A stretch of DNA of 64,000 nucleotides from Thermodesulfovibrionia bacterium (GTDB taxonomy: Bacteria > Nitrospirota > Thermodesulfovibrionia > UBA6902): assembly GCA_947259645.1 (NCBI GenBank), contig CAMYND010000009.1:7241-71240 (forward strand), written 5' to 3'. How positions within the stretch are numbered: the stretch's first letter is position 1; every line of letters starts with the position of its first letter. The notes under the pieces are model-generated. The model saw nothing but the letters and a program-made list of their open reading frames with translations, was not told the DNA's origin and searched no databases. A program made the translations under genes and the position numbers. Positions 1 to 64,000 of this stretch are shown piece by piece.

Positions 1-191
1 CTTTTTTAATAACATCTGTATTATTCGGGAGTGAACACCACCTCTGGCTTGCCGGTATAATGGCCGGAGTTTTGTATAACTGCCTGCTCTACTGGAGTAA
101 AAATATCTCTGTCTGTATTTTTGCCCATGGGGTAACAAACCTTTTACTTGGCATATATGTAGTAAAGACAGGGAGCTGGCAGTTCTGGTAG
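1..191 (+). CDS. CPBP-family intramembrane protease (CAAX-protease-like), C-terminal fragment; 5' end lies outside the window
   Basis: Frame ending at TAG 189-191 translates to ...LFGSEHHLWL...YWSKNISVCIFAHGVTNLLLG. This matches CPBP motif 2 (FxxxH) and motif 3 (HxxxN). Confidence 0.55.
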   Translation, partial: FLITSVLFGSEHHLWLAGIMAGVLYNCLLYWSKNISVCIFAHGVTNLLLGIYVVKTGSWQFW

Positions 192-294
192 AAGGCAAGG
201 TATAACCCCACCTATCCATAGTAGCGGCCTCTATTTCCTTCTTGTAAAAGGAGAGATGACGTGGTAATAATTAAAGGAGAAGGAAAGGAGTGAG

Positions 295-789
295 ATGATG
301 ATAATTACAAAAAAATATAGGTGCAAAGCGATTGTGCTTCTGCTGTTAACATTCAGTATGTCCTGTGCTACAGGAAACTTTCTGAAGACTGAGGTTATGA
401 CAGAACCTGACATCAAGGGAAACTACACGGTATTCCTCTATGATGAAGGCTGGCTGAAGAAAGTAGCTGTTCTGGATCTGGAAGGAGATGATTACGAATT
501 TCAGATACTGGGCAGCACACATAACTATAGCGTTACCAATAATGTTCCTGCTGATACAGCATTAAAGGAAAGTCTCATGTTCCTCAATACAATGCAGGTC
601 AAGCTGCGGAAGGTCCTCAGTGAAGAAGGAAGGGTGGTCGGTTATCAATTAACGCCTCAATTTCAGATAACCCGCTTTGGCACTGCGGAGATATTTGAAA
701 ACTATTACCGGGTGGACAACAGGAACGTTTATGTCTCAATCGGCCTGAAGCATTCTGTTGAAAAATCATATAAGAGAAGATTATATTGA
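295..789 (+). CDS. hypothetical secreted/lipoprotein
   Basis: 164-aa ORF with an N-terminal hydrophobic signal-like segment ending ...FSMSC. No recognisable catalytic motif. Confidence 0.4.
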   Translation: MMIITKKYRCKAIVLLLLTFSMSCATGNFLKTEVMTEPDIKGNYTVFLYDEGWLKKVAVLDLEGDDYEFQILGSTHNYSVTNNVPADTALKESLMFLNTMQVKLRKVLSEEGRVVGYQLTPQFQITRFGTAEIFENYYRVDNRNVYVSIGLKHSVEKSYKRRLY

Positions 790-879
790 GGTGCTTAGCC
801 GCATATGAGAGAACAGAAAAAAATTGTGATCCGAAAGCGGTGACCCATTAAGCTGAATGTTTCAGGAGATAGAATGGAC

Positions 880-2154
880 TTATTTCTTTCTGGAACTGGC
901 TGCCCGGGCAAGGTAGTTTTTCAGAATTACAGCATCGTAGGGTGAAATGCGCTGGATGATATGAAAGCCGCTCTCAGTTTCAACAATCACCGGGGGAGAG
1001 AATATTTCTTTTTTTGATAAGGCGCTGACGATTTTCGGGTGGAGCTCTGAAGGGGCAATATTGCCTATGAATCCTCCCTTTAATGCGTTTGGACCGGAAG
1101 ATTCTGCGCCGGCTATAAACTCAAACAGTTCTCCTTCAGACATGCGTCCCAGGATTTCTTTAGCCTTTTTTTCGGAATCGACAAGAATCTGCCTGATATA
1201 TAAACCATCTCCGCTTCCGTCCCATGGTTTCACATCCGGCTCCCGGGATACAGTGGTCAACTTGTTAATGATACTTGTGCCCGAGTGACCAAGGTATCGC
1301 GCCATCTTCGCATAAAACCATGCTCTTTCATAGTCCCCTGTTCTGAAGTATAAATCCCCGAGATAAATATACACCTGTGTTAAACTCGGATTAATTCCCA
1401 GTGCTTCAACAAACTGCTCTTTTGATTTCTGCCATTGTTTTGCGGCCAGATAAAGTATTCCAAGCTCTATCCTGAAAACATCAAGGTCCGGCTTCAGTTT
1501 AACAGCCTTTTTCATCTCTTCGATCGATTCCTCAGGGTACCCTGTTATGTACAGAATTTTTGAGAGCTGCCAGTACAGCTCCGGATTATTCGTTCGCCCA
1601 TATTTGATGGCCTGCCGGTATTCTTCCACCGCAAGAAAATGGCGGTCAACTTCCCAGAACTTGTCTCCCTTAGCCTGATGTCGGCTCGCAGCGGCTTCAT
1701 CAATAACTCTTTCTGCCTTCTTTGGTACAATCTTTTCCTTTACCGGTTCTTTTATTGTTTCTGCCGGAACTATTTCCCTGTCTATTGACTTGGTTCCTGA
1801 GTAGAGCTGTATGATACGTTCATTTTTTATGTAGGCTTTCATGATTGCCGCAGGGGAGATTCTTGATTTAACTGAATTGATAAAATTTTGTGCCTCTGAC
1901 TGAGTATCGAAATTTCCGACTCTAATAGCATAGAACTTCCCTATCTTCTCAATTCTGAGGTAGTCGCGCTCATGTTCTTCCAGCTTCTCCAGCATTGTTT
2001 CATAATATCGGAATGAATCTGACTCTCTGGCATAGCTCTGCAACTGAACAGTATAAATTAATTCAGCAGCTTCTGAAATGAGAGGAAGGGAAAACAGAAC
2101 AAGCAGGCACAAGACTGATATTATGCGATTTAAAAGAGGTTTACAAAAGAGCAT
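880..2154 (-). CDS. SPOR domain - TPR repeat - parvulin-type PPIase fusion protein
   Basis: Signal peptide. SPOR-like segment (YTVQLQSYARES...LRIEKIGKFYAIRVGNFDTQSEAQNF). Central TPR-like repeats. C-terminal GGFIGNIAPSELHPKIV...GFHII resembles the PpiC/parvulin rotamase signature. Confidence 0.6.
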   Translation of the reverse strand: MLFCKPLLNRIISVLCLLVLFSLPLISEAAELIYTVQLQSYARESDSFRYYETMLEKLEEHERDYLRIEKIGKFYAIRVGNFDTQSEAQNFINSVKSRISPAAIMKAYIKNERIIQLYSGTKSIDREIVPAETIKEPVKEKIVPKKAERVIDEAAASRHQAKGDKFWEVDRHFLAVEEYRQAIKYGRTNNPELYWQLSKILYITGYPEESIEEMKKAVKLKPDLDVFRIELGILYLAAKQWQKSKEQFVEALGINPSLTQVYIYLGDLYFRTGDYERAWFYAKMARYLGHSGTSIINKLTTVSREPDVKPWDGSGDGLYIRQILVDSEKKAKEILGRMSEGELFEFIAGAESSGPNALKGGFIGNIAPSELHPKIVSALSKKEIFSPPVIVETESGFHIIQRISPYDAVILKNYLARAASSRKK

Positions 2155-2484
2155 AGCAGTTATTCTATAAATTAAAAGTACTTATTGCAAGGTTACCGGT
2201 AATATGCCTGAAATCAGGCCCTGAGCCGCTTTTCGCAGAGAAGAGCACAGCAAATTTCATGTCTGTGAATCAGTTTCACTGCGCCCATGTATGCAGTATA
2301 CTGTTATCTGCAAAGATCCACTGAATGGCTTAGATATTGAACCTGTATCGTAGGGAGGCTATTTGAGCCTGATATGCTAAAGTTTTTCAGGAAAATGCCG
2401 TTAAGAATAAAAAACGTTATAAAATAATGGGTTTAAAAAATAAAGGGTTGACAATCCATCAGTTCAAAGTTTATTTTTAAAACT

Positions 2485-3504
2485 ATGAATAGACGAGAAT
2501 TTCTAAAGATAGCAGCGATTGGCATGGCAGGATGCAGTATGCCCGGGGACTCTTTTGCTTTTATTACAGAGTATGAAAATTATGATGACTATATCAGAGA
2601 TTTTCTCCTCATAGTCAGTCCCCACGATAAACTTGTAAAGGATGATGTTCTGCGCGTTTCAGACTATACACCGCACATGAAAAAATTGGAGAAGTCCCGG
2701 TTCGATGAGGTGTTTGGTGTATGGGATGATCTCTTCCGGATGAATAAGAGTAAAAAAACTAACCTGCAGGACGTGCTGAATATCTCTGATTATCAGAAAA
2801 AAATGAAAAATTTTAATAAACCTCATAAAGATGATATCGTAGTCAGCAGCGCTGACACGAAGACATTTGACTCGCTCATAAAACGAATAATGCGTGTCCA
2901 GAGGATTGTTGGACACGGCCATTTTCAGCTCTACAGCCTCGATGATGCGATTAAGGCGGGGAAGAACTATTCTCGCATTGGACCTTTTTCCAGGGAAGAG
3001 CTCAAGTTCATGGAAACTATTTTCTATAATGATGCGTCCCGGTACGGCTTTTTCGGCCAGAAAACACTGAATAATATTACCGATAAAACTAAGTCAAGGG
3101 ATGTGTTTAAGGTGCCATATACCGGTAACTATATTTACAGAGGGGTGCCCCTGGATATGTACCGCCAGATAGGAAAACAGGTAGGAAAAAACGCAACGCT
3201 TACCTCAGGAGTCCGGGGAATTATGAAGCAGTTCTACCTGTTCCTGAACAAAGCTGCAAAGAACGGAAAAAATCTTTCACTGGCATCCCGCTCCCTTGCA
3301 CCTCCTGGCTATTCATTCCATGGTAACGGTGATTTTGACGTGGGTCAGGTGGGGTTTGGGCTGTCGAATTTTACAGAACGTTTTACGACAACAAATGTGT
3401 TTAAAAGACTTTATGATCTTGGTTACCTGAAGCTTCGATATCCGGAGAAAAACTATCTCGGTGTTCGCTTTGAGCCCTGGCATATCAAGACAAACCAGGT
3501 ATGA
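2485..3504 (+). CDS. Tat-secreted peptidase M15-like (VanY/D-Ala-D-Ala carboxypeptidase family) protein
   Basis: Twin-arginine signal MNRREFLKIAA. SFHGNGDFD resembles the SxHxxGxAxD zinc-binding motif. The C-terminal EPWH motif is typical of M15 peptidases. Confidence 0.5.
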   Translation: MNRREFLKIAAIGMAGCSMPGDSFAFITEYENYDDYIRDFLLIVSPHDKLVKDDVLRVSDYTPHMKKLEKSRFDEVFGVWDDLFRMNKSKKTNLQDVLNISDYQKKMKNFNKPHKDDIVVSSADTKTFDSLIKRIMRVQRIVGHGHFQLYSLDDAIKAGKNYSRIGPFSREELKFMETIFYNDASRYGFFGQKTLNNITDKTKSRDVFKVPYTGNYIYRGVPLDMYRQIGKQVGKNATLTSGVRGIMKQFYLFLNKAAKNGKNLSLASRSLAPPGYSFHGNGDFDVGQVGFGLSNFTERFTTTNVFKRLYDLGYLKLRYPEKNYLGVRFEPWHIKTNQV

Positions 3505-3537
3505 TGTTTCTGCCTGCAAAGAATTATAAGGAGAAGG

Positions 3538-4650
3538 ATGCCCAATAAGAAAAGAAAAGGTTATATCAGATATATTTTTGTACTTCTTTTAATTGTTTCT
3601 TTTTCGCTGTTATCTGAAGGCGATGCATTTTCTGAAGACGTGGAGAAAAAATCGGAAAAAGAATATTGTAATTCTATCAATGATAAGTTCCGGAGTTATG
3701 GATGGAACAAGATCCGTTGTAATCCAAAGAGGTGGAACGTATATGATTACTCTGCCCAGGGGAACCCCCTCATCTACCAGGAATTTGGTTTTAATGACAA
3801 GAACAAGGATGTTCCGGTTAATTTGGTTCTCTGCGGTGTACACGGCGATGAGCCGACCAGTATATACCTCTGTTTTTATCTGACCCGCCACATTCTGTTT
3901 GATAATCCCCGGACAATGGATAACTTCAAAGTGGTTATAGCGCCTGTGGTAAATCCTGATGGGTTCTTTGCCAACACCAGACAAAATGGCAATGGGGTCG
4001 ACGTCAATAGAAATCTTCCGACCGGTGACTGGGAAGAGATGTCCCAGAAAGTATGGGCCCAGTACTCGAATGATAAGCGAAAAAACCCCGGTGAAAAAAG
4101 CGGGTCTGAAATAGAAAGCCAGTTGCAGGCCTATCTGATTGAGAGATATAAACCGGATAAAATCATGTCTGTGCATGCGCCATTGGGCTTCCTGGATTAT
4201 GATGGGCCCGGAGACCAGAAATATTACGACTTGATCCGTGTTGAGCAGAGAGCAAAATATTTAGGGTTAAACATTGAGGCCAATTCCAGAAGATTTGTTA
4301 AATTCGTGGATTACAAATTCTTTCCGGGCTCCCTGGGGAATTATGCAGGTAATGAGAGAAAAATTCCCACCTACACAGTTGAGCTGCCTACGGTGAACAC
4401 CGCCAAAGCGTACACCTACTGGTCATCGCTGAAGTTTGCACTTGTCAAGGCGTTAAGCTTTCAGATCTATGACGAAAACGAAGTGAACCCTTTTTATAGT
4501 CTGCAGCGTTCGCAGCAGGCCTTCAATAAGGAATACAAACTGGTTGCTATTGATGAAGATGATGAAAAAAACAATATGACCAGTAGCAGAAAAGTAAATA
4601 GAACTCCTGAGGGGGAAAAGGGCTCGTACAGAACTTTTTTCATTGAGTGA
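3538..4650 (+). CDS. zinc carboxypeptidase, M14 family (MpaA / gamma-D-Glu-mDAP amidase-like)
   Basis: N-terminal TM/signal. HGDEP zinc-binding motif. VNPDGF and GVDVNRN motifs are characteristic of M14 / succinylglutamate-desuccinylase-type peptidases. Confidence 0.65.
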   Translation: MPNKKRKGYIRYIFVLLLIVSFSLLSEGDAFSEDVEKKSEKEYCNSINDKFRSYGWNKIRCNPKRWNVYDYSAQGNPLIYQEFGFNDKNKDVPVNLVLCGVHGDEPTSIYLCFYLTRHILFDNPRTMDNFKVVIAPVVNPDGFFANTRQNGNGVDVNRNLPTGDWEEMSQKVWAQYSNDKRKNPGEKSGSEIESQLQAYLIERYKPDKIMSVHAPLGFLDYDGPGDQKYYDLIRVEQRAKYLGLNIEANSRRFVKFVDYKFFPGSLGNYAGNERKIPTYTVELPTVNTAKAYTYWSSLKFALVKALSFQIYDENEVNPFYSLQRSQQAFNKEYKLVAIDEDDEKNNMTSSRKVNRTPEGEKGSYRTFFIE

Positions 4651-4719
4651 TTTCAGATAGGCAAAAGAAGGTGTCTGCCGAAGCCGAGGGGCTGATCCTG
4701 ATTTTGCAGAGGTTTTAAC

Positions 4720-6675
4720 GTGAAAATATCTAAACAATCTGCAGTACAATCGATTTGCTTTCTTTTGCTCTTAATCTTTTTCATGCCCCTTGTTGCTCCT
4801 GCGGCGGAACTGGTTTACACAATACAGGTCGGAAGTTTTGCAAATGAAAATGATGCGCGTGAGTCTTATGGGTCTGTATCAGACCAACTGGATGAGAGTC
4901 AGCTTGATCATCTCAGGATAGAGAAGATAGGGCGGTTCTATGCCGTAAGAATCGGTAATTTTGAAAATCAGGAAACCGCAAAAGAGTTTCTTCAGACAGC
5001 AGGTTCGCTTTTTTCTTCATCAACGGTCATGACAGCCTATATTAAACAGGAAAGGCTGGTAGAAATCTATTCCGTTCATACAGCTGACAGGGTTGATCGT
5101 GACGCTGTCCTGAAAGGGGCTGAGCCCGCAGTTCAGGCTGCAGGTGTTCATGCCGCACCTGAGAAAAAACCAGGAGCAGCGCCTCAGACTGAGACAACCG
5201 GATCGAAGGGTGATTCCGGAGAACCTGTGGCTACTAGAGAGGAAACAAGGGTTATTCAGCAGAGTGTCCCGGATTCAGGCAGCGGCAGCGCTGAATTGGG
5301 TTTAAGAGAACCGGCAGAAGCTGAGTCCGGCGGGAATAACCTGAATGTGATACTCCCCCTGGCAGCACTGTTCTTGTTTGCAGGTATTTTTGTTGTCTCA
5401 CGGTTCCTGCGCAGACGGAGATCAAATTATTCGGTTCAGACAGGTTCTTTTTTAAATGAAGAAGATGCCCGGGAAAATTACACCTATCTCGTCAAGATGT
5501 TAAAAGCAGGAGACCTTGAGTCTCTTAGAATCGAAAAGACCGGAAAGAATTACTCAGTGAGGCTCGGAAAATTCAATGATCAGCAGGAAGCTGCGCATCT
5601 TCTTGAAACTATTAAACCGCGTTTCCCCGCTGCCATGACTGTGAAGACCTGCATTAAAGATAACAGGATTGTAACGATGTATGCTGCGCAGTCAGAATCT
5701 GGACAGGCACAAGGAGAGAGCACGAGAGAAGAAATCAGGCAGGTTCATACTGAAGAAAGAGCGCCAGTATCTGCATTTTCTGGTAACCCTGACAGCAGAG
5801 GAGAGGGTGCAGGGCATAATTCAGGAAATGGCGGGGATCCCGTTAAAAAAGATGACGAGCCATTAACAATTAAGGAATGCAAGGATGTTGTTGTGAGAAA
5901 TCCGAAAATGGCTGAGGCCTATAACGCTCTGGGGATTGCTTACAGCAGGGCCGGAATTTATAAATATGCGATTAATGCCTATAAAGATGCCATTAAGATC
6001 AAACCGGACTATGCCGAGGCGTACTGTAATCTTGGCATTGCCTGTAACAAGCTCGGTATGCTGAAGGATGCTGTCAAATCTCATAAAAAGGCCATTAAAA
6101 TTAAGCCTGACTATGCTGAAGCCCATTATAATATCGGGATAGCCTACATCTGGTCGGAAATGTATGATGAGGCAATAAAATCGAGTAAACTGGCTATTCA
6201 GTTAAAGCCGGACTTTGCTGACGCCTTTAACAGCCTCGGAATTGCCTGCAGTAAATCAGGTATGTATAAAAACGCCATAGAAGCTCATAAGCAGGCAGTT
6301 AATATAAAACCGGATTTTGCAGATGCCTATAATAACCTTGGAATCGCCTGCAGCAATTCAGGTATATATAAAGACGCCATTGAATCATATACGCAGGCGA
6401 TTAAAATAAAACCGGATTATGCTGAAGCGCACAACAACCTCGGGATTGCCTATAGCAAGTCCGGGATGTTTCAAGAGGCTATTGAATCCTATAAACGGGC
6501 TGTGGAAATAAAGCCAAACTATGCCGAAGCCCACAATAATCTCGGGATTGCCTACAGTCAGGAAGATCTGATGGATAACGCGATCGAAGCCTATAAAAGG
6601 GCAATTAAAATAAAGCCCAACTATAATGAGGCACGGCTTCATCTTGAGAATGCCTACAGCAAGTCCGGGATATAA
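4720..6675 (+). CDS. tandem SPOR domain - TM - TPR repeat protein
   Basis: GTG start and signal peptide. Two SPOR-like segments (YTIQVGSFANEN...RIEKIGRFYAVRIGNFENQETAKEF and YSVQTGSFLNEE...RIEKTGKNYSVRLGKFNDQQEAAHL). Internal TM segment. About 11 C-terminal TPR repeats (AEAYNNLGIAY... pattern). Confidence 0.65.
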   Translation: MKISKQSAVQSICFLLLLIFFMPLVAPAAELVYTIQVGSFANENDARESYGSVSDQLDESQLDHLRIEKIGRFYAVRIGNFENQETAKEFLQTAGSLFSSSTVMTAYIKQERLVEIYSVHTADRVDRDAVLKGAEPAVQAAGVHAAPEKKPGAAPQTETTGSKGDSGEPVATREETRVIQQSVPDSGSGSAELGLREPAEAESGGNNLNVILPLAALFLFAGIFVVSRFLRRRRSNYSVQTGSFLNEEDARENYTYLVKMLKAGDLESLRIEKTGKNYSVRLGKFNDQQEAAHLLETIKPRFPAAMTVKTCIKDNRIVTMYAAQSESGQAQGESTREEIRQVHTEERAPVSAFSGNPDSRGEGAGHNSGNGGDPVKKDDEPLTIKECKDVVVRNPKMAEAYNALGIAYSRAGIYKYAINAYKDAIKIKPDYAEAYCNLGIACNKLGMLKDAVKSHKKAIKIKPDYAEAHYNIGIAYIWSEMYDEAIKSSKLAIQLKPDFADAFNSLGIACSKSGMYKNAIEAHKQAVNIKPDFADAYNNLGIACSNSGIYKDAIESYTQAIKIKPDYAEAHNNLGIAYSKSGMFQEAIESYKRAVEIKPNYAEAHNNLGIAYSQEDLMDNAIEAYKRAIKIKPNYNEARLHLENAYSKSGI

Positions 6676-7038
6676 AGACCCTCTCATCTCCTTCCGCTAT
6701 TTTCAGAACTGTACTCTGTTACCTTGATCTTATCAGAAAAGATTCTGGCTTTTATTATGCAGGATTGGAATGAGGAGTTCCGTGTGTACAGAAACAGTGG
6801 AATAAAAAAACGAGGATGCTGACATGTTTAGGGGACATGGCTGAAGTTAAAAGGCAGGCTTTTACATCAGTATCAGCATCCTCGTACAGCATTATAACAG
6901 AATAATCTTTTCAATTGCAATTCAAGAAATTATCTTATATTAAGGATGGTTACAGCTGAAATAGTCCGGGGCATCCCGTAACTGGCGGTGTTACACCAGA
7001 GGAATGGCCGTTCTCTCACGGGCTTTTCAGCGGAACCA

Positions 7039-9516
7039 TCAAAACAGTTTCCCGGGCAGCTTCTTAAGCATATCTTCCAGGGGATTTACCGCCTTTTCAG
7101 TGCTGCCTTCCTTTTCCTGGACCTCACCAGGCGGGACTTCTGTGGTATCTTTTTTGAACATCTTGTCGATGAGTTTGTTAACCTTTTTCTCAATTACCTG
7201 TTTGCCGACCCTTGAGATGTCTGCCTCATAAGCGGGGTTGGTAAACGTTCCCTTAATCAGGACGGGTATAGTTCCCCATTCGCCTTCATCCTTTAAGTAT
7301 TTGCCGACCTTTGAGGTAACAGCCTTGCCGGTAAGATGGGGAGAGAGCTTCAGGTCAAAGGCAAGGTCAAGGGTTTCGTCAAGCCCGATATTACCTTTGG
7401 GATCCATCGCAATATCTTTTGATTTAAAAACACTGTCAAGCCTGGCCATTCCATTTCTTATTTTTACCGCACCTTCAGCTTTCGTAAACTCTATCGTTTC
7501 AAGCTCTTTCAGATTAATAAAAAGTGAGAGCCCCTTTGCTATCTCAGCGTCGGATATCTTGCCATCCCTGATATTGAAATCTCCATCTGCAGACAGGTTT
7601 CTTCTGATAGCTGCCGGCAGTGTCCCCCTGCCATCCAGTTTAAGGTTTGAGGTAATCGTGCCAAATACCTTGCCCGCTGCTGCCGGGACAAAAGAATTCA
7701 CCAGTTCAGCGGTATTCAGGGAGTCGATAGTGGCCGCAAGGTTATAGGCATAGCCGGGGGTTGAGAAGTCTACCAGGCTATTTAAAGCAAATTTTCCTTT
7801 TCCGGCGTTGGCCGTCATTGTTGATATCGTCAGCTTATTATCCTTGAAAAGATAGTTCATATAAAAATCGGTCATGTGCATGTTTTTATATATTGCGGAG
7901 TCGATTTTCACCTCTCCCTTTGCCCTCAGTTTCAGATTTAATGGCTCCGGCTCTTTCGCTTCAGCGGGCTTCTTGGACGCGGATTGAGAAGACGGCTTTT
8001 TTGATGCTTCAGGGATGAACTCATCTAGTATCAGTCTCTTTGAATACGCGTTCAGGTTGATATCCTGATTCTTGAATAAATTATTGACAGTACCGGTGAT
8101 ATTGGCTGAATTATTCCCGGACGAACCGGTCAGGTTTATCTGAGCCTTCTGGCCTGTTATCTCTATTTTTCCGTCAATCAGAGCGTTGATATTGTTATAT
8201 TTAATACCGAGCTTTTCCATTGAAATGTTGCCATTTGCATTTAATTCATCCGGTTTTTTCACCAGGCCTTTTACCTTAAGGTCTGCAGCGAGGTGGCCTG
8301 TCAGGTTTAACCCCTCCACCTTAAGAAACGGGGCAAGGAGGGACTGGAGTTTCGCTGTCTCAGCCTTTGGCAACGACAGCGCGATGTTTAATGCGGGGGA
8401 CGTGCGGACATTGTTGATATCTCCTTTTAATGAAAGAGGAACATTATCAAGAACAAGATTTTCCGTGTCTATCTGCAGGTTACCGGAATTAAGGGCCAGT
8501 TTGAGGTTGCCTTTGAGATGTGAGTCGATCTCCTTGTGTGCAACGCCTACATTATCAAATGACAGCGCGCTGTTGATTATCAGGTCATCAAGATTATTTA
8601 CTTTGCCTTTGAGCTTTACATTTCCATCAAGGGCGCCAGACAGGTTTATCTCTTTCATATCAACAAAGAGGGCAGCGAGTTCCTGAATCTCGGCTGTCTT
8701 AACCTTAGGAATCTTGACAGTAATATCAACTTCCGGAGAGGTCTTAAGTTTGCTGACGGATCCTTGTACGGAGGCAGTTATTGCCTGAACTGTTATGTCC
8801 GCCCTGTCGATAAGAACATCATAGGAATTTGTGTCCAGATGAACAGCATAATTGAGGGTGGAAGACAGGTCTCTGAGATGTTTTTCTGATGGTTTTCTCA
8901 GGACTATTTCGTCCAGTTTAATATTTACACTGCCCTCGGTGAAGAGTGTAAAACTGTCAGAACTTTTCATGCTGATATCTATATCTGCTGAACCCCTGAC
9001 ATCCGGGTTTTCTTTCATTAAGTCGCTCATTGACAGCTGAGCATTACTAATCAATATCCTGCTCACCAGCAATGAGATGGGCATGCTCTGATCCGATTGC
9101 TTTTTGGTTCCTTCAGGTTGTTTCAGGGAAGCATCTTTTTTCAGGATATCATCGAAATTATATTTGCCGTCTTTACCGCGCTCCACCCTTACTGACGGGG
9201 ACACAACGTTCAATTTATCAATGATCACCTTTCTTGAAAGCAAAGGAAGTAACTGAAATTTAAGGACAAAATTTTCACATTTGATAAAGTCGGTCTTCTG
9301 GTCAGGTTCCTTGATTGTGAAGTCCTTCAGCCCGATGCCCTTGAAAATATTGATATCAATTTCCCCGATACTTATCTTTCTGTTTAATGTCTGTTCAGCG
9401 ATCGGGATTACGTATTCCTTAACCTTGTCCGGAGTTACATATACCTTTATGAACACCGTAAGCGCGATTCCTGCAACCAGCACAAGGGACAGGGCAATAA
9501 TAATTAGCTTTTTCAT
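7039..9516 (-). CDS. AsmA-family outer-membrane assembly protein (DUF748/AsmA-like)
   Basis: 825 aa. N-terminal single TM (MKKLIIIALSLVLVAGIAL) followed by a long repetitive beta-rich domain, the typical AsmA/TamB-like architecture. Confidence 0.55.
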   Translation of the reverse strand: MKKLIIIALSLVLVAGIALTVFIKVYVTPDKVKEYVIPIAEQTLNRKISIGEIDINIFKGIGLKDFTIKEPDQKTDFIKCENFVLKFQLLPLLSRKVIIDKLNVVSPSVRVERGKDGKYNFDDILKKDASLKQPEGTKKQSDQSMPISLLVSRILISNAQLSMSDLMKENPDVRGSADIDISMKSSDSFTLFTEGSVNIKLDEIVLRKPSEKHLRDLSSTLNYAVHLDTNSYDVLIDRADITVQAITASVQGSVSKLKTSPEVDITVKIPKVKTAEIQELAALFVDMKEINLSGALDGNVKLKGKVNNLDDLIINSALSFDNVGVAHKEIDSHLKGNLKLALNSGNLQIDTENLVLDNVPLSLKGDINNVRTSPALNIALSLPKAETAKLQSLLAPFLKVEGLNLTGHLAADLKVKGLVKKPDELNANGNISMEKLGIKYNNINALIDGKIEITGQKAQINLTGSSGNNSANITGTVNNLFKNQDINLNAYSKRLILDEFIPEASKKPSSQSASKKPAEAKEPEPLNLKLRAKGEVKIDSAIYKNMHMTDFYMNYLFKDNKLTISTMTANAGKGKFALNSLVDFSTPGYAYNLAATIDSLNTAELVNSFVPAAAGKVFGTITSNLKLDGRGTLPAAIRRNLSADGDFNIRDGKISDAEIAKGLSLFINLKELETIEFTKAEGAVKIRNGMARLDSVFKSKDIAMDPKGNIGLDETLDLAFDLKLSPHLTGKAVTSKVGKYLKDEGEWGTIPVLIKGTFTNPAYEADISRVGKQVIEKKVNKLIDKMFKKDTTEVPPGEVQEKEGSTEKAVNPLEDMLKKLPGKLF

Positions 9517-9654
9517 GTTACCTCCTCTGATACAGATTAAAATGTACCATTAAGTACGGTCAGATGCAAGTAATTTTTCTCTATCGGCCTTACCCCAAAA
9601 AGCGGTTAGCGTATCTAAAGAACAGAGCTCAGGCGGATTTTCATATGGTGGAAA

Positions 9655-9692
9655 ATAAAAAACCCCCGTGCCGCAATCGGCACGGGGGCTTT
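9655..9692 (-). terminator. Rho-independent terminator for the minus-strand cytochrome gene(s)
   Basis: On the minus strand CCCCCGTGCCG-attg-CGGCACGGGGG is followed by TTTTTT. It lies just downstream of the 9703-10017 / 10045-11034 genes. Confidence 0.7.
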
Positions 9693-9702
9693 GAAATGGT
9701 TG

Positions 9703-10017
9703 CTACTTATAGTATTTATCGGAACTTTCGACTTTCAGAGTTTTTGACGAAGTCTTGATAGTCTCCCAGTGGTCTGGTTCGCTTTCGAACAGGAAAGCTG
9801 CCTCAATGGTTACTGTCTCAACATCTTTGCCGAGCAGCACTACATTTACTTTATGATCGGGCTTGTCAGGTTCGAGTCCGAGGTTTACGCTTACTGTAGC
9901 CGTAATGTCCCACAGTTTGAGAGCGACATCCTTGTTTCCATCGAACCACAGATTCCAGTTCTGATACTTTCTTCTTTCAGTGTGAATAACATTACCGTTC
10001 TGATCTTTTGCGGTCAC
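9703..10017 (-). CDS. 104-aa ORF lying in-frame directly downstream of the multiheme cytochrome (possible read-through/Sec extension, or a separate small protein)
   Basis: Same reading frame as 10045-11034. The two are separated only by a single TGA and 8 further codons. No Cys or heme motifs in this ORF. Confidence 0.3.
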   Translation of the reverse strand: MTAKDQNGNVIHTERRKYQNWNLWFDGNKDVALKLWDITATVSVNLGLEPDKPDHKVNVVLLGKDVETVTIEAAFLFESEPDHWETIKTSSKTLKVESSDKYYK

Positions 10018-10044
10018 TTCCAGTGCCGCCTGAGGTATGTATAC

Positions 10045-11034
10045 TCAACCGTTCGGTATGCCGTGGCCTGAGGTGGTCGACAGAACAACATCCAGGCAGA
10101 GTGCCGGTGTCAGCTCGTTCTTATAGTTATTAATGAAATGAGATACTTCCGCATCTATTTTAATGTCCATTGAGTTTGCAAAAAAAGTCTTGTCATGGAC
10201 CCCGGGGAAACGGTGTGATGCCATTTCGATTTCCGGATCTATCGGCATGTGACAGTCCTGACATCTCTTATCGCCGCCCAGATTGGTTTTGTAGTTTTCC
10301 AGATAACTTGTATAGAGAGTGCGGCATTGCCAGAAGGGCACGCTGTCAGGGCATCCGTGATGACACCTGGCGCAGTACTTGGATTTCTTCAGGAACTCTG
10401 ACTTGAGGGTCTGGTTAATGCCCTTTACATTTTCTCTATGGTTACTCTGGTCAACTTCTCCCGACGGTCCATAGATAGCATCTGCATGAGGTTTATTGGC
10501 CCAGTATCCGTCCTGTAATGCGAACATGTTATGGCATCCATAGCAGCCAAGGTTCAGTTTTGAAAGCTCCTTTTTCGCAGCTTCCCTTTTGCCTTTGTCC
10601 GGGTTATCAACGGATTCAATGATCTTATCAGTGATCTCCGCGACAAGCTCATCAGTAGCGTGTTTTATTCGGGGCTCGTGGCACCAGAGACAGTGGCTCT
10701 TGATGGACATCTTGGTCAGCTTCGATCCATCCCAGTCCGGTTTTGTTTCTTTTTCCAGTCCCTGTTTGATAAAGGTCCGCCATGTCTGCAGAACCCTCTC
10801 TGTGCTGAAAGCGTGGGATTTTCCTGATTGCTTCCACTGTTCATAAATTTCTTCATGACATTCACCGCACTGTTCCGAATTATACAGAGCCGCCATTTCG
10901 TCAATAGTAGAAACCAGTGGCACATTGTCAGGCACTGTCGGGCCATGTGCGCGGGTCATTGATCCTGTAGCATGGGCTGACAGTGGCACAAGAACGAGTG
11001 AGATGAACATGCATGTTGTCAACAAAAATCTCAT
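10045..11034 (-). CDS. periplasmic multiheme c-type cytochrome (5 CxxCH)
   Basis: Signal peptide. Heme-binding motifs CGECH, CLWCH, CYGCH, CARCH and CQDCH. Confidence 0.8.
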   Translation of the reverse strand: MRFLLTTCMFISLVLVPLSAHATGSMTRAHGPTVPDNVPLVSTIDEMAALYNSEQCGECHEEIYEQWKQSGKSHAFSTERVLQTWRTFIKQGLEKETKPDWDGSKLTKMSIKSHCLWCHEPRIKHATDELVAEITDKIIESVDNPDKGKREAAKKELSKLNLGCYGCHNMFALQDGYWANKPHADAIYGPSGEVDQSNHRENVKGINQTLKSEFLKKSKYCARCHHGCPDSVPFWQCRTLYTSYLENYKTNLGGDKRCQDCHMPIDPEIEMASHRFPGVHDKTFFANSMDIKIDAEVSHFINNYKNELTPALCLDVVLSTTSGHGIPNG

Positions 11035-11354
11035 ACAATCCTCCTTTTAATTTTTTTATTTGATACCTGCGGAATATATATGTCTCTTGAGGAAACTATG
11101 TTAGCAGGTGGAATTGTTATAGAATTATAAAAGTTACACATTATATCGCAATAAAAGGGGTATCTGCAAGGCAATATTCGTAATACTGAAATTAGTATAG
11201 TTTATCAATGCAGGAGCAGATATCAGATCTTTACCAAACTCTTTTAACACAGGTAACCTGAAAAGCTCATGACAGCAAAGGAAAACATTGCAGCCACATC
11301 AATATATCTGTTACATTTAAGTACTCAAAAAGAAACAGGATATCATAACTCTCT

Positions 11355-13376
11355 TTGAATCAATTGGAATTAATAACATATATATCAATAAATATATTCC
11401 TCTTTTCTTCCTGGTACGTTCTGCTGTTCAACGTGAGAGACAACCTTTCCTTCGTTGACCGGTTGATCGGGACATTTATATGCGGCTTGACTCAGATCAT
11501 AGCAACTCAAATGATGCTCGGGGTAGTATTCAGGTGGCTTTATCCTGCACCGCTCTTCATTCTTAACCTGTTATTATCAGCAGGAGTTATGTTCATTGCT
11601 TTCCGGTTCGGGAACAACAAAGGTATGTTCACGGAAATTCGGAATGCATTTGTCAGAATTTCAGGAATAATCATCAAAGACAAGGCACTGCTCTGTATAT
11701 TTTGCATGTTCGTTCTCTTATTCTGCTGGCTTGTCCTTACGGGTTACCTTTTTCCCTCCTATTCATGGGATGCCCTCTATTATCATCTCCCCATGGTCGG
11801 CCAGATTATGCAAAGCGGTGCTATCCAGGAACATTCCAACCCCTCATTTATTCAGCAGTATATGAATATCTTCTCAAAAAATATTAACCTTTTTTTCCTC
11901 TGGAATATCATATTTCTTAAAAGCGACAGAATAGTGGACCTGAGCCAGCTCTTTTTTGTCATCGCGGGAGTCCTTTCGATCTATAGCATGGCAATTAAGA
12001 TGAAAATACGGGAACAATACGCGCTGTACTGTTGTCTTCTTTTTTTCTTTACCCCTGTTCTTGTTCTGCAGGCAACAACAAATTATGTTGATGCTGCAGT
12101 CTCTATGCTTTTCCTTATCGCGGTTAACTTTCTGATATTTGACGAGCAAGGAAATAATACGGGAAAAAGCAGGGAATCGTTCCTGTTCGATGAGGGGAGA
12201 ATATCAGTTTTGTTGTCCGGGCTGGCAGGGGGGATATTGCTTGGGTCAAAGCCGACAGGGCCGTTTTATATTGTTGTTCTGTTCCTGGCGGTCTTTATCA
12301 GGGAAATGATGCAGCAGCGCGGACAATTTAGCTCTGCCTCCCCCGGTAAGGGCAATCTGATGATAAAGGGACTGCAGACGTATTTCTTTTGCTTTGTTCT
12401 GCCTGTTGTTCTCGGGGGAGGTTACTGGTATTTGAGGAACTGGATAGTTTACGGAAACCCGGTATATTACGTGGATGTGTCTATATTTAATGTTTCGATT
12501 TTTAAGGGCTTAGAAAAAAACTGGGTTGAGGCTGCTCCTCAAGCTATCGAGAACTTGAATTATGCAACAAGGCTTGTTCATGTATGGCTTGAGCGGGTCG
12601 GATATTACATGTATGACTCAAAGTTTAGCGGGTTTGGCCCTTTATGGTTTATTCTTTTTTTGCCAAGCATTCTATTTTCAGTGATCTATGGTGTTGCAAA
12701 AAAGAAAAATAATTTACTGTTTGTAATATTCGTGTTTCTTGTAGCTTTTGCCCTGTATCCACGAAACTGGATAACGAGGTACGTTATTTTTATTGTCGGT
12801 ATGGGGGCTCTCTCGTTCGGAATTGTACTGGAGTACTTTCATGAAAGAGAAAAGGGACTTAAATGTATTGCCCTGCTCCTGGCCGGATATGCCTTTATGA
12901 CAGCCAACTCCCCCTGCGTAATGCCCGGAAAAGTAAAGGAATTTATCTCTCTGCCTGCTGACGAGCGAACGCTGGCGAATCATAAGCCATTTAATATCGA
13001 TATCAAGGTCCGCCGGGAGTACGGGTACTGGATATGGATAAAGAACAATGTACTGAAAGGCGACACACTGGCATACACTTTTGAGACCTTTAAAATAGAG
13101 GCATTAAAGCCGGTCTTTACCGCCCCCCTCTGGAACAGTGAATTTTCAAACAAGGTCGTCTACCTGAAAAATGAAACATACAGTGAATGGGTGAAGGCAC
13201 TGACTATGGCTCAGGCTTCATATATTTTAATCAGAACAGGTTCCGCTGAAGATGTCTGGGTCGAAAAAGAAAGAAAAATTTATTACTCTCTGAGCTGGAT
13301 GGGCGGCCTGGTAGAAAAGTATAAAATTTTATATGCAGATGAACACTACAAAATAGTGCAGTTTAACAAAGGATAG
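11355..13376 (+). CDS. polytopic membrane protein, GT-C-like glycosyltransferase (ArnT/PMT family-like); start codon uncertain (TTG or an internal ATG)
   Basis: About 12 predicted TM segments in the N-terminal two-thirds and a soluble C-terminal domain. This is the GT-C (GT39/GT83) architecture. No catalytic motif confirmed. Confidence 0.35.
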   Translation: MNQLELITYISINIFLFSSWYVLLFNVRDNLSFVDRLIGTFICGLTQIIATQMMLGVVFRWLYPAPLFILNLLLSAGVMFIAFRFGNNKGMFTEIRNAFVRISGIIIKDKALLCIFCMFVLLFCWLVLTGYLFPSYSWDALYYHLPMVGQIMQSGAIQEHSNPSFIQQYMNIFSKNINLFFLWNIIFLKSDRIVDLSQLFFVIAGVLSIYSMAIKMKIREQYALYCCLLFFFTPVLVLQATTNYVDAAVSMLFLIAVNFLIFDEQGNNTGKSRESFLFDEGRISVLLSGLAGGILLGSKPTGPFYIVVLFLAVFIREMMQQRGQFSSASPGKGNLMIKGLQTYFFCFVLPVVLGGGYWYLRNWIVYGNPVYYVDVSIFNVSIFKGLEKNWVEAAPQAIENLNYATRLVHVWLERVGYYMYDSKFSGFGPLWFILFLPSILFSVIYGVAKKKNNLLFVIFVFLVAFALYPRNWITRYVIFIVGMGALSFGIVLEYFHEREKGLKCIALLLAGYAFMTANSPCVMPGKVKEFISLPADERTLANHKPFNIDIKVRREYGYWIWIKNNVLKGDTLAYTFETFKIEALKPVFTAPLWNSEFSNKVVYLKNETYSEWVKALTMAQASYILIRTGSAEDVWVEKERKIYYSLSWMGGLVEKYKILYADEHYKIVQFNKG

Positions 13377-13379
13377 CAG

Positions 13380-13553
13380 ATGACTGATAAAGGCAAAAAA
13401 GAGTTGTTCTTCTCTCTATACATACTCAGTGTGCTGATATTGGCTCTTATCTACTTCACCGTACCTGAGAGGAAGGAGTTTCTGGAGTTTCAGTCCAGGT
13501 GGTGGAAAGAGTTCTGGTCGGTTCTTGTGTCATTATTTGATTAAACAGATGGC
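13380..13553 (+). CDS. small membrane protein (57 aa), hypothetical
   Basis: ATG immediately after the preceding stop. Hydrophobic core LYILSVLILALIYF. Not in the supplied ORF track (under 60 aa). Confidence 0.2.
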
Positions 13554-13683
13554 TGAATTTGTGGCATGCGGTATGACATGCTGTGCAAGTATAGTATTTT
13601 TAAATAAATTGATTAGCTGATTGACTTTAAAAGACCGGTTGTTTGATAATCAGGCTTTATTATTTTGAATTAGGGATGCAGAT

Positions 13684-15108
13684 ATGAAATCTCAAAAAGC
13701 ATTATTCATTGTTCCTCCAACAGGCCTGTTTTACCGGGATGACCGCTGTCAGGTTTCCTTAAAGGGCGTGTCAAACGCTCCCCGGCCTCCTCTGGATCTG
13801 GCCTATATGTCAGCAGTCCTCGAGGAAAAGGGTGTTGAGTGCAGAATGCGGGACTATCCCGTTGAAAACGGAACATGGCAGGATGTTAAAGCGGATATTG
13901 CCGGTTTCGCGCCCTCAATGCTTATCATTTATACAACGATCACATCTGTGAAGGAAGACCTGCGTGCCTGCAAGATTGCCAAAGACATTGATGCCGGAAT
14001 TATCACGATTGCAAAGGGCGGTGACACGACAATCCGTCCGAATGAACGCCTTGAGCTTTGTGAGCAGCTCGATATTGCGATAGTCGGTGAACCAGAGATG
14101 ACACTTCTTGAAATAGCAGAGGGCAGGGACCTGAAAGATATCGATGGTATCTGTTACCGGGATAATGGGGAAATAATGAACACCCCCAAGAGGCAGTTTC
14201 TCGAAGACATTGACAGTTTGCCATTCCCTTCACGGCACCTTCTGGACCAAAGCAAATACCTCAGGCCTGACACCGGTGAAGTACAGACTACAATTCAGTC
14301 AAGCCGGGGCTGCCCGTCCAAGTGCATCTATTGTCTCAGCAGGGTTGTTGCGGGTCCTGATTTGAGGCTCCGTTCTCCCAGAAACGTGGTGGATGAGCTT
14401 GAACACTGCGTGAAAGAGCACAACATTAGAAATTTTTTCTTCAGGGCGGACACATTTACCTGGGACAAGGAGTGGGTCCTGACCGTGTGCGCTGAAATCA
14501 TGAGAAGGAACCTTGATATCCAGTGGGTGGCAAACAGCAGAGCGGACACGATTGATAATGACAGGCTTGTCTGGATGAAGAAAGCGGGATGCTGGCTGGT
14601 ATCTTTTGGCGTAGAAAGCGGTAACCAGGAAATTCTTGACCTGACCAAGAAGGGGATTACCCTTGAACAGTCAAGAGAGGCCCTGAGGCTGGCGAAAAGA
14701 AACGGGTTGAAGACCTTTACGACATATCTTATCGGGATGCCCTGGGACACGAAAGAAACAATTATGCAGACGTTTGATTTTGCCAGGGAAATAGACAGTG
14801 ATTTCTTTGAGGTCATCCTGCCATATCCTTTTCCCGGGACAACATACTATGAAATAGCAAAGCGGGACAACCTGATACTGGACGGTGTGTATGATACAAT
14901 GTATGACCATTTCAGATCTTTTGTCAAAACCTACCATCTTTCAGCAGATGAACTGACTGACCTGAAAAAGAAATCCTTCTGGTACTTATACGCACGGCCC
15001 AAATATGTGAAGAAAATAATTGCTCAATGCGATTCCCCGCGGGCATTTATGAATTATCTCTCCTTCGGCGTAAACAAGATGAAGGCCCATTTCGCCTCTT
15101 CCCAATAG
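13684..15108 (+). CDS. B12-binding domain / radical SAM domain protein
   Basis: N-terminal cobalamin-binding-like Rossmann region. Radical SAM cluster motif CPSKCIYC (CxxxCxxC). Confidence 0.75.
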   Translation: MKSQKALFIVPPTGLFYRDDRCQVSLKGVSNAPRPPLDLAYMSAVLEEKGVECRMRDYPVENGTWQDVKADIAGFAPSMLIIYTTITSVKEDLRACKIAKDIDAGIITIAKGGDTTIRPNERLELCEQLDIAIVGEPEMTLLEIAEGRDLKDIDGICYRDNGEIMNTPKRQFLEDIDSLPFPSRHLLDQSKYLRPDTGEVQTTIQSSRGCPSKCIYCLSRVVAGPDLRLRSPRNVVDELEHCVKEHNIRNFFFRADTFTWDKEWVLTVCAEIMRRNLDIQWVANSRADTIDNDRLVWMKKAGCWLVSFGVESGNQEILDLTKKGITLEQSREALRLAKRNGLKTFTTYLIGMPWDTKETIMQTFDFAREIDSDFFEVILPYPFPGTTYYEIAKRDNLILDGVYDTMYDHFRSFVKTYHLSADELTDLKKKSFWYLYARPKYVKKIIAQCDSPRAFMNYLSFGVNKMKAHFASSQ

Positions 15109-15218
15109 CTGTACTGAACCGCAGGTTTTCCGGGCTGACCTCTCATGATTAAAAACCATATTCCGCGAAACTGTTTGCACGGAGCTTTTTTATTGTATAA
15201 TGAGAAAAGGAGTGAAAT

Positions 15219-15638
15219 ATGAAAACAAAAATTACATTGCTCTGTGGAATGGCCATTGCGTTTATCGTCTCTTCGTGTGCTTCCCAGCGCCCGGTATTAT
15301 ATCCCGATGCGTATTTAATGGATGTCGGGGAGGAAACAGCACAGCAGGATGTTGATGCCTGTATTCGTCTTGCCTATGACCATGGCGCCGCGGAACAGCA
15401 GGGCGGAAAGGTTGCCAGGGACACAGCGGAAAGCGCTGTTGTCGGTGGCGCAACAGGGGCTGTTGTGGGTGCCGTAATCGGCAGTGGAAGCAAAGGTGCG
15501 GCTGCAGGAGCGGCAGGAGGCGGTGTAGCAACTCTCACACGCGGCCTTTTCCGTTCACGAGAGGCAGACCCCCTTTTCAGAAGTTTTGTAGATCGCTGTT
15601 TACGTGAACGAGGATACACACCCATCGGCTGGCGTTAA
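15219..15638 (+). CDS. glycine-zipper outer-membrane lipoprotein (SlyB/Pcp-like)
   Basis: Lipobox VSSC. Gly-rich GGATGAVVGAVIGSGSKGAAAGAAGGG zipper segment. Confidence 0.55.
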   Translation: MKTKITLLCGMAIAFIVSSCASQRPVLYPDAYLMDVGEETAQQDVDACIRLAYDHGAAEQQGGKVARDTAESAVVGGATGAVVGAVIGSGSKGAAAGAAGGGVATLTRGLFRSREADPLFRSFVDRCLRERGYTPIGWR

Positions 15639-15664
15639 ATGGCGGAGTTCAGGGAGATAAACTC

Positions 15665-16003
15665 ATGAGACAGCGCCGCCCATTTCGTGTCGGGAAAAAG
15701 AGTTCCTCGGAAAAGAGTGATGCACGGACTGTTGAAGAGATTGTAAAAGACCTCAAACCGCGGGACCATTTCAATGATTACAGGAAACAGTCTTTAAAGC
15801 TACATGGCCTTGTCTGTGCGAAGTGTGGACGGGAGTTTGATCTTGCTGATCAGCACCTCCTGACTGTTCACCACAGGGACGGCAACCATATGAACAACCC
15901 TCCGGACGGTTCAAACTGGGAAAATCTCTGTGTCTATTGCCATGATGATGAACACAGCAGAGGCCTCCTTGGAGACTATATCAATAAAGGACCGGGTAAA
16001 TAA
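15665..16003 (+). CDS. yajD: HNH nuclease family protein YajD
   Basis: CAKCGREF...LTVHHRDGNHMNNPPDGSNWENLCVYCHDDEHS closely matches E. coli YajD, including the HNH and zinc-finger residues. Confidence 0.75.
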   Translation: MRQRRPFRVGKKSSSEKSDARTVEEIVKDLKPRDHFNDYRKQSLKLHGLVCAKCGREFDLADQHLLTVHHRDGNHMNNPPDGSNWENLCVYCHDDEHSRGLLGDYINKGPGK

Positions 16004-16177
16004 CGTGGTTTTGCTCAATTCAGCGGAATGAACTGAACATATTGATCAATCTGTGCCGCAGTATTGCGGATATGAAGCTGCGTTCTGTTTCTCATCCTTG
16101 AAAATATAACCGAGCGAGGTTAATATAATGAGAATTCACCCGGAAAAAAGAGGGAAGAGGAGATAGCATACTGAAAC

Positions 16178-16759
16178 ATGTACCTTTTTTTTGACACTGA
16201 AACAACCGGTCTGCCGAAAAACTGGAAGGCTCCGCTCACAGATCTCGCTAATTGGCCCCGTTTGGTCCAGATTGCCTGGCTGCAGTATGACAGCACGGGC
16301 ACGAGGATTGTGGAGAGAGACTATATCATTAAACCTCAGGGGTTTACCATTCCCCCTGATGCCTCCCGGATTCACGGAATAACCACTGAGAGGGCCATTG
16401 AAGAAGGTGTTGCATTGAGAGATGTTCTTGAAGAATTTTCAGGGCTTATAGATCAATCAAACGTGCTGGTAGCACATAATATAAGCTTTGATGAAAAAAT
16501 TGTCGGCGCTGAATTTCTCCGGGAAAATATGGAAAACAGACTGCTTCAGGCCGACAAAATCTGTACAATGGATGTGTCGACTGACTATTGCAAGCTGCCG
16601 GGAAAATATGGGTATAAATGGCCGAAGCTGTCTGAACTTCATTTTAAACTCTTTAATGCTGACTTTGAAGAGGCCCATAATGCGAGTGTTGACATTGATG
16701 CCTGCGCAAAGTGTTTCTGGGAATTGAAAGACAGGGGAATTATCCAGACAGGCATGTAG
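16178..16759 (+). CDS. DEDD-family 3'-5' exonuclease (DnaQ/epsilon-like domain protein)
   Basis: Exo I motif FFDTETTGL. The Exo III H-x4-D region (HNASVDIDA) is near the C-terminus. Confidence 0.7.
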   Translation: MYLFFDTETTGLPKNWKAPLTDLANWPRLVQIAWLQYDSTGTRIVERDYIIKPQGFTIPPDASRIHGITTERAIEEGVALRDVLEEFSGLIDQSNVLVAHNISFDEKIVGAEFLRENMENRLLQADKICTMDVSTDYCKLPGKYGYKWPKLSELHFKLFNADFEEAHNASVDIDACAKCFWELKDRGIIQTGM

Positions 16760-16789
16760 GGTGGCGTTCCTTAACAGCGGGCCCTCATT

Positions 16790-17716
16790 ATGAAAAATAA
16801 CTGTGCTTCGAAAAAGAGCGGGGGGTTACGCAAAAAAAGATCCGCCCGTAAAGTCCTGTCCATTTCCGAGTTTCACCGTGTTGTGAAAAAAAAGGGGCTA
16901 TCTCCTGAAACTGCCTCTCATTTCCAGAATATTATTTACCAGTATTACGAGACAAACGCCCGGGACAGTCTCCCCTGGCGCCACACAAAAGACCCCTACC
17001 ATATCCTTATCTCGGAAGTAATGCTCCAGCAAACACAGGTAGAAAGAGTGCTTCAGAAGTACCAGGAGTTTATCGCTGCCTTTCCTGATATCCATTCCCT
17101 TGCTGCAGCGCCGCTGAGAAAAATACTTTCTCTCTGGCAGGGGATGGGATATAACCGGCGGGCAATGGCACTGAAAAGGACAGCTGAAATTGTTGTGAAT
17201 CAATGCAAGGATGGCAGGCTTCCATCGGATGTTGATGCACTTATGGAGTTGCCCGGTGTCGGCAGGGCAACCGCATCAGCTGTTGCGGCCTTTGGATTTC
17301 AATGCCCCGTTGTGTTTATTGAAACAAATATACGGAGAGTCTTTATACATTTCTTTTTTCACGAACGGCAGAATATCAGGGACAGTGAAATTTTGCCCTT
17401 AATCGAAAAAACTTTGGACAGGGATGACCCCCGCTCCTGGTATTATGCTTTAATGGATTATGGGTCCATGCTGAAAAAAACAGAATCCAATCCCAATCGG
17501 AGAAGTGCCCATTATTCCAGGCAGTCGAGCTTTCACGGTTCAAACAGGCAGGTTCGCGGATTGATTTTAAAACTGCTCATCGAACAACCGGATATCTCCG
17601 GAACTTCCATCGTAAGCTGCCTGGATGCTGAACCGCACAAGGTTAAAGCTATGCTTCAGGAGCTGGAAAAAGAGGGGTTTTTAAAAAAAAACCAAAAGGG
17701 CTACAGAATCACCTGA
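16790..17716 (+). CDS. HhH-GPD base-excision DNA glycosylase (MutY/Nth-family N-terminal fold), apparently without the 4Fe-4S cluster loop
   Basis: LPWRHTKDPYHILISEVMLQQTQV...WQGMGYNRRA...LPGVGRATASAV is the HhH-GPD signature. No CX6CX2CX5C motif found. Confidence 0.6.
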   Translation: MKNNCASKKSGGLRKKRSARKVLSISEFHRVVKKKGLSPETASHFQNIIYQYYETNARDSLPWRHTKDPYHILISEVMLQQTQVERVLQKYQEFIAAFPDIHSLAAAPLRKILSLWQGMGYNRRAMALKRTAEIVVNQCKDGRLPSDVDALMELPGVGRATASAVAAFGFQCPVVFIETNIRRVFIHFFFHERQNIRDSEILPLIEKTLDRDDPRSWYYALMDYGSMLKKTESNPNRRSAHYSRQSSFHGSNRQVRGLILKLLIEQPDISGTSIVSCLDAEPHKVKAMLQELEKEGFLKKNQKGYRIT

Positions 17717-17943
17717 GTGATCATCAGAGTTCCCAGACGCCTGGATGCGGGCTGCGCAGGCATCTTTATCAAAAGGGCAACCTGATCAATCTGGCAGGGA
17801 GATTATTGACATGAAGATAAATCTGCTTTATCGTATAACCAGCCCGGTTGTTTGACTAGAGGCCTGTCTGTGGTTTATAAAAACATCGTGAAACAGATAG
17901 TTCCGGGACGGTTATTATTACAGAACAGAGTCAGAGGAGAGAT

Positions 17944-18966
17944 ATGAATATGAAAAAAGCAGTCTGTTTGATCATCGGTATTTTTGTTTTCATCAGCTAC
18001 AGTTTCCCGGCCCATGCTGATGAAATAATTCTGGATAATGGTGACAGGATCAGCGGAACCGTAATCAACGCAAATGAAGTCCGCCTTACAATTGAGACCG
18101 GATATTCGGATCCTGTGAGCATTCAGCGAAGTAAAATAAAAAGGTTAAATACTGTTAACCCGGTTTCTGTGCATCTTTTAAGTGGTGAAATCCTCAAGGG
18201 CAGACTGAGTACGGATGCGGGCGGAAGTATTATTGTACAGTCAAGTGCTGACAGGGCTGATACAGCTGTTGCGTGGGAGAATGTATCGGCACTGAACCCT
18301 CCAGCGATCGAGCCGGTAAAGTGGAAGGGGAGTATTGCAGCGGGAGCCAACCTGCAGTCAGGAAATACTTCGCGTACAGCGGGATCGCTGAGCGCTGATG
18401 GTACACGCAAAACAGATCAGGACAGGTACAATCTGCGTTTCCAGTTTAACTATGCTGAGGAGGATGGTGAAAAGACTGTCAGGAACACATACGGGGCTTT
18501 GAAATATGATTATTTTTTAACGGAAAAACTGTACAGTTATTTGAGTATTGAGCTTCTGTCGGATGAATTCAAAGACCTCAACCTGCGTACAATAGTCGGG
18601 CCGGGCATCGGTTACCAGTACTGGGATGATTCTGTGAAGTTCCTTAATTTTGAGGCAGGGCTGGCCTATTTCTCAGAGGACCTTGATGAGGGAGTTGACG
18701 ACCAGTGGCTGTCATGCAGATTTGCAAGTACCTTTAAATGGAACATTACGGATTCAGTCTCTTTTTCGGATTATTTCGCGATCTACCCGAACTGCGAGGA
18801 CTTTGATAAATACCAGATACGTAATGAAGCAGGTCTGAATGTTGCGCTGGCATCGGACTGGTCCTTGAAACTGACGAATATTATTGAACACGACAGCAAA
18901 CCTCCCGTTACTGTGGAGAAGACTGATGTCTACTGGGTACTGGGCCTGCAGTATTCATTTTATTAA
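17944..18966 (+). CDS. outer-membrane protein, DUF481 (YdiY-like)
   Basis: Signal peptide. N-terminal DxIxLxNGDRISG repeats. C-terminal beta-rich region ending in aromatic residues. Confidence 0.4.
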   Translation: MNMKKAVCLIIGIFVFISYSFPAHADEIILDNGDRISGTVINANEVRLTIETGYSDPVSIQRSKIKRLNTVNPVSVHLLSGEILKGRLSTDAGGSIIVQSSADRADTAVAWENVSALNPPAIEPVKWKGSIAAGANLQSGNTSRTAGSLSADGTRKTDQDRYNLRFQFNYAEEDGEKTVRNTYGALKYDYFLTEKLYSYLSIELLSDEFKDLNLRTIVGPGIGYQYWDDSVKFLNFEAGLAYFSEDLDEGVDDQWLSCRFASTFKWNITDSVSFSDYFAIYPNCEDFDKYQIRNEAGLNVALASDWSLKLTNIIEHDSKPPVTVEKTDVYWVLGLQYSFY

Positions 18967-19063
18967 CAAAGACGAAAGGCGGTATTTCCTGTGTTGGTTA
19001 TAAGGTGTCTGGCCAGCCGGAGCAGCATCAGGAAATCTTAATGCTAAAAAGAAAGTGCAGATT

Positions 19064-19441
19064 ATGAAAGAAAAAGAGTTCCCCTGGGGGAAACTCCTGA
19101 GCCATGCCATTGAAAAGGCCAGGAGAGAAGAAAAGCTTATCTTTGCTTATTTTTACCGAAGGAGCTGAGAAGCCTGCAGGAGAATGGAAACAGGTACGTT
19201 TCCTAACGTTGAACTGCAGGAATATATTGAAAACCACTTTGTGCCCGTGAAATACATATCAGGTCCTGATGCCGATCAATTTTCCCGGTTCGCAGTCTCA
19301 GCAGAGCCCGCATTTATTGTGCTGGACAGCGAAGGAAATGAAGTGTATCGAAAGATAGGTTTCTTTGAAGCTGATCTGCTGATCAGTCAGCTTGAGAAAG
19401 CCCGAAAAAAGGCCGCCCACAGGGCCGGCAGTAATCTATAG
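19064..19441 (+). CDS. candidate thioredoxin-fold selenoprotein (UxxC redox motif); in-frame TGA at 19166-19168 read as Sec
   Basis: The ORF 19064-19165 (MKEKEFPWGKLLSHAIEKARREEKLIFAYFYRRS) and the track ORF 19184-19441 are in the same frame, split by one TGA. The joined sequence ...S-U-EACRRMETGTFPNVELQEYIENHFVPVKY mirrors the thioredoxin-like WCxxCxxME...TF...VPVK region, with Sec replacing the first Cys. A hairpin GGAAAC-AGGUAC-GUUUCC (19186-19203), flanked by a CUGCAG/CUGCAG lower stem, lies about 20 nt 3' of the UGA. Its apical loop contains GGU, as in a bacterial SECIS. Confidence 0.55.
19173..19218 (+). ncRNA. putative bacterial SECIS element (cis-acting mRNA structure)
   Basis: Lower stem CUGCAG (19173-19178) pairs with CUGCAG (19213-19218). 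Upper stem GGAAAC/GUUUCC carries the apical loop AGGUAC. It begins 5 nt after the UGA at 19166, and the apical GGU is about 25 nt downstream. Confidence 0.45.
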
Positions 19442-19516
19442 GTGCTAAATAAACCCTGTGTCGCATTATTTTGGCTAGAATTGCTATTATGTAAAGAAAA
19501 GTGAAGGAGGTGGAGG

Positions 19517-19930
19517 GTGAAATTTGTTAAATCATTATTGATCAGTATTGCATTGCTGTCCATTCTGATTGGATGTACGGCAAAAGAATCCGGTGTTATG
19601 ATGCAAAAGACAGGACTCACCACAATTAATGACTCAGTCCGTATTAAGCCCGGTGGTTCACATGAAGAGTGCCTAGAACTTAAGGTGGGGCAGGCTTTTG
19701 ACTATAGCTTTGATGCATCGAGCTTTGTCAACTTTAATGTCCATTACCACGGCGATGATGAAGTTCACTACCCTGTAAACGATAAAGGGGTTATGATGGG
19801 TAAAGGAATAGTAGATCCGAGAACGCATGACTTCTATGAAAAGGACAACGAGTTCTACTGTTTGATGTGGGACAACCTCAATGATGAGACTATAGAGGTA
19901 TCATTCAGCTGTGTACTTCGAGACAAGTAA
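19517..19930 (+). CDS. hypothetical lipoprotein
   Basis: GTG start. Signal peptide with lipobox LIGC. No recognisable domain. Confidence 0.45.
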   Translation: MKFVKSLLISIALLSILIGCTAKESGVMMQKTGLTTINDSVRIKPGGSHEECLELKVGQAFDYSFDASSFVNFNVHYHGDDEVHYPVNDKGVMMGKGIVDPRTHDFYEKDNEFYCLMWDNLNDETIEVSFSCVLRDK

Positions 19931-20000
19931 GGTGGACAGTCAGACTTCAACTATCAATCATTAATCAGCAAGCCCCGTAGTCCTGAATAATCTGTTCAAG

Positions 20001-20915
20001 ATGAACATTTCTCAATTTCCTCAATTTACTGAAATATCAATGTCGTTGAAAGATGAGATCAACGGTTATCTATCTGTTTCTCCCCTTGAAGCCTCGGAGT
20101 ATACCTTTACAAACATCATTTCCTTTAAAGATAAATACCATTTTCAGGTATCCTTACTTGAAGATACCCTGATAATCCTTACAGGCAGTGAGCCGGTGTC
20201 TGCCTACTGTCCTGTAGGAGAATCAGAAAGCATGAATACCATTATTGGCCGGGTATTTGATTATCTGGAGGCTCAAGGCGAAGCAGCTGTCATGGAAAGG
20301 GTCCCGGAGAGTTTTGTAAATAAATATCTTAAAAACAGCGGGGAATACACTGTCATTGAAGACAGGGATTCATTTGATTATGTCTATAATGTAAAAGAAC
20401 TGGTAGAACTCAGAGGCAGAAAGTTTCATGACAAAAAAAACAAGGTAAACAAGTTCAGAAATGAGCATGCCTATCAATATCATTCTCTCACTCCTGAATT
20501 AATACCTGAGTGCATTGAGTTCGAAGATTACTGGTGTGATCTGAAGGATTGTGAAAAATTTGACGGGTTGCTGAAAGAACGGTCAGCTATCATAACCATG
20601 CTTGGCAATTTCAAGGACCTGAATATCAAAGGAGGAGTTATAAAAATTGATAATAGGATTCAAGCCTTGACTATTGGTGAAAAATATCTTCACGATACCC
20701 TGGTAGTGCATGTTGAGAAAGCGGTCCCCCATGTCCCGGGGCTTTACCAGGTGATCAACCAGGAATTCCTCTCCCATGAAGCCGCGGACTGCCTGTTCGT
20801 GAACCGGGAGCAGGACCTCGGACTTGAAGGTCTGAGGCGGGCCAAGGTCTCTTATCAGCCTGTAACATTTATTAAGAAATACAAAGTGACTCGGCGTTCA
20901 GGGGAGAACCGATGA
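20001..20915 (+). CDS. DUF2156-like protein (lysyl-PG synthase C-terminal-domain/GNAT-like fold), tentative
   Basis: Length and overall pattern only. The stop overlaps the next gene's start (ATGA), which implies an operon with the DUF362 gene. Confidence 0.25.
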   Translation: MNISQFPQFTEISMSLKDEINGYLSVSPLEASEYTFTNIISFKDKYHFQVSLLEDTLIILTGSEPVSAYCPVGESESMNTIIGRVFDYLEAQGEAAVMERVPESFVNKYLKNSGEYTVIEDRDSFDYVYNVKELVELRGRKFHDKKNKVNKFRNEHAYQYHSLTPELIPECIEFEDYWCDLKDCEKFDGLLKERSAIITMLGNFKDLNIKGGVIKIDNRIQALTIGEKYLHDTLVVHVEKAVPHVPGLYQVINQEFLSHEAADCLFVNREQDLGLEGLRRAKVSYQPVTFIKKYKVTRRSGENR

Positions 20916-21973
20916 AATCTGAAGTTTATTTCAGCAAGCTATCACAGGGACAGAGTAGATCATCGTGCTTTGAGAAACTCCTGGAAAACCTGCACAGGCA
21001 TTTTCAGCAGATAGATAAAGGCTCTCTGGTGGGAATCAAGATGACTGTAGGAGATGAACAGAGCACAGGTTATATCAAACCTGAACTTGTCAGGCTGCTG
21101 GTAGAGAAAGTCAGGGAAATGGGAGGCAAGCCCTTTGTCTTTGACACAAATGTCATATACAGCGGGCACCGGCAGAATGCTGTTGACCACCTCAATCTTG
21201 CATATCGCAAAGGGTTTACTCCTGACACTCTTGGCTGCCCCTATATAATTGCTGATGGTATTTTTGGCACGGACTCTCTGAACCTTAAAGTGGACTTTAA
21301 TCACATTAAAGAAATTAAAATACCCTCGATGATCAAGGTGCTGGAGAACCTTATTGTGCTGACTCATATTACGGGTCATATGATGTCCGGCTTTGCAGGT
21401 TCAATTAAGAATGTGGCTATGGGAATGGCTACGCGCGCGGGGAAACAGATTCAGCATTCTTCTCTGAAACCGGTTATTGATGTTGATAAATGTACTGCCT
21501 GCCGCTCCTGTATGGAAATATGTCCTGCCGCGGCTATCTCTGAAGCCAGCGGAACAGCATATGTGAATACAAACCGCTGTGTTGGCTGCTGCGAGTGCAT
21601 ATCTGCCTGCCAGCTCAATGCGGTCAATATTAGCTGGCATGAGGACGCTGTTATATTTATCGAGCGAATGACAGAATATGCAGCAGGTATTCTCGTTCAG
21701 ATAAAAAACAGGATCTATATCAATTTCGCGACTGACATAACCAGGGAATGTGACTGCATTGCAGGCGATGATCACAGGATCGTTGAGGATGCCGGTATCC
21801 TTGCATCAGATGACATTCTTGCTGTTGACCGGGCAAGTTATGATCTGCTCAAGGGCGACAGGGACATTTTCTCGCGAGGCGGAAAAATAACTGTGCATAC
21901 TCATCAGTTTCAATATGCCCAGGATATAAAACTGGGGAAACTGGATTATCAGTTGAAGGATCTGCCTGAATAA
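20912..21973 (+). CDS. DUF362 domain protein with embedded 2x[4Fe-4S] ferredoxin domain
   Basis: Two CxxCxxCxxxCP motifs (CTACRSCMEICP and CVGCCECISAC) inside a DUF362-like scaffold. Confidence 0.5.
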   Translation: MKSEVYFSKLSQGQSRSSCFEKLLENLHRHFQQIDKGSLVGIKMTVGDEQSTGYIKPELVRLLVEKVREMGGKPFVFDTNVIYSGHRQNAVDHLNLAYRKGFTPDTLGCPYIIADGIFGTDSLNLKVDFNHIKEIKIPSMIKVLENLIVLTHITGHMMSGFAGSIKNVAMGMATRAGKQIQHSSLKPVIDVDKCTACRSCMEICPAAAISEASGTAYVNTNRCVGCCECISACQLNAVNISWHEDAVIFIERMTEYAAGILVQIKNRIYINFATDITRECDCIAGDDHRIVEDAGILASDDILAVDRASYDLLKGDRDIFSRGGKITVHTHQFQYAQDIKLGKLDYQLKDLPE

Positions 21974-21982
21974 TGTTCTGAA

Positions 21983-22708
21983 TTAATTCTTCAAAAATAC
22001 AAATTCGACCCGCCTGTTTCTTCCCCGCCCGTCAGGCGTATCATTTGATGTGAGGGGGCGGGTGTCGCCGAATCCGGCAATGTGCATCCTTTTAATATCA
22101 ATTTTTTCATATTTCTGTAAATACAGGAGTGAAGAATACGCACGAGCTGTTGAAAGCTCCCAGTTGCTTGAAAACCTGCTGTTGCTGATCGGAATATTGT
22201 CAGTATGGCCCTCGACCGCCATTTCCCTGGGGAACTTTCTCAGAATAGAAGCTATTTTAACCAGGAGCGGTTGGGCACCTGTCTTCAGCTCTGATGTGCC
22301 GGGATTGAAGAACATCTTGCCGCGGACCCTCAGGATCACTCCCCGTTTTGTCTTTTTGACCTCAACTTCCTCGTCAAGGGCATACTCTTCTACTATGGCC
22401 TCGAGTTCCTCAGATATGAGTTCATCATTTTCATCTTGTGCTCCTCTTTCAGCTGTTGGCGGTGGGCAGGACTGATTTTGAGAGAATGATATCGGTGTTG
22501 AAGAGCCTTCAAAATGGCCGATACTTCCCTTGGTGACCCCCAGTGATGAACTAATTGATCCCATAGCATCCCGGAACTTTATGATGTCCATTTCGGCAAA
22601 TGAAAGGAGCAGCACAAAGAACGTAAGGAGCAGGCTCATGAGGTCCGCAAATGTTGCCATCCATGCCGGGGACCCTCCCTGATCTTCTGCTTCTTCTTGT
22701 TTAGCCAT
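21983..22708 (-). CDS. motB: flagellar motor stator protein MotB (OmpA-like C-terminal domain)
   Basis: AWMATFADLMSLLLTFFVLLLSFAE TM/plug region. C-terminal OmpA-like peptidoglycan-binding region (TDNIPISNSRFSSNWELSTARA...NRRVEFV). Confidence 0.8.
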   Translation of the reverse strand: MAKQEEAEDQGGSPAWMATFADLMSLLLTFFVLLLSFAEMDIIKFRDAMGSISSSLGVTKGSIGHFEGSSTPISFSQNQSCPPPTAERGAQDENDELISEELEAIVEEYALDEEVEVKKTKRGVILRVRGKMFFNPGTSELKTGAQPLLVKIASILRKFPREMAVEGHTDNIPISNSRFSSNWELSTARAYSSLLYLQKYEKIDIKRMHIAGFGDTRPLTSNDTPDGRGRNRRVEFVFLKN

Positions 22709-22710
22709 GG

Positions 22711-23463
22711 CTACTTCTTCTTTCTGGCTGCAGGGGAAAGAAAGGAGACCAGTTTGTCTTCAAGGACCATCTGGCTGGTCCCGCGTGCTATCCCGTCTAT
22801 CCCGTTTATGATGATTTCCAGGAGGATCTCTTCGTCTTTTGTCCTGCTTTCCAGTTTTTCCGCTATCGGGTTAAATATCAGAAATGCAAGAACAGCCCCG
22901 TAAAATGTCGTGAGCAGGGCAATAGCCATGGCAGGGCCGATAGCTGCCGGATCACTGAGTGTCTGGAGCATCTGTACAAGACCGATCAGTGTTCCTATCA
23001 TGCCCATTGCCGGAGCAGTGGCGCCCATAAATTTAAATACCTTATGTCCTGTTTTATGTCTGGTGATGAGTGACTCTATCTCGATCCTCAGTGTATTGAT
23101 TATTTCCTGGGGATCAAAGCCGTCCACGGCCATGCCTACACCACGGGCAAGAAAATCATTATTGATTTTTTCATTTTCCAGAGCCAGGACACCTCGCTTC
23201 TTTGCCTTGTCCGCAAGAGAAGCAATCTGCTGGATAATTTTCTGCGGTGCCTCAGCTCTGTCCTGAAAGGCATTCATCGCTATTTTCACAGATCCGAGCA
23301 CCACAGGGAGTTTTTGCATGATAAGGGTTGCCATAATGGTGCCGCCTATCACAATCAAGAGTCCCGGCATATTAAGAAAGGCAGATATTGGGCTGCCAAG
23401 TAGAATTGAGATCACTATAAGGGTAAATCCGCCAATGATCCCGATTATTGTTGCAATATCCAA
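22711..23463 (-). CDS. motA: flagellar motor stator protein MotA (MotA/TolQ/ExbB family)
   Basis: Four TM segments. Conserved C-terminal MotA/ExbB region (GTLIGLVQMLQTLSDPAAIGPAMAIALLTTFYG). Lies immediately upstream of motB. Confidence 0.75.
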   Translation of the reverse strand: MDIATIIGIIGGFTLIVISILLGSPISAFLNMPGLLIVIGGTIMATLIMQKLPVVLGSVKIAMNAFQDRAEAPQKIIQQIASLADKAKKRGVLALENEKINNDFLARGVGMAVDGFDPQEIINTLRIEIESLITRHKTGHKVFKFMGATAPAMGMIGTLIGLVQMLQTLSDPAAIGPAMAIALLTTFYGAVLAFLIFNPIAEKLESRTKDEEILLEIIINGIDGIARGTSQMVLEDKLVSFLSPAARKKK

Positions 23464-23963
23464 AAGTTATAAACTCCTGTGTATGACTTTATGAGTGTTA
23501 TTGGGAAACCTGAGCCAGTTTCACTCTGTTACCTGAAACTGCATACCTGGGCATTTGTTATGAAGCCTGCTAATAAAAACACTCATATGAATTGTTGTCT
23601 CTTATTACTATCGTAATTTCAGTTGAAAACTTTAGTTATTTATCTTTCTTTTTGCAGTAGGGCCAGTTAGTACTATGTCCTTAAGAAATAAAGAAAAATT
23701 AAATCCCTATATTCTGTTCATTCGGGCAGATGCCCCGGCAGAGACAGGAGAACGTGACGGACTCATGATGCACTTTCTTCGGCAGCAGAGGGATGAAATC
23801 TGGAAACGGGCAGATTTAGTTACAGTTACCCGCAGGGCATGAAAGCCCCTGGATTAAAGAAGGCATATTTTTCTGCCGATATGATTTATATATGCTATAT
23901 TCATTGTCACATGCATGAGTGACATGTCTCACGATGGTGATGTGAGAAAACTATAAAGGGAGA

Positions 23964-24221
23964 ATGCACGATATGGGAAATGATGTTGATAAGGAACTGT
24001 CAAAGAAATACTGCCCCCGTTTTGCCCAGATTGCCGTTAAGATGAAATACGTAACACCTGAACAGGTGCAGCTGGCCCTTGCAGAACAGCTCGATGACAA
24101 CCTTGAAAACAGGTCTCACAGGCTCATCGGCCGCATTCTGTTAGACAAAGGATGGATGAAGCCTGAACATATAGAAATAGTGCTGAATGAACTGTTCAAA
24201 CAGGACAGAGATTGTCAGTAG
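23964..24221 (+). CDS. stand-alone MshEN / T2SS-E N-terminal-like domain protein (possible c-di-GMP receptor)
   Basis: Two tandem motifs resembling the 24-residue MshEN repeats: FAQIAVKMKYVTPEQVQLALAEQ and RLIGRILLDKGWMKPEHIEIVLNEL. Divergent from motAB. Confidence 0.4.
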   Translation: MHDMGNDVDKELSKKYCPRFAQIAVKMKYVTPEQVQLALAEQLDDNLENRSHRLIGRILLDKGWMKPEHIEIVLNELFKQDRDCQ

Positions 24222-24364
24222 TTTCCACGGAACACGCTCTTTTACCATCCAGTCCATAACAATTTCACAGCAGAACCATTTCATTAAAATTCATGGCAGG
24301 CCCTGGCAGCCCTCAGGCGGTACTGTTCATTCAAAAGGCAATAGATATATTTGCGGCCCTTCTC

Positions 24365-24943
24365 TTAATAATTATCTGCCAGGACTTCGAAATATGATTG
24401 CGCGTGTTTGCATGCCGGACATTCATTCGGTGCTTCCGGGCCTTCATGGACATAACCGCAGTTTCTGCAGTGCCATGTTGTCTCTGAGGGCTTCTTGAAT
24501 ACTGAATGTTCTTTAAGGTTGGCTATCAGCTTTCTGTATCTTGATTCATGAAATTTTTCGACTTTGGCGATCTCTCTGAATGACCGGGAAACATCGGAAA
24601 AGCCTTCGTCCTCAGCTATCTTGGCAAAATCAGCATAGAGGGTTGTCCACTCCAGTTTTTCACCATCAGCAGCATGTTCCAGATTTTCCTGAGTGCTGCG
24701 GGTTATCCCTGCAGGATAGGACGCTGTAATCTCAAGATCGCCCCCCTCAAGGTGCTTAAAGAAAACTTTTGCATGTTCCTTTTCATTATCCGCTGTCTCA
24801 ATAAAGAACGCTGCAATCTGTTCGTAACCTTCTTTTTTTGCAACACTGGCAAAATAGGTGTACCGGTTTCTGGCCTGAGACTCTCCCGCAAATGCTTTTA
24901 ACAGATTCTGTTCAGACTGGCTTCCTTTGATAGATTTTGACAC
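24365..24943 (-). CDS. rbr: rubrerythrin (ferritin-like diiron domain + C-terminal rubredoxin-like domain)
   Basis: QARNRYTYFA...ADNEKEHAKVF diiron ligands. C-terminal CRNCGY...CPACKH rubredoxin-type CxxC pairs. Confidence 0.85.
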   Translation of the reverse strand: MSKSIKGSQSEQNLLKAFAGESQARNRYTYFASVAKKEGYEQIAAFFIETADNEKEHAKVFFKHLEGGDLEITASYPAGITRSTQENLEHAADGEKLEWTTLYADFAKIAEDEGFSDVSRSFREIAKVEKFHESRYRKLIANLKEHSVFKKPSETTWHCRNCGYVHEGPEAPNECPACKHAQSYFEVLADNY

Positions 24944-25108
24944 GTGTAACCTCCTTGCTTAACTGGCTGTAGATGAATAATTTATAGTGAATTCAGTGTT
25001 CTATCTTAACGAGTGGCCAGGACTTTTTCAAGATTCCAGGAGAAAATGTTGTTAAAGTTAGGCGTCTGTTGTATTTTAATATTCAAAAACCAAAAAGGAG
25101 CGGCATGT

Positions 25109-25504
25109 ATGGCATCTAAAACAATAGTTTCATCAAAGAAGGCCCCGGACCCCAAAGGACCGTATTCCCAGGCAGTTCTTCACAATGGGCTGCTTTACAT
25201 TTCAGGACAGATCCCGATTGATCCTGCAACCGGATCACTGGTACGGGCAACAATAGAGGAGGAGACAGAGGTTGTACTGAACAACATAAAGTCTATAGTG
25301 GAAGAGGCCGGCGCCTCTCTGGAGGATGTTATTAAAACCACCTGTTACCTGGGGGATATCACTGACATCGCCCGGTTTAATGACGTATATGAGAAGTTTT
25401 TCCCTGAAGATCCCCCTGCGCGAACTACATTTCAGGCTGGCAAACTGCCTCTGGATGTTCAGATTGAAATCGACGCTCTCGTTGCTGTACCGCAAAATGG
25501 GTAA
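25109..25504 (+). CDS. ridA: RidA/YjgF-family reactive intermediate deaminase
   Basis: ATG at 25109 preceded by an AAAAGGAG RBS. KAPDPKGPYSQAV...LYISGQIP...TTCYL is the YjgF/RidA signature. Confidence 0.8.
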   Translation: MASKTIVSSKKAPDPKGPYSQAVLHNGLLYISGQIPIDPATGSLVRATIEEETEVVLNNIKSIVEEAGASLEDVIKTTCYLGDITDIARFNDVYEKFFPEDPPARTTFQAGKLPLDVQIEIDALVAVPQNG

Positions 25505-25536
25505 ACCTGGAAGCGATTTTCCTGAGACGAGATCCT

Positions 25537-26517
25537 ATGAATAAACCGAGAATAGCAATTACCATGGGAGAGCCCGGCGGTATCGGCCCTGAAATTATTG
25601 TTAAGGCGCTCTGTTCTCCTGACCTGAGAAAGCTCTGCGCCCCTCTGGTTGTGGGCAACGCTGAGATTATGCGCAATGCGGTTAAACTGGTTGGACTGCC
25701 GCTCTCTGTGAAGCCTGTATCAGGAGTTGAGGAGTCTGTGGATGATCCCAACGTGGTGGAGGTCCTCGATGTTAGATCGCGGATACCGAAGCTTACAGGA
25801 AAACCAGGGAAAAGCGCCGGAGTTGCGGTGGTTAAATATATTAAAAAAGCTGTTGACCTTGCCCTGGGGAAAAAAGTCTCAGCTGTTGTAACAGCCCCGA
25901 TATCAAAAGAATCTCTCAGCCTGGCCGGCTATTCATGGCCCGGACACACTGAACTTCTGGCGGAACTGACCCATAGCAGAAACTTTGCGATGATGTTTAC
26001 CAGCGAAAGGCTGAACATTATTCTCTGCACTATCCATACTGCGCTCAAAAAAGTCCCCTCAAAAATTACCAAAGGAGTGGTCTACAGAACAATCTGCCAT
26101 GCAGGGACAGCAATGGCGATGCTCGGTAATGATAACCCGAGAATTGCCGTTGCCGGGCTGAACCCCCATGGAGGAGAGTCCGGTATTATGGGAACGGAAG
26201 AAATGAACGCGATAATTCCGGCCGTGGAGCAGGCAAGGAAAGAGGGGAGAGATGTGTCAGGTCCATATCCCCCTGACGTTGTGTTTCACAGGGCACTAAA
26301 TAACGAGTTTAACATTGTTGTATGCATGTATCATGACCAGGGTCTGATCCCGTTCAAGATGATAGCCTTTGAGACCGGAGTGAATGTGACAGTAGGCCTG
26401 CCGATCATACGAACATCTCCTGATCATGGAACAGCCTTTGATATCGCATGGAAGAATATGGCAAACCCCTCCAGCATGAAGGAGGCCATTAAATGTGCCG
26501 TTCGCATGAAATTATAA
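25537..26517 (+). CDS. pdxA: 4-hydroxythreonine-4-phosphate dehydrogenase PdxA
   Basis: PRIAITMGEPGGIGPEI N-terminus. HTELLAE, GLNPHGGE and HDQGLIPFK motifs typical of PdxA. Confidence 0.85.
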   Translation: MNKPRIAITMGEPGGIGPEIIVKALCSPDLRKLCAPLVVGNAEIMRNAVKLVGLPLSVKPVSGVEESVDDPNVVEVLDVRSRIPKLTGKPGKSAGVAVVKYIKKAVDLALGKKVSAVVTAPISKESLSLAGYSWPGHTELLAELTHSRNFAMMFTSERLNIILCTIHTALKKVPSKITKGVVYRTICHAGTAMAMLGNDNPRIAVAGLNPHGGESGIMGTEEMNAIIPAVEQARKEGRDVSGPYPPDVVFHRALNNEFNIVVCMYHDQGLIPFKMIAFETGVNVTVGLPIIRTSPDHGTAFDIAWKNMANPSSMKEAIKCAVRMKL

Positions 26518-26553
26518 ACATAATCTGGGTTGACTGATAAAACAGGAGGATAA

Positions 26554-27177
26554 ATGGAGATTGTTCTTGCATCACGGAACAGAAAAAAGATTGAAGAGCT
26601 GGTGACTATCATAGAAGCAACAGGGTTAACAGGCAGTGATGAAGAAGTGAAGATTTTAACGCCTGACATGTTTGCAGAGTGCGCTGAGGTCGAGGAGGAT
26701 GGAGACACCTTTGAAGCCAATGCCATAAAGAAAGCCAGATATGTTTCGGAATGTACCGGATTAAACGCGATTGCCGATGATTCAGGAATTGAAGTAGACG
26801 CTCTCGATGGCAGGCCAGGTGTTTATTCTGCCCGGTATGCGGGCAATGATGCCAATGACAGGAATAATCTGGAAAAACTGCTTGCAGAAATGAGCAATGT
26901 CCCTCCTGGCAGGAGGAATGCGCGGTTTGTGTGCTGTATAGCGCTTTCAACAAAAAAAGGCATCAGGACATTCTCAGGATTTGTTGAAGGAACAATAGCA
27001 ATGGATCCGGCCGGTGATAACGGGTTTGGTTATGACCCAGTATTCATTCCAGAAGGGCATGAGAGGACATTTGCCCAGATGAGTGACAGGGGAAAAAACT
27101 CAATGAGTCACCGGGGAAGGGCCCTGCAGAAACTTCAGGACTGCCTGGCGGAAAATAAAGAGCTCTTAAAAGACTGA
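26554..27177 (+). CDS. rdgB: non-canonical purine NTP pyrophosphatase (RdgB/HAM1 family)
   Basis: IVLASRNRKKIEE, SGIEVDAL, GFGYDPVF and SHRGRA motifs. Confidence 0.85.
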   Translation: MEIVLASRNRKKIEELVTIIEATGLTGSDEEVKILTPDMFAECAEVEEDGDTFEANAIKKARYVSECTGLNAIADDSGIEVDALDGRPGVYSARYAGNDANDRNNLEKLLAEMSNVPPGRRNARFVCCIALSTKKGIRTFSGFVEGTIAMDPAGDNGFGYDPVFIPEGHERTFAQMSDRGKNSMSHRGRALQKLQDCLAENKELLKD

Positions 27178-27278
27178 TATGTTGTTGTCTCTGGGTATGG
27201 TAAAGACAGACTTGCCCCTCCTCGACTGTTGCTCAGCAGAAGTCAAATGCTTCTCTAATCTGTTAAGATATATAGTTT

Positions 27279-27644
27279 GTGCACGAAATAGAACAGGGAG
27301 GAACGGTTATGGAGATTGATGTAATCATTAACAGTAAGTCATTGAGTATTAATATTGACGACCCCTATAAATTTGATTTGCCGGAGGTGACGGAAAAGGT
27401 GCTGGGTTTTGGAAATCAACTTGGGCTGGACCTGAAACCTCTGGAAATGGACAAGCTTATTACTCGAATGATCAGAGGTGTTGCCGGATGCGAGGGCGGG
27501 TGCCCTTCAGACGCTCAACAGCTGGTAAGACAGGGCTTTGGACGTTTCGCGCTCTCTTATATAGAGGGGGGCATTCTTACGGCAACGCATACATTAGAAA
27601 ACGGAACACCTCTTGAAGTGAAGATATTTCCGGATTTTGACTAA
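27279..27644 (+). CDS. hypothetical protein
   Basis: ORF with a GCEGGCPSD Cys pair. No confident family. The start is probably the internal ATG at 27309. Confidence 0.3.
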   Translation: MHEIEQGGTVMEIDVIINSKSLSINIDDPYKFDLPEVTEKVLGFGNQLGLDLKPLEMDKLITRMIRGVAGCEGGCPSDAQQLVRQGFGRFALSYIEGGILTATHTLENGTPLEVKIFPDFD

Positions 27645-27740
27645 ACCTGTTCTCCTGATTGTCCGGCCACGGATTAAAATGGTGCCTTATAGCGCAGTGC
27701 TAAATTAATGTTATAATATAACCCTTTAACAGGAAGTTAT

Positions 27741-28811
27741 ATGATAATAGGTGTCCCCAGAGAAATTAAAGAGCATGAATATCGGGTCGGGATGGTTCCT
27801 GCAGGTGTCAGGCAGCTTACCGGAGCAGGTCATACTGTACTGGTGGAAAATTCCGCAGGTATGGGAAGCGGATTTTCTGACGGGCAATACCGGGAAGCAG
27901 GGGCAGAGCTACGGCCGAAAAAGGAGTTGTTCAAGGCATCGGAACTTATCGTAAAAGTCAAAGAGCCTGTTCCAGCAGAGTATGAATTATTTCAGCGGGG
28001 ACAGGCCTTGTTTACCTTTCTTCACCTCGCGTCAGCTCCGGAACTGGTCACCATGCTTCTGGAGAAAAAAATAACAGCTTTTGCCTATGAGACCCTTGAA
28101 CTCAATAACGAGCTTCCATTGCTTAAACCGATGAGTGAGGTTGCCGGGAAGATGGCGCCTGTAGTTGCCGCATATTACCTGCAGAAGACAAACGGCGGGC
28201 AGGGGCTTTTGATGACCGGTGCTGAAGGGGTCCCGCCGGCAAAGGTCCTTATCCTGGGTGCCGGAACAGTTGGTGCAAGCGCATTACAGGTCGCCTTTGG
28301 GATAGGCGCTGATGTCACGGTAATAAGCCGGGGCAGCCAGAAACTGGAACGCATAGATAAGCTCTACAACGGCAACGTCAGGGTCTTTACCCTTTCGCAG
28401 GAACGGTTAGAGCAGGAAGTGATTAATACTGATGTTTTAATCGGCGCGGTTCTTGTAACCGGCGCAAAGGCCCCGAAACTCGTTTCCCGGGAGCTGGTTT
28501 CCCGGATGATCAAAGGATCGGTCATCGTGGATGTCTCAGTTGATCAGGGAGGGTGCGTGGAGACAACAAGACCTGCAACACATAATGATCCGGTTTATTC
28601 TGTAGATGGAGTAGTACATTACACGGTGGCGAACATGCCAGGGGCATATCCCAAAACATCTACCATGGCTCTTACTTCACAAACACTCAAGTATATACAG
28701 CTACTAGCCGAAAAAGGTATTAATGGCGCTTCAAAAACAGCGCCGCTTAAAAGTGCCATGAATACGAGTAATGGTGAAATAAAACACAGGGCTGTATCAG
28801 CATCACTGTGA
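27741..28811 (+). CDS. ald: alanine dehydrogenase
   Basis: IIGVPREIKEHEYRVGMVPAGV N-terminus. NAD-binding LILGAGTVG motif. Confidence 0.85.
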   Translation: MIIGVPREIKEHEYRVGMVPAGVRQLTGAGHTVLVENSAGMGSGFSDGQYREAGAELRPKKELFKASELIVKVKEPVPAEYELFQRGQALFTFLHLASAPELVTMLLEKKITAFAYETLELNNELPLLKPMSEVAGKMAPVVAAYYLQKTNGGQGLLMTGAEGVPPAKVLILGAGTVGASALQVAFGIGADVTVISRGSQKLERIDKLYNGNVRVFTLSQERLEQEVINTDVLIGAVLVTGAKAPKLVSRELVSRMIKGSVIVDVSVDQGGCVETTRPATHNDPVYSVDGVVHYTVANMPGAYPKTSTMALTSQTLKYIQLLAEKGINGASKTAPLKSAMNTSNGEIKHRAVSASL

Positions 28812-28876
28812 AGCCGGTCTCAGTATCAAGAATATGCCCGGCTGATCAAGACGTGAAACGGCAAGGAGGATTTAGT

Positions 28877-29716
28877 TTGAAAACCAAAAATGTCATACGA
28901 ACGAATGGATCGGTTCTTTTTCTCTGTTTGTTATTAATAACCGGGTCTGTTCATGCCGGTAATTTGATTCTTGACGGCCATGGCGGCTATGGCGTTATTA
29001 ATTACAAGGAAGATACCTCTTCCGGCGTTAAAACAGAGGCGACATCAACGCTGAAAACAGTCTATTTCGGCGGGTCAGGGGAGTACTCCTTTAACAAGCC
29101 TGAAAACTATTATGCGGGTATTGCAGCTGACTGGGCAATTGGCGTGGAAGATGGTGAGACCTGGACTAAAGACGGAACACAGGTTCAGACCAATGATATA
29201 AAAATATTCGGTCAGTTTTATGATCTCAGATTCGGGTATAAAGACAGCATGGAAAAGTTCTCATACGGGATTTATCTATCAGGAGGCTGGGACGGGATGT
29301 ATTTTGACAGAGACAATTTTGTTGAAAGTGGTATTCCCAGCTCAGGGGCCATTACTGAGGAATTTAGTCTCTGGAGAGCAGGGGGCGGCATAAAGGCTGG
29401 ATATGAATTCGGCCAATGGACAGCCGAGGGTTTGATCTCATTTGCCTATTACACCGATGCGAAGGTTGAGAACAGCAAGTACCCCGGCTTTAAATTTGAC
29501 ACTGAAGGAGTGCGCCTGGACCTGGAACTTGGTGCAAAACGTTCCTTGTTTGATAATTTAAGTCTCTACCTCGGGGGGTTGTACAGATCTATACAGCTTG
29601 ACGAAAGTCCTGTTTTCCGGGTAAGAGATCTGAACGGGATATTGGATAATGTGAAGTTCCCGCACAGCAAGACGCAGATCATCGCCGCCAAAGTGGTTGT
29701 GGCCTATGCCTTTTAA
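28877..29716 (+). CDS. putative outer-membrane beta-barrel protein
   Basis: TTG start with an AAGGAGGA RBS. Signal peptide. Alternating amphipathic strands, C-terminal ...VVVAYAF. Confidence 0.4.
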   Translation: MKTKNVIRTNGSVLFLCLLLITGSVHAGNLILDGHGGYGVINYKEDTSSGVKTEATSTLKTVYFGGSGEYSFNKPENYYAGIAADWAIGVEDGETWTKDGTQVQTNDIKIFGQFYDLRFGYKDSMEKFSYGIYLSGGWDGMYFDRDNFVESGIPSSGAITEEFSLWRAGGGIKAGYEFGQWTAEGLISFAYYTDAKVENSKYPGFKFDTEGVRLDLELGAKRSLFDNLSLYLGGLYRSIQLDESPVFRVRDLNGILDNVKFPHSKTQIIAAKVVVAYAF

Positions 29717-29755
29717 TGTCTTGAAAACTGAAGGTGGGCTGTAATGGGTGGCAGT

Positions 29756-30598
29756 TCAGAGGCCCATTCTTTTGACATACGTATCAAATAACCTCAGCCC
29801 TTTCATATGGTTCTCGGTGAGGTCATATGAAATTGTCTTCCAGTACGAAACAAGGTCATCTTCTCTGATCCATTTTTTGTGGGGGGCCTCTCTGGCGATA
29901 AGGGCAAAATTATCCGCGGCGAACCTGCCTGCAGCAGCTAAATCTTCAGAAAGCTGTGTTAGCAGTATTTTTTTCTGTGACAGAACCTGTTTTCTCACGA
30001 CCCAGAGGGCATAAACAAAGGGCAGACCTGTCTGTTTGTTCCATTCATCGCCAAGATCATAAATATGCAGATGCTTTCCCTGCCGGGTCGGGTCATCAGA
30101 ACTCGTTGTTTTTCGGTACTCAGTCATGGCAGTATCTCCTATATGAAGTACCGCGGAATAGGTAGAGAGAATGTTTTCAACATCTTTATGGTTTACCGGC
30201 CTGAAAGTACAGGTTATTGAATAAAACTCAGCCAGAATTATTTTTAACAAAGCAGTTGAAGTTTCTGACTCGGAAGATACAGCGACTGTTTTGCCGTCAA
30301 GATCTTTTAATGGTGACCTGGAAAAAAGGTAGATGCTGTTTATCGGCCCCGCAGAACTGATAGAAAACCACGGTAAGATCTGATACAGATCCTTGTTTTT
30401 CAGGTACTCTATTGATGAAGAGGGACTGACATCAAGCATACCCTCCCTGAGCATTTGATTCAGTTTTGCCGGCACGTTCTTTATGAATCTGTATCCGGAG
30501 GTATCGCATTTATTTTCAAGGTAATAGAAAATCGGATAGAGGTTCGCGTAAGGTATTTTTCCTATCTGCAACCTGTTATTTTCTGGCGTGCTTTTCAT
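29756..30598 (-). CDS. menaquinone (futalosine-pathway) biosynthesis protein, MqnA/MqnD family (chorismate dehydratase-like)
   Basis: N-terminal LQIGKIPYANLYPIFYYL...LNQMLREGMLDVSPSSSIEY matches the MqnA family signature. Confidence 0.5.
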   Translation of the reverse strand: MKSTPENNRLQIGKIPYANLYPIFYYLENKCDTSGYRFIKNVPAKLNQMLREGMLDVSPSSSIEYLKNKDLYQILPWFSISSAGPINSIYLFSRSPLKDLDGKTVAVSSESETSTALLKIILAEFYSITCTFRPVNHKDVENILSTYSAVLHIGDTAMTEYRKTTSSDDPTRQGKHLHIYDLGDEWNKQTGLPFVYALWVVRKQVLSQKKILLTQLSEDLAAAGRFAADNFALIAREAPHKKWIREDDLVSYWKTISYDLTENHMKGLRLFDTYVKRMGL

Positions 30599-30722
30599 TT
30601 AACAATTAGTTAATACTGCTGAGGTGTAACGAGTCGAGAGGCCGCGAAAAGGAGAAGGCCCGGCCTTGAACAGCCGCATGTATTACGCTGACTTTTCACG
30701 GTATTGCCCGCAGTGTATAGTG

Positions 30723-32168
30723 CTAACCCTTGATTACTCCCAGAGGCCTGAGTCTTGCCACTTTCCTTGATAAGCCCGCCTTATGCACAACATTTACAAC
30801 AGCGGAAACATCTTTATACGCTTCGGGCATTTCTTCCGCAAGGGTGTTTCTTCCCGTTGCCCTTACAATTATACCTTTATCTTCCATTTCACGCCAGATC
30901 GCCCTTCCTTTCGCATTTTTGATTGCCTGGTGTCTTGACATGACCCGTCCTGCACCGTGGCATGTAGAGCCGAAAGAATCTTCCATCGCCTTTTCAGTCC
31001 CGACCAGGACATATGAGGCCCGTCCCATGTCTCCGGGTATGATTACCGGCTGGCCAATGGCTTTGTATCTGTCCGGAAGGTCAGGGTGATTCGGACAGAA
31101 AGCCCGTGTTGCGCCTTTCCGGTGAACCACCAGTTTTTTCTTCTGACCCTCAATAACATGCTCTTCAATTTTTGCGATATTGTGGGCAACGTCATAGATG
31201 AGCGTCATCCCGATTGATCCGGGACCGGTCTTAAAAACCCGCATGAAGGACTCCTCCACACGGTTCATGATCAACTGTCTGTTTGCCCAGGCATAATTTG
31301 CTGCGGATTTCATGGCAGAAAGATAAGCAGCAGCCTCAGGGCTTTTTATTGGAGCGCAGGCGAGCTCCCGGTCAGGCAGTTCTATCCCATATTTGTTGGC
31401 AGCCTGCTGCATGACCTTAAGGTAATCAGTGCAGACCTGATGGCCGAACCCCCGTGAACCGGTATGAATCATGGCTGTAACCTGACCTTCAAAGAGTCCG
31501 AGAGTGCGGGCAACTGACTCATCATATATTTCATCGACCCATTGTATCTCTGTAAAGTGATTGCCCGAGCCGAGTGTTCCCAGTTGCGCGCGTCCCCGTT
31601 CGTAGGCTTTTTTGCTTATGCTCTCAGGATCCGCACCATCAAGGCATCCCCCTGACTCTGTGTTCTCAAGGTCTTCACTGTCACCGAAACCCCGCTCCAC
31701 AACCCAGCGGGCCCCTCCTGTTAACACGTTCCTTTGCTCTCTTGTATCAAGGGGAAGCGCACCCTTTGAACCAACACCAGTAGGAATCTCCCGGTAAAGC
31801 TCTTCAATGAGATCCTTTATTCTCGGGATGGTCTCTCGCCGGTCAAGATTAGTTCTCATGAGCCTGACGCCGCAGTTAATGTCATAACCCACCCCCCCCG
31901 GTGACACGATTCCATCATCCCCGTCAAAGGCGGCAACCCCGCCTATGGTGAAACCATACCCGGTATGAATGTCCGGCATTGCAAGAGCATTCCCCACGAT
32001 CCCGGGCAGTGACGCCACATTTGCCACCTGATTAACCGCTTTCTGTTCAAGCATCTCTTCAAGGGCTTTGTCTGCGTATATAATGCCCTTTGTCCTCATG
32101 CCGGTTCCGTATCCCCTTGGCACTTCAATCCTGTTGCTGTCTATTCTCTTAAGGCCCTTCATAGTCAT
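30723..32168 (-). CDS. rtcB: RNA 3'-phosphate/5'-OH ligase RtcB
   Basis: LPGIVGNALAMPDIHTGYGFTIGGVAAFD, GAGRVMSR and GSGNHF are RtcB metal/GMP-site motifs. Confidence 0.9.
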   Translation of the reverse strand: MTMKGLKRIDSNRIEVPRGYGTGMRTKGIIYADKALEEMLEQKAVNQVANVASLPGIVGNALAMPDIHTGYGFTIGGVAAFDGDDGIVSPGGVGYDINCGVRLMRTNLDRRETIPRIKDLIEELYREIPTGVGSKGALPLDTREQRNVLTGGARWVVERGFGDSEDLENTESGGCLDGADPESISKKAYERGRAQLGTLGSGNHFTEIQWVDEIYDESVARTLGLFEGQVTAMIHTGSRGFGHQVCTDYLKVMQQAANKYGIELPDRELACAPIKSPEAAAYLSAMKSAANYAWANRQLIMNRVEESFMRVFKTGPGSIGMTLIYDVAHNIAKIEEHVIEGQKKKLVVHRKGATRAFCPNHPDLPDRYKAIGQPVIIPGDMGRASYVLVGTEKAMEDSFGSTCHGAGRVMSRHQAIKNAKGRAIWREMEDKGIIVRATGRNTLAEEMPEAYKDVSAVVNVVHKAGLSRKVARLRPLGVIKG

Positions 32169-32378
32169 GAGATCGCTCCTTCCTGAAGGCTGTTTGGGGT
32201 TACCTCGATATTCCTTTGATCTTGTATATACATTATATATCCAATATAACCGTTGCCTGAATTATCGGTTACTATTATTATATGAGTACAGCAAGGAAAA
32301 ACATATTCATAACAGGAGCGCCGTCATCGGGGAAGACTACTGTGAAAAAAAAGTTATTGCTCAGATCAGGGAATTGCT

Positions 32379-32879
32379 TTGAAAAGTAATATCACCCTCA
32401 TCGGTATGCCCGGTTCCGGCAAAAGTACGACCGGCATCATTCTGGCAAAAAACCTGTCACTTGGGTTTATAGACACAGACATATTAATACAGATTAACCG
32501 CCAGAAATCGCTTCAGGAAATAATGGACGAGACGAATTACCTGAACCTGAGAACAGTTGAGGAAGAAGAGATCCTGAAAATTAATGTTGCAAATCATGTG
32601 ATAGCCACAGGAGGAAGCGCGGTGTACAGTGAAAGGGCCATGCGTCATTTGCAGGACATATCAGCCATAGTGTACCTTGAGGCATCGCTCAGTGAAATAG
32701 AAAAAAGGATCACAAACTTCGGGACAAGGGGAGTTGCCAAAGCCGAGGACCAGAGCTTCAGGGAGCTCTTTGAAGAGCGGCAGGCACTGTATGGAAAATA
32801 TGCTGAGGTGACTGTAGCCTGTAACAGCATAGTTCAGGATGAAGTTGCCCGCAGGATAGCGCTGAAATTAAAAAACTGA
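32379..32879 (+). CDS. aroK: shikimate kinase-like P-loop kinase
   Basis: Walker A GMPGSGKST. DTD motif FIDTD. Length about 166 aa. Confidence 0.55.
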   Translation: MKSNITLIGMPGSGKSTTGIILAKNLSLGFIDTDILIQINRQKSLQEIMDETNYLNLRTVEEEEILKINVANHVIATGGSAVYSERAMRHLQDISAIVYLEASLSEIEKRITNFGTRGVAKAEDQSFRELFEERQALYGKYAEVTVACNSIVQDEVARRIALKLKN

Positions 32880-33024
32880 AGAAACAGGACGTATAGATGT
32901 TATAATGAAGCGGCTCGTGTCCGGCATGATATATTGACAAAGCTGAGTCGTAAACAGTGTGAGGTCCAATTATTAGAGGTTCTCCTTCATATGATGCCAG
33001 ACAGAAATTTAAAGCAAAACAATT

Positions 33025-33912
33025 TTGGCAAACAGTAAAAAAATCTCTGAAGTTATCATGACCGCGATAAGAAATATATCTACAATATTCATAACAGCTT
33101 TTCTTTTGCTTTTCGCTTCAGGGTATAGCGAAGAGACAGCCCAGGACAGTGATGATAAAAGTCTGCACTATGCCTCAGAGGGTAAATTTGAAGAGGCAAA
33201 AAAGGAAGTCCTTAAGGAACTGGAATCGAACCCTTTCAACAGGCGCGCCCAGGAGTCTCTTTTGGTGATTGAAGATGTTATAAATGAAAAAATAAAAAAG
33301 GATACAGCTCTCAGACTCTTCGAGGGGGAGATGTCGTACAGTAAGGGCTCCTTTGACAACGCGATAAACGCGTATGATGCCGCCATAACCGCTGAACCGG
33401 ATTATTATATTTCATACGTGAAACGAGGAGTGGCGCATACAAGGAATCGAAAGTATCAGAGCGCCCTGTCAGACTTTGACCGGGCCATAGAGCTGCGGCC
33501 TGAATATTCTGTATCATACACGAATCATGGAATAGTCTACGCCAAGCAGAAGCAGTTTAATGAGGCTATCTCAGACTATAACTTGGCCCTCGAAATAGAA
33601 CCGGGTGACCCTGATGCCTATTATAACAGGGGGGTTGCTCATGGTAAGCTGGGCAAGTATGTTCTCGCCATCCTTGATTACGACAGGGTCACAGAGATAA
33701 TCCCGAAATATACAAATGCCTATACAAACCGCGGTTTTATCTACCTCATGAATCTTGAGAACAAAAAAATGGCCTGCGCGGACTGGGACAGGGCATGTGA
33801 ATTAGGGGAGTGCGGCAATTATACCCTTGCGAAGGAAAATGGTTTTTGCGACGGAGGCGATGACCACCCTTCTCAAGAAGGAGCTCATAACGATAGCGGT
33901 CACAGGCATTAA
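33025..33912 (+). CDS. TPR-repeat lipoprotein
   Basis: Signal peptide. Six or more TPR repeats (AINAYDAAI..PDYYISYVKRGVAH..). Cys-rich C-terminus. Confidence 0.55.
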   Translation: MANSKKISEVIMTAIRNISTIFITAFLLLFASGYSEETAQDSDDKSLHYASEGKFEEAKKEVLKELESNPFNRRAQESLLVIEDVINEKIKKDTALRLFEGEMSYSKGSFDNAINAYDAAITAEPDYYISYVKRGVAHTRNRKYQSALSDFDRAIELRPEYSVSYTNHGIVYAKQKQFNEAISDYNLALEIEPGDPDAYYNRGVAHGKLGKYVLAILDYDRVTEIIPKYTNAYTNRGFIYLMNLENKKMACADWDRACELGECGNYTLAKENGFCDGGDDHPSQEGAHNDSGHRH

Positions 33913-34105
33913 GTAAAGATATATCAGGTTTACAAAATATATTTAATGACAAAAACGCAAAGGATGCTCGAAAATTATGCCCTCGGTCATTTGCTCTGGG
34001 ATTTATATAGGGTTTAGGCTGAATGAAGCAAAGGAATTGAGGGACATCAGACCGTTAAATCTGAAGCAGACGGCGGTTTAATAAAAACAGTGCTTGAAAA
34101 CATGA

Positions 34106-34474
34106 ATGAATCCAAATGAAATGAAAAAACAGAGTGGATTTATTGAGTTTCTTGGTGAGACGTTTGAAGAGTTTGGGTTAATTGATGCTCGCAGGATGTT
34201 TGGCGGTTATGGGATATATCATGATGGTATTATGTTTGGCCTGGTTGAAAATGATACCCTCTATTTAAAAGCGGACGAAAAAACAGAGAAGCTCTTTGAA
34301 TCCAAAGGACTTACTCAATTCCAATATTCCAGGGCAGGCAAAATAGTGAAAATGTCATACTACAGGGCACCGGAAGAAATTTATGATGATCGAGAGAAAG
34401 CAGCCACCTGGGCAAGACGAGCTTATGAGGCTGCACAAAACAGGGGAATAAAAAAAGAGAAGCAGAAAAAATAA
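34106..34474 (+). CDS. TfoX/Sxy N-terminal domain protein
   Basis: MFGGYGIYHDGIMFGLVENDTLYLKAD...FQY..GK matches the TfoX_N signature. Confidence 0.55.
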   Translation: MNPNEMKKQSGFIEFLGETFEEFGLIDARRMFGGYGIYHDGIMFGLVENDTLYLKADEKTEKLFESKGLTQFQYSRAGKIVKMSYYRAPEEIYDDREKAATWARRAYEAAQNRGIKKEKQKK

Positions 34475-34572
34475 ATGAAATTAAAGCGAAAAAATATAAA
34501 TTCAAAAAGCTGTGTTAAGATTACTATAGAAAGAGAAGCAAAAAAAGCATAAAAAACAATAGGAGGAATGCT

Positions 34573-34908
34573 ATGAAATACTTAGTTACGGCATCAGATG
34601 GTCCTGGATTTGCTTCGCAAGAAGAAGCATTGGAAGTGTTGCAAGATGTTATTCTTCCGAGTTTCAGCAAATTAATCGAACTCGAGAAAAAGAAAAAGAT
34701 AATTGCGGGTGGTCTTCCGGTTGGCGACAGAGCATTTGTATTCATGGTGGAGGCTAAGTCTAACGATGAACTGGACCAAATGCTGAGACAACTTCCGATG
34801 TGGGGAGAGTTTGATTGGGAAGTAACTGCATTGCAGACATTTAACGGAAGAGCCAAGCAAGAGCGACAGGCTGTACGAGAGCTTAAAAAGGCTATAAGAG
34901 CAAAATAG
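34573..34908 (+). CDS. muconolactone delta-isomerase-like (dimeric alpha+beta barrel) protein, tentative
   Basis: About 110 aa. DELDQMLRQLPMWGEFDWEV resembles the MIase family core. Confidence 0.3.
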   Translation: MKYLVTASDGPGFASQEEALEVLQDVILPSFSKLIELEKKKKIIAGGLPVGDRAFVFMVEAKSNDELDQMLRQLPMWGEFDWEVTALQTFNGRAKQERQAVRELKKAIRAK

Positions 34909-35098
34909 AGTAAATAAGCTACATCCTATTCACGCACCTGCCTGCCGACATGAAAAGGAGACCTGTGATAAATTCATAAAGGGTGATGAAGGTCTCACCG
35001 ATACTCGGCATTAAAATATCTGAGAGTTAAATATAAAAACAATTTAAAATCAGTAGGATAAAGTCCTGCTGTTAAAAACAGAAAAGTAAGGAGTATAT

Positions 35099-36061
35099 AT
35101 GAGTTCGTTTGGTTCAAATACGCGGCGTGGGAAATCACGACCGCAGCAGCGTTCGCATGCGTCAGCACGCAGAGTTGTTTCTTCTGATGAGAAAAAGTTT
35201 CTTGCCGGTACAGCCGTAAATCCGCATCCGCGCATTATTCTTGAGAAAGGCAGTGATGATTTGTCCATCCGCGCGCTTGATCTTATTTGTCCGATAGGGA
35301 TGGGTCAGCGCGCTCTGGTAGTATCATCGCCAGGACTGGGTAAAACGACATTTTTAAAGAATATCAGCAATGCGGTAACAAACGGATATCCTGACATGAA
35401 GGTATATTGCGTCCTTGTTGATGAGCGCCCCGAGGAGGTGACTGATTTTACGCGTAGTGTGAGTGCCACAGTGTATTCCTCATCTATGGATCATGGACAT
35501 GAAAACCATATTAAGATTGTCGATAAGGTTATCGCAGAGGCATTTACGGAAGCGGCTGCAGGGCATAATGTGGTGATATTGCTTGATTCACTTACGCGTC
35601 TGGCGCGGGTGCATAACGCACAGCACCGGGGCGGAGGGCGTACGATGTCCGGGGGAGTGGGTGCTGGTGCACTTGAAGTCCCACGTCGTATTTTCGGTAC
35701 TGCCCGCAATGTAGAGGGTCTCGGCTCTATAACTATCATTGCGACGATTCTGGTAGATACAGGCAGTGCTATGGACAATGTTATATTTGAGGAGTTTAAA
35801 GGCACAGGTAATATGGAGCTGGTGCTCTCGAAAGAACTGGCGCAAAAAAGGGTGTTCCCGGCAATCGATGTGACAAAGAGTGCTACCCGGAAAGCTGAGC
35901 TTTTGTTTGAGCCTGATGAGTACAGGCATCTTGAAATATTGTACCGGGGCATGGCATCAGTGGATAATGTTACCGCTATGGAAAAGCTGATTGAAATGCT
36001 TCAGAAATATCCTGATAATAACGCTCTTTTAGAATCATTGAAGAATCTTAAGGTTAGTTAG
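35099..36061 (+). CDS. Rho-like RecA-type ATPase lacking the N-terminal primary RNA-binding (OB/CSD) domain
   Basis: Aligns by eye with Rho from the linker onward. Shared segments include RALDLICPIGMGQRALVVSSPGLGKT (Walker A), VLVDERPEEVTDF, ILLDSLTRLARVHN, TGSAMDNVIFEEFKGTGNMELVLSKELAQKRVFPAIDV and the R-loop. The ORF starts at an AAGGAG-preceded ATG with no upstream ORF encoding an OB fold. Confidence 0.65.
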   Translation: MSSFGSNTRRGKSRPQQRSHASARRVVSSDEKKFLAGTAVNPHPRIILEKGSDDLSIRALDLICPIGMGQRALVVSSPGLGKTTFLKNISNAVTNGYPDMKVYCVLVDERPEEVTDFTRSVSATVYSSSMDHGHENHIKIVDKVIAEAFTEAAAGHNVVILLDSLTRLARVHNAQHRGGGRTMSGGVGAGALEVPRRIFGTARNVEGLGSITIIATILVDTGSAMDNVIFEEFKGTGNMELVLSKELAQKRVFPAIDVTKSATRKAELLFEPDEYRHLEILYRGMASVDNVTAMEKLIEMLQKYPDNNALLESLKNLKVS

Positions 36062-36198
36062 GGATGGTGTTTCAAGGTTAAAGAAGATTCCAGGGAGTCA
36101 GGGATATACTAGTATCAAGTTATTGAATCGAATGGTAAAAAGCTTGTGTAAGACGTATTATTGAACTTGTATGACTCGCACTGGCTTAAAGAAAAAAG

Positions 36199-37002
36199 AT
36201 GTCTAACTCAATTCCCCCTATGTCCAACTATCGAATGACTATTTCTTATGATGGGCGGGCTTTCCTTGGCTGGCAGCGACATGGAAATCAGCCGACTGTT
36301 CAGTACGCCCTTGAGCAGGCGGTGGAGCAGGTGTTTAATGTCCGGGTGCCGGTACGGGGTTCCGGTCGCACTGATCGCGGAGCCCATGCGCTCGGTCAGG
36401 TGGTGAGCCTTCAGCTTCCGAATGGGTCAGAGCCCGAAGAAATCAAGAATAAGCTGAATGATGTTCTGCCTGTGGATGTGCGAATAGCGGATGTGCGTAA
36501 TGCATTGCCAGACTTTCATGCCTGTGATTCCGCCATTGCCAAGCGCTATCGTTATATCATCTGGAATGACAGTAAATTGCCGGCAGAACTTGATGGGCGG
36601 GTATGGCACATCAAGGAGCCTCTTGATCTGAAAGCGATGAATGACGCCTGTTCGATATTCGTAGGAGAGCATGATTTTGCTTCCTTTGCAACGCGACCAA
36701 ACTTCAAACAAAAATCAACCCGCCGCACTGTTATCGAGGCTGTTATCACGCATGAATTACCAACGATAACGTTCAAAATCTCGGCAGACGGATTTCTCTA
36801 CAAGATGGTGCGCAATATTGTACGTGCAATTGTTAAGGCAGGAGAAGGACGGTACACGCGTGACGACCTTTGTCGCATTCTTGATGCGAAAGACCGCAAG
36901 GCATCCCCCGGAACCGCTCCTGCATCAGGACTCTACCTTGAACGTGTGTTTTATCCAGAAGATCAAATTTCAGAGACAGCCAGGGGAGGAACCTCTCAAT
37001 GA
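36199..37002 (+). CDS. truA: tRNA pseudouridine(38-40) synthase TruA
   Basis: ISYDGRAFLGWQRH...VRGSGRTDRGAHALGQV carries the catalytic Asp motif. Start may be the internal ATG at 36220. Confidence 0.85.
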   Translation: MSNSIPPMSNYRMTISYDGRAFLGWQRHGNQPTVQYALEQAVEQVFNVRVPVRGSGRTDRGAHALGQVVSLQLPNGSEPEEIKNKLNDVLPVDVRIADVRNALPDFHACDSAIAKRYRYIIWNDSKLPAELDGRVWHIKEPLDLKAMNDACSIFVGEHDFASFATRPNFKQKSTRRTVIEAVITHELPTITFKISADGFLYKMVRNIVRAIVKAGEGRYTRDDLCRILDAKDRKASPGTAPASGLYLERVFYPEDQISETARGGTSQ

Positions 37003-37499
37003 ACCAATTTGTGCACCAGCGCCATAAAACCGAATCCAGGCTGAAGCGATCTCGCGAGCTTGTTGTTGCCTGCGCCCCCATGCGCAGCAATGTGAATGTC
37101 TCAAGCATTGCCCGGACAGCAAGTGCCTGTGCGGTGGAAAGACTTATTTTAATCGGCAATGCAAGCCTTATTTCAAAAATTGCCCGGGACAGTGTTTCTG
37201 AACTGGAGGTATCAATTCACCGAACATTGAAACCGGTGCTGCAAAAGCTCCGTGATGACGGCTATCGTCTGGTCGGCCTTGAACAGACAACCAACTCAAC
37301 GAGCATACATAACTACGGTTTTACAAGACGTACTGCGCTGGTAGTGGGAAACGAACGTACCGGATTAAAAGCCGATATCCTTGATATATTAGACGATGTG
37401 GTTGAGATCCCGGTATACGGACTTCCCCATAGCTTCAATGCCGCAATCGCGGCCAGTATGACATTATACGAATATTGCCGGCAGTTTCCCAACGGGTAA
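36999..37499 (+). CDS. SpoU-family (TrmH/TrmL-like) RNA 2'-O-methyltransferase
   Basis: SpoU motifs LVGLEQTTNSTSIH, ALVVGNERTGL and IPVYGLPHSFNAAIAASMTLYE. Overlaps the truA stop (ATGA). Confidence 0.75.
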   Translation: MNQFVHQRHKTESRLKRSRELVVACAPMRSNVNVSSIARTASACAVERLILIGNASLISKIARDSVSELEVSIHRTLKPVLQKLRDDGYRLVGLEQTTNSTSIHNYGFTRRTALVVGNERTGLKADILDILDDVVEIPVYGLPHSFNAAIAASMTLYEYCRQFPNG

Positions 37500-37751
37500 T
37501 CTGCACTGAACACTAGCAACTATCAGATATGGTGCAAACTCCCTGCATGACTTCTTCAGCTTATTTGTCATCCTCCGACGCGATCGGGGGATCCAGTAAG
37601 TTATAGTGAAAAATAGATTCCCCGATTAATTCGGGGAATGACACCACGTTTAATATTCATAAACGAGTCAAAGCGCTGCCTTCAGAAATTGTGCCATCAG
37701 TCGTTAACGTGTAAAATAGGAGCAAACGAATCAGGAAAGAATATAAATACA

Positions 37752-39362
37752 ATGAAATCTCATGACAAGATGAATTTGGAGAATGCACTAAATTTTGACA
37801 ACAAATATACCCGGGAGCTTCCGGCAGACCCCGAAACCTCTCATGAGACACGGCAGGTTACGAACTCATGTTATTCCAGAGTCCAGCCAGTAAAGGCAGG
37901 AGCCCCTGAGTTAGTGGCTTTCTCCAGAGAGATGGCCGAAGAAGTAGGCCTTTCCTCTGAGCTCTGTGAGTCTGAGGAATTTGTGGAGGTTTTTTCAGGC
38001 AATAAGGTTTTATCCGGTATGGATCCCTATGCCACCTGTTATGGTGGGCACCAGTTTGGCAGCTGGGCCGGCCAGCTCGGGGATGGTCGTGTTATTAACC
38101 TGGGAGAGATAGTAAATAAAGAGGGAAGAAGGTGGGTGCTTCAGCTTAAGGGTGCCGGCCCTACTCCCTACTCAAGAAGGGGAGATGGTTTTGCGGTATT
38201 ACGATCATCGATTCGTGAGTTTCTCTGTAGCGAGGCCATGTATCACCTCGGGATCCCTACGACGAGAGCATTAAGTCTTGTAACCACCGGAGATCAGGTG
38301 ATCAGGGATATGTTTTATGATGGTAACCCTCAGCCAGAGCCTGGAGCGATTGTCTGTCGAACAGCGCCATCATTTACACGATTCGGTAATTTCGAGATTC
38401 TTACCTGGAGAGGAGAACTGGATCTGCTGCGCCGCTTCGCCGATTACACGATACGTACTGACTTCCCGCACCTGGGTGAGCCATCAAAGGAAGTATATTG
38501 TGCATGGTTTGATGAGATCTGTACATCAACAGCAGAGATGATCGTGCACTGGCAGCGTACAGGTTTTGTGCATGGAGTAATGAATACAGATAACATGTCT
38601 ATTCTGGGACTCACTATCGACTTTGGTCCCTATGGATGGCTCGAGGATTATGATCCGGGCTGGACACCCAATACTACGGATGCACAGGGCCGCAGATACC
38701 GATTTGGCAACCAGGCCGAGATTGCACAGTGGAATCTTATCCAGCTTGCAAACGCAATTCATCCCTTAATTGGTGAGGTTCAGCCTCTGGAGGACTCGAT
38801 ACAGACCTATGTAAATCATCATCGTGATACCTGGCAAAGAATGATGGCAGATAAATTAGGGCTTGCCGGTTTCAATAAAGAGAGTGACAATAAACTGATC
38901 ACGGATATGCAGGATCTGCTTCAGTATGTTGAAACAGACATGACTATATTCTTTCGCAGACTGGCAGCGCTTGATGTACAGAGCACTGTTGCGCGTAGTT
39001 CATCTGTCCATAACCTTATAGAGCATTTCTCTGATGCCTATTATCTGTCAGAGCAGTTAAATGATGAATATATAGTCATGCTTGATACATGGATAACGCA
39101 CTACAAGGCACGGCTGAATCATGACAAGACCCCGGATGATCTGCGCAGGGTAAAGATGAATAAAGTAAATCCTGAATATATCTTCAGGAACTATATCGCG
39201 CAGCTCGCAATCGACAAAGCGGAAAAAGGGGATTACTCTATGGTGAATGAATTGCTTGAGGTACTGAGGAAACCCTATGATGAACAGACTGGCAAAGAAG
39301 AGCTTTCAAAAAGACGTCCTGAATGGGCGCGCCATCGCGCAGGTTGCGCTATGCTATCCTGA
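37752..39362 (+). CDS. selO: protein adenylyltransferase SelO (YdiU/UPF0061 family)
   Basis: FDNKYTRELP N-terminus. YATCYGGHQFGSWAGQLGDGR, LKGAGPTPYSRRGDG, FNYGV (MNTDNMSILGLTIDFGPYGW) and C-terminal motifs are typical of SelO. Confidence 0.85.
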   Translation: MKSHDKMNLENALNFDNKYTRELPADPETSHETRQVTNSCYSRVQPVKAGAPELVAFSREMAEEVGLSSELCESEEFVEVFSGNKVLSGMDPYATCYGGHQFGSWAGQLGDGRVINLGEIVNKEGRRWVLQLKGAGPTPYSRRGDGFAVLRSSIREFLCSEAMYHLGIPTTRALSLVTTGDQVIRDMFYDGNPQPEPGAIVCRTAPSFTRFGNFEILTWRGELDLLRRFADYTIRTDFPHLGEPSKEVYCAWFDEICTSTAEMIVHWQRTGFVHGVMNTDNMSILGLTIDFGPYGWLEDYDPGWTPNTTDAQGRRYRFGNQAEIAQWNLIQLANAIHPLIGEVQPLEDSIQTYVNHHRDTWQRMMADKLGLAGFNKESDNKLITDMQDLLQYVETDMTIFFRRLAALDVQSTVARSSSVHNLIEHFSDAYYLSEQLNDEYIVMLDTWITHYKARLNHDKTPDDLRRVKMNKVNPEYIFRNYIAQLAIDKAEKGDYSMVNELLEVLRKPYDEQTGKEELSKRRPEWARHRAGCAMLS

Positions 39363-39628
39363 AGCTCATAAATCTCTTATGGATTAAGAGAAAAATTAGC
39401 TTGGTTGTATCTTCATCTCTGAAAATTCCGGAGATTACTTTGCATTGTATCGTGTTCATGGCTATGATCATCATTATAATTTTGTATGGTATTTCGGCTA
39501 CCTGCACAGTAAACCATTACCAGTAGTGACGAAATTGACTGCGATTAGTTTTGTCTATACAATTCATCTTTCGGCATGTTATCGTCATACAGGCACTCGT
39601 TATGCAATTCTGTGTTATGATTTAATCT

Positions 39629-39979
39629 ATGAAAATAACGTTCATATATAATGCGAACAGCGGCAAGATTAATACCTGGTTAGATATTGGCCATAAGTTA
39701 ATAAGTCCAGATACATATTCATGTAATCTCTGTTCCTTAACTCATGGTGTATTCTCTGAGAGAGAAGAATGGAAAAAATATAGAGAAGAAAGTTCTCTTG
39801 AATTAGAGTTTCTGCATAAGGATGAATTTGAAAAAATATATAAAGGAACTGAACAATATACATTTCCCATAATACTTAAATCAGAAGAAGATGGTAAATA
39901 TGAAGTGCTTGTATCTACAGATCAGGTGAATAAGCTTAAAGATATAGGGGATTTGATTAAAATCCTGCCAAGATCATAG
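39629..39979 (+). CDS. hypothetical protein with a CxxC motif, in a low-GC patch
   Basis: 116-aa ORF with CNLC. No confident family. Confidence 0.3.
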   Translation: MKITFIYNANSGKINTWLDIGHKLISPDTYSCNLCSLTHGVFSEREEWKKYREESSLELEFLHKDEFEKIYKGTEQYTFPIILKSEEDGKYEVLVSTDQVNKLKDIGDLIKILPRS

Positions 39980-40086
39980 CTATGCGTTGCTGAGCTCATT
40001 CGTTATAAAAAAAATAATATATATGAAGGAGCAACATTCAGGGTTGCATCGTACAATGTGATATTATCTAAGCGAGAATCGTATCG

Positions 40087-40488
40087 ATGGAAGCATTAGT
40101 AAGGCCCATTGGCTCTATAGAAACACCCTACAAAAAGCTCAATGAATGCCCAAGAAACATTGAGCCCAATGGCCCGGTTTGTAAATTGGTTATCAGTAAA
40201 GATTTAATTGATGGTCTATATGGACTTAGTGTGGGGCAAGACATATTAATACTTTACTGGTTTGATAATGTTGATCGGAATATACTTCAAAAACATTCAA
40301 AAAAGACAGGGGAGTTTTCCGGAGTCTTTGCACTAAGATCGCAAAACCGCCCTAATCCTATAGGGGCAGCCATAGTGAAAATCGAGAGCATTGAAAATGA
40401 ATCTATTTATGTGAAAGGGCTTGACTGCCTCAGTGGAACACCTTTGTTAGACATAAAGCCGGCAAAGTTCTCTGAAATTAATAGATGA
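40087..40488 (+). CDS. TsaA/YaeB-family SAM-dependent methyltransferase (TrmO-like)
   Basis: IGSIETPYKKLNECPRN, GLSVGQDILILYWF and RPNPIG match the UPF0066/TrmO N-terminal domain. Confidence 0.6.
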   Translation: MEALVRPIGSIETPYKKLNECPRNIEPNGPVCKLVISKDLIDGLYGLSVGQDILILYWFDNVDRNILQKHSKKTGEFSGVFALRSQNRPNPIGAAIVKIESIENESIYVKGLDCLSGTPLLDIKPAKFSEINR

Positions 40489-40603
40489 GAAGCTGCTCGC
40501 AAATTGCCGATCTATTAGATGGCTGATTGTTATGCTACGATGTAATCAGACATGATTTTATTGTTATGCAACAGAGTAAGCCCGAAGAAAAAGGAGTGAA
40601 GAC

Positions 40604-41341
40604 ATGAAAATTATTTCCACATTATTATTTATCTTGATGATTTCATCGAATGCCTGTGCAGCGGGCAAGGCAATCTCATATGAGGTTGAGGGAAAACCCT
40701 TTGAGGGATACTACGTCAGCCCCTCTCCCGAAGCTCCTCTGATTCTGCTGATTCATGATTGGGACGGGCTGACAGATTACGAAGTAAAACGTGCAAACAT
40801 GTTATCTGCTTTAGGATATGCGGTTTTTGCAGCTGATCTGTTTGGCGCCGGGATAAGGCCAACTGAGGTAACAGATAAACGCCAGCATACGGGGGAGCTC
40901 TATAAAGACCGTGAAAAAATGCGCTCTCTCATACGCGGCGCGCTTGTAACTGCAAAAGCGAAAGGCGCCAATGTACAAAATGCTGTAGTAATGGGGTACT
41001 GTTTCGGCGGTGCAGCTGTTCTCGAGTTCGCCAGATCAGGAGCGGATATGAAAGGTTTTGTCACATTCCATGGTGGATTAAGCACCCCTGAAGGACAGGA
41101 CTACTCCAGCACGAAGGGAAAACTGCTGATTCTCCATGGTACAGCTGATGCTAACATAACCATGGATCAATTCGCTCAACTTGCCAGTGAGCTGGAGGAA
41201 AAGAGTATCTCTCACGAAATGATCACCTATAGCGGAGCGCCACATGCATTTACCGTATTTGATTCTAACCGATACCGGGAAGACGCGGATAAAAAATCAT
41301 GGAAACGTTTTACAGAGTTTCTTGGCGAGGTTCTTAAATAG
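40604..41341 (+). CDS. dienelactone hydrolase-family alpha/beta hydrolase (secreted)
   Basis: Signal peptide. DLFG motif, GYCFGG nucleophile elbow and a C-terminal His region. Confidence 0.6.
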   Translation: MKIISTLLFILMISSNACAAGKAISYEVEGKPFEGYYVSPSPEAPLILLIHDWDGLTDYEVKRANMLSALGYAVFAADLFGAGIRPTEVTDKRQHTGELYKDREKMRSLIRGALVTAKAKGANVQNAVVMGYCFGGAAVLEFARSGADMKGFVTFHGGLSTPEGQDYSSTKGKLLILHGTADANITMDQFAQLASELEEKSISHEMITYSGAPHAFTVFDSNRYREDADKKSWKRFTEFLGEVLK

Positions 41342-41609
41342 TAAAATTATATTAGATGATCCTGCGCATTACATGCAGTAGCCAAAAAAGCGATTACATA
41401 TTCTGTAAACAGATTTCCTGACTCAGTATAGCTCAATGTCACATATCAAAGCTCAAATGCCAAATGAATGTCAAAATCTTAAGTTTTGATCAGACAAAGA
41501 CTAATAATAACGTGTAACATATGTGCCTGGATCGTACCGGGATGTGACATCTCTAATTCGTGAACAAGCTGGGGGCCACACAACAAATTATGTTGAAGGA
41601 GATAACATT

Positions 41610-43010
41610 ATGAAAAAGTTACTAATACTAACACTGTTGATCATTATAGTAATTGTAAGTCCGGTAATGGCACAGGAAGTTAAACAAATATTGAATGTTT
41701 CGGAGTTTGCAAACATAATTGACCAAACAGTGCCAGTGTTTGTTGACAGTGTTCCAACAAGGGAAGATGACTGGTACCACGGACGTCCCAAATATTCTCG
41801 CTTTTTACGCTTTAAAACGTTGAAAATGGCGTTTGGTGACGGCAATCCTGACAAAAAACATTTTAGGACAATGATGAGTGATTTGGGAATCACCAATGAC
41901 GACCACGTAGTATTATATGGTGCCAGGGGTGAAATTCCATATCATTTTGGAGCGTTTTACTTAATGAAATATTTCGGACACGAAAAGGTGAGCGTTTTAG
42001 ACGGTGGATTGTCCGAGTGGAGAGAGACGCAGCCAATTACAACTGAAGAAGTTACTGTTCAAAAAACTGAATACAAAGTTAAAGTGATGAATAGGAAAAT
42101 CCTCGCAGATGCTATCGATGTGTGGAGCAAGAGGTGGGATCCACATACTGCAATCATTGACGCAAGACTGCCGGAAGAAGTCAGTGGTTCCCTTGTTTTT
42201 GATGAGAATAAAAGGTCCGGTAGAATAGAATTATCTGTTAATGTTAACTGGTATGACCTGTTTAAGCCGAACGGGACCTTTAAAGAAGAATCAGAATTGC
42301 TGCAAAAGTTTGAAGATAAGGGCATCGGCAAGGACGATAACAGCATCGTCTACAGTCAGGCTGGGTACCGGGCGAGTGGTACGTATTTTGTGCTCACCCT
42401 GCTTGGTTTTCAGAATGTTAGAAACTATAGCGCAAGTTTTGTGGACTGGGCAAACCAGGAAAACAAAAAGAAGTATGCAGTCGTAGGGCCAGCATATTAT
42501 GTAGGTGGTAAAACGTGCAAGAAGTGTCACCGAAAACAGTACTTGTCATGGGCAAAGACCAAGATGGCGGTGAACTTCAATAACCTTAAACCAGGAGTTA
42601 AGGCAGACGCAAAAAAGAAGGTCGGCCTTGAACCGGAAAAGGATTACACCAATGATGAGAACTGTTTACCATGCCACACAACCGGGTACGGAAAACCAGG
42701 CGGTTTTGTAAGCCTAAAAGAAACGCCTGGATTAATAAACGTCCAGTGTGAGGGGTGTCATGGTCCTGGAAGCACATATGTGAAGCTAATGAAGGAAGGA
42801 AAGACAAAATGGGAAGAAGCAGGGTACACTGATGAACAGCTCAAGACAACTGGTTTAATAATTCCTGAAGAAAACGAACAGGGATGCATGGCATGCCACG
42901 GAGGTGATAGTCCATTTAACGAAAAAGTGGACTCAAAATACAATTGGAACTGGCCGGAAAGAGTACAAAAAACTCACAAACACTTCCCGCTCAAGTACAA
43001 AATAAAGTAA
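41610..43010 (+). CDS. periplasmic tandem rhodanese-like domains fused to a C-terminal tetraheme c-type cytochrome
   Basis: Signal peptide with an AAGGAG-type RBS. Two rhodanese-like modules (...VSVLDGGLSEW... and ...IVYSQAGYRASGTY...FVDW). The second active-site loop has Ser where the catalytic Cys is expected. Four CxxCH motifs follow (CKKCH, CLPCH, CEGCH, CMACH). Confidence 0.6.
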   Translation: MKKLLILTLLIIIVIVSPVMAQEVKQILNVSEFANIIDQTVPVFVDSVPTREDDWYHGRPKYSRFLRFKTLKMAFGDGNPDKKHFRTMMSDLGITNDDHVVLYGARGEIPYHFGAFYLMKYFGHEKVSVLDGGLSEWRETQPITTEEVTVQKTEYKVKVMNRKILADAIDVWSKRWDPHTAIIDARLPEEVSGSLVFDENKRSGRIELSVNVNWYDLFKPNGTFKEESELLQKFEDKGIGKDDNSIVYSQAGYRASGTYFVLTLLGFQNVRNYSASFVDWANQENKKKYAVVGPAYYVGGKTCKKCHRKQYLSWAKTKMAVNFNNLKPGVKADAKKKVGLEPEKDYTNDENCLPCHTTGYGKPGGFVSLKETPGLINVQCEGCHGPGSTYVKLMKEGKTKWEEAGYTDEQLKTTGLIIPEENEQGCMACHGGDSPFNEKVDSKYNWNWPERVQKTHKHFPLKYKIK

Positions 43011-43681
43011 ACCCAAGCCGGTGGTGCGATCAGTTGGTGTTGTGCTTGAACCAATAAGTACGATGCTTTTTATTGCGGGGAGCACTCTCATCATAGGAAA
43101 AGCTATATGAGAAAAATTCAAATTATTAAATTCAATAACTTCTCGAATCATTAATAAACAGGTGAAGTCGTCAATCTGAAACCATCATCAATCTTACAGA
43201 TTACATGATATTTCCAACTTGGTTTATTCTATATATTTTCTGAGAACTATTGTAATAAGTCAACAATCTTCCCTTTGCCAGGTTTTTATTCAGAATCCCC
43301 TCATATCAATGAGCTGTCATTAAAGGAAGCATTGAACATTACAATCGTTAATATATGACAATTGGCATTTTATTCTTGAAGTTTACCTATTAATGCACTA
43401 ATATCAAGAGCAAAGTATTTTTTCAATCTAGCATTCACGTGTAGATAATTAATCTCCCTTAACTAAAATAGCGTTACCAAACTACACAAAAAAAGGTCGT
43501 GCTATACCGATGCACTTATTATTATGATAGACTGCATAGTAATTATTACTTAATTAAGGATTTTTAAAATTAGTATTATTTGTCGTTCAGTCTAATCAAC
43601 TGTTATATGAAAAATAAAAAGACGATAGTATTATTAATATTGGAAGCTTTATTAGTATCGTTCTGCTTTACAGTTATTATC

Positions 43682-43719
43682 GGTATAATTAATGCCAGGT
43701 GGTATAATTAATGCCAGGT
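43682..43719 (+). repeat. 19-bp perfect tandem direct repeat (ggtataattaatgccaggt x2) upstream of the CaCA gene
   Basis: Copies at 43682-43700 and 43701-43719. Each carries a TATAAT box. Confidence 0.7.
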
Positions 43720-43741
43720 TATTTTTAAAACCAAAAGTCAT

Positions 43742-44776
43742 ATGATATCGAATATTCTTCTCCTGGTTATAGGCCTCGTGATGCTGGTCAAGGGCTCTGA
43801 TTTTTTCATTAATGCAGCTTCCCGGATTGCAAAGCGGCTTGGAATATCAGAGTTCGTGATAGGCCTCACACTTGTCGCAGTTGGCACCTCACTGCCTGAA
43901 CTGGTCTCTGCCATTTTCGCATCGTTTCAGCATGAAAGCGGGCTGATAATGGGGAATATAGTGGGTGCTGATATAGCCAATCTCTCCCTCATTATAGGTA
44001 TTGCCGCCATGATAGCGGCAATAAGGACAGACACGGAGATGCTGGAACGTGATGGATATTTTATCCTTGCAGTGGCGGTCCTTCTCATTGTATTCATGTT
44101 CAACGGGACTATTTCACGTATAGAAGGTGGCTTCTTCATCGCTGTATTTATCGCATATACTATCTTTCTGTTCGAGACAAAGCCAGAGTTCAAAGGCCGG
44201 TTTGGATTTGTAAAGTTCACAAAATATTTCATTCAGTTTGGGTATTTCGGTACACTAAGAGGGATAATCAAAGGGGCCCCGCAATTAAAGGAAGAGGCCG
44301 TTCCTGTTCAGGTTTCTGGAAGCACTGCGAAGGACCTTGGGATAATCATTGCAAGCGGCACCCTGGTAATATTCGGCGCGAAATTCCTTGTTGATAATGC
44401 CATATACTTCGCTAAACTGTTTGAGGTCCCGGCAGCTGTCCTGGGTATACTGATAGCGATAGGGACTACCCTGCCTGAGATGAGCGTGGGCATAAGCGCT
44501 GCAAGAAAGGGGCTGGGGAATATAGTCATTGGGAATGCCGTAGGTTCGTGCATAACCAATACACTGCTGATATTGGGGGTATCTTCTCTCATCTATCCTC
44601 TTAAGGTTGACGCCATTTCCCTGAAGATTACCGCTCCGACTTTTATATTTCTAGTACTTATCACTCTTGTCTTTATCAAGAGTGATTGGGAATTAAGAAA
44701 AAGAGAAGGAATAGTGCTATTGATATTCTATCTATGCTTCATAATTATAATGCTTACCTTCGGGGCATCACTATAG
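43742..44776 (+). CDS. Na+/Ca2+ exchanger family (CaCA, YrbG-like) membrane protein
   Basis: Two alpha-repeat signatures: GSDFFINAASRIAKRLGISEFVIGLTLVAVGTSLPE and GNAVGSCITNTLLILG. Confidence 0.75.
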   Translation: MISNILLLVIGLVMLVKGSDFFINAASRIAKRLGISEFVIGLTLVAVGTSLPELVSAIFASFQHESGLIMGNIVGADIANLSLIIGIAAMIAAIRTDTEMLERDGYFILAVAVLLIVFMFNGTISRIEGGFFIAVFIAYTIFLFETKPEFKGRFGFVKFTKYFIQFGYFGTLRGIIKGAPQLKEEAVPVQVSGSTAKDLGIIIASGTLVIFGAKFLVDNAIYFAKLFEVPAAVLGILIAIGTTLPEMSVGISAARKGLGNIVIGNAVGSCITNTLLILGVSSLIYPLKVDAISLKITAPTFIFLVLITLVFIKSDWELRKREGIVLLIFYLCFIIIMLTFGASL

Positions 44777-44989
44777 AGCGTTCATTATTCCTGAAGAAAA
44801 TTGATAAGGGGTAGGGACTTGAAAACGACAAATGACAAAGAAAGCATATAACAGCATGGAGATGAATGCAGACCAGCGGTGACTTTTTGGCGTTGCATTA
44901 TTTTATACTTTGCGAATTGACTTCATGCACGTTATAGAGCTTCATGGCCTGCATCACTCATGCAGGCTATGTGCCACCAATTATAAGCT

Positions 44990-45469
44990 ATGACTGCATT
45001 GTGCAAGAGTGACTTAATTATGGAGAATAACAATATGCCTAATTCAGATCAAACGTCCAATTCAAACTGGACTATTCTTTTTATATGTTGGCTGATAGCC
45101 AGTATCTCTGCGCTGGGGAGCCTTTTTTTTAGCGAAATAATGAATTTTGCTCCTTGTGTTTTGTGCTGGTATCAGAGAATTTGTTTATTCCCACTGGTTT
45201 TAATTTTATCAATGGGGCTCTTTCACTTTGATAAAAGCGTTGTCAGGTTTGCCCTTCCCTTAGCTTTAATAGGATGGTTTATCGCGTTTTACCACAACCT
45301 TCTTTATTCCGGGATTATTCCAGAAAGCATACAACCCTGCAGTCAGGGTGTTTCATGCACAGAGGACTACATCAACTTGTTTGGCATTTTCACAATTCCT
45401 ATGTTAGCCTTAATATCATTTTCAGCAATAGCAATTTTATTATTTATGTTAAAGAGGAGACTTTCCTAA
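44990..45469 (+). CDS. dsbB: disulfide bond formation protein B (DsbB/BdbC family)
   Basis: Four TM segments. CVLCWYQRI CxxC in the first periplasmic loop and a second Cys pair (CSQGVSC). True start is probably an internal ATG (about 45020-45035). Confidence 0.65.
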   Translation: MTALCKSDLIMENNNMPNSDQTSNSNWTILFICWLIASISALGSLFFSEIMNFAPCVLCWYQRICLFPLVLILSMGLFHFDKSVVRFALPLALIGWFIAFYHNLLYSGIIPESIQPCSQGVSCTEDYINLFGIFTIPMLALISFSAIAILLFMLKRRLS

Positions 45470-46173
45470 TGAAAAAGAAAAAAACAAAGACAAAGCAAAA
45501 ATCAATAGAAAAGCAGAAGCCAGTAAACAAACGAAATATAGTTATCATTTCAGCGATCTGCCTGGCACTTATTTTTGTGCTTGGTAGCTATATCTACAAA
45601 TCCCAGCAAGCCACAAATCTAAGCTTTATGGCTAGAGAAAACGCTTCAACGTTTGTTAGAGAATATTCACAGACGCTCGGCAGTGATGACGCAAAAGTTT
45701 ATATCGTAGAATTTTTCGACCCGGCATGTGAAACCTGTAGAGACTTTTATCCTTTTGTTAAAAAACTCATGGCTGCCAACCCGGGGAAGATTAAACTCGT
45801 TATGAGATATGCCCCTTTTCATGATGGCTCAGATTATGTTGTAAAGATGCTTGAAGCTGCAAGAAAACAGGGAAGGTATTGGGAAACTTTGGAGGTTATG
45901 TATAAGTATCAACCTCACTGGGCAAGTCATCATAAGCCACAGCCTCAAGTATTATGGCAAGTTCTTCCAGAGGCAGGTCTGAATTTAGAACAAATTAAAA
46001 GTGATATGAATAGTCAAGAAATAGCTCAACTGATTAAACAAGACCTTACAGATACTAAAACTCTCAATGTCAGGAAAACGCCTGAGTTTTTCGTAAACGG
46101 GAAACCGCTTCCAAGCTTTGGTTACAACCAATTAAAAGAATTAGTAGAAGCTGAAATTCGGGCAAATTATTAA
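45469..46173 (+). CDS. DsbA-family thiol:disulfide oxidoreductase (BdbD-like), membrane-anchored
   Basis: ATG overlaps the dsbB stop (TAATG). Lys-rich N-terminus plus a TM anchor. Thioredoxin-fold CETC active site (FFDPACETCRDF). Confidence 0.7.
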   Translation: MKKKKTKTKQKSIEKQKPVNKRNIVIISAICLALIFVLGSYIYKSQQATNLSFMARENASTFVREYSQTLGSDDAKVYIVEFFDPACETCRDFYPFVKKLMAANPGKIKLVMRYAPFHDGSDYVVKMLEAARKQGRYWETLEVMYKYQPHWASHHKPQPQVLWQVLPEAGLNLEQIKSDMNSQEIAQLIKQDLTDTKTLNVRKTPEFFVNGKPLPSFGYNQLKELVEAEIRANY

Positions 46174-46361
46174 ATTTAAATTATCAGTAGCAAAAACACA
46201 TAACCAGGCAGTGCTGTGAAATCGAACCAGCGGTATCTTTTTGAGATGTGATTGTTTTATATATTCAAACTGTTTTTTAGCATGTTAATATTCACAAGGG
46301 TTCGATTCACAGACTTCATCGTTCGATCTTAATGAAGACAAAATCAACAAAGGAGACCACC

Positions 46362-46901
46362 ATGAAATTGAAAACAGATGAAGGAGGATGGAACCCGTAT
46401 TTCGCCGGAGCCCTCTTAGGTTTACTGGCGATTATTTCAGTGTTTGCCACAACCAAACTCATGGGCAAAACCAACTACCTAGGTGCATCTACTACCTTCG
46501 TTCGCGCCGCTGGTATTTTAGAGAAAACGGTGGCTGCTGCTCACGTGGGATCAAATGAGTATTTCACTAAAACGAAGGTCGTTGTTGATTGGCAGTTCAT
46601 GCTGGTTATCGGAATTGTTCTCGGCTCCTTTATATCATCTATTTTGGACAAGAGCTTCCAATTGGAGAGTGTCCCTCCTACATGGAAAAGACGATTTGGC
46701 CCCTCGATTAATAAACGAGCAGTGGGCGCCATTGCGGGAGGGATTATCGCTATGATCGGCGCTCGATTGGCTGATGGTTGTCCAAGTGGGCATGGCCTAA
46801 GCGGAATGATGCAATTGTCGGCAAGTTCTTTTGTTGCTTTGGTTATGTTTTTTGCCGTAGGTGCTCTGGTCGCTCGTATAGTTTATGGGAGGATATCATG
46901 A
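46362..46901 (+). CDS. YeeE/YedE family (sulfur/selenium transport, DUF395) half-transporter, part 1
   Basis: RBS AAAGGAGA before ATG 46362. TM segments. Conserved GCPSG motif (ADGCPSGHGLSG). Confidence 0.6.
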   Translation: MKLKTDEGGWNPYFAGALLGLLAIISVFATTKLMGKTNYLGASTTFVRAAGILEKTVAAAHVGSNEYFTKTKVVVDWQFMLVIGIVLGSFISSILDKSFQLESVPPTWKRRFGPSINKRAVGAIAGGIIAMIGARLADGCPSGHGLSGMMQLSASSFVALVMFFAVGALVARIVYGRIS

Positions 46902-47428
46902 ATACAGATCAATGGCTGGGACTTGTAACAGGCGTATTGTTTGGGTTTTTATTACAAAAAGGTCGTGTCCTCCGTTTTGAAAAACAAATCGGGGCACTGT
47001 TGCTAAAGGACATGACGATAGTCAAATTCATGCTGTCAACAATTTTGGTAGGTATGGTCGGAATACTCCTGCTTTCGAGTTTTGAGATTATTACCTTGAG
47101 TCACAAGCCAATGAATCTTGGCGCTGTATTAATAGGAGGAGCTTTCTTCGGTGCAGGATGGGCAATCATGGGTTTTTGCCCAGGCACATCTCTAGGCGCT
47201 TTGGGCGAAGGACGGTGGCATGCCTTGTTTGCCATAATTGGCATGGTGGCAGGGGCAGCACTTTATGCGGAATTGTATCCCTTTTTTAAAACGACAGTAC
47301 TTGCCTGGAAAGACTTCGGTAAGATCGGATTACAGGAAGCTCTGGGTGTCCCATTGTGGGTCATTGTTCCTTGCTTCTGGGCAGGAACAATTTCCTTGTT
47401 TTTATGGATAGAGAGAAAAGGACTCTAA
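46898..47428 (+). CDS. YeeE/YedE family half-transporter, part 2
   Basis: ATGA overlap with part 1. Conserved GFCPGTS motif. Confidence 0.6.
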   Translation: MNTDQWLGLVTGVLFGFLLQKGRVLRFEKQIGALLLKDMTIVKFMLSTILVGMVGILLLSSFEIITLSHKPMNLGAVLIGGAFFGAGWAIMGFCPGTSLGALGEGRWHALFAIIGMVAGAALYAELYPFFKTTVLAWKDFGKIGLQEALGVPLWVIVPCFWAGTISLFLWIERKGL

Positions 47429-47698
47429 TTTTGGAAATATGATCGAACAAGGGCATGCACCGGACGGCTTTTAGCCGCCGGTGATGCCACCCGTTATTTC
47501 AAATGATAATTATCAATTCATCATTCACAACAGTTTATTGACAAGTAAGATAACTGTTTAAATATTATTTTCAAAAAACTGATGATTCACAAATGATATC
47601 CTGACCTTTCGTCCATCCTGTTTAGACTTCTCCGTATTCAAATTCTGCGATAAGATATTTATGCATACCCCTAAGACTGACATATGAGGAGGAGTATC

Positions 47699-48538
47699 AT
47701 GAATATTAAGGAAGCAATAAGCACAATCAGTGACCATCAAAGTGCAAATCTAAAACACCGATCAATATACAGCTACAACTATATATTGAATCGCTTCGAG
47801 TCTCAATTCGGAAATCGTTCAGTAGAATCCATTGGCTCAGATGAGATAGGTCAGTTTTTGGAGAACCTAACAAGTGGTCTCTCCAAGGCTACACGCAGGT
47901 TGAGATTCTCACAGCTGAAGACATTCTTTAACTTTACCATTGATCATTTTGACCTCAACATTAAAAATCCATGTTCTTCATCAAAGATCTCAAGGTCATT
48001 CAAAGCCCCGGTACAGGTGTCGAGAAAGATTCTTGAGAAGGAAACCGTAGATGAGATGATATATAACACAGGCAATGTCCGAGACCGATTGCTCTTGGAA
48101 TTACAAGCACGACGTGGTTTAAGAATTGGTGAATTGTTAAAACTGAGGGTTTCCGATGTGTCAGAAAGGAAACTCACTATTATTGAGCCGAAGTCTCGCA
48201 AGGATTCAGAAGTTGCTTTTATGCCTGAACAGATCGCAAACAGGTTGCACGACTACATTAAAGAGAAACAGCTTTCTCCTGATGAATCGATATTCCCCAT
48301 TTGTTATTCAACAGCCAGGTCAATAATAATTCATCTTGCAAAAAGACTAAATATCAAAATGACCCCTCATGATCTTAGGAGACACTCTGCGACATATGCC
48401 AGTCGAAATGGTGTTCCTTTGGAAATTGTGTCTAAAGTCATTCTCAGGCACCGGGACCTTAAAACAACACAAATCTATCTGGGGAGGGTAAGCGACCCGG
48501 AAGCAATACGCTGGATGGATATATTGCATGGCAAATAG
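47699..48538 (+). mobile_element. tyrosine-type site-specific recombinase/integrase (phage-integrase family) CDS
   Basis: RBS GAGGAGG before ATG 47699. C-terminal HDLRRHSATYASRNGVPLEIVSKVILRHRDLKTTQIYL carries the R...HxxR...Y catalytic residues. Confidence 0.8.
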
Positions 48539-48843
48539 AATAAAGTTAACTTATTGATTTACAACAATAACCAACAGTCTTTCGGGTATGCTTTTTCTCT
48601 TAAATAAGGAACACTTTCCCCTCTTATAAATGAGCTCGATCATTTCAGAAAGGGCTTGATTTCTTTCGGAAAGAGAGATTTTTTCTATTTTTTCAAATTT
48701 TATGACTACGGCATGAAAGTGAGCTTTTGAAAACACTATTTTTTCGGGAATTATAACTTTAAATAACGGAATCGTGCTATTAGCTTCATCTGATATTTAA
48801 TGAGTTGATTTATTAAGTCATATTAAAATAATATAAATCTATA

Positions 48844-49038
48844 ATGATGCTCAGGATTAAAAAGAGTTATGTGACTGTCCTTATTTTCTTCATCGTCGTT
48901 GTACTGCATTCCCCGGTCTATCATCAGCATATTGATGATTATCATCCCGAGACAACAAAGCATAATGATAATGTTGCACCCCATGCTCCCAATGATTATT
49001 CTGTTAATTCTCATGATTCAATAATAGAGCTATGCTAA
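48844..49038 (+). CDS. small His-rich membrane protein, hypothetical (possible metal-binding)
   Basis: 64-aa ORF: one TM segment, then HSPVYHQHIDDYHPETTKHNDNVAPHAP. Sits upstream of the HupE/UreJ gene. Confidence 0.25.
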   Translation: MMLRIKKSYVTVLIFFIVVVLHSPVYHQHIDDYHPETTKHNDNVAPHAPNDYSVNSHDSIIELC

Positions 49039-49233
49039 AACTTTTTCAGGACTTTCTCCCCCCATTTATTCAACGTAGGAAAAATTAACACGAGCTGTTT
49101 ATACCTGATACCGGCATGTTCCACAACTGAGAACATTGCCTGGCATTGAATCATGCGGCATAAGGGTGATATGTTCATCGGGTTTATCAGCTTGGGACAG
49201 AATAAAATAATCAATAATATAGGAGTCAATTAC

Positions 49234-50409
49234 ATGATGTTAACAAAACAAAAGTTTATTTCCATGATGGCAGGTATATTTATACTTACGCTGTTATCGC
49301 AGTTAGCTTATGGGCATGGAATGTCTGAAGCAGAGAGACAGGCGATTATAGGAGGCGGCAATCTGAGATATCTGTGGATTGGGGCGACCCATATGCTGAC
49401 TGGCTACGATCACTTGATGTTTGTTTTCGGCATTATCTTTTTTCTGACGAACTTCCGTGATATTGTGAAGTATGTGACTGCCTTTACCCTGGGTCACAGT
49501 GTCACGCTGATTTATGCCACTTATAACGGCATACAGTTAAACTATTTTCTGATTGATGCGGTTATTGCCTTGAGTGTGTGCTACATAGCCTTTGCCAATC
49601 TTGACGGCTTCCGCAAATATCTTTCAATCAAACCACCGAACATGATGCTGATGATCATTGGTCTCGGCCTGATTCATGGCTTTGGTTTATCCACCCGGTT
49701 ACAGGCATTGCCATTAAGTGAAGATAGTCTGTTGCTGAATATTATTTCATTTAATGCAGGCATTGAACTAGGGCAGATTTCGGCACTTGCAGCCATGTTG
49801 GTGCTTGTTGCTGTGTGGCGAAAATCTCAGTCATTCGGTACTCACAGCAGGATTGCAAACTATTCGTTGATTATGTTTGGCCTGCTGTTGTTTTTGGTTC
49901 AGACACACGGCTATTCACACAGCAGCCCGTCTGAAGAACTTACTGCCAGTGCTGAACCGTCTCCGGGAATCATTGCTGCTGACGTGGTTGCTTCGACCGG
50001 AATTCCTGAAGAATCTCAACCATCTCAGTGGAAAGATACGATCACCATAACGATTCCTGCCAGAAGTGGCAAGGAGTATAAATTCCATCTCGTGCAGGGT
50101 GCAGTGCTTGATTACTCGTGGAAGACAGACAGCGAAAAGCTGTATTATGATTTTCACGGTGAACCAAAAGGTGATAAAACAGGTTATTTCGAGAGCTTTA
50201 AGACGAATACCGACAACCAGGCAAAAGGTTCTTTAACCGCTACCTTTGAAGGAACTCATGGGTGGTACTGGGAAAACAAGAGTCCATTGCCTGTTAATGT
50301 CGTATTGCAAACCAGAGGCACCTATCAAATGGTAGCTGCAAAGAAGGAGTTAAAAGATGACTCATTAATTGAAACCCCTAATGCTAAAACTCGCGATAGC
50401 ATTTATTAA
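49234..50409 (+). CDS. HupE/UreJ-family Ni/Co transporter-like membrane domain fused to a ~190-aa C-terminal soluble domain of unknown function
   Basis: AGGAG RBS before ATGATG 49234. HGMSEAE...HMLTGYDHLMFVFGIIFF and later GFGLS...ELGQ segments resemble HupE/UreJ. The beta-rich C-terminal half has no recognised motif. Confidence 0.5.
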   Translation: MMLTKQKFISMMAGIFILTLLSQLAYGHGMSEAERQAIIGGGNLRYLWIGATHMLTGYDHLMFVFGIIFFLTNFRDIVKYVTAFTLGHSVTLIYATYNGIQLNYFLIDAVIALSVCYIAFANLDGFRKYLSIKPPNMMLMIIGLGLIHGFGLSTRLQALPLSEDSLLLNIISFNAGIELGQISALAAMLVLVAVWRKSQSFGTHSRIANYSLIMFGLLLFLVQTHGYSHSSPSEELTASAEPSPGIIAADVVASTGIPEESQPSQWKDTITITIPARSGKEYKFHLVQGAVLDYSWKTDSEKLYYDFHGEPKGDKTGYFESFKTNTDNQAKGSLTATFEGTHGWYWENKSPLPVNVVLQTRGTYQMVAAKKELKDDSLIETPNAKTRDSIY

Positions 50410-50426
50410 CTTATGAGGAGGAAAAT

Positions 50427-50768
50427 ATGCGTAGAATCATTACTTGTTTAGTAGTGTTGCTAACCTTTTCTGTAACCGGAGCTTATGCTGGTGCAGGACA
50501 CTCTCATGCCCCAAAGACTAAAATTACTGAGACTCAGGTTCTTTCAAAGGCAACGAGCATCGTTACCGACATTGTACAAAAAGGCAAGTTGGATGCTTCC
50601 TGGGCTGAGATTAAACCAGCTCTAGCTGAAAAGAGAACCTTTAAGAACAGGCCCGAGTGGGTGATTACTTTTAACAATCCCAAGGAAGAGGACAAAGAGA
50701 AGCAGACACTGTATGTATTTCTCAGTTTGTACGGGGATTATCTTGCGGCTAATCATACCGGGAAATAA
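50427..50768 (+). CDS. small periplasmic protein, hypothetical (N-terminal GAGHSHAP His motif)
   Basis: Signal peptide. 113 aa. No recognised family. Confidence 0.35.
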   Translation: MRRIITCLVVLLTFSVTGAYAGAGHSHAPKTKITETQVLSKATSIVTDIVQKGKLDASWAEIKPALAEKRTFKNRPEWVITFNNPKEEDKEKQTLYVFLSLYGDYLAANHTGK

Positions 50769-50782
50769 TACATTTAACCTTC

Positions 50783-50808
50783 AGGCGGGGTCAGTATTGG
50801 CCCTGCCT
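50783..50808 (+). repeat. palindromic stem-loop element, copy A (terminator-like)
   Basis: AGGCGGGG-tcagtattgg-CCCTGCCT followed by a T-rich tract. About 25/29 identical to copy B at 51576-51604. Confidence 0.5.
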
Positions 50809-51006
50809 ATTCTATTCTCATTTTATCTGGTTATCATTAGTATTATAACCACAAAAAATTATTGACTCTTTAGATAAACAAACAACATCATTTTTTTCGA
50901 AAACTGATGATATTTATTCAGTAGGTAGAATATTATTTTTTCTATGATATAATTTTAATCAATTAATCAAAGCAATAATATAACTATTTAACAAGGGAGA
51001 CTATCC

Positions 51007-51165
51007 ATGAAATTATTTAAGAAATTAACCATGATTGCAGTTGTTGTATTATTTGTTGCGGGAATGTACGGATGTCAAAAAGAAGGTCCAGCAGAACGTG
51101 CTGGCAAGAATATAGACAAGGCATTGGAAGGAGCAAAGGATGCAGTTAAAGATGCTACGAAATAA
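51007..51165 (+). CDS. small secreted/lipoprotein-like protein (52 aa), hypothetical
   Basis: AAGGGAGA RBS 6 nt upstream. Signal-like MKLFKKLTMIAVVVLFVAGMYGC. Lys/Ala-rich tail. Below the 60-aa track cut-off. Confidence 0.3.
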   Translation: MKLFKKLTMIAVVVLFVAGMYGCQKEGPAERAGKNIDKALEGAKDAVKDATK

Positions 51166-51214
51166 TATTCTACGGAATATTAATAACTTTTAAATCTACA
51201 ATAAGGAGGGGAAT

Positions 51215-51553
51215 ATGGCGTTAGGCTGGTTTGAAGTTGAAAAGGCACCAAATGGACAATATTATTTTAATTTAAAAGCAGGAAATGCAGAAACGATATT
51301 ATTCAGTGAGCAATATACAACGATGGATGGGTGCAATAATGGGATAGCATCTGTTCAATCTAATAGTGGTGAAGAAGCGAATTACGAACGGAAAGAATCT
51401 AACAAAGGCAAGCCTCATTTTGTTCTAAAGGCTAAGAATCACCAGGTAATCGGCCATAGTGAAAAGTATGAGAGTGCAAGTGGTATGGAAAATGGGATTA
51501 AGTCAGTAATGACTAATGGGTCTACTTCAACCATTAAAGATAAAACTACATAA
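51215..51553 (+). CDS. YegP-like (DUF1508) tandem-repeat protein
   Basis: Two repeats: GWFEVEKAPNGQYYFNLKAGNAETILFSEQYTTMDGCNNGIASV and HFVLKAKNHQVIGHSEKYESASGMENGIKSV. Confidence 0.65.
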   Translation: MALGWFEVEKAPNGQYYFNLKAGNAETILFSEQYTTMDGCNNGIASVQSNSGEEANYERKESNKGKPHFVLKAKNHQVIGHSEKYESASGMENGIKSVMTNGSTSTIKDKTT

Positions 51554-51575
51554 AAGCATCACATGTTTATTCTTC

Positions 51576-51608
51576 GGGCAGGGTCAGGAGTGGCTCTGCC
51601 TTTTTTAT
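51576..51608 (+). terminator. Rho-independent terminator after the yegP-like gene (palindromic element copy B)
   Basis: GGCAGGG-tcaggagtgg-CTCTGCC (7-bp stem with a G.U pair) followed by TTTTTTAT. Confidence 0.6.
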
Positions 51609-51835
51609 AGACTTAAACTGGCAATTTGCAACTTCAGTGTCACTGCTGAGTATACACAATTAGATGGAGCCGTTATTTTTAGATTGAAGCAGGATTATTG
51701 ACTTGAAGATTAAATCAATAATTATATAACAGAATTAAATTGTTGGTATTTTATGCTCTAAAAGTCGTACAATTTTGTGTTATCTTGGGCTTCTAATTTA
51801 ATCAAGAAGGATGGACATCATACCTGGAGGATACA

Positions 51836-52369
51836 ATGGCTACTTTTAAGGATCGTATTATTCGAGCTGCTAAACTGGATGTTCACCTGTACGAGGAAGT
51901 TGAGGCTGACAAGGAGGCAATGAGTCAAGCCATGGGGGTTGTTATTCTCTCCAGTTTAGCAGCCGGGATAGGAAGTATTGCAATAGGAGGCATTGGCGGG
52001 CTTTTAATAGGAACCATCTCAGCTCTTATAGGGTGGTATGTCTGGGCATATCTCACTTACTTTATTGGTACAAAAGTCCTTCCAGAGCCACAGACCAGAG
52101 CAGACCATGCTGAGTTATTACGCACTATCGGGTTTGCAAGCTCTCCTGGCTTGATTCGAGTATTGGGCATCATTCCTGGGCTGGCAGGAGTGGTTTTTAT
52201 AGGTGCCTCTATTTGGATGCTGGTGGCAATGGTGATTGCGGTCAGACAAGCTCTTGATTATAAGAGCACCGTACGCGCTGTAGGAGTTTGTGCGATTGGC
52301 TGGATTATTCAAGCAGTAATCCTCGCGTTAGTGTTTGCTATTTTTGGTGGTCCCGCAAAACCTGTCTAA
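51836..52369 (+). CDS. Yip1-domain membrane protein
   Basis: Soluble N-terminal segment, then five TM helices with Gly-rich packing. Length and topology fit the Yip1/DUF1282 family. Confidence 0.4.
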   Translation: MATFKDRIIRAAKLDVHLYEEVEADKEAMSQAMGVVILSSLAAGIGSIAIGGIGGLLIGTISALIGWYVWAYLTYFIGTKVLPEPQTRADHAELLRTIGFASSPGLIRVLGIIPGLAGVVFIGASIWMLVAMVIAVRQALDYKSTVRAVGVCAIGWIIQAVILALVFAIFGGPAKPV

Positions 52370-52475
52370 TTACAGAATAGGAAAGTTCAAGAGCGGAGAA
52401 AATTGAGGCATGGTCATTGTGAAAGCAATAAGTTCATCGTTGATTCAAAACGTTAAGAAACAGGTGCAAGCATCA

Positions 52476-54932
52476 TTAAGTCCCCTCTACCTTCACCGTA
52501 TTAATAGGATGCTCTCCATTTGAAGACAGGCGTGTGAGCATGTTTATTCTGGCATGGGGAAAGTGAGTTGGTACGAAGACCGTTCCTTCTGGCACATCGT
52601 CGGAGAGGGCAGCCTTGAGAAATACTGAGCCCTGTCGCGATGAGACCTTAACGTGGCTGTTGTCCGCGATGTCATATTTTTTCGCGTCTTCTTCATTGAT
52701 CTCCAAAAGAGCTTCCGACACAACAAGGTCAAGTGATTTTGAACTGGTAGACATGCTCCCGGAGTGCTGGAGAATATCTCTGATCACGAGTTTAAAGGGG
52801 TATTCTTTGTCTGCTTCTTCTCCCGGCCTGAATTCGACAGGATGAAAAGTTCTCTGAACAGAGACAGGATCCGCAGGACTGCCTGCATCCCCGATTTCTT
52901 CCTTAACAGCAGCGAGATCTCTTATCCCGACATCTTTGCCCATGGAGAGGGCAAGATTTTTCAGGATCATCCAGTCAGGCATGGACTGGCCGGTCGCGTC
53001 AGCAAGTTTATATACTGTCTGGTGAGTGCCTTCAGCGTTAATGAAGGTGCCGTCCTTTTCTGCCCAGCTTGAAGCCGGAAGCACAACATTAGCAAGTTTT
53101 GCTGTCTCGGTCATGAAAATATCCTGTACAACGAGAAAATCCAGGGATTTTAATTTAGCCATCACTTTGGAGCTGTCCGGAAAAGTCGTCACAGGATCCT
53201 CCCCCATAATATAGAGGGCTTTTACGGAGTTGTCCTCATAGAGCATCTTTACAATATCTTTGTCAGATGGTTGCATGGGTCTGACGCCCATATTATAAAG
53301 ACCATAGGTATTTGAGTATTCAGCAGGGACCTGGAGTGAATCAGGCTCGTCGCCGAGAAGATTAATGAGGTTTGCAGCAGCAAGTACTGTATCCAGTCCT
53401 TTTGTGTTTTCTGAAGTACTGACTGAAAGGGATATCATTCTGCTCTTTGCATTGCCAATGGACTCTGCTGCGGCTATAATTTCCTCTTCACTGATCCCTG
53501 TTATTTTTGAGACGTTTTCAGGTGTGTAGTTCTTCAGAGTTGACTGAAGTGACGAGAACTCAGGAATGGCTGATGCAGCGCTCTTATCGTATAAGCCTTT
53601 ATCCAGTATTACCTTTGTTAATCCATTAACAAGCGCAAGGCTTGTTCCGTCCTTGATTTCAAGCCAATCAGTGCTGTGCCGGGTGAGTTTTGTTTCCCGG
53701 GAATCAGCTACTATAAGCTTGCTGCCTGCTCTCATTGCCTCGAGGATGTTAATTCCATATACCGGGTGGGTTACGCTTATATCTGATTCAAGAATCAGAA
53801 TGACCTCTTTCCCTGCGGGAGCGTTAAGGCTTATGGGGTGATTCTTCTGGCCGAATGCTTTTTCCCATACTTTTTGCACTCCGCCATATCCAAAGGCCGC
53901 GGATGAGTCAAGGTTGTTTGTGCCGACCACGTTCTTCATGAATTTCTGAAGCACATAATTGTCTTCATTCGTGCAGCGGGGAGAACCGATCGCGCCTATT
54001 GACGAGGCACTGGAATTTTTTGAGATCTTCTCAAGGTTTTTTGCAACGTAGGAGAGGGCATCTTCCCATGATACGCTTTTAAACTCATCGCCTTCCTTAA
54101 TGAGCGGTGTCTTGAGGCGCTTTTCACTATAGATATAATCAATGCCGAATCTGCCGCGTCCGCAGAGGTTTCCGTCATTTACTCCTGTTCCCTGTTTTCC
54201 TCTGGACCTGAGAATTTTTCCCTCCCTCATGCCGAGATGGAGCGTGCAGCCAACGCCGCAGAAGGGACAGATGGTGCTTTTCTCCTCAAGAAACCATGAG
54301 CGTGAGGTAAATTTGTAGGGTTTGCTCAAGATCGCTCCGGTTGGACAAATATCAAGGCATTGCCCGCAGTAGTCACACTCGAGTATTTCGCCAAAAGCAG
54401 GCTGAACAACCGTTGGGAACCCCCTGCCGATCAGTCCCAGGGCACCTCTTCCCTGATGGTCTCTGCAGATTCGTACGCACTTTCCGCAAAGGATGCAGCG
54501 CCGTGACGTAAGTTCAATTAACGGGCCCCGGATGTCTGATTTCGTCTCTTTTCTGGACCGGATAAACCGTGTGTCAGGTTTGCCGTATTCATAGGCGAGG
54601 TCCTGGAGGTCACATTCCCCAGCCTTGTCACATTCAGGACAGTCAAGGGGATGATGGACCAGGAGGAGTTCTATTACTGTCTGGCGCTGTTTCCTTAATT
54701 TTGGTGTGTCTGTCTGAATGACCATTCCGTCAGCAGCAGGGGAAGAGCATGCTGCAAGAAGACGGGCCTGACCCTCTACTTCAACAATGCAGAGCCTGCA
54801 TCCCCCGTAAGGCCTGAGCCTCTTGTCGTAGCACAAATTCGGGATATAAATATCATTTTGCAAAGCAGCTTCCAGAATGGTGCAACCCTGTTCTGCCTGG
54901 ATTTTCTTGTTGTTTATCGTGAGATTCATCAT
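52476..54932 (-). CDS. molybdopterin-oxidoreductase-fold subunit, FdhA/NuoG-like (N-terminal 2Fe-2S, His-ligated 4Fe-4S, 2x 4Fe-4S and MopB cluster); catalytic Sec/Cys apparently absent
   Basis: CYDKRLRPYGGCRLC (2Fe-2S). HHPLDCPECDKAGECD. CILCGKCVRIC and CDYCGQCLDICP. CPFCGVGC (MopB FS0). C-terminal molybdopterin-dinucleotide-binding-like domain. Where FdhF has GTNNVDCCARV-U-HGPS, this protein has GTNNLDSSAAFGYGGV. Confidence 0.6.
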   Translation of the reverse strand: MMNLTINNKKIQAEQGCTILEAALQNDIYIPNLCYDKRLRPYGGCRLCIVEVEGQARLLAACSSPAADGMVIQTDTPKLRKQRQTVIELLLVHHPLDCPECDKAGECDLQDLAYEYGKPDTRFIRSRKETKSDIRGPLIELTSRRCILCGKCVRICRDHQGRGALGLIGRGFPTVVQPAFGEILECDYCGQCLDICPTGAILSKPYKFTSRSWFLEEKSTICPFCGVGCTLHLGMREGKILRSRGKQGTGVNDGNLCGRGRFGIDYIYSEKRLKTPLIKEGDEFKSVSWEDALSYVAKNLEKISKNSSASSIGAIGSPRCTNEDNYVLQKFMKNVVGTNNLDSSAAFGYGGVQKVWEKAFGQKNHPISLNAPAGKEVILILESDISVTHPVYGINILEAMRAGSKLIVADSRETKLTRHSTDWLEIKDGTSLALVNGLTKVILDKGLYDKSAASAIPEFSSLQSTLKNYTPENVSKITGISEEEIIAAAESIGNAKSRMISLSVSTSENTKGLDTVLAAANLINLLGDEPDSLQVPAEYSNTYGLYNMGVRPMQPSDKDIVKMLYEDNSVKALYIMGEDPVTTFPDSSKVMAKLKSLDFLVVQDIFMTETAKLANVVLPASSWAEKDGTFINAEGTHQTVYKLADATGQSMPDWMILKNLALSMGKDVGIRDLAAVKEEIGDAGSPADPVSVQRTFHPVEFRPGEEADKEYPFKLVIRDILQHSGSMSTSSKSLDLVVSEALLEINEEDAKKYDIADNSHVKVSSRQGSVFLKAALSDDVPEGTVFVPTHFPHARINMLTRLSSNGEHPINTVKVEGT

Positions 54933-56782
54933 TATTTGTCACCTCCCTCTTTAACTGCCGAGACAGGTTTTTCTTTCCGGATGGCCGGCTTTACCTCAAT
55001 TGAGGCGAATTTGCAGGTGTCATAGCATGACCTGCACTGTATGCACAGTTCCTGAATGATCCTGTGGGCCTTTTTCTTTTCTCCGACGATGGCTTCCTGC
55101 GGACATGCCCGCAGGCAGGCACCGCATCCCTTGCACAGTTCTTCGGAAATATGAAATGAGCAGAGGTCGCTGCATATTCCTGCTTCACACCAATGATCTT
55201 TAATGTGTGCTTCATATTCATGTTTGAAATATCGTATCGTGGAAAGGACGGGATTCGGGGCTGTCTGGCCGAGTCCGCAAAGAGATGTACTGATAATGTC
55301 CCTGCTCAGGTCTTCAAGCTTTTCAATATCGCCTTCCTGTCCTCTGCCCTCTGTTATGTCGGTGAGCATATCGAGCATTACTCTTGTTCCGACGCGGCAG
55401 GGGGTGCATTTCCCGCATGATTCATCGGCGGTAAACTCAAGAAAAAACTTTGCCGTGCTCACCATGCAAGTGTCTTCGTCCATTACTACCATTCCTCCTG
55501 AACCCATGATAGCACCGGTCTTGACAATGTCTTCGTAGGTTACGGGGATGTCGATATGGTCCTCGGGGATACAGCCTCCTGAGGGGCCGCCCATTTGCAC
55601 GGACTTGAACTTTTTCTTTTTGTTTGTCATCCCGCCACCGATATCATAGATAATCGTTTTCAGAGGGGTTCCCATGGGGACTTCGACGAGCCCGACGTTT
55701 TTTATATCCCCTGTAAGGGCAAATACCTTTGTGCCGGTACTCTTTTCAGTCCCCAGTGACTTGTACCATTCAGCCCCGTTCAGGATGGTTGGGGCTATCT
55801 GTGCCAGGGTCTCAACGTTGTTCAGGACTGATGGCTTGTCCCACAGGCCCTTATGGGCAGGGAAGGGAGGACGTGGTCTTGGCATACCGCGCTTTCCTTC
55901 AATGGAACGCATCAGCGCTGTTTCTTCACCGCATACAAATGCCCCTGCACCCAGGTATATTTCAAGGTCAAAGTTAAATCCGCTTCCCAAAATGTTTTCA
56001 CCAAGAAGACCATTCTCACGACAAAGCTTAATCGCTGTTTCAAGCCTCGCTACTGCCAGCGGATACTCGGCTCTGACGTAGATTACGCCTTTGCTCGCGC
56101 CTATCGCCTTTGCGCCGATTAACATGCCTTCGATTACTGAGTGGGGATCAGATTCCATAACAGACCTGTCCATGAATGCCCCGGGGTCACCTTCGTCACC
56201 GTTGCACAGCATGAACTTCTGGTCAGCTACTGACTTTGAGGCGAACTCCCACTTTAACCCTGTCGGGAAACCTGCTCCTCCCCGTCCCCTGATTCCTGCG
56301 TCTTTAATAGTCTGTATTATATCTTCCGGGGTCATTTCCGTTAAGGCCTTACCAGCAGCCATATACCCGTCTCGTGCGATGTACTCATCCAGGCTGTCAG
56401 GATCAATGAGCCCCTTATTCCTCAGGACCCTCAATACCTGGTGCTTGAAGAACGGGATATCATTCATTAATGGAATGGCTGCCCTCTTCTCAGGGTCCTT
56501 GAACATCAGTTTTTCATAGGGCCGGCCTTTCAGGAAGTGCTCTTCAACAAGTTTCGGGACTTCCGCGACAGTCAATTTCTGATAAAAGATCTCTTCAGGG
56601 TACACCAGCATTACAGGCCCTTCAGCACAGAATCCGTTGCATCCGGTCAGCACGATCTTTACCTCGTCGGCAAGGCCCTGCTTTTCCAGCTCTTCCTGAA
56701 GGGCATCTTTAACCTTGGGGGTCCCGCTTGCAACGCATCCGGTCCCGGCACACATGAGTAAATTGGCACGATATTTTTCCAT
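54932..56782 (-). CDS. NuoF/HndC-like NAD(P)H-binding flavoprotein subunit with N-terminal thioredoxin-like 2Fe-2S domain and C-terminal 2x[4Fe-4S] ferredoxin domain
   Basis: GRGGAGFPTGLKWEF (FMN/NADH site). ESCGKCTPCRVGT (N3 cluster). CKGCGACLRACP and CIQCRSCYDTC ferredoxin motifs. N-terminal CAGTGC...C. Confidence 0.8.
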   Translation of the reverse strand: MEKYRANLLMCAGTGCVASGTPKVKDALQEELEKQGLADEVKIVLTGCNGFCAEGPVMLVYPEEIFYQKLTVAEVPKLVEEHFLKGRPYEKLMFKDPEKRAAIPLMNDIPFFKHQVLRVLRNKGLIDPDSLDEYIARDGYMAAGKALTEMTPEDIIQTIKDAGIRGRGGAGFPTGLKWEFASKSVADQKFMLCNGDEGDPGAFMDRSVMESDPHSVIEGMLIGAKAIGASKGVIYVRAEYPLAVARLETAIKLCRENGLLGENILGSGFNFDLEIYLGAGAFVCGEETALMRSIEGKRGMPRPRPPFPAHKGLWDKPSVLNNVETLAQIAPTILNGAEWYKSLGTEKSTGTKVFALTGDIKNVGLVEVPMGTPLKTIIYDIGGGMTNKKKKFKSVQMGGPSGGCIPEDHIDIPVTYEDIVKTGAIMGSGGMVVMDEDTCMVSTAKFFLEFTADESCGKCTPCRVGTRVMLDMLTDITEGRGQEGDIEKLEDLSRDIISTSLCGLGQTAPNPVLSTIRYFKHEYEAHIKDHWCEAGICSDLCSFHISEELCKGCGACLRACPQEAIVGEKKKAHRIIQELCIQCRSCYDTCKFASIEVKPAIRKEKPVSAVKEGGDK

Positions 56783-56913
56783 ATCTTTTCCCTCTATCTA
56801 TAAAGTAGTATTCTGATCCTCTGTTTTCTGAAAAATATCAATCTCCTGAATGTAATCAGGATAATAAACGTTGTGTATTGTTTTTGTCTTTACGCTGACA
56901 GCTGAAAGCTGAA

Positions 56914-57297
56914 TTAATACGTTGTCTCACTCCCCATCACGAGGGCATATTTCTCTACAGGTGTGCCGCCGAGGACATGATCCTTAAAGATCTCCTTCAG
57001 TTTATCAACGGTAACATCGCCATATTTTACCGGTGTGTTATCAGCTATTTCCACGGTCATCATCGGTTCACGGGCACAGAGTCCGGCGCAGCCTGAGGTG
57101 GTGGTAATAACATCATTAACTTTAGATTCTGTGATTTCATCTATCAGGGCTGTCATGATATCCCGCGCTCCCGCTGCTATTCCGCAGGTTCCCATATGAA
57201 CGGTAACTTTTGCCCTGTATCCGCCTTCTCTCAGGTTGAATGTTGCCTGCTGTTTTTCTTTTATTTTCTTTAAATCAGCGATCGTTAACTTTGCCAT
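56914..57297 (-). CDS. HndB-like small thioredoxin-fold [2Fe-2S] ferredoxin
   Basis: 127 aa. HMGTCGIAAGA...SGCAGLCAREP Cys pattern matches the NuoE/HndB-type 2Fe-2S fold. Confidence 0.55.
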   Translation of the reverse strand: MAKLTIADLKKIKEKQQATFNLREGGYRAKVTVHMGTCGIAAGARDIMTALIDEITESKVNDVITTTSGCAGLCAREPMMTVEIADNTPVKYGDVTVDKLKEIFKDHVLGGTPVEKYALVMGSETTY

Positions 57298-57381
57298 TTG
57301 AGTCCTCCTGTTATTGCTGTGCCCGTTGTTTCAGTTACTAAAACGTGCATGAATCAGTAACACAGATTGCCGAACCTTTTA

Positions 57382-58254
57382 TCATGCGTATTCTTCCAGA
57401 ACACCCTGAACCTTTTTTGGTGTCATTGCACCGTATGTTTCTTCATCCACGACAATAACAGGCGCAAGACCGCATGCCCCGAGGCACCGTACTGTTTCGA
57501 TAGAGAATTTTTTGTCTTCCGTAACCTCTCCAACATCTATTTTGAGCGTTGATTTGAATTTTTCCAGTACTTCCTCTACTCTCTTTACGTAGCACGCTGT
57601 GCCGAGACATACCCTGACATTATGGTCCCCTCTGGGTTTCATGGTGAAATAGGAATAAAATGTCACGATACTGTGAATTTCTGCCGGAGACATATTGAGC
57701 CCCTTCGCGACCCGTTTCTGCACAACAGGGGGCAAATATCCGACGATTGCCTGACAGCGCTGGAGAACAGGGATTGAACTTCCCGGCTTGTTCCTGTACT
57801 CCTTTATGACCCGGTCAATCTCCTGTCTCATGGACGGGGGAAATTCTTCCTCTTTTTTCTCTTCTTCAACAGCAGCCTTGCCCTTTATCCACTGCACTGA
57901 CCGTTCTGTTACGTCCAGAAGCACTGCCGGGGTAAAGGGTTTCGGCACATAATCGATTATTCCGGCTTCAAGGGCATCTTTAATCGTATCCTGTGACGGG
58001 TACCCCGTGATGACAACGATACCGGTGTCAGGCCTGTTCTGCCTGATCCACTTAATAAGGGTGATACCATCTACTTCAGGCATCTTAAGGTCAGTGAATA
58101 CGAGGTCATAGGGGGTCTGCTCCATCTTCAGTATCGCCTCTTTGCCTCCCAGAACTCCTTCGATATTGTACCCTTCGGACCTGAGTACCGATTCGCAGCT
58201 TCTGATAATGACGGGCTCATCGTCAACAACCAGAATTTTAATATCATCTGCCAT
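57382..58254 (-). CDS. response-regulator receiver domain fused to NuoE/HndA-like [2Fe-2S] subunit
   Basis: N-terminal CheY-like domain (ILVVDDEPVII...DLVFTDLKMPEVDG...KPF). C-terminal NuoE signature (IPVLQRCQAIVGYLPP...VCLGTACYVKRVEEV...VRCLGACGLAPV). Confidence 0.75.
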   Translation of the reverse strand: MADDIKILVVDDEPVIIRSCESVLRSEGYNIEGVLGGKEAILKMEQTPYDLVFTDLKMPEVDGITLIKWIRQNRPDTGIVVITGYPSQDTIKDALEAGIIDYVPKPFTPAVLLDVTERSVQWIKGKAAVEEEKKEEEFPPSMRQEIDRVIKEYRNKPGSSIPVLQRCQAIVGYLPPVVQKRVAKGLNMSPAEIHSIVTFYSYFTMKPRGDHNVRVCLGTACYVKRVEEVLEKFKSTLKIDVGEVTEDKKFSIETVRCLGACGLAPVIVVDEETYGAMTPKKVQGVLEEYA

Positions 58255-58426
58255 AAGAAGCCTCCATTGCGCTGTTTATAGGTGGACGTTTAAATGAAAA
58301 GGCAGGCTTTACACGTATTGAGAAACACCCGGGACAATTATGTGCATGGACCTGTTTATTCATATTTGCTGTTCAGTGTACCTGTTACCAATTTCTGTCT
58401 TATCCTTCGATCTGAGAGACAAAACC

Positions 58427-59191
58427 CTATTTTGCTAAGGGGAATACTTTTGCCAGCCAAAGAAGCCATCCTTCTGATAGATGGTCCTTAAGAAGTGCTG
58501 CCATGACGTCATTCGCCTTCGTATTGATCTCTCTGAGCTCTCCATTCATGGGAGAAAGCAGGCTTTGTGATTTGCCGCTGCTTGTATAAATATTCGCAAA
58601 AACCTGACCCGCATCAAGGGTATCCAGATCTTTAACAAACTCTACATACATTAAATCTCCTGCAAGCATCCAGTATCTCAGGTCACAGCCGACTTCCCAC
58701 AGTCCGTCGCCGGAGGGTCGTGCCCAGGTGCCTTCTTTATAAAAAATAACAGGGTTTTCCTGGTCCCGCAGGGGTGATACAAAGTCCCTGAAATCGTCAA
58801 TAAAGGCCTGCCGCAATATCCAGCCCCGGGTGTCAAAAACCTTCTGGGCGACATTAAGCATAAAGTCAGGGGTAAAGGGTTTTTCAATGTATTCCGCTGC
58901 TCCCAGTTTTGACGATTCCTTGGCATCTTCCAGAGTCGGGTAACCCGTAATTATCACTACGTCTGTTTTCGGCTTGATGACACGGGCTTCCTTAAGCACT
59001 TCTAGCCCGCTCATTCCCGGCATTTTCACATCGGATATCAGGAGGTCAAAATCTTCTTTTGAGAGTTTATTGAGGGCATCTTCTCCGTTATCTACCGTGG
59101 AAATGCTGTAACCTTCAGCTCCGAGAATTCTCTTGCAGCTTAAGGTTACAATTGGATCATCATCGACTACTAGTATTCTCCCTTTTTCCAT
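58427..59191 (-). CDS. response-regulator receiver domain fused to a GcvH-like (lipoyl/biotinyl-type hybrid barrel) domain
   Basis: N-terminal CheY-like domain (ILVVDDDPIV...DLLISDVKMPGMSG...KPF). The C-terminal about 120 aa aligns by eye with glycine-cleavage H protein (FYKEGTW...GLWEVGCD...AGDLMYVEF...YTSSGKSQSLLSPMNGELREIN...EGWLLWLA), including a Lys at the lipoyl-Lys position. Confidence 0.5.
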   Translation of the reverse strand: MEKGRILVVDDDPIVTLSCKRILGAEGYSISTVDNGEDALNKLSKEDFDLLISDVKMPGMSGLEVLKEARVIKPKTDVVIITGYPTLEDAKESSKLGAAEYIEKPFTPDFMLNVAQKVFDTRGWILRQAFIDDFRDFVSPLRDQENPVIFYKEGTWARPSGDGLWEVGCDLRYWMLAGDLMYVEFVKDLDTLDAGQVFANIYTSSGKSQSLLSPMNGELREINTKANDVMAALLKDHLSEGWLLWLAKVFPLAK

Positions 59192-59295
59192 TACGCCCCC
59201 TCCTGGCTGTTATGACTCTCCGATTACATCAGACTGGTGCACCCATAACCGGACAGCCTTTAATTGGGTCTATAGTATCATATTATTTCTATAAT

Positions 59296-59820
59296 TTAGC
59301 CAGCACTTATAGCGTCTTTAATAATTTTTATTACGTCCGGCGTATTAATCGGGATATTGCCCAGCTCTTTTTTTATTTCAGATGTATCTAAAACGTATGT
59401 TTTATCATCTCTTTTGTGTTCGAAGAAAAAATCAATTTCAGGATTAGATACTATCAGAACGATCAGTGTTTTTCCAACATCTCCCATGGGTTTCCTGTCT
59501 ATGTGGTCATGCTGAAAAGATACGGATATGGAGGTGCCCCCGCCTTTTTGAGAGGTCACCTGTATGTCCCCCCTGCACTCCCGTGCAGCCTGGGCGAGCA
59601 TCGGGATGCCAAGCCCCACTTTTCTCGTCGTCCTTGTAGTGTAAAAGGGATCGCAGGCATGTTCCAGCAGTTCCGCGTCCATCCCCTGTCCGTTGTCTTT
59701 AATGTCTATAGTCAGGATATTGTCTTTGACACTTTCCCTCAGCCTGATCTCAATTCTGGACGCCCCCGCTGTTATCGAGTTTTCAACAATATCAAGGATA
59801 TGTAATGATAGATCTTCCAT
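59296..59820 (-). CDS. GHKL-type ATPase domain protein (histidine-kinase-like / anti-sigma-factor-like Ser kinase), no HisKA or sensor domain
   Basis: N-box region ILDIVENSITAG. G1 DNGQGM. G2 GLGIPM. C-terminal about 70 aa of unknown function. Confidence 0.6.
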   Translation of the reverse strand: MEDLSLHILDIVENSITAGASRIEIRLRESVKDNILTIDIKDNGQGMDAELLEHACDPFYTTRTTRKVGLGIPMLAQAARECRGDIQVTSQKGGGTSISVSFQHDHIDRKPMGDVGKTLIVLIVSNPEIDFFFEHKRDDKTYVLDTSEIKKELGNIPINTPDVIKIIKDAISAG

Positions 59821-59934
59821 AATTGTGATTTATCTTGCCACAGACTTGCACAGACTTAAAGACATGATACTATCTCTATTACTGTTTAGTGCTTAACCTG
59901 CTTTTGTCTGTGTTAGTCAGTGGCTGAATAATCT

Positions 59935-60675
59935 TCACTCCCATTCCACCTTTCTTCCATCTTTGTTTTTCATTGCCATTCTTATCTCTGTAATTGACGG
60001 GGCCTGCAGGGAGAAATTTGAAATTTTTTTTGCAATGTCTGCCGGATAGTGGGCGTCAGAGGACGCTATCCAGGTATATGAGCTGTAGTCTTTGAACAGG
60101 CTCTCAGCCTTTTCCCTTGTCATATTCGGGGACATTTCAAGGGCGTCAAAGTTCATCTGATCCGGGATAAATCCCAGCTGCGACAGTATACTGAAGGCCC
60201 CCCTGTCAATATGTGAGGCTATGGCCAGACCGCCCAGATCGTGGATGGTCTCTATTATTGTTTGAGCAGGCAGATCAGTGGCGGCTATGAGCATCCGATT
60301 GTTCATGCCTAACACTTCATCCTGTTCATTGACAATTACCTGCTCCCCGAATCTGCTTACATCATTGGTCCCGGGAAGAAGGTTTTTATATACAATTTCC
60401 TGTAGATCTAAAATACGATCGTCATCAAAGATCCCCAGGATATGTGCTTCTTCTGAAGATGCTACCTCCATACCGGCAAGAACAGTAAGGTTGAACTGCG
60501 CTGCGGATTTTCTTGCTGCCTGCACATTTTCAGCAGAATTGTGGTCAGTAATAGCGATGATATCCAGACCCTTTTGTGAAGCGGTCTCAATAATTGAAGC
60601 AGGGGTCATATCCAGTTCAGCGCAGGGGGAAAGGCAGGTATGTATATGCAGGTCAGCTTTATATTGTTTCAACAT
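59935..60675 (-). CDS. PHP-domain metal-dependent phosphoesterase
   Basis: DLHIHTCLSPCA and IIAITDHNS His motifs of the PHP superfamily. Confidence 0.7.
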   Translation of the reverse strand: MLKQYKADLHIHTCLSPCAELDMTPASIIETASQKGLDIIAITDHNSAENVQAARKSAAQFNLTVLAGMEVASSEEAHILGIFDDDRILDLQEIVYKNLLPGTNDVSRFGEQVIVNEQDEVLGMNNRMLIAATDLPAQTIIETIHDLGGLAIASHIDRGAFSILSQLGFIPDQMNFDALEMSPNMTREKAESLFKDYSSYTWIASSDAHYPADIAKKISNFSLQAPSITEIRMAMKNKDGRKVEWE

Positions 60676-60708
60676 AAGAGGTTTTCAGGATTCTGTTCAG
60701 CAGCTCTT

Positions 60709-61044
60709 TTACCTGTCAAGCAGTTGATAAAGCTTTCCTGCTGCTTCAAATGCCGGCAGGGGTGTTGTCATGACAGTTACTTTTTCGGCCCGGGCCTTCT
60801 CTATGACGTCTTCCGCCGGTTTTCTGTTTCCCACAATAATTATTCCGGCCAGGCCTTTCATATCAGCTACAGCGATAATATTCAGGTGAGTCTGAAGCGT
60901 AATCCATATATTCCCTACATTGCTGTTGGCCATAACATCAGACAGGAGATCACTGACATATGCTCCCGTGACTTCATTATTCATGCTTTCTTCACAGGTT
61001 ACTATTTCCAGCGACAAGTCTTTGATCAGATCCTGAAGATTCAT
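60709..61044 (-). CDS. DRTGG-domain protein
   Basis: About 110 aa with a core resembling the DRTGG domain (IAVADMKGLAGIIIVGN...). Confidence 0.5.
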   Translation of the reverse strand: MNLQDLIKDLSLEIVTCEESMNNEVTGAYVSDLLSDVMANSNVGNIWITLQTHLNIIAVADMKGLAGIIIVGNRKPAEDVIEKARAEKVTVMTTPLPAFEAAGKLYQLLDR

Positions 61045-61085
61045 AACATGACCCCTTTTGTAGTATTTCTCAGTATGAAATATGT

Positions 61086-61523
61086 CTACGGGATATTTAA
61101 AACCATCTCCACTGTCGTGCCTTCGCCCACAACAGACTCAATATTAAATTCATCTGAGTTCTTTTTCATGTTCGGGAGCCCCATTCCTGCTCCCCAGCCC
61201 ATTTCCCGCACCCACTCGGGAGCGGTCGAGTACCCCTCCTGCATTGCCTGCTCGATATTTTCAATGCCGGGCCCCATGTCTTCAATCCTGATCCGGATGG
61301 AAGACGGGCCAATAAAGTACAGCAGTCGTGCTGCTGCCGCGTATATAATTACATTGATTTCCGCTTCAAAGGTGGCGATAGCGGCACGCCGTATGATTTC
61401 TTCAGCAACACCGAGATCAGTGAGCGTCCGTTTCAGCTCGCCAGAGGCCTCACCGGCAGTGGCAAAGTTTCCGCCTACGAGCTGAAAGCTGCCTTCTATT
61501 GTTTTGTCACTATTCAGTGGCAT
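61086..61523 (-). CDS. GHKL-type ATPase, anti-sigma-factor/RsbW-like Ser kinase
   Basis: EAEINVIIYA N-box-like. DMGPGI (G1). GAGMGL (G2). About 145 aa, like SpoIIAB/RsbW. Confidence 0.6.
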   Translation of the reverse strand: MPLNSDKTIEGSFQLVGGNFATAGEASGELKRTLTDLGVAEEIIRRAAIATFEAEINVIIYAAAARLLYFIGPSSIRIRIEDMGPGIENIEQAMQEGYSTAPEWVREMGWGAGMGLPNMKKNSDEFNIESVVGEGTTVEMVLNIP

Positions 61524-61527
61524 CTGC

Positions 61528-61878
61528 TTACTTGTCCAGACATCCCGGTAACCCCTCTTTAAACAGCCTTCCTGAGGCGGTGTACATGCAGAAGGATGTG
61601 CTTAACAGGGGGATTTTTTTCTTTTGAGCCAGGTCGATAGTTTCTTTGTCCGGCTTCTTATCCAGGACAAAAACAATGGATTTGATCCCCGCTATTTCAG
61701 CGGTACGGATAACATGAGGCTGGGTGAGGCTGGTGATAAGCAGTGAGTTGGGTGTGTGGTAATACAGGACAGCGCTCATCATATCAGCACTGCAGGCGCT
61801 GTGAATATCTATCTCTGAATTCTCAGGATTTGCGATGATAGATGCTTCAAGAATTTTAGCTATCTCTTTTAAAATCAT
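61528..61878 (-). CDS. DRTGG-domain protein (second copy)
   Basis: About 116 aa paralogous to 60709-61044 (LITSLTQPHVIRTAEIAGIKSIVFV). Its stop overlaps the downstream GHKL gene. Confidence 0.5.
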   Translation of the reverse strand: MILKEIAKILEASIIANPENSEIDIHSACSADMMSAVLYYHTPNSLLITSLTQPHVIRTAEIAGIKSIVFVLDKKPDKETIDLAQKKKIPLLSTSFCMYTASGRLFKEGLPGCLDK

Positions 61879-61901
61879 ATGATTAGCATCTCAGATGCGC
61901 T

Positions 61902-62267
61902 TTAGTCCGATGGTCCGAATACTTCCTGAACCGCTTTAAGCAGCGTGTCGGGTGTAAAAGGCTTTTCTATAAAGTTATATGCACCGACTCTCAGCGCCTG
62001 AACAGCCGTATCAACTGTGCTGTAGCCTGTTACCATAACAACTTTCGTCTCCGGCCAGTTCTCCTTTATTTTGCTGAGCACCTCCATGCCGTCCATGTCC
62101 GGCATTTTCAGGTCAAGCAGAACCAGTGCGAAGGTTTCCTTTTCAAGGCACGCTATCCCTTCTTTGCCGCTGGCCGTGAGCGTCACATCATATCCTTCCG
62201 GGGTCAGGGTCCTGTCGCAGCTTGTCCTGACTATGGCTTCATCATCTACTACGAGAATTTTTTTCAT
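61902..62267 (-). CDS. single-domain response regulator (CheY-like receiver)
   Basis: ILVVDDEAIV...LVLLDLKMPDMDG...KPF. Start overlaps the upstream kinase stop (ATGA). Confidence 0.8.
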   Translation of the reverse strand: MKKILVVDDEAIVRTSCDRTLTPEGYDVTLTASGKEGIACLEKETFALVLLDLKMPDMDGMEVLSKIKENWPETKVVMVTGYSTVDTAVQALRVGAYNFIEKPFTPDTLLKAVQEVFGPSD

Positions 62268-63850
62268 GATTCTAAGGGTAGTCTAACAAAAAAGCTGGTG
62301 CCTTTACCAATGGTGCTCTTGACCTTTATATGGCCGCCCAGGTGCTTCACAATTCCATGACTTACAGAGAGACCGAGCCCTGTTCCTTTCCCGACCGGCT
62401 TGGTTGTGAAAAAGGGTTCAAAGAGCTTTGGCATGTCCTCTTCCTTTATTCCGCACCCTTCGTCTGTAAACTCTATTTCAACATAGGGCTTTTCATTTTC
62501 CAATGCCCCCCTCGTTCTAATGGTGATATTCCCCCGGCCATTCATGGCGTCAGCAGCATTAATGAACATGTTCAGAAAAATCTGCTGGAACTGAGAACCA
62601 TCGCCTACAACGACAAACTGCTTGTCCGCGAAATCCGGGTTGAATTTTATATGGTGAAACTTTGCCTGGTTCTGCACCATGAATATTGTCCTGTTCAGCA
62701 CCTCATTAATGCTTACCTTGCCTTTCTCAGAAGGTGTCGCACGGGCGAAGGTGAGAAGGTTTTTGATGATTTTTGCGCATCGTTCAGACTGTTCAATAAT
62801 AATATCGAGGTCCTGTGATTCGGTGCTTTCCGGGGGAAACCTCTTCTTTAACAGGTGAGCAAATGTGACGACTCCGGTTAAAGGGTTGTTAATTTCATGG
62901 GCCACCCCCGCGGCCATTCTTCCCAGAGATGCCAGCTTTTCAGTCTGCATGAGGTTGGCATGGGTCTTCTGGATTTCATCTGTTTTCTTTTCAATTTCTA
63001 CTTCAAGGGTCTGGGTCCATCGTTCCCGCTGGTCTCTGGCCCCTTTCAGGTCACGGATCATCGAGTTGAATGTTCGCGCCAATTTGCCGATTTCATCATC
63101 TGATCTCACCTGAACAGTGTTCTCGAGGTTCCCGCCGGAAACCTTCTCCATTCCCTGGACAAGCTCATTGACCGGTTTGGAAACAATTTTATAGAGGATG
63201 ATTCCAAGAAAGATCGATACGGCAAGAACAAACATGATAACGTACGCGGTCAGGGCGAGCCCCTGCTTTAAGAGGGCCTCATCCAGAACAGCAAGGGAGA
63301 GGTCTGCCTTCACAAAGCCGAGTATTTCCGGGCTTTCCGGATGGGCGTGACAGGCTGCCGTGGAACATTCGGGGGCGTTTAAAATCGATTCTACCATGTG
63401 CAGCGAGGTTTTACCTTTTTCGTCTCTGTGGACGAACAGTTTTCTGGTTTCTGTCAGCAATTCCCCTGATTCACTGTTGGAATGACATCCGGTGCAGGCT
63501 ATAGATGTTCTGTCAACAGAGTTCCCTGCTTTTTCTGATTTTGATGAAAATACAATGTTGCCGCGATGGTCGTAGATCTGAACGCCCTGAACACCTTCCG
63601 GCGTGCTGAGGGTGTCCAGTACGCGCTGGGTTTCTTCCCTGTCAAATATAAGCATGCTGCGGCGTGTGCTGGCTTTCGTGAAGTTTACAAAAGACCTGCC
63701 GTACTTGGTCGCAATCGACAGAACATCTTTTTCCTGCTTTTGAAGAATGGCATACCAGAAGATGAGGCTCAGTATAATCATCAGGAGGCCGATGGCGATA
63801 ATAAGCTTTGCAGCTATGGATTTATCGGGATTGCGGAGAATATTTTTCAT
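62264..63850 (-). CDS. sensor histidine kinase with a periplasmic di-heme c-type cytochrome sensor domain
   Basis: TM1. Periplasmic domain with two CxxCH motifs (CTGCH, CSTAACH). TM2, HAMP-like linker and HisKA H-box (AAGVAHEINNPL). HATPase_c G-boxes (DEGCGI, GTGLGLS). Confidence 0.75.
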   Translation of the reverse strand: MKNILRNPDKSIAAKLIIAIGLLMIILSLIFWYAILQKQEKDVLSIATKYGRSFVNFTKASTRRSMLIFDREETQRVLDTLSTPEGVQGVQIYDHRGNIVFSSKSEKAGNSVDRTSIACTGCHSNSESGELLTETRKLFVHRDEKGKTSLHMVESILNAPECSTAACHAHPESPEILGFVKADLSLAVLDEALLKQGLALTAYVIMFVLAVSIFLGIILYKIVSKPVNELVQGMEKVSGGNLENTVQVRSDDEIGKLARTFNSMIRDLKGARDQRERWTQTLEVEIEKKTDEIQKTHANLMQTEKLASLGRMAAGVAHEINNPLTGVVTFAHLLKKRFPPESTESQDLDIIIEQSERCAKIIKNLLTFARATPSEKGKVSINEVLNRTIFMVQNQAKFHHIKFNPDFADKQFVVVGDGSQFQQIFLNMFINAADAMNGRGNITIRTRGALENEKPYVEIEFTDEGCGIKEEDMPKLFEPFFTTKPVGKGTGLGLSVSHGIVKHLGGHIKVKSTIGKGTSFFVRLPLES

Positions 63851-64000
63851 ATCCGTGTATTATAGGTGCGTTTTTGTTTTTTTAAAAGAATTAAATAATA
63901 AAATTTCAGTTATTTATAAATGTTCATTTTGCAATGTAGCATTCTCAAAATTGCCGGTAAGCATAATTCCGGGGTATTGCTGATAAATAAGTTAAAACTA

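Follow-up and report, generated by a model that had tools for sequence, protein, structure and literature searches.

The question raised by this locus is whether a TGA codon that interrupts a short reading frame ends translation or is decoded as an amino acid. The window, which is the whole 64-kb stretch of DNA analyzed here, contains a single frame that runs from the ATG at 19064 to the TAG at 19439-19441 and in which the sole internal stop is the TGA at 19166-19168. Mechanical ORF listing splits the gene at this codon into a 37-aa ORF from GTG 19055, of which 34 codons are counted from ATG 19064, and an 85-aa ORF that begins at ATG 19184. A sequence-only reading of the region had proposed that the TGA divides what is one gene, and this is confirmed in that the 34 codons 5' of the TGA and the 85-aa ORF 3' of it share the same frame. 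The joined product is ...FAYFYRRS-U-EACRRMETGTFPNVELQEYIENHFVPVKY, and the sequence around the UGA can be given as ...FAYFYRRS-U-EACRRMETGTFPN... The position of the start methionine is kept in the orthologs, in which the protein opens with the pattern M-x3-F/I-x-W-G.

The answer developed below is that the region in all likelihood encodes a 125-residue cytoplasmic oxidoreductase of the thioredoxin fold, in which selenocysteine (Sec) is inserted at UGA 19166-19168 by means of a bacterial SECIS element at 19186-19203 (Table 1). Genome-wide reassignment of UGA is excluded as an explanation, since TGA serves as the ordinary stop of 13 of the 35 long ORFs in the window. A scan of the window for ORFs split by TGA and a scan for TGA codons followed by a hairpin revealed no credible second selenoprotein gene.

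Table 1. Coordinates of the features of the selenoprotein gene predicted in the window.
Feature	Position	Strand	Description
Complete selenoprotein gene	19064..19441	+	125 codons; start ATG 19064, stop TAG 19439-19441
In-frame UGA, predicted to be read as selenocysteine (residue 35)	19166..19168	+	TGA column common to 19 distinct orthologs
Redox motif U-E-A-C (UxxC)	19166..19177	+	Sec predicted in place of the N-terminal, nucleophilic Cys of the thioredoxin CxxC
Conserved bacterial SECIS core (predicted)	19186..19203	+	6-bp stem 19186-19191/19198-19203, apical loop 19192-19197
Extended hairpin of the window	19173..19220	+	Lower stem 19173-19179/19214-19220, 3-bp middle helix

The RNA downstream of the UGA folds into an 18-nt hairpin, GGAAAC (19186-19191), AGGUAC (19192-19197) and GUUUCC (19198-19203), which lies within the coding sequence and specifies the peptide M-E-T-G-T-F-P. 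The sequence-only reading had placed this hairpin 20 to 37 nt downstream, which is right when counted from the U of the UGA, and had noted a GGU in the apical loop; the loop is AGGUAC, its GGU is kept across the Sec forms, and it begins 23 nt after the UGA. A lower stem, CCUGCAG (19173-19179) paired with CUGCAGG (19214-19220), occurs together with the upper hairpin in the minimum-free-energy structure. Folding of 19160-19230 gave a minimum free energy of -19.7 kcal/mol (z = -2.86), and one of 200 shuffled sequences folded as well. Published criteria for bacterial SECIS elements are a loop of 3-9 nt, an upper stem of 4-16 bp, a G in the first two loop positions, a UGA-to-loop distance of 16-37 nt and a minimum free energy of -7.5 kcal/mol or lower (PMC13188914); the element described here has a 6-nt loop with G at position 2, a 6-bp stem, a spacing of 23 nt and an energy of -19.7 kcal/mol. 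A search of the window with Rfam at gathering thresholds returned no RNA family.

A hairpin of this kind is weak evidence by itself, as it is not rare. Among the 105 TGA codons of the window with open frames on both sides, 4 are followed by a SECIS-like hairpin by simple criteria, and the other three cases lie antisense to real genes or in a frame other than theirs. The case for an element beyond chance therefore rests on the conservation of the hairpin among orthologs.

The family to which the protein belongs is small: a search of 5.8 billion proteins found 34 close matches, and a search of 1.84 billion found 35 representatives at E <= 1e-10. Past that threshold, the family merges into multidomain Thioredoxin_7-like proteins. 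Truncated Sec forms dominate the alignment behind the representative search, and its profile was thereby reduced to 86 positions, so that it says little about the N-terminal region. The 34 close relatives have bimodal lengths, one group of 121-128 aa that carries C-E-A-C and one of 83-95 aa in which every protein starts at the Met directly 3' of the motif. DNA of related loci came from three sources: genomes (one for each species), metagenomes, and the exact look-up of protein sequences. Across 70 such loci, the column of the UGA holds TGA in 19 distinct sequences and TGY (Cys) in all others, with no TAA or TAG at this column in any of the 70. The 67 loci with the motif comprise 21 with TGA (17 distinct) and 46 with TGY within C-x-x-C; two further divergent TGA forms (L078 and L079) were found through the representative search. 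The Cys homologs had been expected to align the first cysteine of CxxC with the UGA, and the alignment of the 46 TGY loci bears this out.

In the relatives, gene callers report a 33-aa stub followed by an ORF of ~85 aa. In every TGA form, the ~33 upstream codons are in frame, and they share homology with the N-terminal part of the Cys forms. The ratio pN/pS is 0.41 in the upstream stub vs 0.23 downstream of the UGA, and both parts are under purifying selection.

The Sec and Cys forms also share their genomic surroundings. Window genes between 19.5 and 30 kb are collinear with those of both Sec-type and Cys-type loci at 55-82% amino-acid identity. They encode a 137-aa protein, an LPG_synthase_C-domain protein, a DUF362/Fer4 protein, MotB, MotA and rubrerythrin, followed by a 163-aa ORF, PdxA, Ham1, AlaDH and a menaquinone-biosynthesis (VitK2_biosynth) gene; the 163-aa ORF is taken for a RidA/L-PSP homolog, as judged from synteny. 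This shared gene order identifies the Sec and Cys forms as orthologs that occupy a single chromosomal position, and it marks the host as a Nitrospirota bacterium rather than a deltaproteobacterium. All 23 genome-derived loci come from Nitrospirota/Thermodesulfovibrionales MAGs, as does every related locus with an organism name; the MAGs PIVU01, JACRPZ01 and JBDLIC01 carry Sec forms. The Deltaproteobacteria, which the sequence-only reading had invoked as lineage context, are thus replaced by the Nitrospirota on the basis of both the named loci and the synteny. As side observations, an AsmA-like gene lies upstream in some relatives, and a LemA-TPM-248-aa operon lies directly downstream on the opposite strand in relatives and is missing from the window; neither has a clear functional link to the gene.

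In a neighbor-joining tree, all Sec forms fall into one clade in which a single Cys form, L075, is nested. L075 is the closest Cys form, encodes the protein P0002, and retains remnants of the hairpin (GGU and GUUUCC) in which two of the six pairs are broken. The position of this Cys form, with its decayed hairpin, inside the Sec clade suggests one origin of Sec from Cys and at least one reversion.

Conservation of the hairpin follows the UGA closely. In the Sec forms, the common sequence is GGRRRC-AGGUAC-GUUUCY, and its loop begins 23 nt past the UGA; the exception is L065, in which the first loop A is replaced by G, permitting a GGUA tetraloop. A scan by the bSECIS criteria, for an ungapped hairpin at -5 kcal/mol or better, detected the hairpin in 17 of 17 distinct Sec forms vs 0 of 42 distinct Cys forms; counting L078 and L079, it is present in 19 of 19 Sec forms. 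The conservation in orthologs that the earlier proposal presupposed is therefore found. The core motif occurs 21 times in the 1.4 Mb searched, each time after one of these TGA codons at the same position, and the constraint on the element is such that it would fix the encoded peptide as M-E/G-T/A-G-T-F-P/L in every Sec form.

The pattern of substitution within the hairpin points to selection on the RNA. The upper stem is 100% paired in the 15 aligned orthologs; three of its six pairs vary, only by exchange of A and G opposite U, and no fully compensatory change on both sides of a pair was seen among the aligned orthologs. The third positions of the consecutive codons Gly-GGU, Thr-ACG and Phe-UUU are invariant in all 15 sequences. 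Elsewhere in the gene, the third base varies in all 50 conserved degenerate codons (0 of 50 invariant; mean entropy 1.13 bits), in an alignment with a mean pairwise nucleotide identity of 68%. Invariance of synonymous sites in the hairpin against this background shows that the hairpin is under selection at the RNA level. In L078 and L079, the outermost stem C is changed to U, which replaces Pro by Leu, yet a G.U pair is retained; the structure is thus kept at the expense of the peptide.

The conserved element is smaller than the structure predicted for the window. In the orthologs, 72% of the cells of the lower helix and 49% of those of the middle helix are paired, and RNAalifold retains only the 6-bp helix. 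A shuffle control on the whole 16-pair structure was not significant for the aligned orthologs because the lower helices are poorly conserved. The sequence-only reading had joined the hairpin to a CUGCAG/CUGCAG lower stem; its upper stem stands, whereas the lower stem is largely specific to the window. The CUGCAG stem was accordingly rejected as a part of the conserved element, and the extension is not one of its defining features.

The protein encoded by the full frame belongs to the thioredoxin fold. The context of the UGA is S-U-E-A-C, in which the UGA occupies the N-terminal Cys position of CxxC, and U-E-A-C aligns with C-E-A-C of the full-length homologs. When scored with Cys in place of the stop, the protein matches PF13098 (31.4 bits), PF03190 (31.0) and PF13899 (29.9) at a gathering threshold of 27; Thioredoxin_2, Thioredox_DsbH and Thioredoxin_7 are thus above the Pfam gathering thresholds, each marginally and all concordantly. 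The closest solved structure by sequence is PDB 2KUC, a putative disulphide isomerase (phmmer E = 1.7e-9), and alignment of its WCGPC to S-U-EAC again places the UGA at the first Cys of the motif. Of the thioredoxin-like pattern proposed for the joined sequence, the alignment of UxxC to CxxC holds; the Trp does not, since the protein has only xUxxC.

Structural modeling was carried out on P0002, the closest natural full-length homolog, which is a Cys form 68% identical to the window protein, and not on the window protein itself. The AlphaFold2 model of P0002 (pLDDT 92.7) has a thioredoxin fold with a strand at 24-30, followed by Cys34 and directly thereafter by a helix at 35-44; as predicted, this is the classical active-site geometry of thioredoxins. 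A Foldseek search with the model returned 365 PDB matches at E <= 0.001 with thioredoxin-fold proteins on top, the nearest being 3F9U, DsbH (2JU5), DsbD-gamma (1UC7, 1VRS) and 2KUC at TM scores of 0.73-0.81. The N-terminus of the window protein, MKEKEFPWGKLLSHAIEKARREEK, is hydrophilic and lacks a hydrophobic signal sequence as judged by eye, and hence the protein is probably cytoplasmic. A basic C-terminal helix, LEKARKKAAHR, is conserved in many proteins of the family.

The decoding of Sec in bacteria is well established. SelB, together with GTP and Sec-tRNA(Sec), recognizes the loop of a SECIS, and Sec is inserted at the UGA in competition with RF2. By analogy, the hairpin at 19186-19203 would act as a bacterial SECIS inside the coding sequence, in which SelB with GTP and Sec-tRNA(Sec) would bind the GGU-containing apical loop and bring Sec to the UGA in the A site of the ribosome, where RF2 would be its competitor. 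Sec would replace the attacking cysteine of CxxC to give U-E-A-C. The protein may then cycle between a selenol/thiol and a selenenylsulfide (Sec35-Cys38) and act as a thiol-disulfide oxidoreductase.

Components of the Sec machinery were sought in the window and in the related loci. Among 40 window ORFs scanned with Pfam, a set that took in every ORF of at least 245 aa, there was no SelA, SelB or SelD, and tblastn with E. coli SelA, SelB and SelD found none in the window or in any of the loci. The sole tblastn match, a SelB candidate in one related locus (L008), proved to be TypA/BipA and was rejected. Scans for tRNA genes revealed no tRNA, and hence no selC, in the 64-kb window and no tRNA-Sec in 25 related loci. 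The absence of selA, selB, selD and tRNA-Sec covers the window and about 700 kb of related loci, and carries no information on a genome that spans several Mb. The literature places the machinery in this lineage, with a complete selA/B/C/D set reported in Thermodesulfovibrio genomes (PMC5389517) and selB-selC genes reported in groundwater Nitrospirae (PMC8124441).

Taken together, the reading frame, the Sec/Cys pair of orthologs, the fold, the co-occurrence of TGA and hairpin, and the selection on the RNA make this very probably a genuine, well-supported selenoprotein gene, in which the insertion of Sec is predicted. The alternative adopted in effect by public gene calls, which treat the gene as fragments of 83-95 aa, is a pseudogene or truncation in which the TGA is a nonsense mutation in a former Cys-type gene and the downstream part is not the same protein. 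The lack of Sec machinery in the window fits such a view. A nonsense mutation, however, is difficult to reconcile with 19 distinct orthologs, some visibly divergent, that share the same stop column and always have TGA in it, with a stop that falls exactly on the catalytic Cys, with purifying selection (pN/pS 0.41 and 0.23) on two flanks that have both stayed in frame, or with a hairpin present in 19 of 19 Sec forms and 0 of 42 Cys forms. The sequence-only reading had also disfavored a pseudogene, and the constant TGA, the in-frame flanks and the selection on the stub (pN/pS 0.41) uphold that judgment; the comparative data already effectively refute the pseudogene, which is left with a minimal probability. 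Equally little credit is due to an arrangement of two products, in which function rests solely with the 85-aa ORF that starts at ATG 19184, as a thioredoxin-like fragment devoid of an active site, and the hairpin regulates its translation. In its favor, all 15 aligned Sec forms have Met41, the hairpin extends over the opening codons of the 85-aa ORF, and the window has an AGGAG shortly before ATG 19184. Only 1 nt separates this AGGAG from the ATG, a distance too short for a Shine-Dalgarno sequence, and most orthologs lack it; the Cys forms have the same Met and no hairpin. The 85-aa protein would, according to the model, lack strand beta1 as well as the whole redox motif. The 33 codons before the UGA have homology to the N-terminal ends of the Cys forms, and purifying selection acts on these codons. 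Production of an active-site-less 85-aa protein alone is accordingly most improbable.

A different amino acid at the UGA is somewhat more plausible than either of these readings, and is still quite unlikely. The UGA could be read, mainly or conditionally, by a selC* tRNA-Cys with a UCA anticodon, which would restore CxxC by SECIS-dependent recoding; the selC* tRNA-Cys resembles tRNA-Sec and would be delivered by SelB or a SelB paralog. Such tRNA genes are reported from Thermodesulfovibrio and from contigs that are probably from Nitrospirae, and in E. coli an opal Sec codon was read as Cys by a deltaproteobacterial selC* tRNA-Cys(UCA) (PMC5389517). On the other hand, scans of the window and the related loci revealed neither selC* nor any other tRNA, and all selC*-containing genomes have the full Sec apparatus (PMC5389517), so that insertion of Sec remains the default. 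A costly UGA with its SECIS has moreover been kept in 19 lineages although a change of one base gives Cys, as in L075, which argues that Sec itself is selected. More speculatively, the two could be combined, with the supply of selenium deciding whether the UGA yields Sec or, by way of the selC* tRNA-Cys of the lineage, Cys.

Insertion of Sec being the preferred reading, the protein is a new member of the established UxxC thioredoxin-fold selenoproteins and possibly an uncatalogued subfamily of them. The mechanism is an ordinary one, and no new mechanism is revealed. The wider proposal, that these proteins constitute an uncatalogued selenoprotein family (stand-alone, DsbD-gamma/DsbH-like, with UxxC, restricted to Nitrospirota among the named loci and systematically truncated in public data), is tentative and falls a little short of an even chance. 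The few protein matches with a source name carry neither a selenoprotein label nor the PF13098 name 'thiol:disulfide interchange protein'. At least 19 distinct orthologs are stored publicly as fragments of 83-95 aa without the active site, often beside a spurious 33-aa ORF; these truncated annotations would be put right by a family model that provides for Sec as an exception.

The gene adds a lineage-restricted redox selenoprotein to the Nitrospirota/Thermodesulfovibrionales, which are anaerobes of groundwater and sediment, and implies that these organisms depend on selenium. It also provides a well-sampled case in which an RNA structure dictates protein sequence and in which Sec and Cys are exchanged at one orthologous locus. 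The natural series of a Cys clade, a Sec clade and a revertant with a decaying SECIS offers a view of the gain and loss of a SECIS inside a coding sequence.

Comparison with curated families places the protein outside the known models. No NCBIfam model, of a selenoprotein or otherwise, reaches its cutoff; the best is the C-terminal domain of TsoB (30.1 vs 805), followed in rank by DsbD, VPGUxxT, DsbH and Trx7/PDZ. The window protein and two Cys homologs score far below the cutoffs of the curated NCBIfam selenoprotein families, including PDO_seleno_TRX. TsoB (NF045694), VPGUxxT (NF041383) and Trx7/PDZ (NF041199) show weak local similarity (E 1e-7 to 1e-3; 18-30 bits vs cutoffs of 275-805) and differ in architecture, as they are multidomain proteins of 287-572 aa with the motifs UxxxxU, VPGU and CxxU. 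Unlike a classical thioredoxin, the protein is a stand-alone domain of ~125 aa that resembles DsbD-gamma, DsbH and Thioredoxin_7, and it scores 17 bits against TIGR01068, for which the cutoff is 96.8.

The best structural and sequence matches are the C-terminal (gamma) domain of DsbD, DsbH and the thioredoxin-like domains associated with CcdA (1UC7, 2JU5, 3F9U, 2KUC). NCBIfam models for DsbD (25.4 bits vs a cutoff of 330) and DsbH (19.3 vs 190) are among the top matches below threshold, and the scores fall short of family-level membership. DsbD-gamma and DsbH domains are periplasmic or exported, have Cys active sites and are often fused to membrane modules. In contrast, the protein described here has no signal peptide, on reading of the sequence by eye, and no partner domain, and its active site is predicted to contain Sec.

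The hairpin resembles the SECIS of E. coli fdhF, the sequence of which was confirmed against more than 5,400 genomes. Both are hairpins within the coding sequence 3' of the UGA, with a hexaloop that begins AGGU and a C-G closing pair; the first four loop bases are identical between GC-AGGUCU-GC in fdhF and AC-AGGUAC-GU in the window. The distance from UGA to loop is 23 nt vs 17 nt in fdhF, i.e. 6 nt longer and within the published range. The element also differs from that of fdhF in that its conserved stem is only 6 bp, it has no bulged U, and its lower stem is unconserved.

Among selenoproteins, a 2026 catalogue lists dozens of families, with the Sec thioredoxin (PF00085) and glutaredoxin among those that have UxxC in a thioredoxin fold, as well as a 'thiol:disulfide interchange protein' selenoprotein (PF13098, UxxC; WP_011366075.1) (PMC13188914). 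The last of these, from Geobacter, shares its Pfam label and UxxC motif with the window protein, in a comparison made by description only. The window protein is like the bacterial UxxC thioredoxin-fold selenoproteins in three respects: the Sec, here predicted, is N-terminal in CxxC, there are Cys orthologs, and the SECIS lies just 3' of the UGA.

The cysteine-encoding (Cys-form) ortholog P0002, specified by positions 10001-10366 of the related locus L075, is nested within the Sec clade. L075 retains a SECIS relic, AUGGCAGAAGGUGUGUUUCC, that has lost two of the six stem pairs, and this form probably arose by reversion from Sec to Cys. The metagenome sample from which it derives, ERZ24794648, is also the source of L066, a Sec-form locus. 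A further variation of the active site is present in P0043, a 119-residue member of the family from the search of representative sequences, in which C-S-A-S replaces CxxC to give a monothiol variant.

Gene order around the selenoprotein gene differs between the window and the related loci L063, L065, L069, L072, and L078. In these relatives, an operon of LemA, TPM_phosphatase, and a 248-aa protein lies directly downstream of the selenoprotein gene on the opposite strand; this operon is absent from the window. The DUF481 gene that precedes the selenoprotein gene in the window has a counterpart in none of the fetched loci. Within the N-terminal coding region, a near-palindrome at 19074-19098, AAGAGTTCCCC-TGG-GGGAAACTCCT, encodes EFPWGKLL; read on the minus strand, it was picked out by the scanner as a hairpin of terminator-like form.

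Features of the window outside the selenoprotein gene
Feature	Position	Strand	Remarks
DUF481 outer-membrane-type gene	17944-18966	+	directly upstream of selenoprotein gene
SelO/YdiU-family protein adenylyltransferase homolog, 574 aa	37638-39362	+	Pfam SelO E = 2e-127; exceeds the cutoff of the NCBIfam YdiU family
Tandem rhodanese and cytochrome c554/c7-type multihaem domains in one 495-aa protein	41523-43010	+	
DsbA/Thioredoxin_4-like ORF, 299 aa	45274-46173	+	within 44990-46173
Tyrosine recombinase/phage-integrase family gene	47684-48538	+	
Three-part cluster: molybdoenzyme, Nuo51-like subunit, REC-NuoE fusion	52476-58254	-	
Response-regulator receiver domain fused to glycine-cleavage H-protein-like (lipoyl/GCV_H) domain, 254 aa	58427-59191	-	

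The first part of the three-part cluster is an 818-aa NuoG/FdhA-like molybdopterin oxidoreductase, with scores of 467 bits for Fdh-alpha and 456 bits for NuoG, both below cutoff; its ORF is unbroken and it is therefore not a Sec form. The second part is a Nuo51-like FMN/Fe-S subunit of 616 residues, and in the third (290 aa) a NuoE-type [2Fe-2S] thioredoxin-like ferredoxin is, unusually, fused to a response-regulator receiver domain. The DsbA/Thioredoxin_4-like ORF is overlapped in a different frame by a 159-aa ORF (44990-45469, +). The integrase-family gene has no tRNA nearby and is flanked by the larger stretches of the window that lack a long ORF, 43010-43742 and 48538-49153. No Pfam match at E <= 1e-5 is found for the long ORFs of 164 aa (295-789, +), 329 aa (10045-11034, -), 673 aa (11355-13376, +), and 302 aa (28808-29716, +).

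The ORF of the SelO/YdiU homolog is uninterrupted, with no in-frame TGA. 'Selenoprotein O-like protein' is counted among the prokaryotic selenoproteins in a 2026 catalogue (PMC13188914).

What the first reader, a model, noticed from the sequence alone, without database searches (positions are those of the whole stretch)
35099..36061. Rho paralog lacking the entire N-terminal primary RNA-binding domain
The 320-aa product aligns by eye along the Rho ATPase domain (P-loop, Q-loop, R-loop, arginine finger region). It begins at the connector immediately after where the OB-fold would end. There is no upstream ORF in any frame that could supply the missing domain. A strong RBS (AAGGAG) precedes the ATG, so this is not an obvious truncation artefact. 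An NTD-less Rho could form hexamers with RNA-dependent ATPase activity but no rut-site recognition. It could also poison full-length Rho. Either way it is a non-canonical termination factor.
Basis: partly seen in the sequence, partly recalled or inferred. Interest (0 to 1): 0.5.

Follow-up and report, generated by a model that had tools for sequence, protein, structure and literature searches.

The report
Rho motor lacking its RNA-recognition domain
This is a real, conserved gene for a shortened relative of the bacterial transcription terminator Rho that keeps the ATP-driven motor, replaces the RNA-recognition domain with a short positively charged tail, and belongs to a large, uncharacterised group found in several phyla.

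Summary
Window 35099-36061 (+) encodes a 320-aa protein. Residues 38-315 are a complete Rho C-terminal ATPase domain, 46% identical to E. coli Rho 137-417. The N-terminal helix bundle and the OB-fold RNA-binding domain are both absent. A TAA stop lies three codons upstream of the ATG, and AAGGAG lies 5 nt upstream. About 30 of 37 related loci share this layout, so it is not a truncation or mis-start.

The gene is under purifying selection (dN/dS about 0.15), the same as neighbouring selO. All catalytic motifs are kept. The missing domain is replaced by a roughly 32-residue Arg/Ser/Gln-rich disordered tail.

The protein belongs to a broad clade of OB-less Rho-like proteins. This includes over 120 clusters in Nitrospirota, plus Omnitrophota, Sericytochromatia and many cultured Gammaproteobacteria. 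In Gammaproteobacteria canonical Rho is universal, so there the short form is an extra copy.

I could not check whether this genome also carries a full-length rho. My best reading is an accessory hexameric RNA translocase that loads through basic tails rather than rut recognition. This class is only catalogued as "Rho-like" in the literature and is functionally uncharacterised. I rate it a new variant of a known kind, of moderate interest.

The parts
35099..36061 (+). CDS of the 320-aa OB-less Rho-family ATPase
   Evidence: Orthologues share 72-100% identity and almost all are 315-330 aa.
35087..35093 (+). In-frame TAA (35087-35089) overlapping the Shine-Dalgarno AAGGAG (35088-35093), 5 nt before the ATG
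   Evidence: The layout stop, then three codons (G-V-Y), then ATG is conserved in about 30 loci. The open frame never extends into an N-terminal domain.
35099..35209 (+). N-terminal basic tail (aa 1-37: MSSFGSNTRRGKSRPQQRSHASARRVVSSDEKKFLAG), replacing the Rho primary RNA-binding domain
   Evidence: pLDDT is about 36 for residues 1-20. Across 35 loci the median tail length is 32 aa and the median net charge is +6. The RRGxSRPQQRS motif is conserved and expanded by repeats in L011, L023 and L035. Other OB-less Rho relatives also have Arg/Lys-rich tails.
35180..35248 (+). Connector (aa 28-50: SSDEKKFLAGTAVNPHPRIILEK), equivalent to the E. coli Rho linker at about 128-152
   Evidence: E31, F34, T38, A39, P42, I46, L48 and E49 are invariant in the family. 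The region aligns to E. coli from residue 137.
35324..35350 (+). Walker A / P-loop (aa 76-84: SSPGLGKTT). K82 corresponds to E. coli K184. G79 replaces E. coli K181.
   Evidence: K181 is Gly in 13 of 17 OB-less sequences, against Lys or Arg in 12 of 12 canonical ones.
35420..35437 (+). DERPEE motif. E109 is the catalytic Glu (E. coli E211) and R110 the Arg valve (R212).
   Evidence: Invariant in the family and in all groups compared.
35576..35599 (+). Walker B (aa 160-167: ILLDSLTR). D163 corresponds to E. coli D265.
35624..35668 (+). Q-loop region (aa 176-190). R181 corresponds to E. coli K283 and S184 to T286.
   Evidence: Arg and Ser at these positions are also the commonest residues in canonical Rho.
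35759..35776 (+). R-loop (aa 221-226: TGSAMD). A224 replaces E. coli K326.
   Evidence: The position is Ala in the core Nitrospirota group and Arg in deeper members. Canonical Rho also shows Arg, Lys, Ala or Thr here.
35879..35899 (+). Arginine-finger segment (aa 261-267: SATRKAE). R264 corresponds to E. coli R366.
   Evidence: Invariant. A trans-acting finger implies that ring assembly is retained (inference).
34948..35098 (+). Conserved upstream block, presumed to be the promoter plus 5' leader of the gene
   Evidence: Nucleotide similarity to about 20 loci begins between 34948 and about 35010, repeatedly at exactly 34948/34951, and ends 2-15 nt after the stop, although the flanking genes differ. 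There is no Rfam match. The RNAalifold consensus is weak and no covarying helix was found.

Best explanation
The gene encodes a functional, independently expressed member of a distinct OB-less branch of the Rho family.

**What it keeps.** It has the whole RecA-type motor of Rho: the P-loop, catalytic Glu, Arg valve, Walker B, Q-loop and trans-acting Arg finger. It most likely still assembles into a hexameric ring that hydrolyses ATP when RNA lies in the central channel.

**What it lacks.** It has no helix bundle and no OB fold. These form the pyrimidine-specific primary (rut) binding site and the surface that docks on RNA polymerase and NusA. In their place each subunit carries a disordered tail of about 32 residues with net charge about +6.

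**Proposed mechanism (inferred).** Six such tails tether the ring to RNA electrostatically and without sequence preference. The motor would then act on transcripts regardless of C-richness.

**Likely status.** By analogy with its relatives in Gammaproteobacteria, it is most likely an accessory second Rho-type factor working beside a canonical Rho, not a replacement.

**Shown versus inferred.** Shown: the domain architecture, motif retention, conservation of the start site, purifying selection, and the breadth of the clade. Inferred: hexamer formation, RNA-dependent ATPase activity, tail-mediated loading, accessory status in this genome, and the cellular target.
For: - **Architecture:**
- **Genuine start:** stop, RBS and ATG are conserved in about 30 of 37 related loci.
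- **Selection:** dN/dS is 0.12-0.19. This equals neighbouring selO against CP070632.1, where both genes have dS about 0.5 and dN about 0.075.
- **Motifs:** all catalytic residues and the Arg finger are invariant.
- **Tail:** it is disordered, basic, conserved, and expands by repeats. Arg/Lys-rich tails recur in independent OB-less relatives P0128, P0167, P0217, P0133, P0172, P0262 and P0224, and in the gammaproteobacterial MTRKxLxLKVKRNK motif.
- **Phylogeny:** OB-less forms group apart from canonical Rho in an NJ tree, with bootstrap 61-69%.
- **Accessory status elsewhere:** the clade occurs in cultured Colwellia, Shewanella benthica, Endozoicomonas, Ketobacter and Spartinivicinus. One copy is on a phage-like plasmid. 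Pseudomonadota is not among the phyla listed as lacking functional Rho.
- **Independent expression:** there is no conserved operon partner, and the gene has its own conserved leader.
Against: - No biochemical data exist for any member of this class.
- The presence of a canonical rho in this genome, or in its close relative CP070632.1, was not verified.
- In E. coli, occupancy of the primary site promotes ring closure and activation (own knowledge). A motor without that site might be inactive, or might need a partner.
- The R-loop lysine (E. coli K326) is Ala here, and the P-loop K181 is Gly. Either could change RNA coupling or nucleotide handling.
- Basic tails could serve another purpose, such as protein docking or condensate formation.
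- Bootstrap support for a single OB-less clade is only moderate.
Confidence: 0.55

Rival explanations
1. Sole Rho. In this Thermodesulfovibrionia lineage the canonical rho has been lost. The OB-less protein is the only Rho-type termination factor and works without rut recognition.
For: - No canonical Rho NTD was seen in the 64-kb window or in about 600 kb of flanks from 36 related loci.
- The gene is inherited vertically at the same rate as a housekeeping neighbour.
- It is present in many related MAGs.
- NCBI names it simply 'Rho'.
Against: - The flanks cover well under 1% of each genome, so absence there says little.
- The clade's relatives in Gammaproteobacteria are clearly extra copies.
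- The nearest full-length Rho is only about 50% identical, and no Nitrospirota-like full-length relative stands out. The gene clusters with OB-less forms from other phyla. It is therefore not a recent truncation of the resident rho.
- Nitrospirota is not among the phyla listed as lacking functional Rho in a 2730-genome survey.
- One MAG carries two copies plus a decayed fragment. That pattern is more typical of an accessory gene.
Confidence: 0.2
2. Modulator or poison subunit. The short protein co-assembles with full-length Rho into mixed hexamers. This lowers the number of primary RNA-binding sites per ring and tunes or inhibits termination.
For: - Subunit-interface elements such as the trans-acting Arg finger are retained.
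- Hetero-hexamers have been suggested for other two-rho species (PMC11347177).
- The gene has its own conserved leader, compatible with regulated expression.
Against: - Identity to any canonical Rho CTD is only 45-51%, so interface compatibility is uncertain.
- Full conservation of every catalytic residue under purifying selection is not required for a mere poison.
- The conserved basic tail argues for an RNA-contacting role of its own.
- Not tested here.
Confidence: 0.15
3. Rho-derived motor with a different substrate. It would be a ring ATPase acting on ssDNA, on proteins (as FliI/T3SS ATPases do), or in RNA maturation or decay rather than transcription termination.
For: - Neighbours are often RNA-modification or RNA-processing genes. 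In the window these are RtcB, TruA, SpoU and TrmO. In Ketobacter they are RIO1 and a pseudouridine synthase. In Endozoicomonas it is RsmJ. In CP070632.1 they are RNase H and NYN.
- The RNAP/NusA-docking NTD is absent.
Against: - Similarity to FliI, T3SS and F1 ATPases is far weaker: at most 91 bits, against 352 for Rho.
- The Q-loop RNA-contact residues follow the Rho pattern.
- The neighbourhoods are not conserved, so the RNA-gene association may be chance.
Confidence: 0.08
4. Artefact: a mis-started, frameshifted or decaying rho gene.
For: None beyond the short length.
Against: - An in-frame stop lies three codons upstream, and a strong RBS is present.
- About 30 loci share the identical layout.
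- More than 120 protein clusters have the same length.
- dN/dS is about 0.15.
- No NTD-like sequence occurs in any frame upstream.
Confidence: 0.01

Closest known systems
Canonical transcription termination factor Rho (E. coli type; TIGR00767 / PRK09376)
   Same: - The C-terminal RecA-type ATPase domain is 46% identical, with Walker A/B, catalytic Glu, Arg valve, Q-loop, R-loop scaffold and Arg finger.
- The fold is the same.
- The score passes the PRK09376 cut-off, so NCBI annotation names such proteins Rho.
   Different: - It lacks the N-terminal helix bundle (PF07498) and the OB-fold primary RNA-binding domain (PF07497).
- It has a basic disordered tail instead.
- K181 is Gly and K326 is Ala.
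- It fails the TIGR00767 cut-off (339 against 509 bits).
'Group B' / Type 4 Rho, and NCBIfam NF041509 'Rho, short form' (paralog_Rho2)
   Same: - Both are shortened Rho paralogs, found in addition to a canonical Rho in some phyla.
- Catalytic residues are conserved (PMC11347177).
- In my NJ tree the OB-only forms (P0132, P0190) sit next to the OB-less clade. That joint grouping has only 18% bootstrap support.
   Different: - Those proteins lack only the helix bundle and keep the OB-fold RNA-binding domain. This one lacks both.
- It scores 295.6 bits against the 628-bit cut-off of NF041509, and matches only model positions 77-359.
'Rho-like' single-domain sequences of Moreira et al. 2024 (PMC11347177)
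   Same: The paper defines these as proteins with only one Rho domain. They are set aside as not 'functional Rho' and described only in its supplement. This protein fits that definition, having the ATPase domain only.
   Different: - That category is a catch-all. It also contains N-terminal-only proteins and possible fragments.
- The paper gives no clade definition, tail description or function in the main text. The supplement was not available to me.
Rho factors with disordered insertions (Mycobacterium tuberculosis, Bacteroides thetaiotaomicron, Clostridium botulinum)
   Same: Both use Arg/Gly/Gln/Asn-rich intrinsically disordered segments at the N-terminal side of the motor. In those proteins the segments influence RNA choice or phase behaviour (PMC11347177; PMC13650167 abstract).
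   Different: In those proteins the disordered region is added to an intact OB-fold NTD. Here a much shorter tail stands in for the whole NTD.

Membership tests
Canonical Rho (TIGR00767 / PRK09376) | N-terminal helix bundle (Pfam Rho_N, PF07498) | tested here: not met
   Pfam lists only PF00006. Rho models match from position 128 or 131 onward. Canonical Rho hits carry PF07498.
Canonical Rho (TIGR00767 / PRK09376) | OB-fold primary RNA-binding domain (Pfam Rho_RNA_bind, PF07497) | tested here: not met
   tblastn with the E. coli NTD finds nothing in the window or in the short-form loci, but does find it in 23 canonical loci.
Canonical Rho (TIGR00767 / PRK09376) | RecA-type ATPase with Walker A Lys, Walker B Asp, catalytic Glu, Arg valve and Arg finger | tested here: met
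   K82, D163, E109, R110 and R264 align to E. coli K184, D265, E211, R212 and R366. All are invariant in the family.
Canonical Rho (TIGR00767 / PRK09376) | Secondary RNA site: Q-loop and R-loop contact residues | tested here: inconclusive
   The Q-loop has R181 and S184, the commonest canonical residues. The R-loop Lys or Arg position is Ala here, a state also seen in a minority of canonical sequences.
Canonical Rho (TIGR00767 / PRK09376) | Curated whole-protein score cut-off | tested here: inconclusive
   PRK09376 scores 351.8 against a cut-off of 315, so it is met. TIGR00767 scores 339.3 against a cut-off of 509.45, so it is not met.
Canonical Rho (TIGR00767 / PRK09376) | Hexameric ring with RNA-dependent ATPase and termination activity | not testable with these tools
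   Only a monomer model was made. No biochemistry is available.
NF041509 'Rho, short form' / Group B-Type 4 Rho | Retains the OB-fold RNA-binding domain while lacking the helix bundle; curated cut-off 628 bits | tested here: not met
   The score is 295.6 bits and only model positions 77-359 are matched. Type 4 is defined as keeping the RNA-binding domain.
'Rho-like' single-domain proteins (Moreira et al. 2024) | Only one of the three Rho domains detectable (here the Rho-type ATPase) | tested here: met
OB-less Rho clade with basic N-terminal tail (defined here) | Length of about 300-345 aa, PF00006 only, an R/K-rich tail followed by the connector motif xF(L/Y)xGTA(I/V)(N/D)P, and P-loop PG(L/S)GKT | tested here: met
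FliI / type III secretion / F1 ATPases | Curated family score | tested here: not met
   The best score is 91.3 bits against a cut-off of 604.75.

The most novel reading that the evidence does not exclude
OB-less, basic-tailed Rho proteins are a second, mechanistically distinct class of bacterial RNA motor. They would load on transcripts without rut or pyrimidine recognition and without the RNAP/NusA-docking domain. They are conserved from Nitrospirota to marine Gammaproteobacteria and occasionally carried by phage-plasmids. In some Thermodesulfovibrionia lineages such a protein might even be the only Rho-type factor.
Probability: 0.25. Interest if true: 0.75.

Novelty: new variant of a known kind. 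Interest (0 to 1): 0.5.

Why it matters
In all current models of Rho-dependent termination, Rho needs its N-terminal domain. The OB fold selects C-rich, unstructured RNA and primes ring closure. It is also the surface that docks on RNA polymerase and NusA.

Here a large, well-conserved clade under purifying selection keeps every catalytic residue but has discarded that domain. This suggests the motor can be used in another way. It gives a natural 'minimal Rho' for asking what the motor does without primary-site recognition.

Members occur in cultured, tractable bacteria such as Colwellia, Shewanella benthica, Endozoicomonas and Spartinivicinus, so the question can be tested directly.

There is also a practical point. 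Genome annotation currently names these proteins simply 'transcription termination factor Rho'. That can mask true loss or presence of canonical Rho in surveys.

Tried and rejected
1. **Frameshift or mis-start.** Rejected: an upstream stop and the conserved layout are present, and no NTD-like sequence lies upstream in any frame.

2. **Split Rho, with the NTD encoded nearby.** Rejected: there is no NTD-like ORF in the window or in the plus or minus 10 kb around 36 orthologues, and no conserved neighbour.

3. **Recent horizontal transfer or a mobile cassette.** I suspected this because 85-90% nucleotide identity coexists with almost no synteny. Rejected for the Nitrospirota family: neighbouring selO shows the same dS (0.51 against 0.45) and dN versus CP070632.1.

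4. **Phage or defence gene.** There were no close relatives in IMG/VR and none in the phage collection. PHROGs gave no hit for the window protein and only an E = 3e-4 clamp-loader match for the S. ruber homologue. PADLOC gave only weak (E = 3e-5 to 4e-7) P-loop-level matches to mad8. The only phage link is the Spartinivicinus ruber plasmid pB copy.

5. **Structured leader or riboswitch.** Rfam found nothing. The RNAalifold consensus is weak, at -0.8 kcal/mol. A hand-proposed anti-SD / anti-anti-SD pairing did not covary convincingly.

6. **Finding a canonical Rho from the same lineage.** I looked for a full-length hit whose longest contig matched a short-form contig. The query P0138 turned out to be Bacillota. 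Cluster look-ups gave no names. The window protein is not in the gene-position index. This question stays unresolved.

7. **Supplement of Moreira et al. 2024 on 'Rho-like' sequences.** It is not held.

Full report
**1. The observation**

Window 35099-36061 (+) is an ATG-initiated ORF of 320 codons. The sequence shows AAGGAG at 35088-35093, 5 nt before the ATG. An in-frame TAA lies at 35087-35089, so the reading frame is closed three codons upstream of the start.

- Pfam detects only the generic ATP-synt_ab nucleotide-binding domain, PF00006.
- The NCBIfam Rho equivalogs match strongly, but only from model position 128 or 131 to the end: PRK09376, 351.8 bits, positions 128-412 of 413; TIGR00767, 339.3 bits, positions 131-414 of 415.
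- All solved Rho structures align to query residues 38-315, which correspond to E. coli 137-417, with E = 1e-77 to 1e-68.
- An AlphaFold model built on 19 family members has a disordered N-terminus (pLDDT about 36 for residues 1-20). Its best structural matches are Rho chains over about 285 columns, TM-score 0.78.

The two upstream ORFs are a muconolactone-isomerase-like protein and a TfoX_N protein. tblastn with the E. coli N-terminal domain finds nothing in the window. As a positive control, the same query finds the domain immediately upstream of the ATPase domain in 23 canonical-Rho loci fetched in the same scan. No second rho lies in the 64-kb window.

**2. Not an artefact: a conserved family**

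The protein database holds more than 120 clusters (at 90% identity) that are 72-100% identical to this protein. Nearly all are 315-330 aa, and the named ones come from Nitrospirota/Thermodesulfovibrionia MAGs.

A scan of species-representative genomes returned 36 such loci. One is on a complete 3.17-Mb chromosome, CP070632.1. In about 30 of 37 related loci the frame is closed by a stop 0-4 codons upstream of the same ATG. The AAGGAG-TATAT-ATG arrangement is conserved in them, and the frame never opens into an N-terminal domain.

Nei-Gojobori estimates against 17 orthologues give dN/dS of 0.08-0.20 for the core (0.12-0.19 excluding the saturated L033 comparison).

**3. Vertical inheritance, weak synteny**

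Gene neighbourhoods are almost entirely different among loci, although the genes are 80-90% identical at the nucleotide level. I suspected mobility.

However, selO lies two to three genes downstream both here and in CP070632.1. It shows the same divergence as the short rho: dS 0.51 against 0.45, and dN 0.079 against 0.074. The gene therefore evolves like an ordinary, vertically inherited chromosomal gene in rearranged genomes.

No close relatives occur in the viral contigs, phage or plasmid collections. No operon partner is conserved.

**4. Anatomy**

Alignment of 19 family members, with mapping to E. coli numbering, shows these residues to be invariant:
- K82 and T83 of Walker A (E. coli K184, T185);
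- E109, the catalytic Glu (E211);
- R110, the Arg valve (R212);
- D163 of Walker B (D265);
- R181 and S184 of the Q-loop (K283, T286; Arg and Ser are also the commonest canonical states);
- the TGSxMD R-loop scaffold;
- R264, the Arg finger (R366).

There are two departures:
- E. coli K181 is Gly in 13 of 17 OB-less sequences, but Lys or Arg in all 12 canonical sequences examined.
- The R-loop K326 position is Ala in the core Nitrospirota group and Arg in deeper branches. A minority of canonical Rho sequences also have Ala or Thr there.

Retention of a trans-acting Arg finger argues that ring assembly is kept (inference).

The connector (DEKKFLAGTAVNPHPRIILE) is highly conserved. Ahead of it lies a tail with median length 32 aa and median net charge +6. 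The tail carries a conserved RRGxSRPQQRS motif. That motif is duplicated or multiplied in L011, L023 and L035. In L035 there are four GRRQRPNQP-like units.

**5. The wider clade**

An exhaustive HMMER search of 1.84 billion representatives shows the nearest full-length Rho proteins at only 45-54% identity. No single close full-length relative stands out.

The search also finds other OB-less forms of about 300-365 aa. Their N-termini are again Arg/Lys/Gly-rich and low in complexity: P0128, P0167, P0217, P0133, P0172, P0262 and P0224. One is annotated from Candidatus Sericytochromatia.

An NJ tree of the ATPase domains places several groups together and apart from canonical Rho. These are the Nitrospirota family, the Sericytochromatia and Omnitrophota forms, and a gammaproteobacterial group. 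Bootstrap support is 61-69%, so this is suggestive rather than conclusive. OB-only 'Group B'-like proteins sit adjacent to them, but the grouping that joins them has only 18% bootstrap support.

A profile search seeded with the non-Nitrospirota members returned 120 further clusters of 307-346 aa carrying only nucleotide-binding P-loop ATPase Pfam domains (PF00006, in some with overlapping generic AAA/ABC hits) and no Rho_N or Rho_RNA_bind. They include proteins from cultured Spartinivicinus ruber and S. poritis, Endozoicomonas sp. SM1973 (on its 6.4-Mb chromosome), Ketobacter, Shewanella benthica and Colwellia. Paraglaciecola, Glaciecola and Halioglobus MAGs are also represented.

These gammaproteobacterial proteins share a different but also basic N-terminal motif, MTRKxLxLKVKRNK.

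In S. ruber the gene sits on the 102-kb circular plasmid pB. It lies between holin, terminase and capsid genes on one side and a block of small genes on the other. In the other genomes it is chromosomal.

A survey of 2730 genomes lists no Pseudomonadota among the phyla lacking a functional Rho (PMC11347177, Table 2). In these hosts the short form must therefore be an additional paralog.

**6. What could not be settled**

I could not establish whether this window's genome also encodes a canonical Rho.
- One attempt to reach a Nitrospirota canonical Rho landed in Bacillota.
- The window protein is not in the gene-position index.

The absence of an NTD in about 600 kb of flanks is uninformative.

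Indirect arguments favour co-existence:
- The clade is accessory elsewhere.
- The gene is not a recent truncation of a resident rho.
- Nitrospirota is not among the phyla listed as lacking functional Rho in the survey.
- One MAG carries two copies that are 79% identical, plus a frameshifted remnant.

I put accessory status at roughly 75% and sole-Rho status at roughly 20%.

**7. Mechanism**

Most likely this is a homo-hexameric, RNA-stimulated ATPase and translocase that uses the Rho secondary-site machinery. It would be recruited to RNA by six flexible basic tails rather than by the pyrimidine-specific OB cleft. It would therefore lack rut preference and the NTD contacts with RNA polymerase and NusA.

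The recurrent, independent pairing of OB loss with Arg/Lys-rich tails across the clade is the main support for a tail-loading role. All functional steps are inferred.

The rivals, each with refuting tests given in the structured fields, are:
- sole Rho;
- a modulatory subunit in mixed hexamers, an idea raised for two-rho species in PMC11347177;
- a motor diverted to another nucleic-acid or RNA-maturation task.

**8. Comparison with the known**

- It is not a member of canonical Rho, because two defining domains were tested and found absent.
- It is not a member of NF041509, the 'short form' Rho: it scores 295.6 against the 628-bit cut-off.
- It is not Type 4 / Group B Rho, which keeps the OB fold.
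- It fits the catch-all 'Rho-like, single domain' category. Moreira et al. 2024 set that category aside as non-functional and described it only in a supplement, which I could not read.
- A 2025 review of Rho does not use the terms 'Rho-like', 'truncated' or 'lacking', and its 'paralog' hits concern RfaH.
- Targeted text searches found no characterisation of such proteins.

I therefore rate it a new variant of a known kind: catalogued in passing but not delineated or studied.

**9. Side observation: a conserved leader**

Nucleotide similarity to about 20 loci begins in the leader upstream of the ATG, in about ten of them at exactly window 34948/34951. It ends a few bases after the stop. This defines a conserved leader or promoter block of about 150 nt. 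No Rfam family matches it, and I found no convincing covariation.

Noticed in passing
window 34948-35098: A roughly 150-nt block upstream of the short rho is conserved at about 80-87% identity in about 20 loci with unrelated upstream genes. In about ten of them it starts at exactly the same position. It is A/T-rich and not C-rich. A CTCC element about 40 nt upstream could pair with the GGAG Shine-Dalgarno, but covariation is unconvincing and this window's own copy lacks CTCC.
   Followed up: partly
L026 about 12012-12223, plus L011 (both from MAG JADHUV01): One Nitrospirota MAG carries two intact short-rho genes that are 79% identical to each other. It also has a frameshifted remnant of a third copy about 1 kb downstream of one of them. 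This could be gene duplication and decay, or a mixed bin.
   Followed up: partly
L084 (Spartinivicinus ruber plasmid pB, NZ_CP048880.1) 7908-8867: A 319-aa OB-less Rho lies on the opposite strand between the lysis and morphogenesis genes (holins, terminase, capsid) and a block of small genes on a 102-kb circular, phage-like plasmid. The same region is listed as a provirus in IMG/VR (L067, L085).
   Followed up: partly
L086 7098-7292; L084 11048-11233, 11306-11494, 11712-11873 and about 14882-14998: In Endozoicomonas sp. SM1973 a 64-aa protein with a SutA RNAP-binding domain (PF20661) is encoded immediately downstream of the short rho. Four homologous small genes lie within 2-6 kb of the short rho on S. 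ruber pB. This may link the motor to a small RNA-polymerase-binding protein. It was seen only in these two related cases.
   Followed up: partly
window 30723-40488; L089 5072-8604; L086 3380-4219; L082 13320-15158: RNA-processing or RNA-modification genes are frequent near short rho. The window has RtcB, TruA, a SpoU methylase and TrmO. Ketobacter has a RIO1 kinase 72 nt upstream and an RluA-type pseudouridine synthase. Endozoicomonas has RsmJ. CP070632.1 has RNase H and NYN/YacP. The neighbourhoods are not conserved, so this may be chance.
   Followed up: no
L041, L038, L040 (matches at about 9593-10831 in L041): These carry a divergent full-length Rho whose N-terminal domain is only about 27% identical to that of E. 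coli. One is in a MAG labelled Glaciecola (Gammaproteobacteria), and the others are in Planctomycetota-labelled MAGs. This suggests a further Rho paralog type, or mis-binned contigs.
   Followed up: no
L011, L023, L035 (N-terminal codons of the short rho): The basic tail grows by tandem repetition of its Arg-rich unit, for example four GRRQRPNQP-like units in L035. This is typical of disordered RNA-binding or condensate-forming segments.
   Followed up: partly
window 35333-35335 (codon 79): The P-loop lysine equivalent to E. coli K181 is Gly in 13 of 17 OB-less sequences, but Lys or Arg in all canonical sequences compared. From my own knowledge, K181 is part of the bicyclomycin/ATP pocket. This may therefore alter nucleotide handling or drug sensitivity.
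   Followed up: no

Follow-up and report, generated by a model that had tools for sequence, protein, structure and literature searches.

Fusion of a secreted tandem rhodanese module lacking the catalytic cysteine to a tetraheme domain of the cytochrome c554 family

It is known that rhodaneses of the periplasm or the outer surface can work next to periplasmic respiratory enzymes; in Wolinella, Sud works with polysulfide reductase, and SoxL is found in sox clusters. In Geobacter, the rhodanese-like protein ExtH is encoded with the pentaheme proteins ExtKL/MccSep (PMC6148476, PMC13510729). In these three cases the partners of the rhodanese fold are multiheme or molybdo-enzymes that serve sulfur or selenium respiration in the periplasm; still, Sud, SoxL and ExtH are separate polypeptides with an active Cys. 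The idea that the multiheme selenoenzyme MccSep could itself be a rhodanese fusion was dropped, since it is not one (PMC13510729).

Rhodanese folds without activity occur in the N-terminal domains of MAP-kinase phosphatases, in USP8/Doa4 and in the N-domains of tandem rhodaneses; none of these is known to be fused to a multiheme cytochrome. Such inactive rhodanese homology domains keep the fold, have the active-site Cys replaced and play a role in binding or targeting (PMC2064681). They are eukaryotic and cytosolic, unlike the protein described here.

The third point of comparison is the tetraheme cytochrome c554 (CycA) of Nitrosomonas europaea (1bvb, 1ft5, 1ft6), a periplasmic electron carrier. 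In a window of 64,000 nt (the whole stretch of DNA analysed; contig CAMYND010000009.1 of assembly GCA_947259645.1, positions 7241 to 71 240) we found a gene that, in a single polypeptide, pairs a rhodanese fold with hemes. Its best explanation, to which we assign a probability of about one half, is a cytochrome for electron transfer in the periplasm, to which a pseudo-rhodanese has been added for binding or docking.

The full ORF extends over 41523..43010 (+) of the window. With the start set at the ATG at 41610, an uninterrupted frame (41610..43010, +) encodes a 466-aa precursor and ends with a TAA stop. A ribosome-binding site read from the sequence, GAAGGAGA (41595..41602, +), is situated 7 nt before this ATG, in a region that aligns with the orthologous loci L002 and L003. 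An exact look-up with the protein as read from this ATG gave no hit; its database record (P0349, from an NCBI contig of 139 827 nt) has a longer GTG-start call. The signal peptide anticipated by the original prediction is present (41610..41672, +): it is of Sec type and reads MKKLLILTLLIIIVIVSPVMA, followed by QE after a cleavage site predicted by eye. As the signal peptide carries no lipobox Cys, the protein, judged by this signature, is not a lipoprotein, while ExtH is one. Export is a precondition for c-type heme attachment. The mature protein has ∼445 aa and ∼51 kDa without hemes. A terminator-like hairpin, then TTTTTATT, is located 26 nt past the stop (43036..43067, +), and a gene-free gap of 730 nt follows; the fusion gene thus looks monocistronic. 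A sigma-54 promoter, an idea that came from a sigma-54 activator near L002, was rejected, since the 85-nt leader common to L002 and the window contains no TGGCAC-N5-TTGC motif. Neither Rfam nor a tRNA scan gave a match anywhere in the window.

The C-terminal part, residues 298-466 (42501..43007, +), was expected to be a tetraheme domain and can now be assigned to the cytochrome c554 family (Pfam PF13435 Cytochrome_C554, 88.2 bits against a cut-off of 20.8, E=7e-25). The phmmer alignment to N. europaea c554 (1bvb; E=6e-26) covers the whole domain and pairs all four CxxCH motifs: CKKCH of heme I (residues 303-307, 42516..42530), CLPCH of heme II (residues 352-356, 42663..42677), CEGCH of heme III (residues 380-384, 42747..42761) and CMACH of heme IV (residues 426-430, 42885..42899), all on the + strand. 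The domain is not a c554 orthologue: the NCBIfam model NF043010 gives 100.4 bits against a cut-off of 400. In comparison with c554 it has shorter loops and is fused to a rhodanese module, and the host is an anaerobic sulfur-cycle bacterium rather than an ammonia oxidiser, with no HAO partner.

In c554, His27, His102 and His179 are the distal ligands of hemes III, I and IV, respectively, and heme II is five-coordinate; this numbering agrees with the alignment. The heme-ligand assignments that follow come from alignment to this one solved structure. The first two His are replaced by Met, a departure from the axial ligand set of c554. Met319 (42564..42566, +), within the family signature SWAKTKMA, aligns with His27, and 79 of the 82 family members compared have Met there; Met394 (in KLMK; 42789..42791, +) is aligned with His102 by HMMER, MAFFT placing a gap there, and 55 of the 82 share this Met. 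His456 (in THKHF; 42975..42977, +) aligns with His179, and the position is His in 80 of the 82. The distal pocket over heme II, S434-P435-F436 (42909-42917, +), is conserved and aligns with T154-P155-F156 of c554. There are only six His in the heme domain, four of them proximal. Thus, heme III is predicted to be His/Met, with heme I as a second, less certain His/Met heme, and the heme set is probably composed of two His/Met, one bis-His and one five-coordinate heme. Such a set points to potentials above those of classic bis-His multiheme carriers. AF2, which does not model hemes, gives a poor model of this domain for that reason (pLDDT 45-90).

The tandem rhodanese of thiosulfate sulfurtransferase or 3-MST type that had been proposed for the N-terminal part was recovered by Pfam Rhodanese (PF00581), which matches in two stretches (77.1 bits, cut-off 22.2) and places the protein in the rhodanese-fold superfamily. 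The N-terminal domain occupies 41673..42089 (+) and the C-terminal domain 42090..42458 (+), as delimited by Pfam, PDB alignments and our alignment A1, with AF2 and Foldseek used for the former; the C-terminal domain, normally the catalytic one, is here a putative pseudo-enzyme. The AF2 pLDDT is >90 throughout the rhodanese part, which Foldseek superposes on CysA3 (3aax) with TM 0.83; in the model the fold is intact. The CysA/SseA tandem rhodaneses (CysA2/3, 3aax and 3hwi; Thermus thermophilus, 1uar) share this two-domain fold at ∼27-29% identity. Close stand-alone relatives (P0016, P0064, P0072 and P0073) have signal peptides and are, like the window protein, secreted. In the N-terminal domain the expected GHIPGS motif is degenerate and reads HGRPKYS (A1); no tandem rhodanese is known to use this domain for catalysis. 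The linker to the heme domain (residues 284-297, ∼14 residues; 42459..42500, +) is flexible: model confidence is low (pLDDT <50 for residues 294-306), and half of its columns vary among orthologues, more than in any other part of the mature protein.

The C-terminal rhodanese domain has lost the features on which catalysis depends. In phmmer searches against PDB, ‘ivySqagyras’ of the window protein pairs with ‘iayCrigerss’ of Mycobacterium tuberculosis CysA2/3 and with ‘vvyCriaerss’ of the T. thermophilus rhodanese, both with E about 5e-29. The former active-site loop is therefore SQAGYRAS (42354..42377, +), with Ser249 (AGT, 42354-42356) at the position of the catalytic Cys of 3aax, 3hwi, 1uar and 8k55. 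The Cys-to-Ser exchange, which a Cys placed in the loop by proper alignment would have contradicted, was found as predicted; the first residue of the six-residue loop in the C-terminal domain, where TST and 3-MST sulfurtransferases have their catalytic Cys, is Ser. In 12 sequences of close relatives, Ser stands here ten times and Gly twice (P0001 and P0002). The orthologues have AGT or GGT codons, each one change away from TGT; a Cys-bearing relative has TGC. Also, GRIELS (42219..42236, +) replaces the GHIPGA of active rhodaneses (A1, against P0004, P0005, P0016 and P0007), and GSWxEWGN reads ASFVDWAN in the window clade, while P0004, P0005 and P0016 keep both motifs. It is these substitutions, along with the fusion to a cytochrome, that distinguish the protein from CysA/SseA rhodaneses. 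With the catalytic Cys absent and GHIPGA and GSWxEWGN degenerate, the protein, by its sequence, is not a sulfurtransferase. In the cradle that formerly bound the anion, Q250, G252 and R254 do not vary between the clades with and without the Cys, and some residual anion binding there is conceivable.

More distant from the window protein are three metagenomic fusions that bear the Cys and have the same domain pair in the same order. P0004 and P0005 consist of a TM anchor, a coiled coil, a tandem rhodanese and a c554 domain, while P0007 has a single rhodanese followed by c554. They keep CQxGxRA and GHIPGA, in contrast to the window protein, and differ from it in N-termini and linker lengths. Their heme modules are 55-66% identical to that of the window throughout, whereas their rhodanese parts are only 33-40% identical. 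For the second rhodanese domain, identity to P0004 and P0016 amounts to 32-36%, compared with 60% between these two. Judged by these identities, divergence has gone much further in the Cys-less module than in the relatives that keep the Cys. The identity matrices give an ambiguous answer as to whether the two tandem-rhodanese fusions arose once or independently.

One could argue that a module so changed is a functionless left-over and that the protein is one more c554-like periplasmic electron carrier. Indeed, the catalytic residues are gone, the second rhodanese domain evolves at about twice the rate of the heme domain, the copy in L096 is frameshifted, and stand-alone tetraheme paralogues (∼200 aa) are by far the commonest form, with at least 80 loci and several per genome. 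Still, we consider this explanation unlikely. The dN/dS values, 0.16-0.24 for the N-terminal and 0.18-0.31 for the C-terminal rhodanese domain (0.13-0.14 for the cytochrome), are well below 1, showing that the rhodanese module is still under purifying selection. About 12 orthologues align without gaps, with no indel in 271 codons, and the fold is predicted with confidence, while one would expect evolution to have eroded or removed a useless secreted appendage of ∼270 aa (∼31 kDa).

Slightly more doubtful is a new type of enzyme, in which the Cys-less cradle would bind an anionic sulfur or selenium species (thiosulfate, sulfite, polysulfide and selenite being candidates) non-covalently and present it to the five-coordinate heme II for redox chemistry. 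The invariant Q250, G252 and R254 and the conserved S/T-P-F pocket of heme II are consistent with such a role. In relatives, moreover, the same heme module is fused to domains with thiol or chalcogen chemistry, namely to Cys-rhodaneses in P0004, P0005 and P0007, to Redoxin/AhpC in P0057 and in an UshA-like selenoprotein model of NCBIfam, and there is a weak match to ExtH, a selenite/tellurite rhodanese (NF040901, 33.6 bits, far below the cut-off of 200 for membership). On the other hand, the former active-site loop varies at three of eight positions among orthologues that are ∼86% identical, which is about the share of variable positions in the domain at large (38%); position 249 is either Ser or Gly; and GHIPGA is lost. 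A fixed substrate channel to the heme would not be expected to go with a flexible, poorly conserved linker, and in c554 the five-coordinate heme is sterically crowded by the same P-F pocket. The more far-reaching proposal that the cradle has been repurposed as a non-covalent pocket for S/Se oxyanions or polysulfide, feeding the five-coordinate c554-like heme, we regard as improbable. Of the two functions suggested by the original prediction, a non-catalytic docking module is thus favoured over binding of a sulfur-containing substrate at the old active site, given Gly in close orthologues, a loop no more conserved than its domain and the loss of GHIPGA.

That the protein is still a sulfurtransferase, with Ser249 or another residue as the nucleophile, is very improbable: the protein does resemble rhodaneses in its overall fold and in most of the loop, but persulfide chemistry requires a thiolate or selenolate, all eight Cys of the protein belong to the four CxxCH motifs with none in the rhodanese part, Ser itself gives way to Gly in P0001 and P0002, and the score to the NCBIfam SseA equivalog (NF008557) is 87.4 bits against a cut-off of 250. 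An artefact in which a sequencing error or a missed stop joins two genes has a negligible chance; nothing was found in its favour, and the frame is continuous in at least five independent assemblies (NCBI, JGI, ENA and Logan) at 88-91% nucleotide identity without gaps.

The same gapless frame of 466 codons was observed in L002, L003, L095 and about 10 cluster members; the fusion is real and is a single gene. It is also as unusual as had been supposed: only two of 1.84 billion cluster representatives (50%-identity clusters) cover both domains, and the best 80 of 411 c554-like loci, from 185 579 species genomes, include one fusion. In full-text literature searches we found no description of a rhodanese-c554 fusion. 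Both building blocks are textbook domains, while their joining is very rare; it is a curiosity of modular evolution, not a new kind of system.

The DsbB, DsbA and YeeE genes that drew attention to a sulfur and thiol context do lie nearby (44990-47428), along with SelO, TrmO_N, a secreted dienelactone hydrolase, a Na/Ca exchanger and an integrase, YeeE being present as halves. However, L002, L003 and L095 are similar to the window up to the borders of the gene and no further, so that DsbA, DsbB and YeeE give no functional evidence, and none of the orthologue neighbours in L001, L002, L003, L095 and L096 is shared with the window; the compared loci thus have no conserved neighbour that might hint at a partner. 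An operon or a sulfur-thiol context for the fusion gene was rejected for this reason. Downstream of the L002 copy we observed a methyltransferase and SLAC1/TehA. A selenite/tellurite link, for which these two genes, SelO of the window and the weak ExtH match might speak, was set aside as coincidence, none of these being conserved between loci; porin or pentaheme genes, as in an extIJKL-type context, were not found among the window neighbours.

Next to the copies in L095 and L096 lie IS110 and DDE transposases as well as toxin-antitoxin genes. TruA of the window shares 87% identity with a protein from Desulfobulbaceae and 32-47% with TruA of Nitrospirota, while the citrate synthase of L003 is 72-75% identical to Nitrospirota-labelled proteins. 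Near-identical fusion copies thus occur in a Desulfobulbaceae-like setting (that of the window), in a contig of Nitrospirota and in the company of transposases. This suggests horizontal transfer of the gene, as judged from one marker gene per contig, and in L003 the gene abuts the contig end.

The role of docking module is proposed by exclusion, with the inactive rhodanese homology domains mentioned above as an analogy. According to the favoured explanation, a pseudo-rhodanese carried by an electron-transfer cytochrome, a single monocistronic gene would yield a Sec-exported periplasmic protein, in which a c554-family tetraheme domain is tethered by a flexible linker to a tandem rhodanese presumably unable to transfer sulfur. 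The fusion may have descended from, or arisen in parallel to, the rare secreted fusions of a Cys-keeping sulfurtransferase with a cytochrome. In this lineage the rhodanese would have become a pseudo-enzyme and been retained for binding or docking, where it may give the cytochrome specificity for a partner or a location, while the four hemes would do the actual work of periplasmic electron shuttling. The gene itself would be a mobile accessory gene rather than a member of an operon.

The copy in the window is the inactive, less exciting member of its family, and only the discovery of a partner or ligand would raise it above modest practical importance. Were the cradle a chalcogen pocket after all, the protein and its Cys-bearing relatives would form an unrecognised class of periplasmic heme-dependent chalcogen oxidoreductases being passed between Nitrospirota and Desulfobulbaceae. 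The family provides a natural before-and-after series, with the Cys-bearing fusions, in which a persulfide Cys is tethered to a heme wire, on one side and the Cys-less lineage, in which a dead module is kept under selection, on the other. Such a series may be useful for learning how pseudo-enzymes gain binding roles in bacterial periplasmic electron transfer, as well as for studying direct electron exchange between a rhodanese persulfide and heme in sulfur-disproportionating and sulfur-oxidising anaerobes.

The longest ORF across the region of interest runs from 41523 to 43010 on the forward strand. The ATG at 41610 is the sensible start of the fusion gene (41610-43010, +), as a ribosome-binding sequence, GAAGGAGA (41595-41602, +), lies 7 nt before it and the orthologues begin at the same Met. 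The product, of 466 aa, starts with a Sec signal peptide of typical form that lacks a lipobox (MKKLLILTLLIIIVIVSPVMA, with QE following the cleavage point); export is a prerequisite for c-type heme attachment. Pfam models matched rhodanese in two stretches at 77 bits (cut-off 22) and Cytochrome_C554 at 88 bits (E = 7e-25, cut-off 20.8), and four CxxCH motifs begin at residues 303, 352, 380 and 426. The fusion is a secreted two-module protein, soluble or signal-anchored. The original prediction, a tandem rhodanese joined to a tetraheme cytochrome, had described it rightly: the two domains are known ones, found together very rarely. A missed stop codon had been considered as an artifactual source of the fusion; at least five independent assemblies, at 88-91% nucleotide identity, share one uninterrupted frame with no gaps.

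Past the 3' end of the gene, at 43036-43067, lies a terminator-like hairpin and its T-run, and no credible ORF was found in the 730 nt beyond it; thus, the fusion gene looks monocistronic. The AT-rich gap of 730 nt between this gene and the Na/Ca exchanger gene (43011-43741) contains no ORF longer than 43 aa and has no Rfam match; the Rfam gathering threshold was reached nowhere in the window.

In a phmmer search against all PDB sequences, residues 80-284 aligned with tandem rhodaneses (E about 5e-29), with 'ivySqagyras' placed on 'iayCrigerss' of Mycobacterium tuberculosis CysA2/3 and on 'vvyCriaerss' of the Thermus thermophilus rhodanese. The predicted Cys-to-Ser replacement in the second module was confirmed: Ser249 (codon AGT, 42354-42356) occupies the position of the catalytic Cys, and no alignment places a Cys in the active-site loop. 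All eight Cys of the entire protein lie within the four CxxCH motifs, and the rhodanese module is unable to form a persulfide. Throughout the Cys-less clade of the window protein (the window copy, P0001, P0002, P0003, L003/P0351 and about seven more from its 90% cluster) ten members have Ser at the catalytic position and two have Gly; AGT and GGT are each one change away from TGT. The alignment also has G[RK]I[EQ]LS in place of GHIPGA and ASFVDWAN in place of GSWxEWGN, and the N-terminal domain shows a similar degeneration of its equivalent motif. The sulfurtransferase half is catalytically dead in the window lineage. The fold itself is intact, with AlphaFold2 pLDDT >90 throughout the rhodanese part and a Foldseek match of this model to CysA3 (3aax) at TM 0.83. 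In the orthologue from contig L002 (P0002) a Cys stands four residues ahead of the former catalytic position (DNCIVYG, rhodanese residue 245), and the heme IV motif lacks its first Cys, GGMECH replacing GCMECH; both oddities could be a true variant or a sequencing error.

More distant rhodanese-c554 fusions carry the Cys. P0004 and P0005 (42-44% identity) combine a TM anchor, a coiled coil, a tandem rhodanese and c554, while P0007 has a single rhodanese and c554. All three, as well as the closest stand-alone secreted tandem rhodaneses (P0016, P0062, P0064, P0072, P0073 and those of loci L084-L093), have kept CQxG[VIF][RK]A and GHIPGA. The second rhodanese domain of the window clade is only 32-36% identical to that of P0004 or P0016, whereas the latter two share 60%; heme domains are 55-66% identical in every comparison. 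These figures place the window-clade rhodanese on a long branch. The contig of one stand-alone, secreted, Cys-bearing relative (L088) also has a 401-aa ORF with several CxxCH motifs (434-1639) and a 100-aa ORF that is DsrE/DsrF-like by eye (4562-4864).

The dN/dS values determined by the Nei-Gojobori method among the window, L002 and L003 copies were 0.16-0.24 for the N-terminal rhodanese domain, 0.18-0.31 for the C-terminal one and 0.13-0.14 for the cytochrome, and no indels were seen in 466 codons among these three. The rhodanese module is not decaying at present. Comparison of 11 orthologues showed substitutions at 3 of the 8 positions in the former active-site loop, equal to the domain average (38%); the best-conserved stretches lie off the loop, e.g. 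residues 40-60, 84-104, 121-135 and 181-200. We read the module as a pseudo-enzyme, with selection on its fold and none on its old catalytic pocket. On the metagenome contig L096 (6885-8317; P0003 and P0340) a frameshift just past heme I splits the fusion into ORFs of 377 and 73 aa, and a near-identical copy at L095 (P0344) is intact; the split reflects a pseudogene at strain level or else an error of assembly.

The heme module is equipped with everything that a c554-type tetraheme requires. Residues 295-461 span the whole of Nitrosomonas europaea cytochrome c554 (1bvb; E = 6e-26) with the four CxxCH motifs in register. In the c554 crystal structure, the distal ligands are His27 (heme III), His102 (heme I) and His179 (heme IV), and heme II is five-coordinate beneath Thr154-Pro155-Phe156; this numbering agrees with the alignment, in which His15 falls inside the first CxxCH and T154-P155-F156 at the expected place. 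Compared with c554, Met319 of the fusion replaces His27, within the family signature SW[AK][KR]TKMA, and Met394 stands opposite His102 in the HMMER alignment; His179 is kept as His456, and the pocket reads Ser434-Pro435-Phe436. Of 82 family members from the retrieved genome and contig loci, 79 carry Met319, 55 carry Met394, 80 carry His456 and 80 the Pro. Composition gives a separate argument: the domain has only six His, four of them proximal ligands, so that four bis-His hemes are impossible. The predicted set is two His/Met hemes, one bis-His and one five-coordinate heme. The putative role of Met394 as a ligand is the weakest step, since MAFFT puts a gap there.

The combination of the two modules is rare. 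In a word-indexed search of 5.8 billion proteins, only a handful covered both domains. An exhaustive HMMER profile search over 1.84 billion 50%-identity representatives gave exactly two, P0003 (window clade) and P0005 (Cys clade), with all remaining matches rhodanese-only or c554-only. Starting from just the rhodanese part, a scan of metagenomes returned only the PJEL fusions and stand-alone secreted rhodaneses. With one genome taken for each of 185 579 species, the c554-like module was found at 411 loci; among the best 80 of them only L003 had the rhodanese fusion. The module most commonly occurs on its own as a secreted protein of about 200 aa, often multi-copy per genome in Thermodesulfovibrionia/Nitrospirota and present in Acidobacteriota, Desulfobulbales and other groups as well. 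Its other fusion partners include coiled coils, TPR repeats, FGE-sulfatase and Redoxin/AhpC, and it forms the C-terminal part of the UshA-like PCGU selenoprotein family (NCBIfam NF041198). P0057 and P0039-P0043 are examples of its fusion to Redoxin/AhpC-TSA domains or to FGE-sulfatase (SUMF1) domains combined with TPR. The module is evidently a portable electron wire, and appears to be a recurrent one for periplasmic thiol or chalcogen chemistry.

The hemes of the fusion would carry electrons in the periplasm, with the rhodanese module kept to bind a partner protein or surface and not for chemistry. We infer this binding role by analogy with the many rhodanese homology domains that lack the Cys and serve for docking. 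Alternatively, the Q-x-G-x-R cradle, invariant between the Cys-less and Cys-bearing clades, may have kept the ability to bind an anion of sulfur or selenium, which it would pass to the five-coordinate heme; however, Gly variants occur at the catalytic position, conservation of the loop is unremarkable and the linker is floppy and variable. That the module may be a tolerated left-over is at odds with the purifying selection on it and the lack of indels.

The neighbors of the fusion are housekeeping or unrelated genes: truA, SpoU methylase, SelO, TrmO_N and a secreted dienelactone hydrolase upstream; Na/Ca exchanger, DsbB, DsbA, two YeeE halves, integrase and HupE downstream. No sulfur-respiration or cytochrome genes were found elsewhere in the window. 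Similarity to L002, L003 and L095/L096 extends from about 10-85 nt before the ATG to a few nt past the stop, and flanking genes are all different; at L095 and L096 the fusion gene is flanked by IS110 and DDE transposases and by HigBA/ParE modules. The gene is probably mobile. The window TruA is 87% identical to a Desulfobulbaceae bacterium protein and 71% to a Desulfopila protein, but only 32-47% to TruA of Nitrospirota loci. The L003 contig, labelled Thermodesulfovibrionia, has a copy 85% identical to the window fusion, and its citrate synthase is 72-75% identical to Nitrospirota-labelled proteins; the fusion's heme module is 57-68% identical to stand-alone ones of Nitrospirota and 44-50% to those of Desulfobulbales. 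Together these identities make a recent transfer between phyla probable, on the basis of one marker gene per contig and with the fusion at the L003 contig end; the direction was probably from Nitrospirota to Desulfobulbaceae.

Several other features of the window were recorded. At four Nitrospirota loci (L018, L022, L027 and L050) a divergent truA lies directly beside a stand-alone c554-like gene, and the window truA (36199-37002) is 5 kb upstream of the fusion; this proximity may be a coincidence. The intergenic stretch from DsbA to the first YeeE half (46200-46323) matches L095 2033-2157, non-coding and upstream of a trypsin-like gene, at 73.6% over 125 nt; it holds a long-range inverted repeat, CTGTGAAATCGAACC ... 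GGTTCGATTCACAG, with a fold z-score of only -1.1, and has no second copy within the window. Two overlapping ORFs of half size encode YeeE/YedE (Sulf_transp); in the Pfam model, 46332-46901 matches the C-terminal half and 46778-47428 the N-terminal half. On the reverse strand, 52476-59191 encodes a NuoG/FdhA-like molybdopterin protein and a NuoF-like protein, then two unusual response-regulator fusions, in which a receiver domain is joined to a thioredoxin-like [2Fe-2S] (NuoE-like) domain (57382-58254) or to a glycine-cleavage-H-like domain (58427-59191).

In full-text searches of the literature, including that on cable bacteria, we found no description of a fusion of rhodanese with c554 or with a multiheme or tetraheme cytochrome. 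The nearest published parallels are the ExtH rhodanese lipoprotein, encoded with pentaheme ExtKL (PMC6148476), the latter since identified as the polysulfide reductase MccSep (PMC13510729), and the periplasmic rhodaneses (pRho) that cable bacteria and other Desulfobulbales express at high levels (PMC13047784); unlike the fusion, those are separate proteins. The Cys-bearing cousins are better enzymological targets than the window copy, whose main interest is as a natural pseudo-enzyme joined to an electron wire.
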